From the NCBI GenBank assembly GCA_964016885.1, contig OZ024741.1, positions 230,640,001 to 230,704,000 on the forward strand: 64,000 bases of DNA, read 5' to 3'. The position numbers were made by a program, and so were the translations under genes. Numbering within the stretch: position 1 is the first letter of the stretch; each line of letters begins with the position of its first letter. Positions 1 to 64,000 of this stretch are shown here, piece by piece. This DNA is from Eledone cirrhosa. Its lineage: Eukaryota. The notes under the pieces were generated by a model. It saw nothing but the letters and a program-made list of their open reading frames with translations, ran no database searches and had not been told where the DNA came from.

Positions 1-259
1 TGGTCAGCTTTATCTCCCCTGTTTGCTGAAAATTGAAAGTAAGTGAGACTGTCACTACTCTAAAACAATAGCATAAGGTCTTCGAAATTCTTTTAATTAA
101 GCATACACTGTATTGCAAAATACCCTATATATACATACATATATCTATCGATATTTCAGAGCACCAATTCCAATTTTCATTTCCTGCTTGACCGGCGACC
201 GCTCTGTATAATCAGATCCTGATTATTACTAGAATTCTATAAGAATCAAAGATTCATGA

Positions 260-350
260 TTTTCAGCAATCAGGTGGAGTATTTGGCTTTGATAAGTACC
301 TATCAGTTCGAAACAGAGCTCTGTCAGCTTTATCTCCCCTGTTTGCTGCA
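260..350 (+). ncRNA. Type I hammerhead ribozyme motif, U3-A8 variant (representative copy in the satellite)
   Basis: GGCT|TTGATAA(289-295)|GTAC-ctatca-GTTC|GAAA(310-313)|CAGAGCTCTG|TC(324-325)|AGCT. Stem I is extended by GGAG/CTCC and the flanking inverted repeat. One stem II mismatch in this copy. Confidence 0.8.
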
Positions 351-3128
351 CATTTAAAGTAAGTGAGACTGTCACTACTCTAAAACAATAGCGTAAAGTT
401 TTCGAAATGCTTTTATTTAAGCATACATTGTATTGCAAAATACACTATATATACATTCATATATATATCGCTATTTCAGAGCACCAATTCCAATTTTCAA
501 TTTCTGCTTGACCGGCGACCGTTCTGTATAATCTGTTGCTGATTATTACTAGAATTCTATAAGAATCAAAGATTCATGATTTTTTGCAAACAAGTGGAGT
601 ACTTGGCTCTAATAAGTACCAATCAGTACGAAATAGTGTTCTGTCAGTTTTATCTCCCCTGCTTGCTGAAAATTGAAAGTAAGTGAGACTGTCACTACTC
701 TAAAACAATAGCGCAAAGTATTCTAAATGCTTTCAATTATGCATACAGTGTATTGCAAAATACATTATATATACATTCATTTGTATATTGCTATTTCAGA
801 GCACCAATTCCAATTTTTAATTTCTGCTTGACCGGCGATCGCTCTGTATAATCAGTTCCTGATTATTATTAGAATTCTATAAGAATCAAATATTCATAAT
901 TTCAGCAATCAGTTGCAGTACTTGGCTTTGATAAGTACCTATCAGTTCGAGTCAGAGCTCTGTCCGCTTTATCTCCCCTGTTTGCTGAACATTTCAAGTA
1001 AGTGAGTCTGTCACTACTCTAAAACAATAGCGTAAGGTCTTAGAAATGATTTTAATTAAGCATACAGTGTATTCCAATATACACTATATATACATTCATA
1101 TATATATCGCAATTTCAGAGCAGCAATTCCTATTTTCAATTTCTGCTTGACCGACAACCGCTCTGTATAATCAGTTCCTGATTGTTACTAGAATTCTATA
1201 AGAATCAATATTCACGATTTTCAGAAAATAGGTGGAGTACTTGGCTTTGATAATTCCCAATCAGTAAGATACAAAGATCTGTCAGTTTATCTGCCCTGTT
1301 TGCTGACAAATTTAAAGTAAGTGAGATTGATACTACTCTAAAACAAGAGCGTAAGGTCTTCGAAATGCTTTTAATTAAGAATACAGTGTATTGTAAAATA
1401 CACTATATATACATTCATATATCTATATCGCTATTTCAGAGCACCGATTCCAATTTTTTATTTCTGCTTGTCCGGCCACCGCTCTGTATAATCAGTTCCT
1501 GATTATTACTAGAATTTTATAAGGATAAAACATTCATAATTTTCAGAAAACAGGTGCAGTACTTGGCTTTGATACGGACCAATAAGTAGGAAACAGAGCT
1601 CTGTCAGCTTTATCTCCCCTGTTTGCTGAAAAATTTAAAGTTAGTGAGACTGTCACTACTCTAAAACAATAGCTTAAGGATTTCGAAATGCTTTTAATTA
1701 AGCATACAGTGTATTGCAAAATACACTATATATACATTCATATATATATATCGCTATTTCAGAGCAGCAATTCCAATTTTCAATTTCTGCTTGACCGTCA
1801 AACGTCCTGTATAATCAGTTTCTGATTATTACTAGAATTCTATAAGACCCAAATATTCATGATTTTCAGCAAACAGTTGGAGTACTTTGGCTCTTATAAG
1901 TACCAATCAGTACGAAATAGTGTCTGTCAGCTTTATCTCCCCTTTTTGCTGATAATTTAAAGTAAGTGAGACTGTCACTACTCTAAAACTATAGCGTAAT
2001 GTCTTTGAAATGCATTTAATTAAGCATACAGTGTATTGCAAAATACACAATATATACATTCCTATATATATCACTATTTCAGAGCACCGATTACAATTTT
2101 TAATGTCTGCTTGACCGCAACTGCTCTGTATAATCAGTGCCTGATTATTACAAGCATTTTATAAGAATCAAACATTCATAATTTTCAGCAAACAGGTGGA
2201 GTACTTGGCTTTGATAAGTACTAATCAGTACGAAACAGAGCTCTGTCAGTGTATCTCCCCTGTTTGCTGAAAAATTTAAAGTAAGTTAGACTGTCACTAC
2301 ACTAAAAAAATAGCGTAAAGTCTTCAAAATGCTTTTAATTTAGAATACAGTGTATTGCAAAATACACTATATATACATTCATATATATATCGCTATTTCA
2401 GAGCACCAATTCCAAAATTTCAATTTCTGCTCGACCGGCGACCGCTTTGTATAATCTGTTCCTGATTATTACTAGAATTCTATAAGAATCAAACATTCAT
2501 AATTTTCAGGTAACAGGTGGAGTACTTGGCTTTGATACGTACCAATCAGTACGAAACACCATTCTGTCAGCTAAATGTCACTGCTTGCTGAACTTTTCAA
2601 GTAAGTGAGTCTGTCACTACTCTAAAACAATAGCGTAATGTCTAGGAAATGCTTTTAATTGAACATACAGTGTATTGCAAAATACACTATATATACATTC
2701 GTATATATATCGCTATTTCAGACAACCAATTCCAATTTACAATTTCTGTTTGACCGGCGACCGCTCTGTATAATCAGATCCTGATTATTACTAGAATTCT
2801 ATAAGAATTAAACATTCATGATTTTCAGCAAACAGGTGGAGTACTTGGATTTGATAAGTACCAATCAGTACTAAACAGAAGTATGTCAGCTTCATCTCTC
2901 CTGTTTGCTGAAAATTTAAAGTAAGTGAGACTGTCACTACTATAAAACAATAGCATAAGGTATTCGTAATGCTTTTAATTAAGCATACAGTGTATTGCAA
3001 ATTATACTATATGTACATTCATATATATATCGCTATTTCAGACCACCTATTCCAATATTCAATTTCTGCTTGACCGGCAACCGCTTTGTATAATCAGTTC
3101 CTGATTATTACTAGAATTCTATAAGAAA

Positions 3129-3310
3129 GGCGGTGGTTTGGCAGTATCGGTAGAGTGTCGGACGCCATGCTTTCCAGCATAGTTACGTCATTTTCGATCT
3201 GAGTTCAAATCCCGCCGAGGTTTACTTTGCCTTTCATCTTAACGGGGTCGATAAATCAAGTACCACTAATGCACTGGGTAATTGCTGACCTTGTACCTAG
3301 AGTAGAAACA
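3129..3310 (+). mobile_element. tRNA-derived SINE inserted in the satellite
   Basis: A-box-like TGGCAGTATCGG, B-box GAGTTCAAATCCC, body GCCTTTCATC..GGGGTCGATAAA, end AGTAGAAACA. Five more copies occur in the window. Confidence 0.9.
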
Positions 3311-6300
3311 TTGTATTGCAAAATACACTATATATACATTCATATATAATTAAGCTTACAGTGTATTGCAAAATACCTTATATATATATATTCATATATA
3401 TATCGCTATTTCAGAGCACGAATTCCAATTTTCAAATTTTGCTTGACCAGCAATCGCTCGGTATAATCAGTTCCTGATTATTACTAGAATTCTATAAGAA
3501 TCAAACATTCATGATTTTCAGCAAACAGGTAGTGTACTTGGCTTTGAAAAGTACCAATCAGTACAAAACAAAGCTCTTTCAGATTTAGCCCCCCTGTTAT
3601 CTGAAAATGTATCGTAAGTAATACTCTTACTACTCTAAAACAATAGCGTAATGTTTTCGAAATACTTTTAATTAAGCATACAGTATATTGCAAAATACAC
3701 TATATATACATTCATATATATATCGTTATTTTAGAGCACCAATTCCAATTATTTCTGCTTGACGGGCAACCGCTCTGTATAATCAGTTCCTGATTATTAC
3801 TAGCATTCTATAAAAATCAAACATTCATGATTTTCAGCAAACAGGTGGAGTACGTGGCTTTGATGAGTACCAATCAGGACGAATGCTGAAAATTTAAATA
3901 AGTGAGACTGTCATTACTCTATAGCAATAGCGTAAGGTCTTCGAAATGCTTTTAATTAAGCATACAGTGTATTGCAAAATACACTATATATACATTCATA
4001 TATATATATCGCTATTTCAAAACACCAATTCAAATTTTCAATTTCTCCTTGAGCGGTAACCGCTCCGTATAATCAGTTCCTAATTATTACTAGAATTCAA
4101 TAAGAATCAAACACTCATGATTTTCATCAAACAGGTGGAGTACTTGGCTTTGATATTTACCAATCATTACAAAACTGTCAGCTTTATGCCCCCATGTTTG
4201 CTGAAAATTTAAACTAAGTGAGACTGACACTACTCTAAAACAATAGCGTAAGGTCTTAGAAATCCTTTTAATTAAGCATACAGTCTATTGCAACTCCAAT
4301 TTTCTATTTCTGCTTGACCGGCGACCATTCTGTATAATCAGTTCCTGATTATTACTACAATTCTATAACAATCAAACATTCATAATTTTCAGCAAACAGG
4401 TGGTGTACTTGGCATTGATAAGTACCAATCAGTAAGAAACAGAGCTCTGTCAGCCATATCTCCCCTGCTTGCTGAACTATTTAAAGTAAGTGAGATTGTC
4501 ACTACTCTAAAACAATAGCGTAAGGTTTTCGAAATGCTTTTAAATAAGCATACATTATATTGTAAAATACACTATATATACATTTATATCTATATCGTTA
4601 TTATAGAGCACCAATTCCAATTTTCAATTTCTGCTTGACCGGCAACCGCTCTGTATAATCAGTTCCTGATTATTACTAGAATTCTAAGAATCAAACATTC
4701 ATGATTTTCAGCAAACAGGTGGTCTACTTGGTTTTGATAAGTACCAATCAGTACGAAACAGCACTGTCACCTTTATCTCCCCTGTTTGCTGAACATTTAA
4801 AGTAAGTGAGACTGTCACTACTCTAAAACAATAGCGTAAGGTCTTCGCAATTATTTTAATTAAGCATACAGTGTATTGCAAAATACACTATATATACATT
4901 CATATATATATCGCTATTTCAGAGCACCAATTCCAATTTTCAATTTCTGCTTAAGCGGCAACAGCTCTGTATAATCAGTTTCTGATTATTACTAGAATTC
5001 TATAATAATCAAACATTCATGATTTTCAGCAAACAGGTGGTGTACTTGGTTTTTAAGTACCAATCAGTACAAGACAGAGCTCTGTCAGCTTTATTTCCCC
5101 TGTTTGCTGAAAATTTAAAGTAAGTAAGACTCTCACTACTCCAAAACAATAGCGTAAGGTTTTCGAAATTATTTTAATTAAGCATACAGTATATTTCAAA
5201 ATTCACTATATATACATTCATATAAATATCGTTATTTTAGAGCACCAATTCCAATTTTCAATTTCTTCTTGACCAGCAACCGCTCTGTATAATCAGTTTC
5301 TGATTATCACTAGAATTCTATAAGTATCAAACATTCACAATTTTCAGCAAACAGATGAAGTAATTGGCTTTGATAAGTACCGATCAGTACGAAACAGCGC
5401 TCTCTACGTTATCTCCCCTGTTTGCTGAAAATAAAAATAAGTGAGACTGTCACTACTCTATAACAGTAGCGTAAGGTCTTCGAAATGCTTTTAATTAAGC
5501 ATACAGTGTATTTCAAAATACACTATATATACATTCATATATATCGCTTTTTCAGTGTACGAATTGCAATTTTCAATTTCTGCTTGACCGGCGACTGCTC
5601 TGTATAATTTGTTCATGATTATTACTAGAATTCTATAAGAATCAAACATTAATAATTCTCAGCCAACAGGTGGAATACTTGGCTTGAATAAGTACCAATC
5701 AGTACGAAACAGAGCTCTGCCAACTTTATCTCCTCTGTTTGTTGAAAATTTAAAATAAGTGAGACCGTCACTACTCTAAAACAATAGCGTAAGATCTTCG
5801 AAATGCTTTTATTTTAGCATACAGTGTATTGCAAAATACACTATATATATTCATTCATATATATATCGCTATTTCAGAGCACCAATTCAAATTTTCAATT
5901 GCTGCTTGACCGGCAACCGCTCTGTATAATCAGTTCCTGATTATTACTAGAATTCTATAAGAATCAAACATTCATGATTTTCAGCAAACAGGTGGTGTAT
6001 TTGGCTTTGATAAGTAGTAATCAGTACAAAACAGGGCTCTGTCCGCTTTATCTACCCTGTTTGCTGAAAATTTAAAGTAAGTCAGACTCTCACTACTCTA
6101 AAACAATAGCGTAAGGTTTTCGAAATGCTTTTAATTAAGCATACAGTATATTGCAAAATACACTCTATATACATTCATATATATATCGTTAATTTAGAGC
6201 ACCAATTCCAATTTTCAATTCCTGCTTGACCGGGAACCGCTCTGTATAATCGGTTCCTGATTATTACTAGAATTCTATAAGAATCAAACGTTCAGGATTT

Positions 6301-6814
6301 TCAGCAAATAGGTGAAGTACTTGGCTTTGATAAGTACCAATCAGTACAAAACTGTCAGCTTTATCTACCCTGTTTGCTGAACATTTAAAGTAAGTGAGAC
6401 TGTCACTACTCTAAAACAATAGCGTAAGGTTTTCGAAATGCTTTTAATTAAGCATAAAGTATATTGCAATATACACTCTATATACATTCATATATATATC
6501 GTTATTTCAGGGCACCAATTCCAATTTTCAATTTCTGCATGAACGGCAGCCGCTCTGTGTAATCAGTTCCTGATTATTACTAGAATTCTATAAGAATGAA
6601 ACATTCATGATTTTCAGCAAACAGGTGGAGTACTTGGCTTTGATAAGTACCAATCAGTACAAAACAGAGCTCTGGCAGATTTATCTCCCCTGTTTGCTGA
6701 CCATTTAAAACAATAGCGTAAACTCTTCGAAATGCTTTTAATTAAGCATACATTGTATTGCAAAATACACTATATATACATTCATAGATATATCGCTATT
6801 TCAGAGCACCAATC

Positions 6815-7029
<215 letters not shown>

Positions 7030-7030
<1 letters not shown>

Positions 7031-7730
7031 ACCATAAACAACCTACTCCACACCCGCACTCCCACCACTAGCCCCATCACACACACCTGTATTCGACCCC
7101 CCATACCACTAATAAAACTAACATCCACCCTGCCACACACACATCCACCAATATACATATAACCCCCTACACACACTGCCATCGTCTCCCTCAACTTTTC
7201 ACAATTTCCCACCTCCTCTCATGTCCACCGCACCTCCGCACACATACACACACTCCACACATACATACATACACACAGGCGTACACCCCACCCAATGGAC
7301 ACACTGGTTTTCCTACTACCCGAGCATGGAACCCTGTTCTCCCCCAAACTCTCAGACTCACATCGACACATACACACTCGCACGTACACCGACATACATA
7401 TACCCACCCCACCTACCGCCCTCTCCGCTCGGACTCCCAACTTCCTTCTCCCCACTCCCCCTTTCATCAACCCACAACTACTTCTACACGCTTTACACCC
7501 TTTGACCAGTTGTTTTGATTTAAATTTTTTCCCGTTTATTTTAATGTCTCCCCCCCCCCACACATACCCTCTCGGAACTCTTTTCCTTCCCAACTTTCTG
7601 CCGATGAAGAGCTTATGCCCGAAACGTCGTCTCCCACCACCACTCTCAAGCGTGAACCTTTTACCAACACTGTTCGTAAAAGCACTCCTTTTTATTGTTT
7701 TTATTTTTTATATTTCCAATATAATGTAGA
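7030..7730 (+). mobile_element. 3' terminal fragment of a Penelope-like element with a decayed minimal HHR
   Basis: CA/C-rich sequence followed by CCGATGA-AGAGCTTATGCCC-GAAA-CG-TC (7601-7628). Context (..CAAGCGTGAACCT) resembles the end of the PLE at ~20170-20230 (..CAAGTGTGAACCT). Flanked by (TA)n on both sides. Confidence 0.55.
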
Positions 7731-7736
7731 TTTATC

Positions 7737-7774
<38 letters not shown>

Positions 7775-7781
<7 letters not shown>

Positions 7782-8180
7782 AGATCAAAAGATGGTTAAA
7801 GGAGTTCCATGTATTTTATTATGCGCATTTCAAAAACAAACATCATCATGCAATAATATTTGTGTTTTCATCAGATAAAACAGGAGAACATGATTTGAAG
7901 GCTAAAAAACACTTGTGGATAGTGCAGTTTAAATCAACATATCAACTGCACTATCCACAAGTGTTTTTAGCCTTCATATCATGTTCTCCTGTTTTATCTG
8001 ATGAAAACACAAATATTATTGCATGATGATGTTTGTTTTTGAAATGCGCATAATAAAATACATGGAACTCCTTTAACCATCTTCTGATCTTATATTATGC
8101 ATACTCCAGTCCTACAAACTGTAGAGTGTTTCTTATCCGATATCTGCATTGCTTTATTGTCTACAATAAAACTCACCTCC
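7775..8180. mobile_element. Palindromic HHR element: ~155-bp arms (7775-7929 / 7944-8097), 14-nt spacer, between (TA)n tracts
   Basis: Arms are near-perfect reverse complements and each carries the hammerhead core pointing outward. Sequence continues from the right arm to the (TA)n tract at ~8181. Confidence 0.85.
7989..8061 (+). ncRNA. Minimal type I hammerhead ribozyme motif (PLE type); mirror copy on - strand at ~7811-7883
   Basis: GTTTTAT|CTGATGA(7998-8004)|AAAC...GTTTTT|GAAA(8041-8044)|TGCGCA (palindromic stem III)|TA(8051-8052)|ATAAAAT (stem I partner). Confidence 0.75.
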
Positions 8181-8273
<93 letters not shown>

Positions 8274-8940
8274 ATAATTATTTCTCTTCATTCAATCTCC
8301 AGGCAAATATCATTATTTTCAAAGCAAAGATGATTATAATAATACTATTTTTAGTTCTCATGTAACCGATTGTGTTAAGGTTCCCATGGATATCAAATTT
8401 ACCTTTCATATTCGAATACATACCATAGTCATTACTGGAAAAGTTCAGGGTGAGTAACACAACTTTGATTTCATCGATTTTAGAAATGTTTTTTTAGCAA
8501 ATCTAATGTTTTGTATAAACCTCTTTAAACAATCACATGTGAATTTGTTTTTATGAATGGCAGTGAATTATTGATCCGTTTTAAAAGGTGTTTATGACCA
8601 ACTGTATCATTTCCTCAAACAATTTCAATCGATATTTCCTCGCATTCACCGATATCCTCTAATTGCTGCCAATCATCTTGGACAAAGCCTACTTCTAGTT
8701 TTCGGGACTACCGAGGGTATCAGTTCTATCATGTTTCTAAAGAGCAGCTTAACCGTAGAGCACTTACCGCTTGCCATTCCTACGTTATCAGCTCCTGGAA
8801 TATGTATGGTGTTTTCATGCTGTAGTCGTCCTATGATATCATCATCAAGATACACGGCAGCTGTTTAATATCTGGTAAAATGCAACCTGACAAAACAGAT
8901 TCTTTCCCTGCAAAACGTCACGCAAAAATTTAGAGAGAAA

Positions 8941-8975
<35 letters not shown>

Positions 8976-8976
<1 letters not shown>

Positions 8977-10223
8977 TAGGATGGGCTTAAAAGTAAATAG
9001 GCACACTAAGAACGAATGAGGCTAGAGTTGTGAAATCTTGCATGCATTAATTTCCCTCTTTTTATTTATAAGTTCATTGATTTTTTCCCCGAACTGATAT
9101 CTGACTGTTGAAAGAGACTTCAAAAGTAACTAGGAGCGATTTCACTTGAAAATGGACAACATTTGGCACGGGGGTGTTATCAATTATCCGCAGAAAAAAT
9201 GTAACCCCCAAGGACATTTATGCCGTCATGGTTGCTACATTGGGGGACGAGGCTCCAGGTTTATCAACAGTACAAAAGTGGGCAGCTGAATTTAGAAAGG
9301 GATAGGAGAGCCTTGTAGATCAACCAAGGTTCTTCCCTGCGAGGAGAACACTAATCTTGTTCACCACATGGTGGTGGGTGACAAGCGCTTGACTATAAAT
9401 TAGATAGCCAATGCTATTGTCATATCCCATCAGAGAGATGAAAATATTCTGCACAATGAACATGGCATGAGGGAGGTTTCTACTCGGTTGGTGCTACATC
9501 TACTGACACCTTATCAAAAGCGCACTACTCTGATAACATCAAGGAAAAATCTGTCATTTATTTCTTCGAACGTTTTTTATCCCAAGATGAGTGTTAGGTT
9601 CATCACTTCTATCCAGAGACAAAGAGACAATCCGTGCAGCAGAAACACTACAACTCACCTGCTCTAAGATGGTCAATGTCAATTCATTTACAGGGAAGGT
9701 GGTTGCCTCAATTTCTTTGGCGATGCAAAAGGCATTGTGTATATTGACTAATTTTAGAACGGTTATATCATCAATGGGGATTACTACGTCTACTTGCTGA
9801 GGCAGTTGCGAAAGGTTATCAAGAACAAATGCCGAGAAAAAAAACTGTCGAAACTGTTCTTGTTTCATCTGGACAATGTTCCAGTACAAAAGTCCTTGAT
9901 CTCACTGGCTGCTATGCGTAACTTTGGCTTTGAACTGTCTGATCACCTCCTTCATATTCTCCTGATTCATCACTATCATCTGTTGCCCAACATGAAAAAT
10001 CACTTGGCTGGGAACAAGTGTTGCAGTGATGATGAAGTAATATCTGTTGTTGGTTTTTTTACCAACAGGATAACATTTTCTTCACCAATGAGGTCCAATC
10101 ACTGCAACACTGATGACAAACGTATGTGGACCACAAGGGGAATATGCTGTAAAAATAAACCCCAGATGGTCATATTCCATGAGAATAGCTTGGCCAGCCT
10201 ATGAACGTATCACGCGAAACTCG
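8976..10223 (+). mobile_element. Decayed Tc1/mariner DNA transposon (transposase pseudogene)
   Basis: Frameshifted mariner motifs: LGDEAPGLSTVQKWAAEFRKG (HTH), REVSTRLVLHLLT (WVPHxL-like), FLFHLDNVP (HDNA-like), LLPNMKNHLAG. TA on both sides and imperfect TIRs. Confidence 0.85.
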
Positions 10224-10710
10224 TATAACATATTTTCACCAAAGCAGCATACAGGGACTATGATTAACACCCCACCATTTAGGGTCAAAAGCAACCTATC
10301 TCCAGAATGAAATCTGCTGGATGCGAAATAGATGTAACGAATCGAAGTTAGGCATTTATGATTTCAAATGATTACTGCCTTCTATCGTTTTTCTTGGTGC
10401 AACACACTTTAACTGTTGCGTTTAATCTAGACGGTAATGTATTAACATATCATTCTATTGAGTGCTTTGTGATTACCTCAATTAACACGATTGGTATAAT
10501 TCTTCACAGTTTTACTGTTTTCAGCTTTTTAGTTTATTATAACGATTTTTCCAAGTATTTATATTTTTTCGGGAAAATGTGTTCGAGATCAGTAATATAT
10601 ATAAATATTCTAATCAGTTAAGATATATTATTTTACGGATTTTATTTCCAGTAAGTATTCTATTATTAACTACAGTTACATCATTATAACCCGTGATGTA
10701 TCTATTGTAG

Positions 10711-10863
10711 ATGTGATATTTACTTCTGACGATTCTTCAGATTTGACTTGCAAAGGTACTTCAGCTATACTAACCTGTCGAGGAAACCTTTACACTTCTC
10801 ACCTGAGGGCGATTACTAAAGAAAAAAGTGAAGACCAGTGTATCACCCATATCAGAATTTATG
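10711..10863 (+). CDS. Probable host gene exon (3' part of an extracellular domain; ...CITHIRIYG)
   Basis: Acceptor TAG at 10708-10710 (alternative in-frame CAG at 10738-10740). Donor G|GTAAGT at 10863/10864. Phase 1 joins in frame to the exon at 29714. Confidence 0.6.
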
Positions 10864-13800
10864 GTAAGTTTCGTAGGGTTTATTTATGCCATTCATATAT
10901 GAACAAATAATAACAACTGTCATATAGAGATATATATCCATCTATCTATCTAGGATAGTGGACGCGTACCAATCTCCCTGGTAAGTTTTTTGCATGCAAA
11001 CAACGGAATTACTTTGTTAAAAAGTGTATCATTTTATAGATTGACACCCCGTCTGAATTGTCAGCGGGTGCATCATCTCATTTTTGGCCCCATCTCTCCC
11101 CAGAGGCGAAAGTTTAATTTTAAAAAGTTTCAGAATTGTTTTGAAAATCACAGCATAGCAATGAGTTATAGAGAACAAACGCTGACTTTGCCTACCACCA
11201 CAAGTGGAAGTGGGAGTATGAAGTTATATGCTGGCAGACTGCCTACTGCTATAAACGTCGCTATAGCAACCAGTGTTGACGGCAACAACTTAGATAGCTT
11301 TTGTGAAGAAAACATTGCTACATTAAATACACCAAGTAACGAACAAAAGAAACACCACACTACAACTAAACTAATAAACTCCACCACCATAAAGGAAACA
11401 ACAATTGAGGACAACAGCAACCATAAAAAAATCTTTCGCTCAGACAGCAGTGAGAAAGCAGAATTTCACCCACTTGGACATTTCTAATGCGAAAGAAATG
11501 ATCAATGGAGGGAAGAAATACATCATTTTTGAAGAAAAGAGGGGGGGGGGGAGAATTGCACCTCCCCCACAAATTAGGGCTGACCCAATTCGCAAGACTG
11601 TGATTTTTCGCATAATCGCAAACAATAAAAAAAGCCGGCATTCCTTACTCGAGGCGAGATTGAAATTGTCTTGAAGGAAGCTATGCTGGACATTGATTTC
11701 ATCCAAAGGGCCAAACAATATGGGAGCATTTCGGTGCTTTTCAAAAGCAAGACCCTTGCACAAAAATACTCGGTGACCCCGATCACCTCTGCTAAATACA
11801 GCTTTTTCCCTACATATATGGGATAAAGGACACACAAATAAACGCCACAAACATACCACCAAATATTTATATCTGATGGATTCTGGCAGGGTTCTTGGAG
11901 CAGGAAGAAGACACGATCCTTTCCATAAGAAAATCCACAAGAAACACCTGGAATGGCATAAGTTGGGAAATTCTGGTCCACATGAGACCAGAAAGAATTT
12001 CCAAAATACCAGAAGACAACACCAGTGCCAGTAGACAACACCAACTACATACACATTTCGACAGAAGGAGGAGGCAACATTGTTTTAAATGCTTTAGCAC
12101 ATCACATTTAAAGGCCTTCTGTCCCCTGTTACGAATAAACACCAACAAAAATGTAGTTCTAGCAACACAACACCAAAACCAAAACAACAACAACACACAA
12201 AACAAGCAAACACAAAAACCAACAACTGCACAACCACAAACAGCAGAAAAAACAAACAATTCCCCTGAAAAACACAGTCCCACCCCTCCCACTCCATCCA
12301 ACACTACTACACACACACCCCATCACCACACAGCATACCCCTCCCACACACACCTGATGCCGACTCATCAGACGAGGCTACCTCTCCATCTCCAAGCGAG
12401 GATGAAGGAGAACATCAGAAATAAAAAAAAACAAAAGAAAATACATCGCAAAACTACAAAAACACCAATTACCAACACAAACAACAACACAAACCCCACC
12501 ACAATAACACCAAAACAAACACCAACACCACCCCAAACACAAAAGCTCACCATCAAAAGAAAATTACAAAACGAACAACAAACAAAAACAACACAACACA
12601 AATCCAAACAACAGTACGCATACATCAACACAAAAAAAAACCCCTTAAGGAGGTCATCTCCAAAGACGTCGAAGTCGAAACCGAGGGGAAGACTTACACT
12701 AAAACAGAGACTGCACGACACCTGAAAATGATAAAGGTTCCAATAGAAACCTACAACAGACTGAAAGATGAATTTTCTCAGGATGTTGGAAACTCTTGTC
12801 AAAAACCCATCAACCCATCAACAGAGTCCCATTAAAATGTTTCCCCACCCGACCCAACACCCCAACAACACTCAATTGGAGATTGAACAACCCAATCTCG
12901 AGGAAACGAAAAGGTAAGTGCATCTTTTCGTCTTTTCGCCAACTCTTCTCCACCAACAAGCCAAATTTACGAGTTGAAGTGTGAATATGCGTGGCCTAGG
13001 GATGCCCTGGAAACAGGACCAACTTTTAAATGAACTTAGGTCACATGGTATGGAAGTGTTAGCCATCATCAAGTCCAGGATCCACAAAAAGCAACAACTA
13101 ACCCGCATCTTTGATGACTTTGAGATCTACGCATCTCTCTGTCAGCCAAGAGGTGGAGGGGGAGTGGCTGTTTTGTTGCGGAAAAATCTGGACCTCGAAA
13201 TACAGCAAATATACTTGGTCCCGGAGGGTAGACTGGTGGTGTTAGACGTGAACAGTGTTGAAAGTGGAGCCTTCAGACTGGTGGCCGTTTATGACCCGAC
13301 TGGGACATCGCGACCAGACTTCTTCAAGCGTCTAGAATCATTTCTGGGAACGTCTCATCCGTGGTTTTAGAGGGGAGAATGGAATGGTATCCTGGATGCA
13401 CGTTGGGACTATGTAGGAATATGTTTCAATAGAGATGGGTGCAACAACCTCAAAAATGTAATCGCACAATTCCAACTAGCGAATAGGTATTGACAAGATT
13501 TCCAAACTGCACCACAGTGGACATGGACAAATCGCAGTGGGGCATCTAGATCATATCTTGACAGATTCATAATTAGAGAGAGAGACAAGAAAATGTTAAG
13601 CTATCCACAAATATACATGGTTGCCTATTCGGACCACAAACTAGTCACTTGCATAGTCAACCATGATAGAACGCGTAGACAGGGACCCGGATACTGGAAG
13701 CTGAACATGTCGTTACCGACACGTAAAGCCTATAGCAGACGGATAAGTAGTTTAGTTAAGCACCAGTTGATGGGAGCCATCATCAACAATAGGTGGTGGT

Positions 13801-16487
13801 GCTCTCTCAAGATAACAATTAGATTAGAATCCATAGCTTTTAGCAAAGAATTAGCTTTAGAAAAAGATAACCAGAGAGAGAACTGGTAGCCAAAGTAGAG
13901 GAGGCGCTTAGGAGTGGCAACGCCGCTAGGGTGCTAGCAACGAGAACGCCACTGGACCAGTTCTTCGATGCGAAACACGAAGGCTGCGTTGTCAGGAGTA
14001 GATCAAGTGATCTAGGAAACGACAGAGCAAAAGCTGCTAGCTGGGCCCGAGTGGCAGAAGCGAAAAGTGGCAACAAGTCCACGATTCGGTCTTTGAAAGA
14101 CCAAAACGGACGCGTGCTACTTGATACCAAGCAGATGTGTACGGCCTTTCAGCAGCACTTTGCGCAACTGTTCGGGCAGAGCGGTGCACCGAACGAGGCA
14201 ATGGACTTCGGTTCATACATCGACGGCCTACCGCGACTCTTGAGCATGGACGCGAGGTTCTGCGAAAGACCGATCACACCCGCTGAGATACAGGATGCTC
14301 TAGGCCGCTGCGGGAAACGCAAATCACCCGGTCTAGATGATCTACCATATGAGCTTTACATAGGCATGCCGGACTTGTTCTCTGGCGTCCTCAAAGCCGT
14401 CTACTGCAACTGGCAGCAGACCGGGAGAATTCATAGTTCTGTAGGAAGGGGCGTAGTCACGCTGATCAGGAAAGACGAGAGGAAAAGTGACGAAATAAGC
14501 AATATCAGGCCCATAACTCTCCTAAACACAGAGTTAAAGATTTTGGCCAAGGTGTTAGCAACGAGGCTGGCGCTTGTCGTCGAGAACCTGGTAGGAAAAG
14601 CACAAACGTGTGCAATCCCAACCAGACCCAAACACGACAACCTCCACCTCATGCGATACATCATAGAGAGGGTGGAGTCTGAACCCCGCTTTGGTGGGCT
14701 CTGATCAATTTAGATCAGTCTAAGGCAATTTGATAGGGTCAACCATCAATACTTGGAAGCGATGCTCAAGGCGGCCGGTTTCGGACTCGTCTTCAGAGGC
14801 TGGATCACAGCCATGCACACGAACATCTGCTCGACAGTCAAGGTGAACGGCTACCTATCGGCGCCGTTCCAAATCACGCGTTTCAGCCGACAGGGATGCC
14901 CTCTCTCCTCCATTCTGTACGTGCTGACTCTCGAGTCACTGCTGCGGAAGCTGTAGCATTTGCAGGGAATCCCTTTGGAACCGGGTCTGTGAAAGCGGCG
15001 TCGGCTTATGCCGACCATGTATCAATAATGGTGTCGAAAACCTCGAAAATCGGACGTACGGGAACTTACTGCAGGAATACGAAAGGCTTATATGAGCAAA
15101 GCTGAACCCGGACAAGTCGGTGGGCTTGAAGCTCGGCACCTGGAGAGGCAAGCCCATGCCGCCCGACAGCGTTGTGTGGCGCTGGATGGAAGGACCGGTG
15201 AAATTGCTGGTTCGGTCCGGACCTCCAGGTGTAGAAAAACTGAAACGAGGTCATGACCAAGGTATTTGCGCTCATCCAGAATTGGGCCGAGTGAAAACTA
15301 TCCTTGAAAGGTCGAGCGGAGGTAGCGAACACTTTCATAGTGTCCGTCATCTACTACCGCTTGACCGTCGTGTCTTGTCCCCGTGAAAACCTCACCCAAA
15401 TGGAACGCATGCTCTTCCAATTCTTTGGAAGAAGCAGGCTCCGCTGATGAGGAGATCCGTCTGCTGCCAGCATCCTTCCAGCGGAGGGCTGGGAATGCCG
15501 TGGCTGAGGATGCGCCAACACCCGCTGAGGCTACGGCATCTCCGGATATTCCTCACCGACCATCCGGTGTGGGCCCCGTTTGTGACACAAGGCTTTCCAC
15601 AACTTGTCTATCTGACGGAGCTGCAGTCCTGGGTCAAGCAGAGACAGAATAAAATGGGCGCCTGGCACATCGAATGAGATCAGGCGCTCACAGTCCTCTG
15701 TCAAGCGGGCACAGCAATCATTGGAGATTCACTTCATCATTCTATAGAGGGCTAGTACGGTACAAGTGCGGCGATGTTCTTGGAGAGACTCTGGGCGTCG
15801 AAGAACACGAGCTAACCAGTCTGTTCAGTAGGACTTTCCGCCCAGGACCTATGGACAACTTCCAAAAGTCCCTGGCCTGGTAGTGCTACCGAGGAGCTCT
15901 ACCAGTCCGCGACAATATCTACAGGCACGGATCCTTCAAAGAGGACGTGTCCAAGATGCGAGCGGGACATTGAAACCGTCCTGCACGCAATTGTACACTG
16001 CCCGGGCGTAACCAGCCTGTGGAACTGCGCAGAACAACTACTGTCGCGTGTGGGAAAAATCCAGTTGATAGCCGATCAAACCACCACCAACATTTAAAAA
16101 CGAAGGAGAGGCGGTTTTCCTCTGTATGGTGGCTATGGTGAAAGAGGTAATATGGTGGACAACGTTCTGAGGACTGAGGACAGATGCCTTTCTCTCCGGA
16201 TAACAGCTCATTCCCTTCTTTAGATACAACTTCAGAAGGAGAATCAGAGTGGAGAGAGAGGTACTGCACCCCAGTAAATTTACTGAACGGTGGGTGAATG
16301 TGGCGAGAATGGCCCGAGTGACCTCTAGTTTGAGGAAGAGAGCGAAAAGAAGAAAGGAGCACTTGCAAAACATGCTCCTGGAGTTGAGGGTCATTCTATC
16401 TACGGGGTATAAAACAACCCATTTGTAACGCCTTCCGCTATTGGGGATTTCAATTGTTAAATTATTATGTTAAATATTTTTACATGA

Positions 16488-17492
16488 ATATAAGTATGTA
16501 TACGTACATACATATATGTATACAGGCGTACAGTAGTATGTATATATATATACATACATGCACATATATATATGTACGTATGGATTTACCGAACATTTAT
16601 TATAATGCTCGGTGTGTTTGTAAACAAACATCCCGAATTAAGACGTACAGTGTCTAGCAACCATCGTTGCTCATTTGTTCAACCCTGACAAAGGAACGCT
16701 GTACTAGTTTCAAGCTTATTAGCTATGGTTAGCAACGTATACCTTCCTGCCAGATGATTGAACGTCTGAAAGTATATACTTTCCTTATGCATATTAACGG
16801 CTGAGCAGCCTAATTTGCATATCGAGTGAGTTAATTGGCCGGGGTGCCGAAAACGATAAACGGAAAAAATGAAACGAAATTTCATTTCTCACTCTTAAAT
16901 ATAAGTATGTATACGTACATACATATATGTATACAGACGTACAGTAGTATGTATATATATATATACATACATGCACACATATATATATGTACGTATGGAT
17001 TCACCGAACATTTATTATAATGCTCGGTTTGTTTGTAAACAAACATCCCGAATTAAGCCGTACAGTGTCTAGCAACCATCGGCCGATTAACTCACTCGAT
17101 ATGCAAATCAGGCTGCTCAGCCATTAATATGCATAAGGAAAGTATATACTTTCAGACGTTCAATCATCTGGCAGGAAGGTATACGTTGCTGACGATAGCT
17201 AATAAGCTTGAAACTAGTACAGCGTTCCTTTGTCAGGGTTGAACAAATGAGCAACGATGGTTGCTAGACACTGTACGGCTTAATTCGGGATGTTTGTTTA
17301 CAAACAAACCGAGCATTATAATAAATGTTCGGCGAATCCATACGTACATATATATATGTGTGCATGTATGTATATATATATATACATACTACTGTACGTC
17401 TGTATACATATATGTATGTACGTGTACATACTTATATTTAAGTAACAGCCGTACTAAGAGTGATGAATGAAATTTCGTTTCATTTTTCCGTT
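16488..17492. mobile_element. Non-coding ~430-bp-unit HHR element (retrozyme-like), ~1.4 units plus ~1 inverted unit, inserted in the LINE 3' UTR
   Basis: Unit start AATATAAGTATG at 16487 and 16898; inversion at ~17081; candidate TSD TATTTTTACA(T/A)GA at 16475-16487 / 17493-17505. Same family as 54907-56248. Confidence 0.88.
17158..17245 (+). ncRNA. Type I hammerhead ribozyme motif of the 430-bp family
   Basis: ACGTTG|CTGACGA(17189-17195)|T-AGCT-AATA-AGCT-T|GAAA(17210-17213)|CTAG|TA|CAGCGT. Stem I extends via AAGG/CCTT, CTGGCA/TGTCAG and GTTCAATC/GGTTGAAC. Confidence 0.78.
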
Positions 17493-17599
17493 TATTTTTA
17501 CAAGATTGTCTGTAAAATCTCCGCCATATGCCTGTGTATTGTCCCATATTCTTGTGAAACCTTGTGGCAAATAAAGGAATCAATCTATCTATCTATTTA

Positions 17600-20250
17600 T
17601 CTGGCCCCAACCCTGAACTATACTGACGACTGTATCAGTCCCACGACACTCACCCGGCAACAGAACGACTCATTTCTCTCTTTACTCTTCTCCTTTCATC
17701 TCTCCCTCCACTTCTCCACTTCCATCTCCACCACCTCCGTCCACTTCTTGGAAATCTCCGTCGCCATTGACCTCTCGCTCCGCCCACTCATCATCTCCGC
17801 CTTTTTCAAACCTTCTGGCTCCCACTCCTACCTCAACTTTACCTTCTCCCACTCCACTCACACCAAACACTCCATTTCCAACTCCTAACTTCTCCAAATC
17901 CACTGCCTTTGCAGCCGAGGTGCAGAATTAGAAACCCAGGCATTTACTCTAGTTCACCATTTCACTCGGAAAGGTTACCTTCTCCCTGTTCCACGACAAC
18001 CTCTCCCGCGCTCGCACCGTACACCACACCACCACCATAAACCCACGCCCTCTCGCACACCGACCGACCGTCACCCTTTCCCCCATCACCATTTCCCCGC
18101 CACCTAACCCTCCAAAGCTCCATCCTACGACTTTTCCGGCACCTCCAATCAGATTCCTCCACCTCCCCCTTCTTCCCACTCCCATCCCTCCTTCAAGCGC
18201 GTACGCAACCTCCGCAACATCCTCGTCCGCAGCTCGCTACCCCCATCCATCTTCCTTCCTTCGGGTCCCTCACCTGCTCCCGACCCCTTTGCCACACATG
18301 CCCTCACATCACCAACAACACTACCTTCCAGGTGCCCAAGGTCCACTCCCTCCATGCCTGGCGCACTCTTTTGCTGCACCTCCTCCAGCCTTGCCTATGG
18401 ACTCCGCTGCATGTAGTCCGGTGTGATCTATGTCGGACAGACTGGACGCCGTTTGGCCGACCGGTTCGCCAAACAGCTCCTCGATATCCGCCTCGGCTCC
18501 CGTTCCCCCCATTGTTCGACACTTCTGCTCAGCCAGTCTCACAATCTGACTACCTGTGGCTCTGCAACCCCGGATTCTCAACTGAGGGCCGAGCAGCGGA
18601 CGATTTTCTGACTTCAGATCTGGACCACCACCGGTTTAAACACTCCACCCTTCATCTCTTAGCCACCCCTACAACCTCCCTTCCCGACTGATACCACTAA
18701 TCCACTAACCCCCTCCCACACACACACATATCCTACCCCACCCTTGGTTAAGTCCAATCTATCCGTACACTACACAAAACATACACGCACTTATACCCTG
18801 AAACACACACACACCAGTATATACGCTTACATACATCAAAACAACGAGAGAGAGCGTCTGTCCGACACACACCGACAATATCTACTCGTATGACCACTAC
18901 GATATATACACACACGAACAGAGACAGCTATACACACATATATATATATACACACGTAACTAACAGTTTCAACCGCTCACACACATCTGTCTGTATACAC
19001 AGCCGCTTACTCCTCACACACACTTACAGAATCCACATCGCCTTTTCTCTCACACGTGTCTTAGTATCACTACCTCCCCCCTTCTCTCTCACCCACTTGT
19101 CAGTTGTCACCTTCGTCTTATACACTTTGTCCTTTTACACTTTTGACTAAACCACTTCTTTCGGTTGCGCGCGCCACCCCGGCATTTCACTTCTTTCTAT
19201 CTTCAATTTCTCTCTTGGATTTGACCACACGCCGTTAACTTCTTCATCTATCTCTGGATTTTTACGATCCACACATATAAAGGAACATAGACACACACAA
19301 ACATGTACACCATTTCCAGACATACGCAACTACGCTCCTTACACTAACCCACAACACGCATAAACATACCAGGCATGTGTCAGTACTCGTTATTTAACCT
19401 ATGTTCAAATGAGTTCAAATCCCGCCGAGGTTGACTTTGCCTTTCATCCTTACGGGGTCGATAAAATAAAGTACCAGTAATGCACTGGGTAATTGCTGGC
19501 CTTGTGCCTAAAGTAGAAACAGTTATTTAACCTACGTTCTCATACACATTCACTTCATTTCAACCACACGTACTTACATCCAAACACACACACACACATC
19601 TAAACATACACTCACACTTTACCCTACACCGCCTCCAGATTCGACAGGTTCATATCTCGTCCTTCTATCCTGAGTCCTCCATCTACACACACACACGTAT
19701 ACACACCAACACACACACAGGAACATATACACGCACAGGCATATACACTATTCCCCCACACACAGTCTTTTCAGAACAAAGATTCACATACACTCGCTTC
19801 TTTTCAGACTCAAATACTTACATCTACACACACACTCACATCTACACATACACACACACCTTAACATCCGCCATCCCCTCCTGGACTCCGAGTATTTTGC
19901 TTCCCCCTCCAACCTCTCTCACCTTCTCCCCAACAACCCACCCACATACACACTACCACAACCTTGTCATCTCAACACCACCCATCTCGGACTTATACAC
20001 CCCTACCCCCTTTATCTTAACATTTTTTTAATTTTTACATAAAATTTTTTTTTATTTATATCTATTTTTTTTTATTTTTCTCTTCATGTGTGTTCTTTTC
20101 TTTGTAACTACCCTCCTTAAAACCTCCCTTACTCCCTCTCAAAGTTCCTGTTCTGCCCCTATCCGAACTTTCCTGATGAAAGAATTATGTCTGAAAATTT
20201 GAAACTTCCTCAACTTCCAAGTGTGAACCTAATATAACTGTACAATTGCC
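17600..20250 (+). mobile_element. 5'-truncated Penelope-like element (RT 3' half + GIY-YIG endonuclease, degenerate)
   Basis: LNYTDDC (YxDD), VHFLEISV, FFKPSGSHSYLNF, then IYVGQTGRRLADRF (GIY-YIG). Long CA-rich 3' region ends in a decayed CTGATGA..GAAA at ~20173-20205. Confidence 0.8.
19408..19521 (+). mobile_element. 5'-truncated SINE with target-site duplication
   Basis: Starts at the B box GAGTTCAAATCCC. Flanked by GTTATTTAACCTA(T/C)GTTC on both sides. Confidence 0.88.
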
Positions 20251-21211
20251 TCCTGTGTTGGAACGGATTTGGGCGAGAGTAGATCGGATAGTCAACTGCA
20301 TGAGCTGGTGAGAGGAGCGGGTAAGGATGGGCTCAGAAGTGGGAGTGGGTTAAAATGCGGGGTAGAACTTGAGGCGGAAGCCTCGGGGAATGAGGTGGTG
20401 GTGGTGGTGTTGGTGGTGGTGGTGATGGTGGTAGTGGTGGTGGTGGTGGTGGAGACAGCGACTTAGAAATGTGATGTGACTGTTATATTTTGTTTTAGTG
20501 AAGATGAAATTGGAGAGATGCACGGAGGATTGAATGCAAATAGGGGGGAGAGGTTTGAGGAGTCATTTGAGAGTGGAATGGAGCTGGCGGAGAAAAGATT
20601 TGAGATTGGACATGTTACTTATACTATTCTTTAAACAGCGTATCTTGTGCATTTAATCCAGTCATTCTTCTGGTGGGGGCTCTCAGAGTCCCCTTCGAGG
20701 TGTTTTTGTATAACGTTTAAAAGAAAGCAGATTTTTCTGTCATTTGTTGACTTTTCCAAAAATAAACCTTGTTAAATGGTCAAATAACTGATTTTCGAAA
20801 CGTTTTCCAAGCTGCAATAAAAATAACAGGAGTTTATAGGAGGTGTAAAATAATAGTTCTTTCTTTTCTCTTGTTAGAAAATTTGATTATACAGACTTTG
20901 AAACCAAAATAATATCGCCAAACAAAATTAGGAACTGATGACGTCATGAGAATAATGATGACGTCAGCATTCTTTTAATGGAGAATTGTTTGCCTATCAA
21001 TAATCTTCACAGGCATGCGGAGCCCTTCTCCAACAGGCATGCGGAGCCCCTAAAGTCTCTAGGTATTAGAGGGTTAAAACCGTGGGAGGCTATACATCTC
21101 CAGGTGTGACCACTGTCGATTTCTACCAACACGCTAGCTCACTTTGGCTGGTTATTTTGTAATTAAGTTGCTCAACTTACTGTACTATGTTAACAACACA
21201 CCCTTACGTGG

Positions 21212-21265
<54 letters not shown>

Positions 21266-21290
21266 ATATTAATAAATGGAAACTATATTT

Positions 21291-21382
21291 ATAAAACCAT
21301 ATTTATGTTATTATACATATTTCAAGGGCAACCAAGGCAAATTATGGTGCGCTTTCATCAGATAAAATACATATTTGTTTTA
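21291..21382 (-). ncRNA. Minimal type I HHR in PLE terminal repeat (left arm)
   Basis: Minus strand: ATATGTATTTTAT|CTGATGA|AAG..CTT|GAAA|TATGTA|TA|ATAACATAAATAT. Confidence 0.7.
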
Positions 21383-24300
21383 TAAATAAATCTTGACATA
21401 CCAGGAAAGAAATACAACCTTAACGGTTGGAGCTTCCTGGATAGTGGAGATATTACATTTATTGAGGGTAATACAAATTTATGAGTGAGTATGCAAATGA
21501 GTGTCCGAAAGGTTGAAATGATAACGGTTTATTTAAATTAAACTGTTGGAAGAAGGTGATATGTGAGTGATAGAGAACAGATAGAAAAAAGAAAAAAAGA
21601 AAAACAATAGAAAAAAGAAAAAAAGGAAGGAGAAAGATAGAAGAGGAAAGAAAGAACGATTATATATATTGATAGTGAAAATAGAGTGCACGAAGAGATA
21701 AATATAGACAGCGTAAGTATATCTAAAAGAGAGAAGAAATGAGAATAACGTGGAAGAATAATAGTTATAATGCAGGATTATTACGTTTTGATTATAATAC
21801 TTATAATGATAGGTTGAAAAATTAGATTAAAATTAAATTAAAATTAAAAATTAGAAATCAAAATTAAACATTAAAATTTACCTCAATATTAAAGATTTAA
21901 TTTAATAATTTAATATTAAAAATTAGTTTAAATGTTAAGGATTATAAATTATTTAAATAAATATATAGTATTTTACATTCGAGCAAAACTAATATAGTTT
22001 ATTTTATTAAAAGTTGTAAGTCAAAATTTAAACATCCAAATAATCCTAAATTTATGAAAAATTTACGAGAGTTTACAAAAGAATAACCTCTTAGTTATAA
22101 AAACAGTAAGGAAGTGTAAAGGAAGTTGGAAGTGATTTTTTTAAGAATAGTAAGGAAGTGTAAAGGAAGTTAGAAGTGATTTTTTAAGAACTCAGATGAC
22201 TCTAAGGATTAAATGTTATAAAGTTAAAAAGTTAAAAAATGTTTATCTTAAAAATATAATTAAAACATGAACCATATGTTAGTTTATACGAAGTCATAAA
22301 TTTACTTGCTATAAAGTTAAAACATTAACATTAAAAAAATTTATCTTAAGAATATATTTAAAGCATAAATCATAGGTTATTCCACATATATATAAAAAAC
22401 CTATATATAAAAATCACATGTTTTTCCACATATATATAAACATTTGGATATATATATTAAACACGTTTGGAGATATGAAAAATATAAAAATATAAAAATA
22501 TTGGAAGGTAAGAAAATAATGGTTTTTCTATATCTTTCAAAGGAATTTTCAAAAGATTTTTCCTTAAACCTTCCGTAAGTTTTTCAAGAAAAAAACTTTC
22601 TTAAAGGAGTTTCAAGCAGTCATATAAAAAAAATGTTATTATCTATCGATAGGTGTAATAATACAAAGTATATAGTATATATATGTGAAGTAGAGATATG
22701 AATCATATATAGATATAGAAGACATTATGTAAAAGAGATAAATCATATATTACATTTTATATATATATTTAAAAGTTGAGTTTAAACGATGTTTGCAGGA
22801 ACTGAATAAATTATTTCGCAAATTAATAGAGTTCTCACTATTTAGTATAAAGAATATTTCTTCAACACAAAGAGAACAATGTTGGGATAAAGCAGTGTAT
22901 GAAGGAACTTTGGAAATAATTTTCCAAAGTAAAGAATAGGTAATATTCTTGGGTTCCAGGTCCCATAATAAGTTAGATAGAGAAGTTGAAGATTTTTTAC
23001 CAATATTCGCAAAGGAACATTTATGGTTATTACAACGAGATTTGATGTCTGTGGAAGTAGCTGAATTAGTTAAATGTGTTTTCATTTGTTTTGACATTAC
23101 AATTATTATTTAGAGGACAGTTAGATTTATTTCTACAATTACATTTATCTGAGTTTATATTATTGGGAGCCGTAACATTATATTGGATATTGCTAGGAGT
23201 ATTAATGCTATTCTGGTTAGGTTTTAAGTTTCTATTATTAATTCTATTAATATTCTGCGCTAAATTCATACTGGTGGAATATGAGAGTTTAATAGTATGT
23301 CTATTAAAGATTGAGTAATACCTGTGTGTCTTAGGAGAGCACCTATCTAGAGATTTAAAGAATAATTTAGCAATAGGAGTTTTAATACTTAATGAGAAAG
23401 GGGGCGCGAACCATAATATATTTCTAGTTCTATGTTTTCTATTGCCTGCTCTACCTAACGCTTCGTTATAATATTGTGCCTTATCTTCAAATATATTTTT
23501 ATTCGCTGAAATTCTAGAAATACTTTGCTGTACAGAATTTACAATAGTGTTTTTAACGGATCTGGGGTGATTGGAATGAAAGTTAACATAGTTTAAATTC
23601 TCGTTTAATTTATGAAATGGACCATAAAGAGCAGTGTTCAGGTTTAAAGTTACATCTAAAAAATTAACTATTTCATAATTAATCTCTACTTCTACTTTAA
23701 GATTAACGCTATTAAAAAGTTGTATAATTTCTTTTCCTTTTATTTCACAATTATTATTATTTTCAATAAGTAATAGCATAACGTCACGATATAAACCACC
23801 GGTCATCTCCGGTATTTTACTATGTAAAGTATTGTTAATAAAAAGCCCCACAAGATCCGTTAATTGCGCCGAGTTCGATGATCCCATAGTCATATCGAAA
23901 TTGTTATCTCTGTCTGCTCTAGTCCAAAGGTGGTTGCTAAATTTAATTAATGTTTTACGTGCAGTTAAGATAATGTGCATTTCATTGCTAGTTAAATCTG
24001 TATATTTAAATGCAAAATTGTTCTCTTTGTGTAGAAGAAATATTCTTTACACCAAAAGTGAGAACTCTATTAATTTGCGAAATAATTTATTCAGTTCCTG
24101 CAAACATCGTTTAAACTCAACTTTTAAATATATATATAAAATGTAATATATGATTTATCTCTTTTACATAATGCCTTCTATATCTATATATGATTCATAT
24201 CTCTACTTCACATATATATACTATATACTTTATATTATTACACCTATCGATAGATAATAAAATTTTTTTATATGACTGCTTGAAACTCCTTTAAGAAAAC

Positions 24301-25504
24301 ATTTTTTCTTGAAAAACTTACGGAAGGTTTTAGGAAAAATCTTTTGAAAATTCCTTTGAAAGATATAGAAAAACCATTATTTTCACACCTTCCAATATTT
24401 TTATATTTTTTATATCTCCAAACGTGTTTAATATATATATCTAAATGTTTATATATATGTGGAAAAACATAGGATTTTTATATATAGGTTTTTTTTATAT
24501 ATATGTGGAATAACCTATGATTGATGCTTTAAATATATTCTTAAGATAAATTTTTTTAATGTTAATGTTTTAACTTTATAGCAAGTAAATTTATGACTTC
24601 GTATAAACTAACATATGGTTCATGTTTTAATTATATTTTTAAGATAAACATTTTTTAACTTTTTAACTTTATAACATTTAATCCTTAGAGTCATCTGAGT
24701 TCTTAAAAAATCACTTCTAACTTCCTTTACACTTCCTTACTATTCTTAAAAAAATCACTTCCAACTTCCTTTACACTTCCTTACTGTTTTTATAACTAAG
24801 AGGTTATTCTTTTGTAAACTCTCGTAAATTTTTCATAAATTTAGGATTATTTGGATGTTTAAATTTTGACTTACAACTTTTAATAAAATAAACTATATTA
24901 GTTTTGCTCGAATGTAAAATACTATATATTTATTTAAATAATTTATAATCCTTAACATTTAAACTAATTTTTAATATTAAAATATTAAATTAAATCTTTA
25001 ATATTAAGGTATATTTTAATGTTTAATTTTGATTTCTAATTTTTAATTTTAATTTAATTTTAATCTAATTTTTCAACCTATCATTATAAGTATTATAATG
25101 AAAACGTAATGAATCCTGCATTAATATTATTATCTTCCACCATATTCTCATTTCTTCTCTCTTTTAGATATACATACGCTGTCTATATTTATCTTTTCAT
25201 GCACTCTATTTTCACTATTAATATATATAATCGTTCTTTCTTTCCTTTTCTATCTTTTTCTTTCCTTTTTTGTTTTTACCTTTTTTTGTTTTTTTGTTTT
25301 TTCTCTTTCTTTCTCTCTCCCTCACATATCACCTTATTCCAACAGTTTAATTTAAATAAACCGTTATCTTTTCAACGTTTCGGACACTCATTTGCATACT
25401 CACTCATAATTTTGTATCACCCTCAATAAATGTAATATCTCCACTATCCAGGAAGCTCCAACCGTTAAGTTTGTCTTTTTTTCTGGGTAAGTCAATATTT
25501 ATTT

Positions 25505-25597
25505 ATAAAACAAATCTCTATTTTCCTGATGAAAGCGCACAGTAATTTGCCTTGGTTGCCCTTGAAATAAGTATAATAAAATAAATATGGTTTTATA
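25505..25597 (+). ncRNA. Minimal type I HHR in PLE terminal repeat (right arm, more diverged)
   Basis: CTGATGA 25526-25532, GAAA 25564-25567, TAAGTA, TA, ATAAAATA. Confidence 0.6.
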
Positions 25598-25694
25598 AAT
25601 ATAGTTTCCATTTATTAATATATTGTATATTTACTCCACTCACTGTTAAGTGCTTTCTATCAGTTATACACATTTTAAAATTAAATATAACCTC

Positions 25695-26724
<1,030 letters not shown>

Positions 26725-27182
26725 ATATATATATATATATATAAAATATATAGGTTTACATATCAGTTAAGAATAATCTTTTTCCAATTGAGTTTGTTTC
26801 CTGATGATTTCGAAACTCATTGATTTATCTATGATCGGATATTTCCAAAAAGCGAATGACACCTCCGGGGGTAAAAACATCATTTTGGTATGTTTATGTA
26901 CATTTTTTCTTCTAACTTTCATGTTGTACCTAATTGTGTATGGTTAACTATATGTCTAGTCAATTTCTACGGGCCTTTAGAAATACTAGGTAAATCTTCT
27001 GTGGCTGTGGATCGCGGATAAAATAGCTATCATTTATTCATCTATTGCTTCTTCATAGGTATATTTTTATCTTATAGCCTCGTCTAATTGATTTTTTATG
27101 TGGTTGATTATGCTGATTGGAGAAGAAATACTGTATATATTTTATGAAATGATTCTATGGATTTACTTTCTTATATATATAT

Positions 27183-29577
27183 ATAGGAGAAAGTATGACC
27201 CCGACGGCAGATCTCAAGCCGATTCGACGGCTATTTCTGGACTAAAGTAAGAGTTGTTTTAGTCTGGTAAATAAATAGCCGAACTCTTCAAGGGTTACTT
27301 CCTTATATGGGAAAATTTTAGTTGTCAAGAGGATTGGTCAAAATTTGTAGCAGACACAGAAATGTCTATCATTTCAGTTGGTGCAGGGTGGGGGTGGCTG
27401 AACTTGACTGTAGAGCAGGTCAAGCGTTGAAGGTGAAATCTGCATAGCAAATTCTAAGGAATGTGTATGATAGTAGGCAGGGGAGGTAGGCGAAAAAAGG
27501 TTGATTTAGAAAATGGAGTAAGGACGTTATAGAAAAGGTAAATCCAATGAGAATAGGGGACAAAGAAAAAATCTAATAAAAAATAATATAATAAAAAATG
27601 AGAGACAGATATATCAGAATGTGAGATTGGAAAGTGAGAAGTGAAATAAAACAAATGCTAAGGAGTTTATCACAGCTGCAATATTTTGTTGGTGCTGCTT
27701 TTTCGGCCAATGTTATAGAATGGGTTGCTAGATGAGAATTATTGAAAATTTAGAATTGGGTATTAAAAATTAATTCCATATCTCTGGGCCTAACACATCT
27801 GGTATGAATAGTTAATATAGCGTAATCGGCGAATGTTATCTGTAAGTTACTGGGGTGAGGGTACTGAGGCTAACGTGTCCCGATAGGCTGCCTCGGGGTA
27901 GGTGAAAGGAGGAAAAACAAAGGAAATGAAAGGGGGGGACATCTACCTATACAAGTTGGGGTTTTCCCTATCTTATTCAGCAAGTTGGTGTTTTAGCCCT
28001 TGTCTACCCACCCGGATCGTTAGGGGTTTTAGTGCGAGGTAAGTCTTCTGCAATCTGTGTTTGCATACAGTTACCAGTTCATCCTTTTTGTTTAGGAATT
28101 GATCCTTCGTAAACAGCATTTATAATGTTTCCTCTGAGCATAAGTTACATGGACGGCGTCCTCCCGTGTAAGAGTTAGCTCTGGACAGTAAGCTCCAAGT
28201 GGGATGGTAAGTTATATTATTATCTTGGAGGTCCCAGATATGGCTCGAAAGTGTGGTGGTATGTCGCCGGACTGGGTTCGGAACGTATGTCGGTGTTGGT
28301 AGAGCCTGGTCTTAAAGTCAGAAACGGTTAATCCTATATAAACTTTGTTGGAGGTGTCCGTCCTCACGTTGCACTGGCAGATCACGTTACGTTACCGGTA
28401 TCGATTATTGAGGGGGCACGTAGATCTATTAGGGCAGTTACACCTCCTGGTATGCTCTCCACTAATTTCTAGGTTGTTTCTTCCATAGGGGTTGAGTTTT
28501 TTGTTGTTTTGAGGAGACGATGTTTTGTGCGAAGTTAGGTGTGGTGCTGTAGGATAGTTTGATAGTGGTTTTGTTGATTATGTTGTGGTAGCTGCATGCA
28601 AACACAGATTGCGGAAGACATACTTCGCCCTCAAACCCCCTAACGATCCCGGCGGATAGACAAGGGATGAAACACCCCACTTGCTGAATAAGATAGGGAA
28701 AACCCCAACTTGTATAGGTAGATGTACCCCCTTTCATTTCCTCTATGTTTTCTTCTCCCCTTTGTCTCCTGCTATCACTTCTTTCCACCACCGAACTTCT
28801 TCTACGTTCGTTCCTCTGTATTTTTTGCTCCCCCTTTCGCCTACTCCGAGGCAGCCCATCGGGTCACTTTAGCCTCAGTACCGCCACCCCAGTAACTTAC
28901 AGATAGCATTCGCCGATTACGCTATATTAACTATTCATAGCAGCTGTGTTAGAGCCCAGAGATGTGGTATTAATTTTTAATACACAATTCTAAATTTTCA
29001 ATAATTCTCATCTAGCAACTCATTCTATAGCATTGGCCGAAAAAGCAGCACCAACTAAATATAGGAGCTGTGTTAGACTCCTTAGTATTTGTTTTATTTC
29101 ACTTCTCACTTTCCAATCTCACATTCTGTTATATATGTCTCTCATTTTTTATTACATTCTTTTTTATTATATTTTTTCTTTGTCCCCTATTCTCATTTGA
29201 TTTATCTTTTCTATAACGTCCCTCCTCCATTTTCTAAAGAAAGCTTTTTTCGCCTACTTCCCCTGGCCTACTTTCATACACATTCCTTAGAATTTGCCGT
29301 GTAGATTTCACCTTCAACACTTGACCGGCTCAACCCACTCCCCTATTGTTCTACAGGCAATTTCAGCCATCCCCACCCTGCACTCTCTGCCATGATAGAC
29401 TTTTCTGTGTCTGCTACAAATTTTGACCAATCCTCTTGACAACTACAATCTTCCCATATAAGGATGTACCCCTTGAAGAGTTCGGCTATTTATTTACCAG
29501 ACTAAAAAAACTCTTACTCCAGAAATAGCCGTCGATAACGGCTTGAGCTCTGCCGTCGGGGTCATACTTTCTCCTAT
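27183..29577 (-). mobile_element. Truncated Penelope-like element: GIY-YIG remnant (~28060-28600, -) between ~0.9-1.0-kb inverted repeats
   Basis: Minus frames give IKLSYSTTPN, CNCPNRSTCPL, NVICQC..KVYIGLT..FKTRLYQHRHTF, CNLCSEE. Arms are 27183-28076 / 28587-29577, with a degenerate HHR at each outer end. Confidence 0.85.
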
Positions 29578-29653
29578 TAACCACTCTACTACTCTAAGTA
29601 TTGAGTACTCTTGTGTGTTATGGTCCATCTGGTTCCTTACCATAACTCCTTCG

Positions 29654-29692
<39 letters not shown>

Positions 29693-29713
29693 GTAATCAT
29701 TCATTATTCACAG

Positions 29714-29857
29714 GTTGTCCAAAGTTGCTCTACGGATTGCATTGTACAAAGTTATGCCACTGTGAACCTGAAGGCTTTTGTCACCAACTATCAGGTACTT
29801 GTCCAAAGGGATGCGAGGCAGGATATATCGGTGAAGATTGTCAAAAAACAACATTCG
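29714..29857 (+). CDS. Host gene exon: EGF-like (MEGF/laminin-type) repeat
   Basis: CAG|..G|GTAAGG, 144 nt, phase 1/1; GCPKLLYGLHCTKLCHCEPEGFCHQLSGTCPKGCEAGYIGEDCQK. Confidence 0.9.
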
Positions 29858-31470
29858 GTAAGGGCATTTTGATCTATATGCCCCACTATATACACTTTAA
29901 TATGTAGATCCTTGCTTAATTATAGATTCTTCGTGCAGAATACACACCCATATAATTTTATGTCATTATTTTGAATTAGCGAAATAAATGGTCAATATGT
30001 TTCACCGGAAATGTATATATTTTCTTAGTTAATCTTAGATATGTTCTGTGTGTGCATGACTATGTTTCACTAAAGAGATATTATATGATCGAAAAATGCC
30101 CGGAGTTGTTATCGAACTAACTAATGTTCAGATTGATTCCCCTCAATATTAATGACATTTACTTTTTAATCCAATTGTTTTTTAGATATTTTTTTCAGTT
30201 TTCTGCATCCTGTATTCAAATTCCACCCCAGTCGTATTGAGTGGTAGACATAATCCGTCGGCTAGTATACTACTTGGAGCTAAGATATATTTAACAGTCT
30301 CCATTTTGTTGCAAACCTTCGCATCAGATCTCCAGTTTAATGATATCTTCCTGTTTTCTACCCACCCGTCTAGAAAATTCTGTAAAAATAATGGGTCATT
30401 GGTACTGACTTTCCTTCCCAAATATTCTATATATTCGGCAACAGGAATCACAAGCATACGGTAACCGCTGCATGTCAATCCAATGAAGAAACCATCATGT
30501 ATTCTCTTGATCTTCTGAAACAGCAGTCATGTGCCTTCTAAATTCAATTTTTATGTTTCAAAAAATCACACGTTTGATAGGATAGTCCTCGGTTACCTAT
30601 ACATAGGGAAACATGTGCATATGGAATACATTTGTTCATTGGTCTGATGGATAATTTTCGACTTCGAGCTAAATATCAAAACACTGCAACAATAACATCT
30701 AGTGCATTTAAGAATGTGCAGTTTCGTCTTCAACTATGTGAAGGTTTGTATGTATAAAGCTATAGATCTATCGATTACATACGATTACTGGACATACTAA
30801 ATACGCACATTATTTGTGCTTGATTATAACACACTTGGTGATCGCTAACAACTATTACCCAAAACATTCTCTAGCAAGCCACACATTAAATATCCCCTTC
30901 CCAATTTACGCATTAAATCTTCTACAATATCATCTACAAACCCTGTCATCAAAATTTCGCAAGATATCGCTTAACAAGTCATTGATTAAATTACTGACAG
31001 AATATCGTGAAATATCCCCCTCGAAACCTCTCAACAAATCACCACAGATCACTCATCAAATAACGTACTAAATGTCGTGCAATATCACCTACCAAATCAC
31101 TCATCATATTACTAACACAATCCTGTGCAATAACACCTACTAAGTCACATATCACATTTTATACAATATAAACTTCGAAATCACTCACCAAATTACATTG
31201 TAAACATCACACCATACCAACTACCAACCCCTTCAACAAACAATCTTCTTCTCAACTATATCCAAATAAAACGTTCACAGAACCACCCAATTAATTCAGC
31301 CACAAAATACCCCCTATTTTCCTAATTAGACACCTGTTGAATCAACCCTTTAAAGATTCATTAAAACACCCATCAAATCACCCCAAGCTTCCCCAACACA
31401 CTCCCCCAAAACAAACCATTAAACTATCCACCAAATTTTATGTTGTGTGCTTCTACTTTTTTCGTTTTAG

Positions 31471-31728
31471 TGAACGTTGCACTTGGTAAACAGACAAAAC
31501 AGAGTTCCACTGCAGGAGAGAGTCCAAGAATGATACTCAGTGAAGGTCAATGTGTAGTAAAGGTTTCACCTATGGAATCTAGCCTCGCTGTAGATGGAAT
31601 TGTTGATCCTGATCCGTTGCACGGTTCATGCATGGGTACCAAGCCAACATTGCCTAATTCGTGGCAAGTTAAACTTGACAAGAAATACAACATATCTCAA
31701 ATAAGAATTTACAGCAACATCAATCAAG
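31471..31728 (+). CDS. Host gene exon: F-type lectin (FTP/fucolectin-like) domain, N-terminal part
   Basis: Pyrimidine tract + TAG, donor GTAAGT, 258 nt; NVALGKQTKQSST...SSLAVDG...SC..T...WQVKLDKKYNISQIRIY. Confidence 0.9.
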
Positions 31729-32043
31729 GTAAGTTCTGGAATAAATCCTACATTGATATTGTTGATATTGATGTTGTTCAGCTATTATAAATGATAGTCC
31801 ACCTATGACCATCCCAGCATTTTCAGTGACAGTGTAATATAACACATATACAATATGGCTTTTTTAAGAAGCTACAGTGAGATTCATAGAATTCATGGCT
31901 AGCATTTTTAACAGATCAAGGGACAAGGATGAAAATGCCACTTTAGCACAAAATGAGGAGTGTTAAAGAAACTGACACCAATACCCCTACAAATTATATA
32001 CGGTCAGCTTTTCCACAAACCTTTATAGAGTATTTCTTGTCTT

Positions 32044-32110
<67 letters not shown>

Positions 32111-33652
32111 CGCGCGCGCGCGCGCGCGCACACACACACAAGTACAGAAGCAGATTGACCAACTAGGCAAACACACAAATACGCATTCAAATAGAAAACG
32201 ATTTCTTCTTATTTAATAATGCTAGAAATAATTATATACTATATGTTGTTTTATATGTACATATACGGACATACACAAACACAAATACACACACATGCTT
32301 ATAATTAGATATTTCTGAATATATGTATATATATATATATTGTTATACTTTGGGAGGGTCAGGCTGCCAATAAAAACACACGCACCTGTTAGTTTTCACT
32401 TCAATTTATTATAAATTTACGTTTAGCTGGTTGGTTCGATAACCGGATGGTTATTTATATGTTCTGTTCACTAACCTTTCTCCTATGATATGGGTCCTAT
32501 GCTATGTGCTGTTTCACCTATGTATATTGTGTTCTTATTCAAACACAGTCTCTCAGTACATCTTATGCTATATACTACGTTTATAGTTTTGCAGTTAGTT
32601 TGCGGAATTTGCTTGCAGACTATTCATTTCCTATCAGCACAGAGGGTTCTTTGAAATGAATATGTTTTAATAATTAGGGTATTTATGGGAATACCTGGTC
32701 TTTCAACTATCTTAATATTTAATTTGAGCTTACCTAGCGCTCTTCTATATCTGTAAGCCAGTTCGTCTGTAGGGGTTGTATTGACGAACATTAGACTCTG
32801 GTATTTATTGCTATGATATAATTTTACTTGCCTTTTTCTTAATCCTTTCTATTCTATTCCCAAATTTGCTCCAATACATGGGGTAAGTCCCATTTGCATC
32901 ATTTTCTACAATCTTTGCCCATTTCGTCCTGGCTCCTTTATAAAGCCTGATTTTTTTCTCGCTGATTGTAGCCCGAGAACTGCATGCGGTGGGTGAAGTG
33001 TTTCGTGAGTCTCTAATTCTTTAGGATTGCACATGCGGGACACGTTCCTCATCATTCTTACTAAATCGGCAATTAGTATATTGATTTTCATGTGATCCGA
33101 AACAGCTGAGTTTCGGTGGATCATGTACATATATGTGCGGCCATTGGTTTCGGGGTCCATTTATGTACACCACTGTATATTGGAGGAGGCATATTTAAAC
33201 TGGCCCTTCATTCGGACACTTGAACACACATATGAAATACCCATTTCATATCTCTGTCCACGTACCAGTCTGGAAAGCTGATCGATAATGGAGTTGTGCC
33301 CATAACTTCTATATGTAACCTTAAGCCAATTCTCTGTGAAACGCACGTTGCGGTTCGATAAACAATAACAAAACTAACTACATGTAAACGAGATTTCATC
33401 GTTCTTCTTAGTATGTATATATATATATATTTATATACAACCTCCCCCACCCCACCCCACCCATACACACACATGCACACACACACGCACATATATATGT
33501 ATATATATAAAGTTTTCAGGTCCCTGAGAGTATGTGATATTTCACTATATATTTATTTTTCAGCAAGAAATTATGAAGATAATTCTTCTAGCGTGGTGTT
33601 GCCTACTAACATAGATATTGATTCGTCTCTTTCGTCGTTCTTCTTTTCCCAG

Positions 33653-33850
33653 TTCACAACGCAAAAGGATTTGTCATTTCTGTTAATTCAGGAAAAAGCG
33701 GTAGCATGGAAAAAGTCTATACTAGCGTTTCCGATGAACATTTAGATCCCATTTTCTTAATCCGATTTAAGAAGCAAGTCGTGGGGGATATTATCTCCAT
33801 TGCTATCAATGACAAGCTTACGTTCTCATTCTGCGAATTCGAAGTTATAG
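33653..33850 (+). CDS. Host gene exon: F-type lectin domain, C-terminal part
   Basis: Strong pyrimidine tract + CAG, donor GTGAGC, 198 nt, in frame; HNAKGFVISVN...VVGDIISI...FSFCEFEVI. Alternative in-frame acceptor at 33692. Confidence 0.85.
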
Positions 33851-34157
33851 GTGAGCGAATATCTGTTAATTGTACTAATTTCATCAACTAATCAGACAAC
33901 TATTTTAGTATTTTCACTCATTGAAATTCAACCAATGCTGGGACCCTACATGCATTAGAATTCTAGACGATTATATCAAATTCTAGTACATATTTCTGTA
34001 TATTGAATATTTTATCGATCTATATTAGAGAGCCTGACTTTTCAAAATTTACTTTTCGACACAAACATAAACAGGCATTGATTCATGAATACACAACTAG
34101 AAATGTGCACATACACTACATACACAGGTACATGCAAAAATATATACATACCTGCAT

Positions 34158-34300
<143 letters not shown>

Positions 34301-34602
34301 CACATAAATGTAAATACACAAACACACACACTGTTACAATGGTCTGACACACCTTTTACGTATATCTGTATGAAACGCGGGTAAACCCCAAATATTCACC
34401 AGGCGTAATTCGGAACTACCAGCGAGAGACTACAACGAGCGAGACTCTGTACACGCAATTCCCGTGACAGTTCACTTGAGTTCTTATTTCTAGATTATTT
34501 GCCTAATCCACTTTTAGTAACACGAGGGTATTCAGGTTTTTCCCCTACAACACACACACAAACACACACACACACCTACACACACATTATTTATTAATAA
34601 TA

Positions 34603-34788
34603 GGCGGCGGATTGGCAGTATTGGTAGAGTGTCGGATGCCATGCTTTGGCGCATGGAGTTACGGCCCTTGCCATTCTGAGTTCAAATCCCGCCGAGTTTA
34701 ACTTTGCCTTTCATCCTTACGGGGTCGATAAAATAAAGTACCAGTAATACACTGGTTAATTGCTGGCCTTGTGCCTAACGTAGAAACA
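34603..34788 (+). mobile_element. Full-length tRNA-derived SINE with ~17-bp TSD
   Basis: GGCGGCGG start, A and B boxes; ATTATTTATTAATAATA on both sides. Confidence 0.92.
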
Positions 34789-34914
34789 ATTATTTATTAA
34801 TAATAGCTCGTTTATTGCATGTTCGTCTCCAATGCACTTAAAAACCAATGGACCAATAATGTTCAAACTTGGCATGTGAGTTCCTTAGATGCAAGAACAG
34901 ATTTTTCTAACTAA

Positions 34915-34969
34915 AGTTAATGCATGCAAGATTTCACAGCCCTAGCTAGTCAGCCTATTAACTTGTAAG

Positions 34970-34971
<2 letters not shown>
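34915..34971 (-). mobile_element. Terminal fragment of the mariner family seen at 8976
   Basis: TTAATGCATGCAAGATTTCACAGCCCTAGC..GCCTATTAACTTGTAAGCC is the reverse complement of ~8983-9051, with an internal deletion. Confidence 0.6.
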
Positions 34972-35044
<73 letters not shown>

Positions 35045-35139
35045 TCATGTTCATCATCTTCACTCTTTAACGTCCATTTTCCATGCTAATATAAGTTAGA
35101 CGAGTTGTCCGTTATGAGACAAGCCAGGTCCGATGATCA

Positions 35140-36780
<1,641 letters not shown>

Positions 36781-37134
36781 GAAGTGTGAGCAGACGTGTG
36801 AAGTACTGAACCCAGCATGACTCCATCGAAATGAGACGGACGGAAAAAGGTTGATGAAACGTTTGGCAGCAGATACTAACCAGAACTTCTGATGACGTGG
36901 AGTAAAAACGGCCAATGGCATGACAAGAGTGGAAATAGGGTTTTTTGGGGGTGTTTTTTGATGATAACACCCCAGTGATAAAATTTGCTCCGGACGAAAC
37001 AGCCGTGTCTGAAAGAACCCGCATAAGTAGAATCAGCCAGATCCATACAAGGACATTGTCTCGAGCTACATGCCGGCGAAACATTTGTAACACGTAATAA
37101 ACTAAGTCCAGATGCATCACTGATTTTTCGTTTT

Positions 37135-37210
<76 letters not shown>

Positions 37211-37786
37211 GCTCGTTCGTTTGTTTGATTTGTCTCCAATGAAAATAAAATCAAGTAGAACAATCACCTTCGAACACGTCATATACATTATTTAGCCTCA
37301 GGAATAGGTTTTCCTCCCTTTTGGATCTACATACATTTGTTTTATATATCTATTTGCCTGTTTGTCAATCTGTGGTCGTCGTGAGTTATCGTCCTCACTA
37401 CCATGAAATTTGACGGAAAACAGAGAATGAAGAAGTGAAAATTTGAGAGAAAATAGAAAATACACATGAAATTAAATGGAACCCTGGAAGCCAATGATGG
37501 AACTAAGCGAGTAGGTTAACATCGTATGGACGAAAAGTGAAAGAAACAGAGATAAAGACAGCGAAGTGATAACACGTGTTCAACATAGTAAACGACAGTG
37601 CAGCAACAAACACACGCTTGTTTCAGTTTTGAACGTGCCCCCCCCCCCCCCCCCCCCCACACACACTCTCTCTCCTGCATGAAAGGAGTTACGACTAAAA
37701 CAAGTGAGCTACACGCGTTTAATCAACATTAATACATGCTTTAATATCAAAACCTGCTCCATTCTCTATTGGCTGCAGCAGATTTT

Positions 37787-37962
37787 GTTGGCAGTATCGG
37801 TAGAGGTATGGACGTCCTGCTTTCTAGCATAGTTACGTCCTATTACGGCCTGAGTTCAAATCCCGTCGATGTTAACTTTGCCTTTCATCCTTAAGGGGTC
37901 GATAAGATAAAGTACCAGTAATGTACTGGGTAGTTGCTGGCCTTGTGCCAAGCGTAGAAACA
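37787..37962 (+). mobile_element. tRNA-derived SINE
   Basis: TGGCAGTATCGG..GAGTTCAAATCCC..GGGGTCGATAA..TAGAAACA. Confidence 0.88.
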
Positions 37963-38679
37963 ATTATATATTATATCTCTTCCGTGTGTGTACATATGTC
38001 ATATCTACTGAATATTTAGCCCGTAAACATAAAGACCTTCATACAGTTTGAGGGCATTGTGTTTGTATTGTTGCGCATGCTAAGTGAAATAACTCTGGGG
38101 AAGTCATATTTGTAGTTGGCTGTGGCTGTGACATGGTTGACGTCTTATTGTTAGCATTACTAACAAGGTTATTTTTCGAAACTCAAGAAAACTTCTAGAT
38201 GTAGGTTAGAAGACAAAGGCAACGAAGCAGATTTCCTGCTTGATCATGTAAACAAAATCTCAGTGCAACTTAACTGACCTGGGTGCTGCACGGACCCTGT
38301 AGATTGTAAGATATTAAGAGCCAAATGACTTGCGTGATGAGGGTTTCCGCCCGGAAGACCTGGTGTCCAGCTCTTCTGAGAGTTTCTTAACACTATCTCT
38401 TCATATATTTCACGTGTGTGTGTACTAAAAGTTACAAAGTATGTCGCAACCTGTAATATGTGTTCGCATATTCAATTAAGTTAGTTAGTGGTTGATGTTT
38501 CCGAAAAATAACTGAAAGTTAATGCAGTGAATCCTCATTCAACAAAATCTTTACTCGACTTACAGTCACCATTAACAGAAAAATTACAATTTTTTATATA
38601 ATTAATAGTTGCACTTGGCGCTGCAAACAAAAATGCCCCTGAAATATAAACCTTCATTTGAATAACATCTCATAAAGCT

Positions 38680-39760
38680 ATGCCAGAGAAGCTGCAAAAG
38701 GAGAATGAAAGAGAAGAGCAGCTACAAGAATGACTCCAAAACAAAGAAATGTGACAGTAATATATAGAAATAATGAATCAGAAGAACAAAGATCAACATG
38801 GCTAGCTGATGATCTGACAAGGAACGCAACTTTACGTCAAGGGGAATGTGATGTATGAAATTACATCACATAACAGAGAGGATTATAAGATGCACAAAGA
38901 TCAGCAAGGCTTCAGCAAAAAGGAATAAGAGTGAATAGATGGGATAGATCAGAGGAACAAAGATAAAAAATGCTTCCAGAAGATAGGACAATGGAAGCAA
39001 ATATTCGCCAAAGGGAATCAGAGGTATGAAAATCATTGGGACAGCAAATGGAGAGATATAGAACATCTCAAAAGTAGCATGAAGTAACTGATGCTCAAAA
39101 AACTCAAAGGCTCTGTGAAGAGAGAGTAAGAACAGAAGATTAACGATTGAAAAAGGTTGCCGAGTGGAACGTTGTTTCTTTTAGTTACAATCCACATCAA
39201 TACAATGAATTAGACACTTTAATTCGAATTTCCTCAATGAACAAAATTTGTCCAAATTGTGGTACTAAAATATGGAATGGTGCCTCAACTGGTTTATGCA
39301 GTTCAAGTGGAAAGAACAAGTTGAAACTACTACCTGAATCTCAAGAACCCTTAAGGGCACTTCTGATTGGTACAACTACTGTATCAAGACACATCCTTCA
39401 AAATATCCAGGAGTACAGTAATGCGTTCCAAATGACAAAATTTAGAGCAGACGTCATCCAAGAATGTGATATTATACCCAATTTGAAAATGAAAGGAAAA
39501 ACGTACCAGAGTATTGGACCACTTCAGAGACATTTAGAAGAAGAACCATATTTACATCTGTATTTCATCAGTGATAATAAAACCCAGGCACAGGCAAGAT
39601 ACAAAAGAAATAAAGAAATTAGTATGTAATCATATTGCGACTAAAAGATATGTTACACGAAAGAAACACATGTATTAGATGTTTCAAATATACTCTAGAA
39701 AAGGCTGTGAATGAAATCTCATTATATTTTCTTTAACCCAACCAATGCCATGTACTTCTA

Positions 39761-39763
<3 letters not shown>
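38680..39763 (+). mobile_element. Helitron Rep/helicase N-terminal remnant
   Basis: ICPNCG..GLCSSSGK..LPESQEPLRALL..QNIQEYSNAFQMT..KGKTYQSIGPL..LHLYF resembles the conserved region upstream of the Helitron Rep domain. Confidence 0.75.
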
Positions 39764-39844
<81 letters not shown>

Positions 39845-40038
39845 TAGAAGTACATGGCATTGGTTGGGTTAAAGAAAATATAATGAGATTTCATTCACAG
39901 CCTTTTCTAGAGTATATTTGAAACATCTAATACATGTGTTTCTTTCGTGTAACATATCTTTTAGTCGCAATATGATTACATACTAATTTCTTTATTTCTT
40001 TTGTATCTTGCCTGTGCCTGGGTTTTATTATCACTGAT
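39567..40038. repeat. ~197-bp inverted duplication centred on a (TA)n tract
   Basis: 39567-39763 is the reverse complement of 39842-40038 (identical by eye); the spacer is pure (TA)n. Confidence 0.93.
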
Positions 40039-40542
40039 CCACATCTAAGCATAGGCTACATAGAGAATTTAGTGGAGTCAATGATGCCGAGGTTGTTTGG
40101 CGTTTGGCGATAGGAAGGGCACCCCGCCGAAGAAACTGCCCAATATATAAGGAGATCTCTTAGTTGAGTCAGGGGTATTATAACCTCACTAGTGCTGCTG
40201 AATTTCACGATAAACGCGCCTAATAGACGCTGTAGTTGTTTGGCGGTAAGACACCATAGAAAGCTTGCTCAGCATTGGTTCATATGTATTTATCAGCTTA
40301 GCCAAAGTCATGACAAATTTCCTAATGTTGGTGCCAAAGTAAATTGCACTCAGTATGTCGTGGAATCATGTGACAGGCTTTCGAGCTATGTGGAATTCTG
40401 AGACAACGAATATTTATTTATGAATAGACAAGTTTGTCTGTGCACAAGAAACATTCACTAGAGAAACAATATGTATTGAAATCCCAAATATAGGACCAGA
40501 TAGATGATATCTGTACTTGTGCAGCCCCATGCAAAATGTATA

Positions 40543-40603
<61 letters not shown>

Positions 40604-40604
40604 A

Positions 40605-40651
<47 letters not shown>

Positions 40652-41520
40652 TGGGGGTGGTGTTTGGACAAAACCACAAATCTATGAAAACTGGTTGATC
40701 AAATAATCTACTGACTTGCTTTTCGTTAACAGTTGTAAAACATTCAACGATTTGTATTCCTTAGAATTTTTTCTGTAAGATATCAACAGGAGTTTTCATA
40801 TAATATATAAGAGAGACGGTTTTATTCGGCTTCATTTTATCACATAATTCCATTATACGTATTTCAAAGATGTCAGAGTGGTTATATAATAACCCTGTGG
40901 TATTTTTTCATCAGAGGGTGTAAGATGTATTTTCCTATCCATCGATATGTTACTGGTTTCTCGTGATGTTTACATCGCTGACCAGCACCCATATAAATAG
41001 TATTGGTATTCTAATTCTAGTAGTTATATGTAGGGTGGAAGAGTATATTGTTGCTGGCATCCTATGACTGCAAGTATGTTACGGTATCAAATTATCAGAG
41101 GGGTCATTTCAAAGTTCATATATTTCTTAGATTTGGTTTGAATGAACTACTCATTTTTTTCTTTTTTAATTTTTGGATTTAATTCAGCGTATTTATATTT
41201 ATATCCTAGGCATTAATAAATAGATAAGGAGATTTCCGAGTAACTACGTATTGATGTATGGTTTAGTAATTATTTTATGGTCCAGTTTAGCTTAATTGCG
41301 GAAGCGTTAACTATATCTAATGCATTACTCTAACAATCACCACTGTGAAAACTAAATCATGTGTATAATATACGAAATATTCGATCAATATTGCCAAGAT
41401 GATATTTGCATCAGCTCTAAACTCTCCCAAAGTCTGGACTACGTGTTATCATCTCTGTTAAATCTTCTTGAGAATCGCGTTATTACGACACCATTCGATG
41501 TACCCGAAACGCAATTCTCA

Positions 41521-41680
41521 GGGTCGGACGCCATGCTTTCCAGCATAGTTACGTCCCTTTACAGTCTGAGTTCAAATCCCGCCGAGGTTTACTTTGCTTT
41601 TCATCCTTACGAAGTCGATAAAATAAAGTACCAGTAATGCACTGGAGTAAATATCTGGCCTTGTGCCAAAAGTAGAGACA
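41521..41680 (+). mobile_element. 5'-truncated tRNA-derived SINE
   Basis: GTCGGACGCCATGC..GAGTTCAAATCCCGCCGAGG..AGTAGAGACA. Confidence 0.88.
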
Positions 41681-42108
41681 ATTATTACGTAGATTGACAG
41701 ATACATTCTATACGTGTATAGCACAAACATCTCAGTTTCCATAATCGATTAAGAAAAGAAGTTGATTGTAGATTTATGTCTTTTGTCAAAACACAACCAC
41801 ATACATATATTTATATATATATTAGGGCATGCGCGCGCGCGCGTGTGAGAGATAGTGTGCGTGTATGTGTGTGTGTTTGTGCGTCATTGTGTGTGTTAAC
41901 TATTTGTGTCTAAATATCTCGGAGAGGTATGGAATGGCTTATGTATATCTGACAGTTACCTCCTCTCGAAACGTCTCACAATTCTTGAAATGTATGAGTA
42001 GTTGCCCTCATGCTGATCTCGCGAGCAACCCTACCTTATATTGCAAAATTTACTTCCGAGTCTTTGGCTGTATACATATAAATTATAGATGAGTGTTTGA
42101 TTTTACAG

Positions 42109-42252
42109 TTTGCAAACCCGGATTTTACGGACGTATGTGTGCAAATACGTGTGCAAAATGTCCAAAGAAGGAATGTAATGGTTTTGATGGTTCATGTATT
42201 TATACTTGTGATGAAGGTTATATCTGGAATCTTGACAGTGATCGTTGTGTTG
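42109..42252 (+). CDS. Host gene exon: EGF-like repeat
   Basis: TTTTACAG|..G|GTAAGT, 144 nt; CKPGFYGRMCANTCAKCPKKECNGFDGSCIYTCDEGYIWNLDSDRCV (not in the ORF track). Confidence 0.9.
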
Positions 42253-43233
42253 GTAAGTAACATTTTTAAATGATTGTCATTAAATGAGTGGCTAATCGGC
42301 GTTGGTAGGATGTAAAACAAAATGTGTTAATCCATCTTTCAGTTTAACACAAGCATATAATTCTTGCGTGATTTCGAATCTCGTCTTCTGTTTGAGGATA
42401 CATTTCCTTACATCTTTTAAGTAGGGAAAGCCATGTTATAGATCACGAGGGCTGTACTTTCTTCCTCGACTAAGCCATCATATTTGTTGGACAAATATCC
42501 GCCTGTGAAAATAACTTTCTAAAGATTTCGTTTTAATATTCATTTAAAAGAATTTCACCCACATGCATCACCAATACTATTAAGGATCGTATGAAAGCGT
42601 CACAACGCGTAAGTTGCCTTATACATAAATACAATGATTTGGCATTAGAGTTTTTGCTTTGTCTTCTTTCGTCGGCAACTTCGGAAACAGTAAAATGAAC
42701 CCTTCAGATATGGCTACACTTCTTAGTAAGACTGGCTGTTACCGTTTACACCGTTGTCCATCTCTAAAGCACAATCAGCCCTTTGAATATTTATTCGGGA
42801 TTCTTAGCCGTAGCTTCAGTCTGTTTCATGAAGGTAGCTGTGAAACACCAGGAAATCAGTAACTAACTGGTTTTCTATATTATCGATCATCGAAAGAATG
42901 ACAGGTAAAATTGATAGCAGCACCATCTGAACTGAGAATGTAAATAACCAAAGGTAACACCCTCAACATATTTTGACCGGTGTTCTGAGGTTTTTAGGAA
43001 TCTTCTTATATTTTACATGTGAAAGGAATGAGAAAATACAGCGAATCTGCATAGTCGGTACAAAACCGGAATATGTTTTGTGGTAAATTCTTGGCTCTCT
43101 TATTCCCGAGTTTTAATGCTACCGATGTTAAATTTGACTTTCATCATTTAGATGTTGAAAATGCAGTACAAGTCAAATACTGGAGTTGATTATTCTTCTA
43201 TATACCTTTCTCTTTACCCCCCCCCCAACTCTC

Positions 43234-43315
<82 letters not shown>

Positions 43316-43699
43316 CCTCTCACATGATCTCTACGTTTCTAAATGATACCAGATGTGCTCTGTCATGTAGAATATATTGTCTCTGCCAGTTGTAAATGTG
43401 CACAGATACTCCTATATTTTCACCAGAAGAAATGTGTCCTTACATACATGCTAAATACAGTAGAAACAGCATTTGAAATCAGAACGCAGTGAACTGGAGA
43501 GAATATCGCAAAATCATCTCTTTGACGAGCAAATCACTGCCAGAATACCGTTAGAAAGATAACAACTATTATGCAGGATTGTTTCCTTCATATCTATTAG
43601 TGTCCTAGCCCGGCAGAACAACATCTAATATACATAAAATTCTCTTTCTTTGGCAGAGAACAACTACATACAAAATAAACCCAAATATGGTTTACTTTT

Positions 43700-44856
43700 G
43701 TTGCAGTTTAGAAGAGATATATATTTCTCTCGAATAATGACTATAAAATATCCCTAATTTGACCTTGATCCCCGGGCACTGCATAACGCATTCGACAACA
43801 GGCAGCCTTCAAATAATCTCGCTCCACTCTGCTCTTTCGCATCCTTTCCAAATGATGTTGCCGTCCTACAGATTACCTTAAAATGTCCGTCGCCAGGTGT
43901 AATCCGGTCTACTCTTATCCCTGTTGCTAACTGGAAGATGCAAGTCATCACCGTTTTCGCGTATGGGGATCCGGTAGGCTTATAATGTGACTAGTCAGGT
44001 AGGGCCGTACCTCTGTAATTATCTCTTTCAGCTATCGAGATTTATTGTCTCGAGTATCTCTTCCTTTGTAGTCCGGTCGCACCTGATGACCTTCATAACC
44101 TTTCTGATGCATCTTTGATGGAATGCATTCAGCTTTCCGTTGATCATTATTCTGATTTCATCTCCCTTTTGCACACATAGCTGTGCGGGGAACGATTGTG
44201 TTATATTGGTGTAAGTTCATATTTGTACTGTTATTTGAGGCTGAGCAGATAGACCACATTTGCTGGAACATTATAGCTGCATTTGCGATTTTGCTGCTGA
44301 CGTCCAGTTCTTTGTTGCTATTTGGGGTTTATTTTCCCTCTGGCTTGTTGGGTGGCATTTTAGTCCAATACCTTCAACTGTGTCTTCTTGTTGTTTCGCA
44401 ACCCACATTTAGCATGTTGTCGCTATGAAATTTTACGATACTGAAGATTTGCACTGGTTTCTTCCTTTAAGGTATATTCGTCAGTCAAATCCAAGTTCCT
44501 CATACTTGTAGTCCCCTCCTTGGAATTCTATAACTGGGCCCCTTGTTTGTTTTTTTTAAATCAAAGTTTGAAGCAATTAGTAATAGAAGGACTGAAATGA
44601 TGTATCCTTGTCTGATTCAAGAAATGATGTTATTCCAGAGTCAGTTGTACACCACCCGAATTAGGCGTACATTATATCATAGACACTGGTAATACGTTGC
44701 AGGACATCACATGACATAACAATCTTCCAGAGTACTACCCCTTCACAACATCAAGCACCTTCTGGATGAGAATGAAGTTTACCACCATTGGTTTCTGATG
44801 TTCTAAATTCTCTACAATGATATTTTGCAGAATGGATATTTGTTCTGTACATGAGC
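43700..44856 (-). mobile_element. Highly decayed RTE-like LINE fragment
   Basis: Minus-frame remnants such as AFHQRCIRK; many stops and frameshifts. Confidence 0.5.
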
Positions 44857-45457
44857 GTTGGTATGGACATGTGATGCGTATGAAGGACGACAGCTGTATA
44901 AAAAAGTGCAGGGCAATGAAAATTGATGAAAGCTACGGAGTGGGTAGACCAAAAAAACCTGGGATGAGCTGATAAAAACTGACCTTGCTCACTTACACCT
45001 CTCTAAGACAATGGCACTGGATCGAGATCTTTGGCGTCATGCAGTTGTACAGAAGACCCAGCTGCTATTGCATAGAAATCTACAGTCAGTAGGCACCTCT
45101 TAACCCAAAGTACACCCCACACACCCTAACCATTCCTCCCTTTCACGTTCTGCCCACTGTGTCGATGACACAACAGTCCACACTGTAAGGTGGTTGTGTA
45201 AGAGACATGGTAAAACGGCTCCCAGTCCACACTGTAAATGTGCTTGGTTTTAGGAAGGGCACCAGCTGTAAACAGCCTGCCAGAGATACATTCGTACGAC
45301 CGAGACATGGCCTCCTGACCATTCCCGCATCAAATGGAACAAAACCGTCTAATCTATGCTAGCGTAGAAGATGAATGTTAAACGATGATGATGATGATGA
45401 TGATGATGATCATGATGATCATGATGATGATGATCATGATGATCATGATGATCATGA
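44857..45457 (+). mobile_element. LINE 3' end with (GAT)n tail
   Basis: RWYGHVMRM..GRPKK remnants, then the (GAT)n/GATCAT array at 45384-45457. Confidence 0.65.
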
Positions 45458-47020
45458 GCTATTGTATCTAAAAGCAACATGATTCTTTCTCCGAGAATAA
45501 TGCATTGCTTTGTGTAGTCTTCTCAATAACACCGTAGAACACATTGCTTAGGACCGACAGAAGTGTCATTATTAGTCAGTTGTTACACTGATTTCTCCTC
45601 TTTGGTAAATTCAGAATCATCTACTGCTGCCTCATCAGAAGTAATTGTCCTTGTAGCCAACATAAAATCATGCGGTTGCCCATTATTTAAATTATTCTGA
45701 GTTCTCATCCAATCCTATCTTATATCTTGGTTATTAACTTCATAGAATTTCTCGTCTCACATTCTACATATCTTCAGTTGTGTATCGAATGCTGGTCGCT
45801 TCAATCCTATGTTAAACAGGGAAGATTGTGTTGGTTGGCTTAGTGTTTGCTGGAAGTGCTCCATCTAATTTTAATTTGGCACGTCATCTGACCACAGAGT
45901 TTATTAATATCTATCCTTTACTCTCGTGTTCATATTACTTCGGGCTCACGTTATCTCCCATTCAATATTATACAGGAACTTCGCATCATTTTACCTATTG
46001 CTTCTCTCCATGCTTGATGTCACGTCTGCTATTCTTTTAACCCACGGAAAAGCATTCGGTACGCAACATCTGGCTTTCCCTTCTCTTCTCTCTTCCTTAA
46101 AACTTTTGTCCTCCTTCATCAATTAAAACCCATATTTATTCCCGGATCCACTATTTCTTTTCTTGGTCCACCACATCTCCACCAATCCTTTTGGAAGGCT
46201 TGAAAAACAAAGGTTACCGCGGTGCGATTTGAATTCAGAATTTAAATATATATAACTAAATACTACAAATCATTTTGACCGACGATTTAATGTTTCTGTA
46301 AATCTACCACCCTGGTAATAATTGTAATATCAGTCGACTGCTGTTACAGTTATGTTCTTCGTCTGGGACTCTAAAATTTTCTAATTTCACATCACCCATA
46401 GCTGCGATAATCCATAAGATTATTTTAATTTAGGCTATTCTGTAGCCCAAATTTATTAAATATAGCACATGGGAAAAAGTTTCAGTTGTTCTTCAGCATA
46501 AAGAAACAGCGCTAGAACATATATTTTCTAGAGTCATCATCCTTTTTATGACCATCGCTTCGATCATCAGATACGTTATAGTCATCTTCTATATGACAAT
46601 ATCTTCTCTAATGTAACAAAAATAACGGCCTTTCTGCTCTTTATCATCTCTATGATCACCCTCTCTGTGTTCATCATCTTCTCTGTAGTCATAATCTCTT
46701 ATCTATGGTCATAATTTTTTTATGACAATCAACTTCTCTAAGGTCACCATCCTCTATATTGCCATCGCCTCTTCTATCATTATCATCATCATTTATATGA
46801 ATCTCATCTTCTCAACGTTTCTCATATCTATGCTGCTTGACGAAGAAGACAATTGTTTTAATTCAGTTTGTGCAGCACCTAATTTTCAAGTCGCTTCGAC
46901 TTACTAATTCGGTATAAATGTTCAAAAATTGTTGCAATACTCACATCTACGTATCCTGCTAGAGGTCGAACTGTTGTGTGAGGATTTGCTTCCAGCAAAC
47001 CTTTAAATTAATCGTAGTTA

Positions 47021-47084
47021 AATGGTAGTTAAATGCTTTATCAATGGTAGTTAAATGCTTTATCAATGGTAGTTAAATGCTTTA
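47021..47084. repeat. 22-bp tandem repeat, ~3 copies
   Basis: AATGGTAGTTAAATGCTTTATC repeated. Confidence 0.9.
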
Positions 47085-48226
47085 TTTTTAACAATGAACT
47101 CTCAACATTAGTCTGAACGTTCATTAACACGTCATTGAGGAAAAGAATACCTTAGTAAATTTTCTAACGGTTTGTCTTGCAATGCAGCCGAGATAAATTC
47201 ATATAGAGTTGGTGGAAATGCTGTTTCGACATCTTAAAATTGACGAAAATATAATACATATAAAACACGGTTAGGAGCGAAAAACAGGGAACGACATAAA
47301 GTTGAAAACGATACGAACATTAACACTGTTAAATCTAATAAAAACATAATACTTGCATTCATTTGCATTCATAGCTTGCCTATCAGTTCATGTTATTTAT
47401 GCTCTGTGACATTTTTCTATTCATGCCACGTTTAATTAGATGTATAAGAAAGTTAAATACACTATGGTTTTGCCTTGAAAAGTTTTATCCGCCAGCAAAC
47501 TTTCGGTAAAGTAAGTGCAAATCTATGGCTTAAAACCTAGAAAATACGTACATTAAATTATAAATACATACATACATACAAACATACATAAATATATACA
47601 TACAAAATATATCTAAAACATTCCAAAAATGCTGCTTGTATTAACTGCCTATTTCACATGTACAGATACAAAACATATGCACTTGCAAACATATAACTCA
47701 AACAGATCCACACATACAATAATATCCATACCAGCACTTAAACACACACACACAAACGCACACACACGCACGCACGCACGCACACACCAACACACATACA
47801 TACACACTCACACACACATACACACACACAAACACACGCACACATGCAGACATGCAGACATATTTACTTAGATGCAAGTGTCTTGTATCTATGTTAGAAA
47901 CCGACTCTATTTGTAAAAAAATATAAGATTATGAAACCAGAAGAACATTTGCTGAACGCACGAACACAAGGACGCGTTTTCCCTGCCGGCGGCATATCAC
48001 AAAATCGAATTTCATCTCAGGATATCGTTCTCATGACAACAACAAATGCATGAATTACATCTTGATTGCATGGGAGAACCGTTGAAACAATTATAATGAA
48101 TAAACGATTTATGTAACATCAGCATCTTTATTAATGTTATTATATATACATATATACATATATACATATATATACATGTATATATTTTCACATATTAATA
48201 TAATATATTCTTTATGATGATTGTAG

Positions 48227-48361
48227 AATGCCCTATAGGGAGTTATGGAGAACGATGCGAGAAAAAGTGTCACTGCGCTAATGAGGTGAAATGCCATCCC
48301 ATCACTGGTTCATGTGATCTTACATGCCAAGCTGCATTAAAGGCTGATGTCTGTCAATTAG
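48227..48361 (+). CDS. Host gene exon: EGF-like repeat
   Basis: TTGTAG|..G|GTAGGT, 135 nt; ECPIGSYGERCEKKCHCANEVKCHPITGSCDLTCQAALKADVCQL. Confidence 0.88.
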
Positions 48362-48696
48362 GTAGGTATACATAATCTGCTAAAGATTAGGCATTTTCCG
48401 TTCAGGCCTTTATTCATTAAATCTTTCTAAATTATTTTTTTTGGAACACTGGTTTTCCGATCAAACCTTTGTTCCTTTTAATTTGAAGTAGTGAAGCTTG
48501 ATTTTGTATGTTTTAGTTTAGTGTTGATAAACTAGGCTCATCTCACGACCGTATCTATATAGTTCCGATCGATTAAATTTTAAATGTTTCAGTCTACCCA
48601 GAACAGAATCAACTGGATATCAAGTGACAACAGCATCAATGAAAAGCAACCAGCGAAGTCCGAACCTCAAAAGCATGGAATTGACGAGATGAAAAT

Positions 48697-48878
48697 TGTA
48701 TCTAATTTTGGCACAAGGCCAGCAATTACCTCAGTGTATTACTGGTACTTTATTTTATCGACCCCGTAAGGATGAGAGGCAAAGTTAACCTCGGCGAGAT
48801 TTGAACTGAGACCATAAAGGGCCGTAACGCTTTGCTGCAAAGCATGGCGTCCGACCCTCTACCGATACTGCCAATCCA
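48697..48878 (-). mobile_element. tRNA-derived SINE (reverse orientation)
   Basis: Reverse complement of the same SINE (TTTATCGACCCCGTAAGGATGA..ATTTGAACT..CCGATACTGCCAA). Confidence 0.88.
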
Positions 48879-48899
48879 ATTGACGACATGATAATAGTA

Positions 48900-51800
48900 A
48901 TAAACCAGCGATCTAGCGGAGAGTGAAACAACCCTTTACGGGGTGCTGTATTCTGCAAAATTTACTTGGGAAAAATGTTTTCGTTCAAACATGGATACCT
49001 CAAAAGAGGGAGAAAGAGAGAGAGCGTTATCAGACAACACAAAGAGAGGAGGAGTTTGTCAATATGTTAACATGTCCTTTTTAATGATATTGTTTCAGAT
49101 TAAAAAAATCCAAATAGTACTGACACAAACAACTCCAGCAATAACACCAAATACAACACAATCAATAACAAGAGCAACAACGAAAATAACAGCGATAAGA
49201 TCGAGAATTATAATGACAATAACAATAACAACCACAACAATAACAGTAGGAATAGTATCAACGAAAACAACAATAATAACAACAGCCACAACAACCGTAA
49301 CAGTAGCCACAGTATCAACGAAAACTTCAAAAATAACAACATAAATAACAGTAACAACGAGCCCAGCACCAACAACAAGACCAGTAGCAGCAGTAGCGGC
49401 AGTACTAATGGTATCGCTGAAAAAAAGGCCACTTCTTTTGCAGGTGTAGCCCGAAATATAGAGGCAGCACTAATCATGGATGAGGAGATGGCAGTCGCGA
49501 GGGCCATGGTGACTAGAAATTCCAATCGTGTCTCCCTAAAACCTCCACCCGTTTTTTCAAGGACCAGCTGTTACGGACGGTGACTTAAGCAAAATATCAC
49601 ATCGGGTGGAGAGAGCCACGGAGGCTCAAATTCAAAAGGGATTGGGGTGCGTCTGGGCACGCAAAACCCACATCACCCGAGGAAAAAAGTATGTCACAGT
49701 AGACGTACCTTTTGCCTCCCCACAAGAGACGAAGTCTCACTCCTTGGTAAACCTAAAGAGTGTAGATAGTTTTGGTGCCCTCCTACTGCGGTCAGAAAAT
49801 TGTGGGTTCAAATTGACCGAGGTACTTCCCGACGTGCCCATAACATGGTTGGCCGCGTCTGTCCTTGCTGGAATCGAGGACAAAACGACGTCACTGCAAG
49901 TACGGAGGATATCGAGGGAGAACTGGTCAGGTATAGAAATACAAATGTTAATACAAACTGACCAGGAGTGTATTGAGGTTATCACAGACATTATTGACTT
50001 TGAGGAAGGCGTCTAACTCCCTATAAGCATGGAAGGAAGTCGCCCAAATTGCTATCTTTGTGAATCAAAGGGTCACGTCAGGGTCTTTTGCCCGCAGAAC
50101 ACAGCCAAAACGAAGGCCCACCCCCTCCTTCCGACGCCTGGTCCGCTGCTACCAGGAGCAGGGCAGGCCACAGAGGCGGCAGACCTTTCCACGGTGAGTA
50201 GGAGGGCAACGTCTGTGGCACCCATACCAAGGCCATGGACAGCTAAATCAGCGGCAGCAGTGGCGGCAACACCAGTAGCTACATTTGCAATAGCTACGCC
50301 AGTGACAAAATCGTCGGAGCTGTCTACACTACCACCAACATCAGCCGTAGAGCTCATATCCCACCCAGACCCCATGGAATCCGACATGGAGTGGCAAAAT
50401 TTCTGCAACAAAAAAAGAAAGAACCCGTTAGCTTCGCCCTCCAAAAGGGAGGGCAAACAAAGAGGGGTAAAGGCTGGCTGCAATGCGACTTGCAACACCA
50501 CCACCGTCACCATCACAAGCATCATCTCCCAAAACAACCACCATACCACCAGCATCACCACAAACACCAACATCGCAAACACAACAAGGCACACATACCC
50601 CAAAACAGCAACAAGTAAACAGCCCCCCCCCCAAAAAAAAAAATACACAGCCATAAACGTGGCAAATAAAGAATTCATACGATATATAAAGCAGCACACA
50701 GCATTACAGAAAAAATTACTACACCCAACCAATACCAAGAACATTACCAAATATATAAACATTGTCGAAATTAAACTGGAGCATTATAAATATTTAAAAC
50801 AAAAATTCCCTAAAGCAGTTGGAGACTTCAGAGGGTCGTTTACCAAGAGAATATACATGGACATTATCTTGGAGACACCCATGACCAGCAAAAGGGATGA
50901 TCGACTCTCCTCCCTTTCCAACACGATCAGGGTAGGTGATCCTTTCTCACTTACTCCATTCCTCACCCAACATGACCTTACTTAGAATAGGCAGTATAAA
51001 TGTACGTGGCCAGAGGTTATCTTGGAAGCAGGGCCACCTGCTTAATGACCTCAGTTCACTAAACATAGATGTTGTGGCCATCAGTGAGACCAGAATTTCC
51101 GAAGTACGAGACTCCGCACCGATCTCCGGCAGCTACGATGTATAGGCATCACCGAGACGTCCAGGGTCGAGGGCGGAGTTGCTGTGCGTTTTCGGAGAGG
51201 CTTGGATCTCGCCATACGGGCCATCTCCCTGGACTCAGAAAGTAAGTCGGTGGTGCTGGACGTGACAGGCAGCGAAGGCAATGCTTTCAGTCTAGTAGCC
51301 GTCTACGCCCCAACAGTGACAGGACGGCGAGATTTCTTCAGGCGTCTAGAGAACTTTCTGGGAACGTCTCACTCTTTAGTGGTGATAGTGGGTATCTTAG
51401 ATTCACGCTGGGATTATGTGGGGCTAGTAAATAAGGGAGGAGGATATACAAGCTTCACCAACTTGCTCAGACGCTTTCAACTGTCTGACAGATATTGACT
51501 GGATTATCAGAATGTGCCAATGTGGACATGGGCAAACCACATCGGGTCATTCAGATCGTATCTTGATAGGGTAAAAGATAGGGCTACTGTAGGTGGTCCA
51601 CAATTTAAAGTAGTCGATTACGCGGACCACAAATTTGTGATCTGTAAAGTCGACTTAGATAGACTTCAGAGGCAAAGACCCAGTTACTGGAAGCTGAACG
51701 CTTAGTTCCCGTCGTGCAATGCTTACAGAGATCGGATAAGCGAATTAGTTAAGCGTGCTTTGAATGGTGCGATCGTCAACAACAGGTGGTGGTTTACCTT

Positions 51801-54545
51801 GAAAAGGGAAATTAGAGTAGTATCGATAAGGTTTAGCAAAGGAGTAGTGATAGAGGAAAATAGAGTAGAAAGAGAGCTAGTTAGAAAGCTAGAAGAGGCG
51901 TAGAATAGGCATCGCAACCGATATGCTTGCGGCGAAATTGGTACTTCAACGCAAAACACGCAGGCTGCGGTGTCAGCGCTAGAGCGCTTGCTCTGAGACA
52001 CGAGGGGACAACAGCCGTCCAATGGTCCCAGATGGTAGAGGCGCGACGTGGCAACAAAGTCACAATTCAGTCTTTGCCTGACCAAAACGGGCGCACGTTA
52101 CTTGAACCCGAACAGATGTGTGAGGCTTTTCAGCAGCACTTTGTTCAACTGTTTGGGAGCAGCGGCGGGCCGCATCGGTGTAAGAACTTCAGTGCATACC
52201 TCTAAGGACTGCTGCAGCTCTCGCCGACCACGGCACAGTATTGTGAAAAGCCGATCATAGCAAATCAAATATGGCAAGCGATGTCATGCTGGATAAGTGG
52301 TAAATGACCAGGTTTAGATGGTCGGCCCTTACAGCTTTATGCGTACGTGAGAGGCTTGTTCGGCGACCTCTTGGCAGATGTATATTGCAACTGGCAGCAG
52401 AACGGGAGCATTTCCAGTCTTATGAGCCGGCGAGCAGTGGCGCTGTTGAGAAAAGATCCGAAAAAGGGGACGTTAGGGACAACTTCGGGCCCATAACTTT
52501 GCTAAACGCAGATTTCAATATTTTGGCCAAGGTATTAGCAACGAGATTGATGTTTGTCATCGGTAAACTGGTGGGAGAGATGCAGACATGTGCCATTCCA
52601 GACAGATCTATCCACGACAACATCCGCGTTATGCGATAGATAATAGAGAGGGTTGTTAAGGCACCTGGCACGGGTGGACCTCTGATCAATTTGGATCAAT
52701 TTTAGGCATTTGATAGGGTCGAGCATCGGTACCTGGTTGCGGTCCTTGAGGCGGCCGGTTTCGGCCCTGTTTTCAGGGGTTGGATCACTGCGATGCACAG
52801 AGACATCTGCTCAGTTATGAGGGTGAACGGTCACCTGTCACAGCCGTTCAGCATCATGCGCTCAGTCCGCCAGGGTTGAACCCTCTCGTCTCTCATGTAT
52901 GTATTGGATAACGAGCCATTACTGCACACATTGGAGGCAATGAGAGGCGTCCCACGCGAACTGGGATGTGGGAGATCCGTATCGGCTTACGCCAACGACG
53001 TCACCGTGGTGGTGTCAAGCACCCGACATGTCCAGTGGCTCGCCACCACTGTCAAGTTATATGAAGCAGTGACAGGAGCTAAGTTAACCACGAAAAGTTG
53101 GTGGGCTTTCAGTCGGCACCTGGGGAGGCAAGTCCATGCCGACCCGTAGCGTCATGGGGGGATGGACTGAAGGACCGGTTAAATTGCTCGGGGTCTGTTT
53201 CGGTCTGGACCAGGTGGAGAAAAAATGGAGCGGGGTTGACGAGCAGGGTGGCCTCTCTCACCCAGATATGGGCGCAGAGGAAGCTATTCCTGAAAGGTCG
53301 GGCGTAGGTGGCGAACGCGTACATCGCGTCCGTCATCCACTACCGTCTGACAGTCGTGCCTTGTCCTAACACTCGCCTGACTGTGTTGGAGCGTTTGCCC
53401 TTTCGCTTTTTGTGGAAGGTACGCATTCCAATGGTCAGGTGGTCCGTTTTATGCCAACACCCACCACGTAGAGGGTTGAGCATGTTGTGACTGATGATAC
53501 GCAAACATGCGCACAGGCTACGGCATCTCCACCTCTTACTCAACGGTGATCAGGTGGGGTTACCATTTGCTAGACACGTATTTTCCCAGCTCGACTCCTT
53601 GACAGAGCTGCTGTCATGAGTCAAGCGAAGACCGAGCGGGAGTGCTTGGAAACTGCAATGTCTTCAGGCGTTTACAAACCTCGACCAATCGCGCAATGCG
53701 ATCGGTGGAAACTCCACATTGGCGTTCTACAGAGGGCTAGTGGAGGGAAAGATGACGACGTCGATGGGGAGACTCCGATCGACGAAAATCAACTAGCCAA
53801 TCTCTTCGGGAGAACATTCGAGCCGTGGCCCATGGACAACCAATAATCCCTGGCCTGGGAATGCTACCGAGGAGCTTTGCCAGTTCGGGATAAAATCTAC
53901 AGCCATGAAAGTGACGTCAGCCAAGCCTGTCCGAGATGCGCGCAGGTCGACGAAACCGACCTCCACGCACTCGTCCAGTTTTCGACCATTGCTGACTTGT
54001 GTGTTTATGTCGAACATCTACTGTCGCGTGTAGGGTGGATCCGGCTATCAGCTGAGTCCATCGTGAGGATTGCCCCGCCATCTTCATTTAGCCAGGAAGG
54101 GCAGCCAGTTTTTATCGGCCTGACGGCCATGGCCAAAGAGGTCATGCGGTGGACGCGTTTGAAAGGGGTGAAGACGAGCAATTACCTCTTCGGTAGTGCC
54201 CTGATTAACTTTTCAAATTTCATTAGAAAAGGAAAATCAGGGTAGAGAGGGAAGTGATCTCTTCCCAGCAATTTGTTGAAAGATGGGTGAGAGAAGCAAG
54301 CATGGCCCGAGTGAATGGGCCTGTTCCGAGTATTCGCCTGTAAATTGAAGGTGGAAAACTGGGAGAGGGCACTTGCCCTGGTGGTCAGGGTCACTGTGAC
54401 TATTTAATGAGTTTTCTCCACGTGTGTCCCTCGGAAATCTCCCCGCTATTGGGGAATTTTGCTTTGTTTCTATTTGGTCATTTTCTTTTTTTTTTTTTAC
54501 ACGCAGACATTTCCATTTGTACCGTCCTATACCGTCCTGTGCTGT
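48900..54545 (+). mobile_element. Second L1/Tx1-clade LINE, degenerate (ORF1 with CCHC knuckle; ORF2 from ~50972)
   Basis: CYLCESKGHVRVFCP; LRIGSINVRG, AISET, LVAVYAP, YLDRV, ADHKFV, YWKLN, PITLLNADFNILAKVL, AYANDV, CPRC..H. Shares the 3' motif CCGCTATTGGGGA with the first LINE. 5' boundary approximate. Confidence 0.9.
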
Positions 54546-54804
54546 CCTAATAGGTGGGCAGACTAAGTATACTTAGTCTTCTCACCTATATTGTATCCTG
54601 TTAAGTGTTCAAGTAACGGCAATATATTTGTTTTAACGTTTCTATGCTCCGATGAATCCAGACATATATCTAGATGAAATGATCGAAAGCTATTAGATGT
54701 TTTAAACACAATTTGATTGTTATTATGTTATATATGTATATATGAACCTAATAACTAACAACTTTCGTAATTGTACCCCTTAGTGTTATTATTTACTTTT
54801 CCAG

Positions 54805-54906
<102 letters not shown>

Positions 54907-56248
54907 GTATGCATACGTACATACATACATGTATACAGACGTACAGTAGTATGTATATATATATACATACATGCACACACACACATATATATGTACGTAT
55001 GGATTTACCGAACATTTATTATAATGCTCGGTGTGTTTTTAAACAAACATTCCGAATTAAGCCGTAGTGTCTAGCAACCATCGTTGCTCGTTTGTTCAAC
55101 ACTAACAAAGGAACGATGTACTAGTTTCAAACTTATTAGCTATCGGCAGCACCGTATACCTTCCTGCGAGATGATTGAACGTCTGAAAGTATATACTTTC
55201 CTAATGCATATTAACGGCTGAGCAGCCTAATTTGCATATCGAGTGAGTTAATCGGCCGGGCGCACCGAAAACGATAAATGGAAAAAATGAAACGAAATTT
55301 CATTTCTCACTCTTAGTACGGCTATTACTTAAATATAAGTATGTATAGTTACATACATATATGTATACAGACGTACAGTAGTATATATATATATATATAT
55401 ATACATACATGCACACACATATATATATGTACGTATGGATTTACCGAACATTTATTATAATGCTCGGTTTGGTTGTAAACAAACATCCCGAATTAAGCCG
55501 TACATCGTTGCCCTTTTGTTCAACACCGCTTATTAGTACATCGTTCCTTTGTCAGTGTTGAACAAAAGGGCAACAATGGTTGCTAAACACTGTACGGCTT
55601 AATTCGGGATGTTTGTTTACAAACAAACCGAGCATCATAATAAATGTTCGGTAAATCCATACGTACATATATATATATATGTGTGCATATATATATATAT
55701 ATACATACTACTGTACGTATGTATACATATATGTATGTACGTATACATACTTATGTTTAAGTAACAGCCGTACCAAGAGTGAGAAATGATATTTCGTTTC
55801 ATTTTTTCCATTTATCGTTTTCGGTGCGCCCGGCCGATTAACTCTACTCGATATGCAAATTAGGCTGCTCAGCCGTTAATATGCATAAAGAAAGTATGTA
55901 CTTTCAGACGTTCAATCATCTGGCAGGAAGGTATACGGTGCTGACGATAGCTAATAAGCTTGAAACTAGTACATCGTTCCTTTGTCAGTGTTGAACAAAA
56001 GGGCAACGATAGTTGCTAAACACTGTACGGCTTAATTAGGGATGTTGTTTACAAACAAACCGAGCATTATAATAAATGTTCGGTAAACCCATACGTACAT
56101 ATATATATGTGTGCATGTATGTACATATATATATATACATACTACTGTACGTCTGTATACATATATGTATGTACGTATACATACTTATATTTATGTAACA
56201 GTCGTACCAAGAGTGAGAAATGAAATATCGTTTCATTTCTTCCATTTA
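54907..56248. mobile_element. Second insertion of the ~430-bp HHR element (~1.4 units plus ~1.6 inverted units) between (TA)n tracts
   Basis: ACGTACAGTAGT at 54939 and ~55370; inversion junction ~55504-55535; homologous to 16488-17492. Confidence 0.9.
55910..55996 (+). ncRNA. Type I HHR motif of the 430-bp family
   Basis: ACGGTG|CTGACGA(55941-55947)|TAGCTAATAAGCTT|GAAA|CTAG|TA(55970-55971)|CATCGT. Confidence 0.78.
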
Positions 56249-56600
56249 TATATATATATATATATATTAAAATAACAGATTAAAGTTTAAGAAAAGAATC
56301 GCTGCTTTCACCCTTAACGGGATCTTCTGAAACTAACAAAGTCAATCTGTAAACGCAGAACTGGATATTTCAAAAAAACGTTGCAACCGGAGGAAGACAG
56401 GAAGACGATACTTTGGTTCGTGGTAACGTTCGCTGGCAAAGAACGGGAAAAAACGAATAATACGTCATTAATAGGAGCGATGAAAAACAATTACGCGCAA
56501 AGACAAAACCACGTTTTGCTCTACGGTTCTTATATATTTGATATATATTTTCCTTATCGAGCCCTCTTTGGATTTTAGTCTTCAATTTTATTATTATTAC

Positions 56601-56635
<35 letters not shown>

Positions 56636-57026
56636 ATCTAGGGCCTGTAAAATTCCCGAGATCCATGGACGAGTTCTCTCCAGCGGCCTCTGTCCCTCAT
56701 TATCGCTGCCATGTCCTGCGCCTCCAGCATGGGTGCTACACGTGAATGCTGAGGATGGCTCTGAACATTAGTCAATATACACTGAGGACGAAGGACTCAG
56801 AGCTGTAGGGGAGCACCCCAAATGTCAGCTCAAAAGTGACACAGTGGAGACTGAGATTAGCCGCACTCGCTCACCGACATCCAGAGTTGACACTGCACTC
56901 AGTGCTTCAGTGGGAGTCCCTACATGGACACACTGGAAGAGGAAGACCGAAGGTAATATGTTTATATATATATATATATATGCGTACACACACACACATA
57001 TATATGTATATTTAGATAGATATATT

Positions 57027-57173
<147 letters not shown>

Positions 57174-57351
57174 GTATATATATAGAGAGAGAGAGTTTCA
57201 GTTGTCATTAAATGTCATAGAATCACTACTTACATGAGAAGAAATCATGAAGAATGTTTCTATATGTTGTTGTTCTTATTATGTCGATTCTTTCTGCCCT
57301 TTGATATACAAGTCGATGTCACATTCTTTTTGCCTTTATTATTATTTGCAG

Positions 57352-57486
57352 AATGTGAAGAGGGAAAGTTTGGTGATTATTGTAAAAAAACCTGTCATTG
57401 TATGAACAATAAATACTGTAATGGCTTAAATGGATTTTGTGCAGATGGATGTGCTGATGGTTATCGTGGAGACTCTTGCCAAGATG
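57352..57486 (+). CDS. Host gene exon: EGF-like repeat
   Basis: TTTGCAG|..G|GTATAT, 135 nt; ECEEGKFGDYCKKTCHCMNNKYCNGLNGFCADGCADGYRGDSCQD. Confidence 0.9.
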
Positions 57487-60088
57487 GTATATTACAAGCT
57501 TACTATGTATAAACTTTATAATTATATTAATTATTTATTTATTCTTCTTTTCCTGATGACCAAGTGTTAAAGCTGGTGTATTAGTGCACTAACCCCTATG
57601 ATTCTTACACTTAATTCAGCCTCCTGAAAATGTCGTCAGGATACTTTTGCCTTTGAACCTGCTTAAGTGCAGCTTCACTCACATGTAGAATACATTGTGG
57701 AAGCTTTCATGAAAGGACGACTGTCTCGGTGTTAGTAGAAACTATTTTAACACCTTCCGTGCAGACAATGAATAGAATTCTTTTCAGGTCATATCAGAAA
57801 TCACCTTCCAACGAATGAAGTAGAACCATAAACTCTACAAACTCCAGTCGACTGTTCCTTCACCCACCACTTTGATACAATTTTCAACCCGACTGTGTAT
57901 ATCAGTTCTGTTCATGAATGAACTCATATTGAATGGTTTTGACTTAGTATCATTTATCCGAACACAGAAACTGGGACATTCATCGAAACTTCGACAATTC
58001 CTTTGCAACGCTGTGTTATGCTTTTTCGAGATCAACGAAAAAAGCTTATAACACTTGGTAATGTTGCCACGATTTCACGAAGACCTGTGAATATCTGTTT
58101 TGCTCTGAAGGCAGTGTCCATGATTTGAATCACACTGTTCGTCAATTATCTTGGACTGGATAACACAGCGTTGACCAGTTATAAGAGGACATTTGCATAC
58201 AGTTAGTAAAATTCGTGTTTTTCATGAAATAAGGGCTTCATTTGAAAACAAAATTGCGTGGAATTTTATTAGACTCTATTTAATGAATCCGTCGTTTGCA
58301 ATCGATGACGGCTTCAATACAGTTTTTGTAACTTTGGCATGCACGAATCATATGATCCCTAGTTTTGCGATTTTGATAGATATGACGGACTACAGAGATT
58401 GTATAGTGTTATGGGGCGTTAATTTACTTACCTCTCATCCTATATATGGTATTCCAAAGGATTTAAGATTAGGGTACATACTTTTTCTGATTATTCATTC
58501 TTGAGACATCTATCTTCATATGAAACGGCTGAGAGACTTGTGTGTAGATATACGACGTTCCTTTGCTTACGCGTTTTTGCGTTTGTTCCAAGATCTCACA
58601 ACATTCTCCAACTCATTCTTGTATTTCGCAACATTGAACCTTAACTCCTTTGGAAAGAAGTAAGGAGGTGTGACATCTCCCTCGCCTCTATGTCTCTCAG
58701 AAACAACAGGGTTGCTGGAAACCTTCTGCACTTGACTGTTTGAAGACCTTTATCCAACCTGTCCATCTATCTCTCATTGACATATTGGTCGTCATTAAAG
58801 ATATTCTCAGAGAAAAATCTAAGATTTCAGGGTATGGATGTTTCGACTTGATAAATAAGCGCTGATCAGATTGTTTTGTTTTTCAAGTCATGCATTTGGA
58901 TTTCCGTTTCACATAGAAAATAGGTCATCATTCACAATTCTATCGCTACTTGTCGTGGAAGCCTATACTATTTAGCAACAGCACTAATTCATATTTTTGG
59001 TTATTTTCGTTAAGTTACTACTTCTTTCGTACAGATCTGTGTGTTCTAGTTGTACTGGGATACGTAGCCGGCATTTTCTGTTTGGCTATCCTGAAGAACC
59101 CTGAGAGAAGTGGTGACAGTACGCACCCTTGACAGATTCCGAAAACCAAACTATCCAGACTATAATTATGAGGTGGGATGTGTAGGTGCAAAATCTAAAT
59201 ATATGTGCTCGTGAGTTGCTGCCATCATGGTTACACGAGTTGTTATTATAATGAAATATTGTTCAATCTGACTCTCCTTCTATATATTTATAATTCGTTT
59301 TTGAATTTGTTTTGCGAGATTTCTTATCTGAAAACGTGTGTTTAATCATGGTCTTTGTTTTGTGTATCTGTCCTTTGTCCTGTCCTACATCATTTTGACA
59401 CAACACAAAAACAAGATGGTGCAAGACAGAACAAAGAAGAGACACACAAAAGAAAAAGCTAGTTATTGAAGGGGTCACAGAAGGTTTGAAATATATAAAC
59501 AATATTCCGGTTATCGAACCAATCACGCAGCCGGAAATTTATAATAAATTGAAGTGAAAACCAACAGGTGCGTGTGTTTATATTGGCAACATAACCCCCC
59601 CCCCCCCCCCCAGTATAACAATATATACATATATATATTTATAAATGTAGTCTGAATTTTTCGAATATTAATAATAATATTCTATTCGTTTGCAATTACG
59701 CAAACAACCTCCTTTAAAGCCATGTCAGTAGAATGACACCTTCATTCTTACTCTTGTGTTTGCTGAAAACATAACTGCAGACACTAATGTTCTCTGTGAT
59801 TAATCTTCATCAATACAGTATAATGCTTACCTGCCAACTGTCAGAGCTAGTTTTAAAATATATATTTTATTTTATTAAATGTATATATATTTATATATAT
59901 ATATATATAGTATAACTGAACAAAAATGAAAAACGAACACAGACATATACATGTATGCGTTCAAATCGTAATGGACCAGAAACGTTAAGGTGAAAAAATA
60001 CTAACTACAGACAATAGGGTTTGCTTGATTCAATTTAAGAATAAATCAAGGAAAATAAAATACAAATCAGTATTGTCGTAACTACCCA

Positions 60089-60171
60089 TCACCCGGACGG
60101 TTTTTGATGGAACCGTTTCGCAATATTAATTGTGAAGAGGTACATCAAATGCTTAGCTCATCAGCGGGTGA
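60089..60171 (-). ncRNA. Type I hammerhead ribozyme motif with canonical core
   Basis: Minus: TCACCCG|CTGATGA|GC..GC|GAAA|CGGTT-ccatcaaa-AACCG|TC|CGGGTGA; 7-bp perfect stem I. Confidence 0.88.
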
Positions 60172-60610
60172 AGAATTAGTATCAGATCACTTCTAAATAA
60201 AATAAAGATCTGGATAGTGTGTGTATATGTAACGCACATGGTTTCCGAACTTAGCGCGCCGCGCAGACTCACGTCACTAAAAATAGCAGCATGGTCTATG
60301 CGACATTTGAATTAGCTCTACGAATTAACGGAGCCGAATATATCAAAAGCATGTATTGAGTTAGAAACTCAAAATAGTCTCATTACAGTAAAATTAGCTC
60401 TAGGAAAAAGGTTTTTCCGAGCCGTATAGTATAACTGAACAAAAAAGAAAAACGAACACAGACATATACATGTATACGTTCAAATCGTAATGGTCCAGAA
60501 ACGCTAAGGTGAAAAAAATAATGTAACTACAGACAATAGGGTTTGCTAGACTCAATTTAAGAATAAATCAAGAAAAATAAATACAAACCAGTATTGTGGT
60601 AACTACCCAA

Positions 60611-60691
60611 CACCCGGACGGTTTTTGATGGAACCGTTTCGCAATATTAATTGTGAAGAGGTATATCAAATTCTTAGCTCATCAGCGGGTG
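60611..60691 (-). ncRNA. Type I hammerhead ribozyme motif with canonical core (tandem copy)
   Basis: Same core and stems, 521 nt from the first copy. Confidence 0.88.
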
Positions 60692-60999
60692 AAGAATTAG
60701 AAACCCTATTGTCTGTAGTTAGTATTTCTTTTTCACCTTAGCATTTCTGGTCCATTATGATTTGAACGCATAATGGTAAATGTCTGTGTTCGTTTTTCTT
60801 TTTTGGTCAGTTATAATATACGGCTCGGAAAAACCTTTTTCCTAGAGCTAATTTTACTGTAATGAGACTATTTTGAGTGTCTAAGTTATCGTTATAGGTA
60901 ATCCAGTTAGAGGTTGTGAATACTCTGTATTGTGGATAGTTTTAACCTACGACTTTGTTTGACTCAACAAGATGTTTCCATAGTTAGGTAGCGAGTTCG

Positions 61000-63900
61000 C
61001 GACAATTCCTATGCAGGTTATACTTGGAGTGATAATATTGAAAGATTGAAGAATACCATGGTTGGCTGTAAAACAAGGGGCTTTATTTCAAGTATTAACA
61101 ATTGTTTCATTGATCAGGTGAGTCTAAAAACAGCTAATCACTCGAAGTTGCGTCACTCGACCTTAAATACAGTGTTTACTTCTGATCAAATCCTCAGAAT
61201 ACTAGAGAACTCATATATGGCAATAGTATATATAGATACAGCGTAGAATCAAAACAATAATATCAATAATAAAATATAATAATAAAGAGGTTTAGTGTTC
61301 TGCCAGACCTAGAATTATTTACTTGAGTAAATATCACCGGAATCTAACTACTAAATTTTATACAGAAAAGGATAAGATATATTTACAAAACACCATATCG
61401 AGTACAAGTCTTCATTTTATTGTAACTCCGTTATAATTGTTGTACACAAATATCCTCGTACATATTTAGGTATAGTCCAAGCCCGTGATTAACATGTTCA
61501 TCTTCAGTGTTGTCGGCTCGAAGGAAAAGCGCCAAAGAGAGAAAGAGCTGGCTGTGTTGCCGCTATTTATAACATCTTTCCGGAAGTTGCAAAAGAGGGT
61601 TCTAGACTTTCGACGGGAAGTAACTCTAACTACTTCCCTGTCTAGAGAGCGCTATAATACTCTCCTCTCAGACGAGAAGTCGAATGACCAAATGAAATCA
61701 CTGTAGCGAGAACATGAGGAGCAAAGCACCAGGTACAAGAACATGAATGAATAAAACATGAGCAAGGAAAACAAAAGGTACATAAATTACAATGGTTTGT
61801 AACAGAGGCAATGTAGGAAAATAAACATGCAGAAAAATGTAACTGGAACAATACAATTCGAAGCAGTACAAGGGAGCAAGGAAAATAGTGCTCAAAATAA
61901 GTTGAACATTTTTCAAAGTCAAACAGTTAATGCTACTAGGGGTTAGACGAATATTGTTTTTGAGAGTTTCCGTGGCCATATTACTGTCCTGCCACTTCGT
62001 GTGACATATGGTTGTGTGGTATGTGGTGTTTGCGGTGGAGGTGAAGGTGTTTGTGTGGGAGTGTATGTGCAGGGTATGCCAGACACTGATGCGAGACTTT
62101 CAGAGAAAGCCTTCTTTGCTCTGTCAACGGATATTACCTCTTTTCGACCACTGACAGCCACTGTAAAGTGTTTTGGTGTGTGCGAACGTACACGGAGAGG
62201 TCCATTGTAGGGTGTCGTAAGAGGTCCCTTGACGGAATCATTCGGTATAAAAATGTGTGTCCATGTAGAGATGTCCGATGGGACAGCAGAAGAAACAGAT
62301 TGGTCACGAGGGTTCATTGGTGGACGATCCGAGAAATACGAACGAATCCTGGTGACATATGATGCTGGGTCAAGATGTGATGAATCCACTGGTGCTTGCA
62401 TGTCCAGGAAGAGACAATGTGGTACCATAAAGAAGTTCAACACAAGAAAAACCTAAATCTGTCTTAATGGCAGAACGAAAACCAAGAAGCACGATTGGCA
62501 AAAATTCGGCCCAACGTTGCGGATCAGGAGTAGCGCGAAGTGCAGATTTCAACTGTCTATGAAACCTCTCGACCATTCCACTGGAGGCTGGATGCTAGCT
62601 GGTCGTATGAATGTGATGAGCACCCAAGAGTCGTGATATTTCACGAAATAAGGAAGCTTCAAATTGGCGTCCACGATCAGTAGTTATTTTAGTAGGAACA
62701 CCAAAGCGAGCAATCCAATTGGAAATGAAAGCTCGGGCAACGGACTCTGCTGTTATGTCCACTAAGTGTATGGCTTCAGGTCACCGAGAGAAACGATCGA
62801 TACAAGTCAATATGTATGTGAATCCACGACTAACGGGACATGGACCAACAATATCCATGTGTATATAACGGAAACGTGCGTCTGGTGGGCTGAATTTCCC
62901 AAGAGGGGCGCGGATATGCTGATGAATCTTAGAGCGCTGACACTTCAAGCAAGAACGTGCCCAGCCGGTGATTAAACGACGCATATTAGGCCAAAAGAAT
63001 CGAGCCGTAACAGCTATGCCAGGATGTGACAAGGGGAAGTGCATTAAAAACGGTACGCTGATGACAATCTGGAACAAGTGGTCTGGGTGAGCCAGTAGAA
63101 ACATCGCAGAGAATCTTTCCTTCAGAAGATGGAAGAGGTAAATATTCCAATTTGCAGCAGGAGAACTGGTCAAAGGAAATGTCCAGCGAATCCAAAGTAG
63201 GTTGGTCAGTTGCAATGGCAACTAAATCGATATGTTCAGGAGACGCAAGAGAACACACAGAAAGTCGAGATAATGCCTTCGCTGGTATGTTGGCAGCTCC
63301 AGCTATATGACGAATGTCACTGGTGTACTGGGAGATGAAATCCAAATGTCTGTATGTCCTTGGAGAGTATCTATCGGACTTGGTTTGAAGAGAGAATGTG
63401 AGTGGTTTATGGTCTGTGAATACCGTGAACTCCCGACCTTCAAGAAGATGGTGGAAGTGTCTCACACCAAGATAAACTGCTAAAAGCTCTCTGTCAAAAG
63501 TACTGTAACGTTGCTCTGCTGGTTTTAGTTGACGTGAGAAAAACGCCAGTGGTTGAACTTGGTGATCGATTACATGATGCAAAACTGCGCCAACAGCACG
63601 ATCAGATGCATCAACAAATAAGGAAAGCCTCGCATTTGCAACAGGATGGGCAAGGAAAGAAACTTTAGCTAGCTCAGACTTGATGGATTTAAAGGACTGC
63701 AATGCATCGGCAGAAAGTGAAATAGGAGCATCTTTCTTTTTTGCCGCCTTTAACAATTGTGTCAATGGGAACAACTTGTCCGCACAGTTAGGAATGAGGC
63801 GACGATAAAAGTTAATTAATCCCAAGAAATGACGTAATTGTTTCAGGGATGTGGGTGGTGCGATATGCTGAATCGCTTCTACCTTAGATGGCAAAGGTCG

Positions 63901-64000
63901 TATGCCTTCTGAATCTATAAGATGTCCAAGGAATTCCAGTGAATCTGTATCAAACGCACATTTAGCTGGGTTGATTCTGACTTGGTACGATTGGAAACGT
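61000..64000 (-). mobile_element. Ty3/Gypsy LTR retrotransposon 3' portion (RT end, RNase H, integrase, probable 3' LTR); runs off the window
   Basis: LRHFLGLINFYRR, FVDASDRAVGAVL, PLAFFSR, YSTFDRELLAVY, FTDHKPL; integrase HMDIVGP, CIDRFSR, MVERFHRQLKSAL, PYNGP. Purine tract GAGAGGAGAG (-) at ~61660-61669 before a probable LTR with TATAAA (-) at ~61570. Outer LTR end uncertain. Confidence 0.9.

Follow-up and report, generated by a model that had tools for sequence, protein, structure and literature searches.

Two fixed, complementary ends of a 430-nt hammerhead retrozyme point to probable one-event insertion by a Penelope-like enzyme

The stretch of DNA analysed here (64,000 nt; hereafter the window) carries at 16488-17492 a hammerhead-bearing element whose copies lie both in tandem and in inverted orientation within a LINE, which raises the question of whether such a structure can be the product of a single insertion and, if so, which enzyme made it. 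An earlier note on this DNA had described a hammerhead ribozyme (HHR) element of about 430 bp nested in a LINE 3′ UTR, with a candidate 13-bp target-site duplication (TSD), and had attributed the whole structure to one retrotransposition event. We propose, with a probability of roughly three in four, that the element is a non-LTR retrozyme which was inserted in one event by the borrowed reverse transcriptase (RT)-endonuclease of a Penelope-like element (PLE), priming both nicked strands at two fixed starts. The most informative feature, which was absent from the earlier note, is the presence of two fixed, complementary ends.

The insert is a 1,005-bp head-to-head structure built from three copies of a 430-nt non-coding unit (u1 = 17080; Table 1). 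With 37% GC and a longest frame of 76 aa the unit is protein-free; the RT plus GIY-YIG ORF of an autonomous PLE is absent from it, and no LTR pair was seen in the 430-nt family. At u228, a polymorphism shared within the family, the outer left unit does not match the two inner copies. Since the minus-strand hammerhead copy has two core changes and the third, partial unit copy has no HHR, the insert holds one intact ribozyme and therefore cannot form a cis double hammerhead. The nested ~430-bp element was thus confirmed by unit mapping together with the empty sites given below, and the tandem-plus-inverted layout reported before stands with the correction that only one HHR is intact and that the HHR copies lie on opposite strands.

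Table 1. Coordinates of features in the window (u, position in the 430-nt unit)
Feature	Position	Strand	Remarks
Host LINE decayed ORF2, RT plus zf-RVT	14723..16326	+	by tblastn against L217, which holds a more intact relative
Host ORF2 end with 3′ UTR up to the insertion	16327..16487	+	continues at 17506 onward in 27/29 other copies
Left TSD copy TATTTTTACATGA	16475..16487	+	
Left arm	17081 down to 16488	-	u176-430, then u1-358
Left arm, outer unit u1-358	16488..16841	-	stops at fixed end A (short end, without tail); 95% identity to right arm
Broken-core hammerhead copy	16680..16766	-	CTAACCA at 16732-16726
Octamer ATTTGCAT, u22-29	16813..16820	+	second copy 17101-17108
Left arm, inner partial unit u176-430	16842..17081	-	16-bp deletion in tail; 99% identity to right arm over 188 nt
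Head-to-head junction	17080..17081	.	5′-to-5′ meeting of arms; 2-nt microhomology (CG)
Right arm u1-416	17080..17495	+	stops at fixed end B (long end, tail present)
Intact type I hammerhead motif	17158..17244	+	core 17189-17219; predicted cut after 17219
Self-complementary TA/CA-rich tract	17337..17424	+	belongs to the unit
55-nt tail separating ends A and B	17441..17495	+	hairpin predicted at 17466-17484
Right TSD copy TATTTTTACAAGA	17493..17505	+	one mismatch to left copy
Remaining host 3′ UTR, AATAAA, (ATCT)n tail	17506..17603	+	
Second insert of the 430-nt family	54898..56249	.	head-to-head in (TA)n; end A left, end B right
Insert of the 521-nt HHR family, head-to-head	59907..60885		HHR cores 60685 and 60164 on minus strand

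The insertion site was placed in the 3′ UTR of the host because the LINE ends in AATAAA and (ATCT)n near 17600. The frame of the relative used for the assignment of the host ORF2 matches RVT_1, with zf-RVT just below the cut-off, and we take the host LINE to be Tx1-like. A further remnant of its ORF2 family is located at 52673-54340. Directly behind the host tail, positions 17619-18600 hold a decayed PLE fragment with 27% identity to the protein of L215 over the RT region and with GIY-YIG-like words recognised by eye, which is probably unrelated to the insert. LTR-retroelement-like sequence was seen by eye on the minus strand at 60870-64000.

Within the 64 kb the 13-mer pattern has just two matches, at 16475 and 17493. 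For the check proposed earlier, an alignment with other LINE copies, 30 loci were fetched by a search with the left flank, of which 29 were other copies of the host LINE. In 27 of these 29 (26 by script and L054 by alignment) the left flank runs straight into the right flank with a single 13-mer; the exceptions are L047, with an unrelated insert of ~49 nt, and L042, which is interrupted, and two 13-mers were found in none of the 29. The duplication is therefore considered real. The base that differs between its two copies is a CpG site, which reads ACG in 20 of the 29 host copies. Because 1 nt on the left and 3 nt on the right also match the element ends, 13 bp is the maximum length of the TSD within a range of 9-13 bp. 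Moreover, repeats of 12-16 bp flank five further inverted inserts in unique flanks (14 bp in L018 and L026, 13 bp in L068, 12 bp in L175 and 13-16 bp in L019), which makes six such inserts in all. The element ends of the family overlap the TSD by 1-5 nt; the TSD lengths with these overlaps (12-16) and without them (6-9) scatter alike, so that neither set points to exact nick positions. The empty sites, the five further flanked inserts and the end rule of the whole family support the view of the earlier note that one retrotransposition event made the structure.

The family is large. Across the genome of 3.0 Gb a 30-mer from the ribozyme was matched exactly at 10,891 sites, corresponding to at least 10,891 ribozyme copies, and a looser pattern that includes sister subfamilies about 82% alike gave 28,823 matches. 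Tandem arrays of five HHR copies ~420 nt apart occur as well on contig C1 (see also L151/L152), and the targets are (TA)n and AT-rich DNA. The unit is also found in pieces in contigs from four public runs, which bear the labels of four organisms; none of these contigs spans the locus. All over the family the 3′ ends fall at two fixed sites 55 nt apart, end A at u357-361 and end B at u412-416; exact junctions to TA numbered 2,210 for end A and 2,858 for end B, and reversed controls gave 0.

Both ends could be classed in 57 head-to-head inserts from 153 loci; 56 of these combine A with B, one is A+A and none is B+B (p about 4e-16 against 50%). The sole A+A insert, L014, bears a fold-back. In this tally the duplicate L119/L120 was entered twice, L164, L178 and L074 are short or rearranged, three inserts that are A+B by eye (L019, L068 and the one at 54898-56249) were missed by the strict A motif, and inverted inserts with an unclassed end, e.g. 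L005, L012, L102 and L121, were left out. A first automatic tally of 52 A+B and 6 A+A was dropped, as its loose A motif had matched the self-complementary tract. By coordinates alone, C1 from 0 to 117 Mb holds 100 B ends and 96 A ends, and each of the 16 pairs that stand head-to-head no more than 2.2 kb apart is A+B, in a set which contains one duplicate and overlaps the 153 loci. Tail-to-tail palindromes at element ends were observed in L014, L201 and L247/L248, the latter with mirrored flanks; they may be fold-back products or assembly artefacts.

The same rule was found in an unrelated HHR family of 521 nt with ends at u276 and u363, 87 nt apart, and 1,089 candidates in the genome: in 30 loci, all 12 distinct inverted inserts with both ends pair the two kinds, and in two of these the long end is irregular. 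The member of this family in the window (59907-60885) does not reach the long end on its right side, where the neighbouring element may have cut it off. Additionally, two of two inverted inserts of an autonomous Neptune-type PLE family carry the tail at one end only.

In its unit the 430-nt family resembles the metazoan non-LTR retrozymes, which are described as non-coding low-GC units of 150-450 nt with a type I HHR, tandem copies, a TSD of more than 4 bp and co-occurrence with PLEs (PMC7229834; 10.64898/2026.07.22.740005). Unit size, GC content, one HHR per unit, tandems, thousands of loci and TSD are alike, and the available text of both papers describes neither head-to-head inserts nor fixed ends. 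Mobilisation of animal retrozymes by PLEs has there been argued so far from co-occurrence and phylogeny.

In its inserts the family resembles the endonuclease-bearing (EN+) PLEs. Their inserts are reported to have one inverted arm, a tail on one of the arms and a TSD of 8-10 bp enclosing the whole (PMC3846280); how PLEs come to make tandem and inverted inserts has been called an unsettled question (PMC8557442). According to the accessible parts of these two papers, both groups share an inverted 5′-truncated arm, partial tandems, an enclosing TSD, a tail at one end and AT-rich or (TA)n targets, and mobilisation in trans by terminal sequence alone, as described for EN+ PLEs, may also apply to the 430-nt family. 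The tail is optional or often one-sided in EN+ PLEs and one-sided in 56 of 57 inserts here. In contrast to EN+ PLEs, the 430-nt unit has no ORF, its tail measures 55 nt instead of 30-40, and its TSDs reach 12-16 bp instead of 8-10. [quoted passage not shown] Two start sites bounding the tail and the extension of both strands may likewise be read from the sequence of the 430-nt family. However, the enzyme uses the same starts on both strands and primes without homology in vitro, whereas in the 430-nt family each arm uses one site and overlaps the target by 1-5 nt, and these two properties (as given in the available text of PMC11167929) are counted against the PLE reading. The assignment to PLE machinery was made because the footprint as a whole, with inverted arm, one-sided tail, TSD and two internal starts, matches the published one. 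The insert-making architecture itself is thus already known for PLEs, and what is added here is the near-strict pairing of start sites, its presence in two unrelated families and its occurrence in retrozymes.

Candidate enzymes are encoded in the same genome, where several PLE families have RT, cysteine linker and GIY-YIG domains and are of the Neptune type by the linker described in PMC8557442. Some of their frames are long and open (844-1096 aa from stop to stop), and at least one family ends in (TA)n tracts. It counts against the reading of a borrowed PLE enzyme that no sequence common to the unit and an autonomous PLE was found in 40 PLE loci, a small part of the 10,597 GIY-YIG candidates, the only contacts being one separate nested insert and one 21-nt match at chance level, and that no PLE frame was detected in 60 loci picked for a variant tail or for HHR context. 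Under the proposed mechanism, a PLE protein, most likely from these Neptune-type families, would act in trans on the unit RNA. Both strands of AT-rich DNA would be nicked ~9-13 nt apart, and one cDNA would be primed from each nick, one at each fixed RNA start site, by an enzyme presumably working as a dimer or a two-site complex bound at the tail. The two cDNAs, copied from a circle or an uncut multimer, would then probably be joined 5′-to-5′ by microhomology repair. The ribozyme, weak as a monomer, may cut tandem transcripts as a dimer and would be dispensable for the insertion.

Evidence on the template came from the arms of 51 inserts. Of the 51 arms of each kind, 44 A arms and 29 B arms cross the predicted cut site, with at least one such arm in 48 of the inserts; 30 A arms and 16 B arms are longer than one unit; and none of 104 5′ breakpoints falls at the ribozyme cut (u138-144), i.e. 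there is no pile-up. Arms that run through the cut site, together with the lack of breakpoints there, point to a circle or an uncut multimer as the template and not to a cut linear monomer. When the two arms of an insert were compared at 30 diagnostic sites outside CpG, 42 of 560 comparisons (7.5%) showed a difference, versus 15.7% in random pairs, and adjacent units within one arm differ at 4-6% of the sites.

These figures bear on the strongest competing explanation, which keeps the same PLE machinery and assumes two separate RNA-protein complexes, each serving one strand with its own RNA, so that the A+B pairing comes from an asymmetric assembly on the DNA. It would account for the discordant arm haplotypes of L111, L021 and L076, for the mismatches found in all but 9 of the 25 inserts with 8 or more diagnostic sites, and for arm lengths that are uncorrelated (r = -0.09). 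On the other hand, the two arms of an insert resemble each other about twice as closely as random pairs do, rare haplotypes occur on both arms in five inserts (L161, L154, L001, L004 and L019), and two free RNAs would give no obvious reason for the strict use of A and B. We consider this explanation possible but doubtful. The discordant haplotypes and the u228 difference imply that not all inserts can be derived from one monomeric circle. As judged from the haplotypes, one shared RNA appears the better fit for most inserts, and later gene conversion could also have produced the similarity of the arms.

An inversion by self-priming or fold-back on an antisense template, in which the second arm is copied from the first, has been proposed for PLEs (PMC3846280) and would suit the high self-pairing of the unit, a few palindromic junctions and the fold-back in L014. 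The 51 junctions comprise 22 with an overlap of 1-8 nt, 5 blunt ones, 16 with extra bases and 8 with a longer overlap. Their two 5′ breakpoints lie within 20 nt of each other in only 7 of 51 cases, mostly inside the self-complementary tract, compared with 4.9 expected by chance; this argues against fold-back, as breakpoints are no closer than chance. The outer ends, moreover, lie at fixed and different sites, and we regard such an origin of the inversion as improbable.

Similarly improbable is the view that the unit is a mere pLTR of an undetected autonomous PLE and that the inserts are its 5′-truncated fragments. The end structure equals that of a PLE, and Xenopus retrozymes are reported to resemble pLTRs (10.64898/2026.07.22.740005), so that an origin of the unit from a pLTR is possible. 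Against the inserts being PLE fragments stand the head-to-tail units without an ORF and the small number of family loci with a PLE protein match (5 of 153), all of them outside the family hits and none having DNA in common with the unit.

Twin priming of the L1 type by LINE machinery is a further candidate, as are two separate insertions or a rearrangement after insertion, the 13-mers then being chance matches or part of the host. These readings could draw on the head-to-head geometry, which resembles that of twin priming, on the LINE host and on the one-base difference of the 13-mers, but are in the main refuted and very improbable, given the single 13-mer in host copies, the CpG nature of the differing base, the coverage of the same sequence by both arms, the lack of a poly(A) or host-like 3′ tail, and 56 of 57 A+B inserts, which chance cannot give.

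More widely, Penelope integration might be an obligately asymmetric two-ended reaction. A single tail element would then position the two RT active sites such that each nicked target strand is begun at a fixed site of its own on one shared RNA; for this wider proposal we see the odds as evenly balanced. If it holds, this one step would suffice to explain why an arm is inverted, why the tail is one-sided and how the TSD arises, with no need for self-priming on an antisense template. Retrozymes, each family of which offers thousands of readable inserts, would then be direct in vivo evidence for PLE proteins moving hammerhead RNAs. A strict pairing of two start sites was not found stated in the openly available main texts on PLE ends or on octopus/cephalopod hammerheads. 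A 430-nt RNA with two mapped starts, a near-strict A+B rule and candidate enzymes in the same genome offers a compact test substrate for both questions.

The hammerhead call rests on motif, fold and covariation, as Rfam does not detect the motif: at the gathering score there was no match of any kind in the window, and at E<=5 there was no hammerhead among 91 sub-threshold matches, which are mostly miRNA models on the TA-rich tract. Landmarks of the intact HHR are CTGACGA at 17189, U10.1 and U11.1 at 17196/17209, GAAA at 17210 and ACTAGT at 17213-17218. They fold into a stem I whose proximal part measures 6 bp before a long extension, a stem II of 4 bp with a closing U.U, and an ACUAGU stem III, the latter consisting of one base pair plus a palindromic loop. 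In the fetched loci, overlapping ones included, 194 HHR copies were collected, with an intact core in 159, U.U in 189 and ACTAGT in 179. Two pairs show compensatory exchanges among 133 distinct sequences: u107-143 changes from U-G to G-U in 9, and u86-158 is C-G in 20 and A-U in 21, with a C-U mismatch in 86. The plus-strand HHR of the insert at 54898-56249 has its stem I pair in the G-U version.

For the monomer, predicted fold energies were -27.0 kcal/mol with the core trapped by the palindrome, -17.7 kcal/mol for the active fold and -23.1 kcal/mol when stem III is left open; the 6-bp helix of the dimer by itself was predicted at -4.8 kcal/mol. Because the palindrome is predicted to trap the monomer core, dimer-dependent cleavage of the unit HHR is plausible, and the activity may be low even in the dimer. 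The long stem I, the ACUAGU stem III and the U.U reported for this HHR are all present; 'unusual', as the U.U had been called, does not apply, given that the axolotl HHR_Amex2 has a U.U base (PMC7229834). A one-pair palindromic stem III is described for axolotl HHR_Amex1, and U.U together with a palindromic stem III was also seen in the HHR-like motifs that two of the autonomous PLE families in the same genome carry. Both are known features, and the 430-nt HHR differs from the axolotl retrozymes in combining the two weak ones. The proposed likeness to minimal PLE hammerheads, described with a helix I of 4-5 bp, a helix II of 7-8 bp and G10.1-C11.1 (PMC4209133), was not borne out, as the helices here are of canonical retrozyme size. 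According to the available text of that paper and the predictions for the 430-nt HHR, both are of type I with a palindromic stem III, a dimer model and low activity, whereas the latter is without G10.1-C11.1 and sits in a tandem non-coding unit.

HHR-like motifs were also seen in the PLEs themselves. The Neptune-type family L181-L208 carries, ~430 nt after the endonuclease frame, a motif with a U3-A8 core swap, a U.U stem II and a palindromic ACCGGU, and it has an internal TA run at the short end and a hairpin like that of the retrozyme tail. Another PLE family has in the 3′ regions of L214, L218, L221 and L222 a terminal repeat with GAAACCGGTA after a core without CUGA, which is possibly a degenerate or atypical hammerhead.

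The octamer pointed out near 16813 is present and is kept in 145 of 179 copies, given here as a raw count. Its role as a promoter clue is unsupported: no octamer lies within 400 bp upstream of five U2 genes from three clusters of the same genome, the best match of the unit to the U2 region from -85 to -30 is 13/18 in low-complexity sequence, and an snRNA-type promoter element was rejected for U2 on this basis. Two conserved blocks, one at about -57 to -30 and one near -260, are common to the five U2 genes, and the U2 snRNA genes (L223-L236) are organised in tandem arrays, with a period of ~2.2 kb on C3.

Follow-up and report, generated by a model that had tools for sequence, protein, structure and literature searches.

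Two-armed insertions of a predicted hammerhead retrozyme family with two fixed ends and a Penelope-type footprint

Within the window, i.e. the whole stretch of 64,000 nucleotides of Eledone cirrhosa DNA analysed here, self-comparison revealed two inverted structures that belong to one repeat family, at 16487–17495 and 54901–56249. Judged by their sequence, both are well supported as copies of a non-coding family of the non-LTR retrozyme type, with a hammerhead motif in each unit of ~434 nt. Throughout the family, the outer ends of insertions cluster at two fixed sites, and we consider it probable (roughly 0.8) that a Penelope-like enzyme acting in trans made both the two-armed layout and the ends.

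Structure of the insertions and their repeat unit

The insertion at 17 kb measures 1,009 bp and that at 55 kb measures 1,349 bp, each consisting of two arms placed head to head (Table 1); the 430 bp given as insertion length in the original prediction is rather that of the repeat unit (~434 nt). Unit positions are numbered here from the predicted cleavage site, which the start of the 55-kb right arm (position 430) adjoins. Since the hammerhead strand is directed outward in both insertions, their outer ends correspond to RNA-3' ends. The inner junctions differ, as had been noted before, joining positions 36 and 294 at 17 kb, but 17 and 430, with a 7-nt spacer, at 55 kb. The hammerhead core of the left arm is mutated in both cases, and the stem I pair state is identical between the two arms within each insertion. 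In the intact motif of the 55-kb right arm, the core segments CTGACGA and GAAA, stem II and a palindromic stem III region (ACTAGT) are all present, and the predicted cut falls after 55971. The 55-kb left arm is a mosaic, in which a ribozyme of the G·U type and matching upstream markers are combined with U·G-subfamily markers at +29 to +87. Loci L258 and L263 contain mosaics of this kind as well, pointing to template switching or conversion between subfamilies. The 17-kb insertion is hosted by the 3' end of a dispersed LINE-like repeat.

Table 1. Coordinates of the two insertions, their hammerhead motifs and their targets (positions in the window)
Feature	Position	Strand	Details
Left arm, 17-kb insertion	16487..17081	-	outer end site A, position 220; inner end position 36
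Hammerhead motif copy, 17-kb left arm	16696..16738	-	mutated core CTAACCA; stem I U·G type
Right arm, 17-kb insertion	17080..17495	+	position 294 to site B, 278
Intact type I hammerhead motif (predicted), 17-kb right arm	17183..17225	+	stem I ACGTTG/CAGCGT
Target-site duplication, left copy, 17-kb insertion	16475..16487	+	13 bp
Target-site duplication, right copy, 17-kb insertion	17493..17505	+	12/13 identical
(TA)n target left of 55-kb insertion	54864..54900	.	
Left arm, 55-kb insertion	54901..55526	-	~1.45 units; outer RNA-3' end site A, position 219; inner end position 17
Hammerhead motif copy, 55-kb left arm	55113..55155	-	mutated core CTGCCGA; stem I G·U type
Inner head-to-head junction, 55-kb insertion	55527..55533	.	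7-nt spacer
Right arm, 55-kb insertion	55534..56249	+	~1.65 units; position 430 to site B, position 278
Intact type I hammerhead motif (predicted), 55-kb right arm	55935..55977	+	stem I ACGGTG/CATCGT
(AT)n target right of 55-kb insertion	56250..56267	.	

The unit is repeated in tandem with a period of ~434 nt, is low in GC and holds one type I hammerhead motif, which reads stem I, CTGACGA, stem II, GAAA, palindromic ACTAGT and stem I'. Exact matches to a 31-nt core number 10,046 in the 3.0-Gb genome (control: 0), some of them in arrays, and the family includes a deletion subfamily. No ORF of at least 150 aa lies over either insertion, and the element is non-coding. The family hence shows what is expected of a non-LTR retrozyme, namely short, tandem, non-coding, low-GC units in many copies, each with a putative hammerhead made up of the core and three helices; having no ORF, it does not carry the RT plus GIY-YIG frame of an autonomous Penelope-like element (PLE). 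Rfam returned 0 matches for the whole window at gathering score, and the 140 matches obtained for 54800–56400 at E up to 10 were mostly to miRNA models on TA repeats, with no hammerhead family among them. In folding predictions, the isolated motif was no better than its shuffles (z -0.5 to -1.5) and its G·U form favoured another fold, while the region downstream of the cut folded at z of about -3.

Selection on the predicted hammerhead fold

A double change in stem I between the two insertions (ACGTTG/CAGCGT at 17183–17225, ACGGTG/CATCGT at 55935–55977) had originally been taken as a sign that the fold was under selection in the source lineages. The swap and the preserved pairing are as described, and the broader claim held, with the within-family swap being one event and the covariation lying at 10 of 14 pairs in a comparison across families. 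The earlier two-state picture had to be corrected by a third common state at the swapped pair, A-U. We assessed covariation by a pair count with shuffles plus a tree, mainly in Set U, i.e. the first 100 core matches on contig C1 (0–42.5 Mb), forming 86 loci of which 80 remained after removal of 6 overlapping ones. This set needs an intact core but introduces no bias as to stem I state or end position; two extra sets of 30 loci each, the best matches to each window copy, are subfamily-biased. Among 124 third stem I pairs in Set U, there were 68 U·G, 32 A-U, 13 G·U, 4 C-G and 2 U-A, with 5 unpaired, and the remaining five stem I pairs had a single consensus state each.

When the two paired columns were masked, the U·G copies grouped as one clade in a tree of 176 copies, in which G·U and A-U interleaved. 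The U·G/G·U double change is thus a single branch event, and G·U is one transition away from A-U. The swap marks subfamilies. Strong differences between the U·G and G·U consensuses were found at 6 of 243 sites, two of them being the pair partners, and by a rough, post hoc estimate the chance of two of six changes striking both sides of one of ten pairs is ~0.005. Taken alone, the swap is thus suggestive of covariation within the family, and of an ordinary hammerhead kind. In a genome-wide count of exact 43-nt motifs that covered the U·G, U·U and G·G states, the mispaired forms were rare (4,217 U·G, 142 U·U, 45 G·G). U·U loci (n = 25) had a U·G-type background in 16 cases, a G·U/A-U-type background in 8 and a mixed one in 1, the corresponding numbers for 25 G·G loci being 9, 14 and 2. 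Given that both mispaired forms arose on both backgrounds, neither expanded as a lineage, and we rejected U·U and G·G as expanded intermediates.

A hammerhead pattern free of pairing requirements identified 39,508 further motifs in the genome (control: 120), including families 66–90% alike to the ~434-nt unit and a 310/311-nt family with no likeness detected outside the motif. Across 10 family representatives, which were picked by hand and whose kinship inflates the counts such that the figures are not probabilities, 89% of cells pair and 10 of 14 pairs change on both sides, spanning all three helices; 0 of 500 shuffles attained the covariation score, and slid registers paired in 23–44%. It is mainly this covariation across related families that supports selection on the predicted fold in the source lineages. 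Among 7 variable paired columns located downstream of the cut, 4 retain the pair through a one-sided change and 3 break or delete it. Genomic copies presumably decay, with selection on the fold acting on source copies only.

Two fixed insertion ends, one of each

Both insertions terminate on the right at unit position 278 (17495 and 56249; ..CC(G/A)TTTAT), and their left ends agree to 1 nt (position 220 at 16487, position 219 at 54901). These shared termini had been remarked upon in the original prediction, together with a proposal to draw a histogram of end positions across the genome. The 86 insertions of Set U provided 122 outer RNA-3' ends, of which 50 fell into an interval at site A, 54 into an interval at site B and 18 elsewhere, so the distribution, with 104 of 122 ends at two sites, is not uniform. 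The two intervals make up 35 of the 434 positions (binomial P 6e-94), and merely 1 of 50 outer 5' ends in Set U lay within them (Fisher's test against 5' ends, P 1e-26). At site B, 45 of 54 ends are located exactly at 278. The aligner overruns site A into (TA)n, yet junction prints place it at ~219 and thus 59 nt from site B. Exact B junctions with (AT)n number 4,952 genome-wide, and read-throughs 4,075.

The two sites are used in combination. Among 36 two-armed insertions of Set U, 25 were A/B, 0 A/A and 0 B/B, while 11 had one end elsewhere; 25 A/B pairings out of 25 correspond to P 6e-8, and the result is an inverted copy with a tail at one end, as expected from two RT start sites. The biased sets (n = 34) yielded 19 A/B, 0 B/B and 12 other insertions, besides 3 A/A cases at compound or ambiguous loci, and loci chosen on their B junction added further A/B cases and no B/B.

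Inner ends, by contrast with these outer ones, are scattered. Positions 17 and 430 at 55 kb had suggested that they coincide with the ribozyme cut, which was rejected upon finding 3 of 86 there against ~5 expected. The arms run through the ribozyme site, and this fits a circular and an uncut multimer template alike. 'Simple' copies ending near 120–128 may be short palindromes whose arms were merged by the internal hairpin of the unit. Of 29 opposite-arm pairs, 24 had the same pair state and 4 shared rare variants (2% at random), lending weak support to one template for both arms; as the 55-kb arms differ in subfamily markers, one template molecule fails for some insertions.

Tandem arrays, mosaic units and a stem I swap that occurred once on the tree would also be in keeping with a satellite that spread at the DNA level by recombination and fold-back, the swap then being a chance lineage marker. 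However, such a process conflicts with fixed polar ends, target duplications and dispersal over thousands of sites, as well as with covariation in all three helices across families. The end histogram largely refutes it, and we regard it as very improbable.

Target sites and the role of annealing

Of the anchored ends, 39 of 50 at site B and 28 of 40 at site A are followed by (AT)n, a further 14 ends having failed to anchor. This corresponds to the AT-rich or microsatellite targets expected of a PLE-mobilised element. Duplications in non-repeat targets span 11–16 bp and hence, when present, exceed 4 bp as in retrozymes. Duplications of 10–14 exact bases were called in 4 of 37 A/B insertions that could be anchored (a further 9 could not), most of the remaining A/B insertions sitting in (TA)n, where duplications cannot be read; those of loci L024, L075 and L082 measure 11–14 bp. 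For the 17-kb insertion, 19 empty paralogues of the host repeat contain the target site once, which fixes the duplication at 13 bp. Its overlap with the element amounts to 1 nt at site A and 3 nt at site B, where the first 3 nt of the right copy coincide with the final 3 nt of the site.

The original prediction had priming occur at preferred AU-rich points that anneal to TA targets. Preferred start points in TA targets were indeed found, whereas annealing as the cause of site choice is but partly supported. If TA-rich target DNA set the ends by annealing to AU-rich points of the RNA, it would be understandable that sites A and B both end in AT in phase with the target, that duplications reach a few bases into the element ends, and that both sites are predicted to be single-stranded, with long TA runs partly paired. 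Besides, junctions of A-273 copies are shifted by 2 nt more often than those of G-273 copies, in about 23% versus 6% (143 and 178 shifted, 3,176 unshifted, with the share of A taken from 15 of the first 100 rows). An absolute form of this rule, suggested by a sample (10/33 versus 0/36), was rejected upon genome counts that show the shift in G copies too, and later microsatellite slippage could equally account for it. Against annealing as the cause, the unit contains alternating AT runs of 13 and 10 nt, compared with 5 and 3 at sites A and B, yet these long runs account for at most 3 of 122 ends. Site B overlaps the target by only 3 nt and site A by at most 5 nt, the overlap at the 17-kb A junction being a single nucleotide. 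The end position is unchanged in a subfamily carrying C at 217, and annealing alone leaves the use of one A and one B per insertion unexplained. We therefore consider it unlikely that annealing sets the ends; position-defined site choice, with short pairing as a helper, is the better reading.

A probable role of a Penelope-like enzyme acting in trans

A Penelope protein cuts and extends both DNA strands at AT-rich sites, and in vitro its RT initiates, without homology, at two fixed positions within the RNA; the genomic tail is the span between these start sites (Frangieh 2024, PMC11167929). PLE insertions form an inverted copy with a tail at one end and a bias for microsatellites (Craig 2021, PMC8557442), accompanied by duplications of 8–10 bp (Arkhipova 2013, PMC3846280). 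In the mechanism we propose for the retrozyme family, a Penelope-like enzyme would make staggered nicks in AT-rich DNA, and each freed DNA 3' end would serve as primer for reverse transcription from one of two sites within the RNA. These start sites would be set mainly by the RNA-protein complex, helped by 1–5 nt of pairing. Both cDNAs would then grow past the ribozyme site in the direction of the RNA 5' end, on a template that is circular or an uncut multimer, stop at scattered points and be joined head to head.

RT-coding Penelope-like copies in the genome display the same two-end layout, with one short and one long end in (TA)n, and the hammerhead on their ORF strand fixes the polarity. The ~434-nt unit was absent from 20 of 20 PLE RT loci of one PLE family, and none of 27 loci of one PLE family had a pLTR homologous to it; in ten-kb PLE loci, 3 of 7 held the unit, solely as separate short copies. 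A helper search starting from the PLE RT of the window retrieved many genomic copies, but the hammerhead at their ends is a different one and nothing links these ends to the ~434-nt unit. Site B and the PLE end region have an 11-nt motif in common, which we rejected as a shared start site on account of its offset, as it lies 12–15 nt before the PLE's own short end.

Inverted insertions with duplications are likewise produced by L1-type twin priming (PMC2837659), and LINE-like RT fragments lie near both insertions, so a LINE enzyme might have generated the arms. Against this, the element has no poly(A) or simple-repeat tail of its own, the two arms have hundreds of bases of sequence in common, the inner end of the B arm is not tied to site A and both ends are fixed, which leaves twin priming a very improbable source.

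As for the Penelope-like enzyme, it is conceivable, if tentative, that it acts as a dimer on one circular RNA and leads each end of a staggered DNA break to a different fixed start site. If so, each two-armed insertion would record one A and one B start, and the family would provide a natural readout of this step at genome scale and, with its 434-nt unit, a minimal substrate on which Penelope transposition could be reconstituted. The one-A-one-B rule makes a sharp prediction of how the two RT start sites seen in vitro serve the two DNA strands, one that could be tested with the unit RNA as substrate. Mobilisation of retrozymes by PLEs has been proposed before (PMC7229834; preprint 10.64898/2026.07.22.740005), being argued in the available parts of these sources from co-occurrence and pLTR kinship; insertion ends constitute a more direct, mechanistic type of evidence.

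Other elements in the window and the genome

A Penelope-like element at 21254–25633 contains an RT frame on the minus strand (23066–24046) and 1.6-kb inverted arms. A hammerhead motif of its own is present at each end, at 21361 on the minus and at 25526 on the plus strand; of its two ends in (TA)n, one is short and the other long, and exact matches to the end motif number 29,544 in the genome. At 7774–8200 lies a small element, likewise two-armed, which has a different hammerhead-like motif, one short and one long end in (TA)n, and relatives in many sampled loci. An array of a ~320-bp unit extends over 3–6820, and a two-armed copy of this unit at 25698–26763 adjoins (TA)n; the strict hammerhead pattern gave no match to the ~320-bp unit at either location. 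Further inverted-repeat structures were observed at 27183–29577, 39567–40038 and 59906–60884, one of which is a perfect 472-bp palindrome.

The stretches 13152–15997 and 51165–53977 are related LINE-like elements (66% alike, with a weak RVT_1 match), each located a few hundred bases upstream of one retrozyme insertion. A broken frame at 17900–18700 includes a GIY-YIG-like stretch, which we take to be a fragment of another Penelope-like element. At 57352–57486, an exon-like stretch codes for a cysteine-rich repeat, presumably EGF-like; the 55-kb insertion may consequently lie in an intron. Elsewhere in the genome, other hammerhead families (loci L147–L176 and those of the pairing-free list) keep a palindromic helix III hexamer, ACTAGT, ACGCGT or ACATGT, as would be expected if these families cleave as dimers.

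Comparison with known systems

The family resembles metazoan non-LTR retrozymes (Cervera and de la Pena 2020, PMC7229834) in its non-coding, tandem unit of a few hundred nt with low GC, in having one type I hammerhead per unit and thousands of copies, and in its duplications of more than 4 bp and co-occurrence with PLEs; the same likenesses apply to the retrozymes of Li, Clavereau and Pollet (2026, 10.64898/2026.07.22.740005). Its unit of 434 nt is slightly above the 170–400 nt given for the 2020 retrozymes (PMC7229834). Two-armed insertions with two fixed ends occur here, whereas the available parts of both sources (PMC7229834, 10.64898/2026.07.22.740005) contain no description of them for known retrozymes. 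Expression, circles and cleavage have been demonstrated for some known retrozyme families, while the present one is known from sequence. A look-up of sequencing runs listed no RNA run with the family, an outcome that is neutral as to its expression as linear and circular RNA. Descriptions of cephalopod-type retrozymes were not found in the full-text literature searched, the coverage of which is incomplete.

The predicted ribozyme shares with the canonical metazoan type I hammerhead (Cervera and de la Pena 2014, PMC4209133) a 6-bp helix I, a 4-bp helix II and a short helix III with a palindromic loop, a form that acts as a dimer there. The palindrome is retained across families (ACTAGT, ACGCGT), as in dimeric hammerheads (PMC4209133). 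The predicted ribozyme differs from the canonical type I motif by a U·U at the base of helix II, as in axolotl HHR_Amex2 (PMC7229834), and has no Rfam match.

With Penelope-like elements, in turn, the family has in common the head-to-head inverted copy, the extension at one end and two RT start sites (PMC11167929, PMC8557442), as well as AT-rich or (TA)n targets, short duplications and a hammerhead upstream of the start sites. The tail comprises 59 nt here and 30–40 nt in Penelope-like elements; unlike in coding PLEs, there is no ORF, and the start sites lie 219 and 278 nt after the cut. Taken together, it is well supported that the family is a predicted self-cutting retrozyme with a Penelope-type footprint, and as such an addition to a known class of elements.
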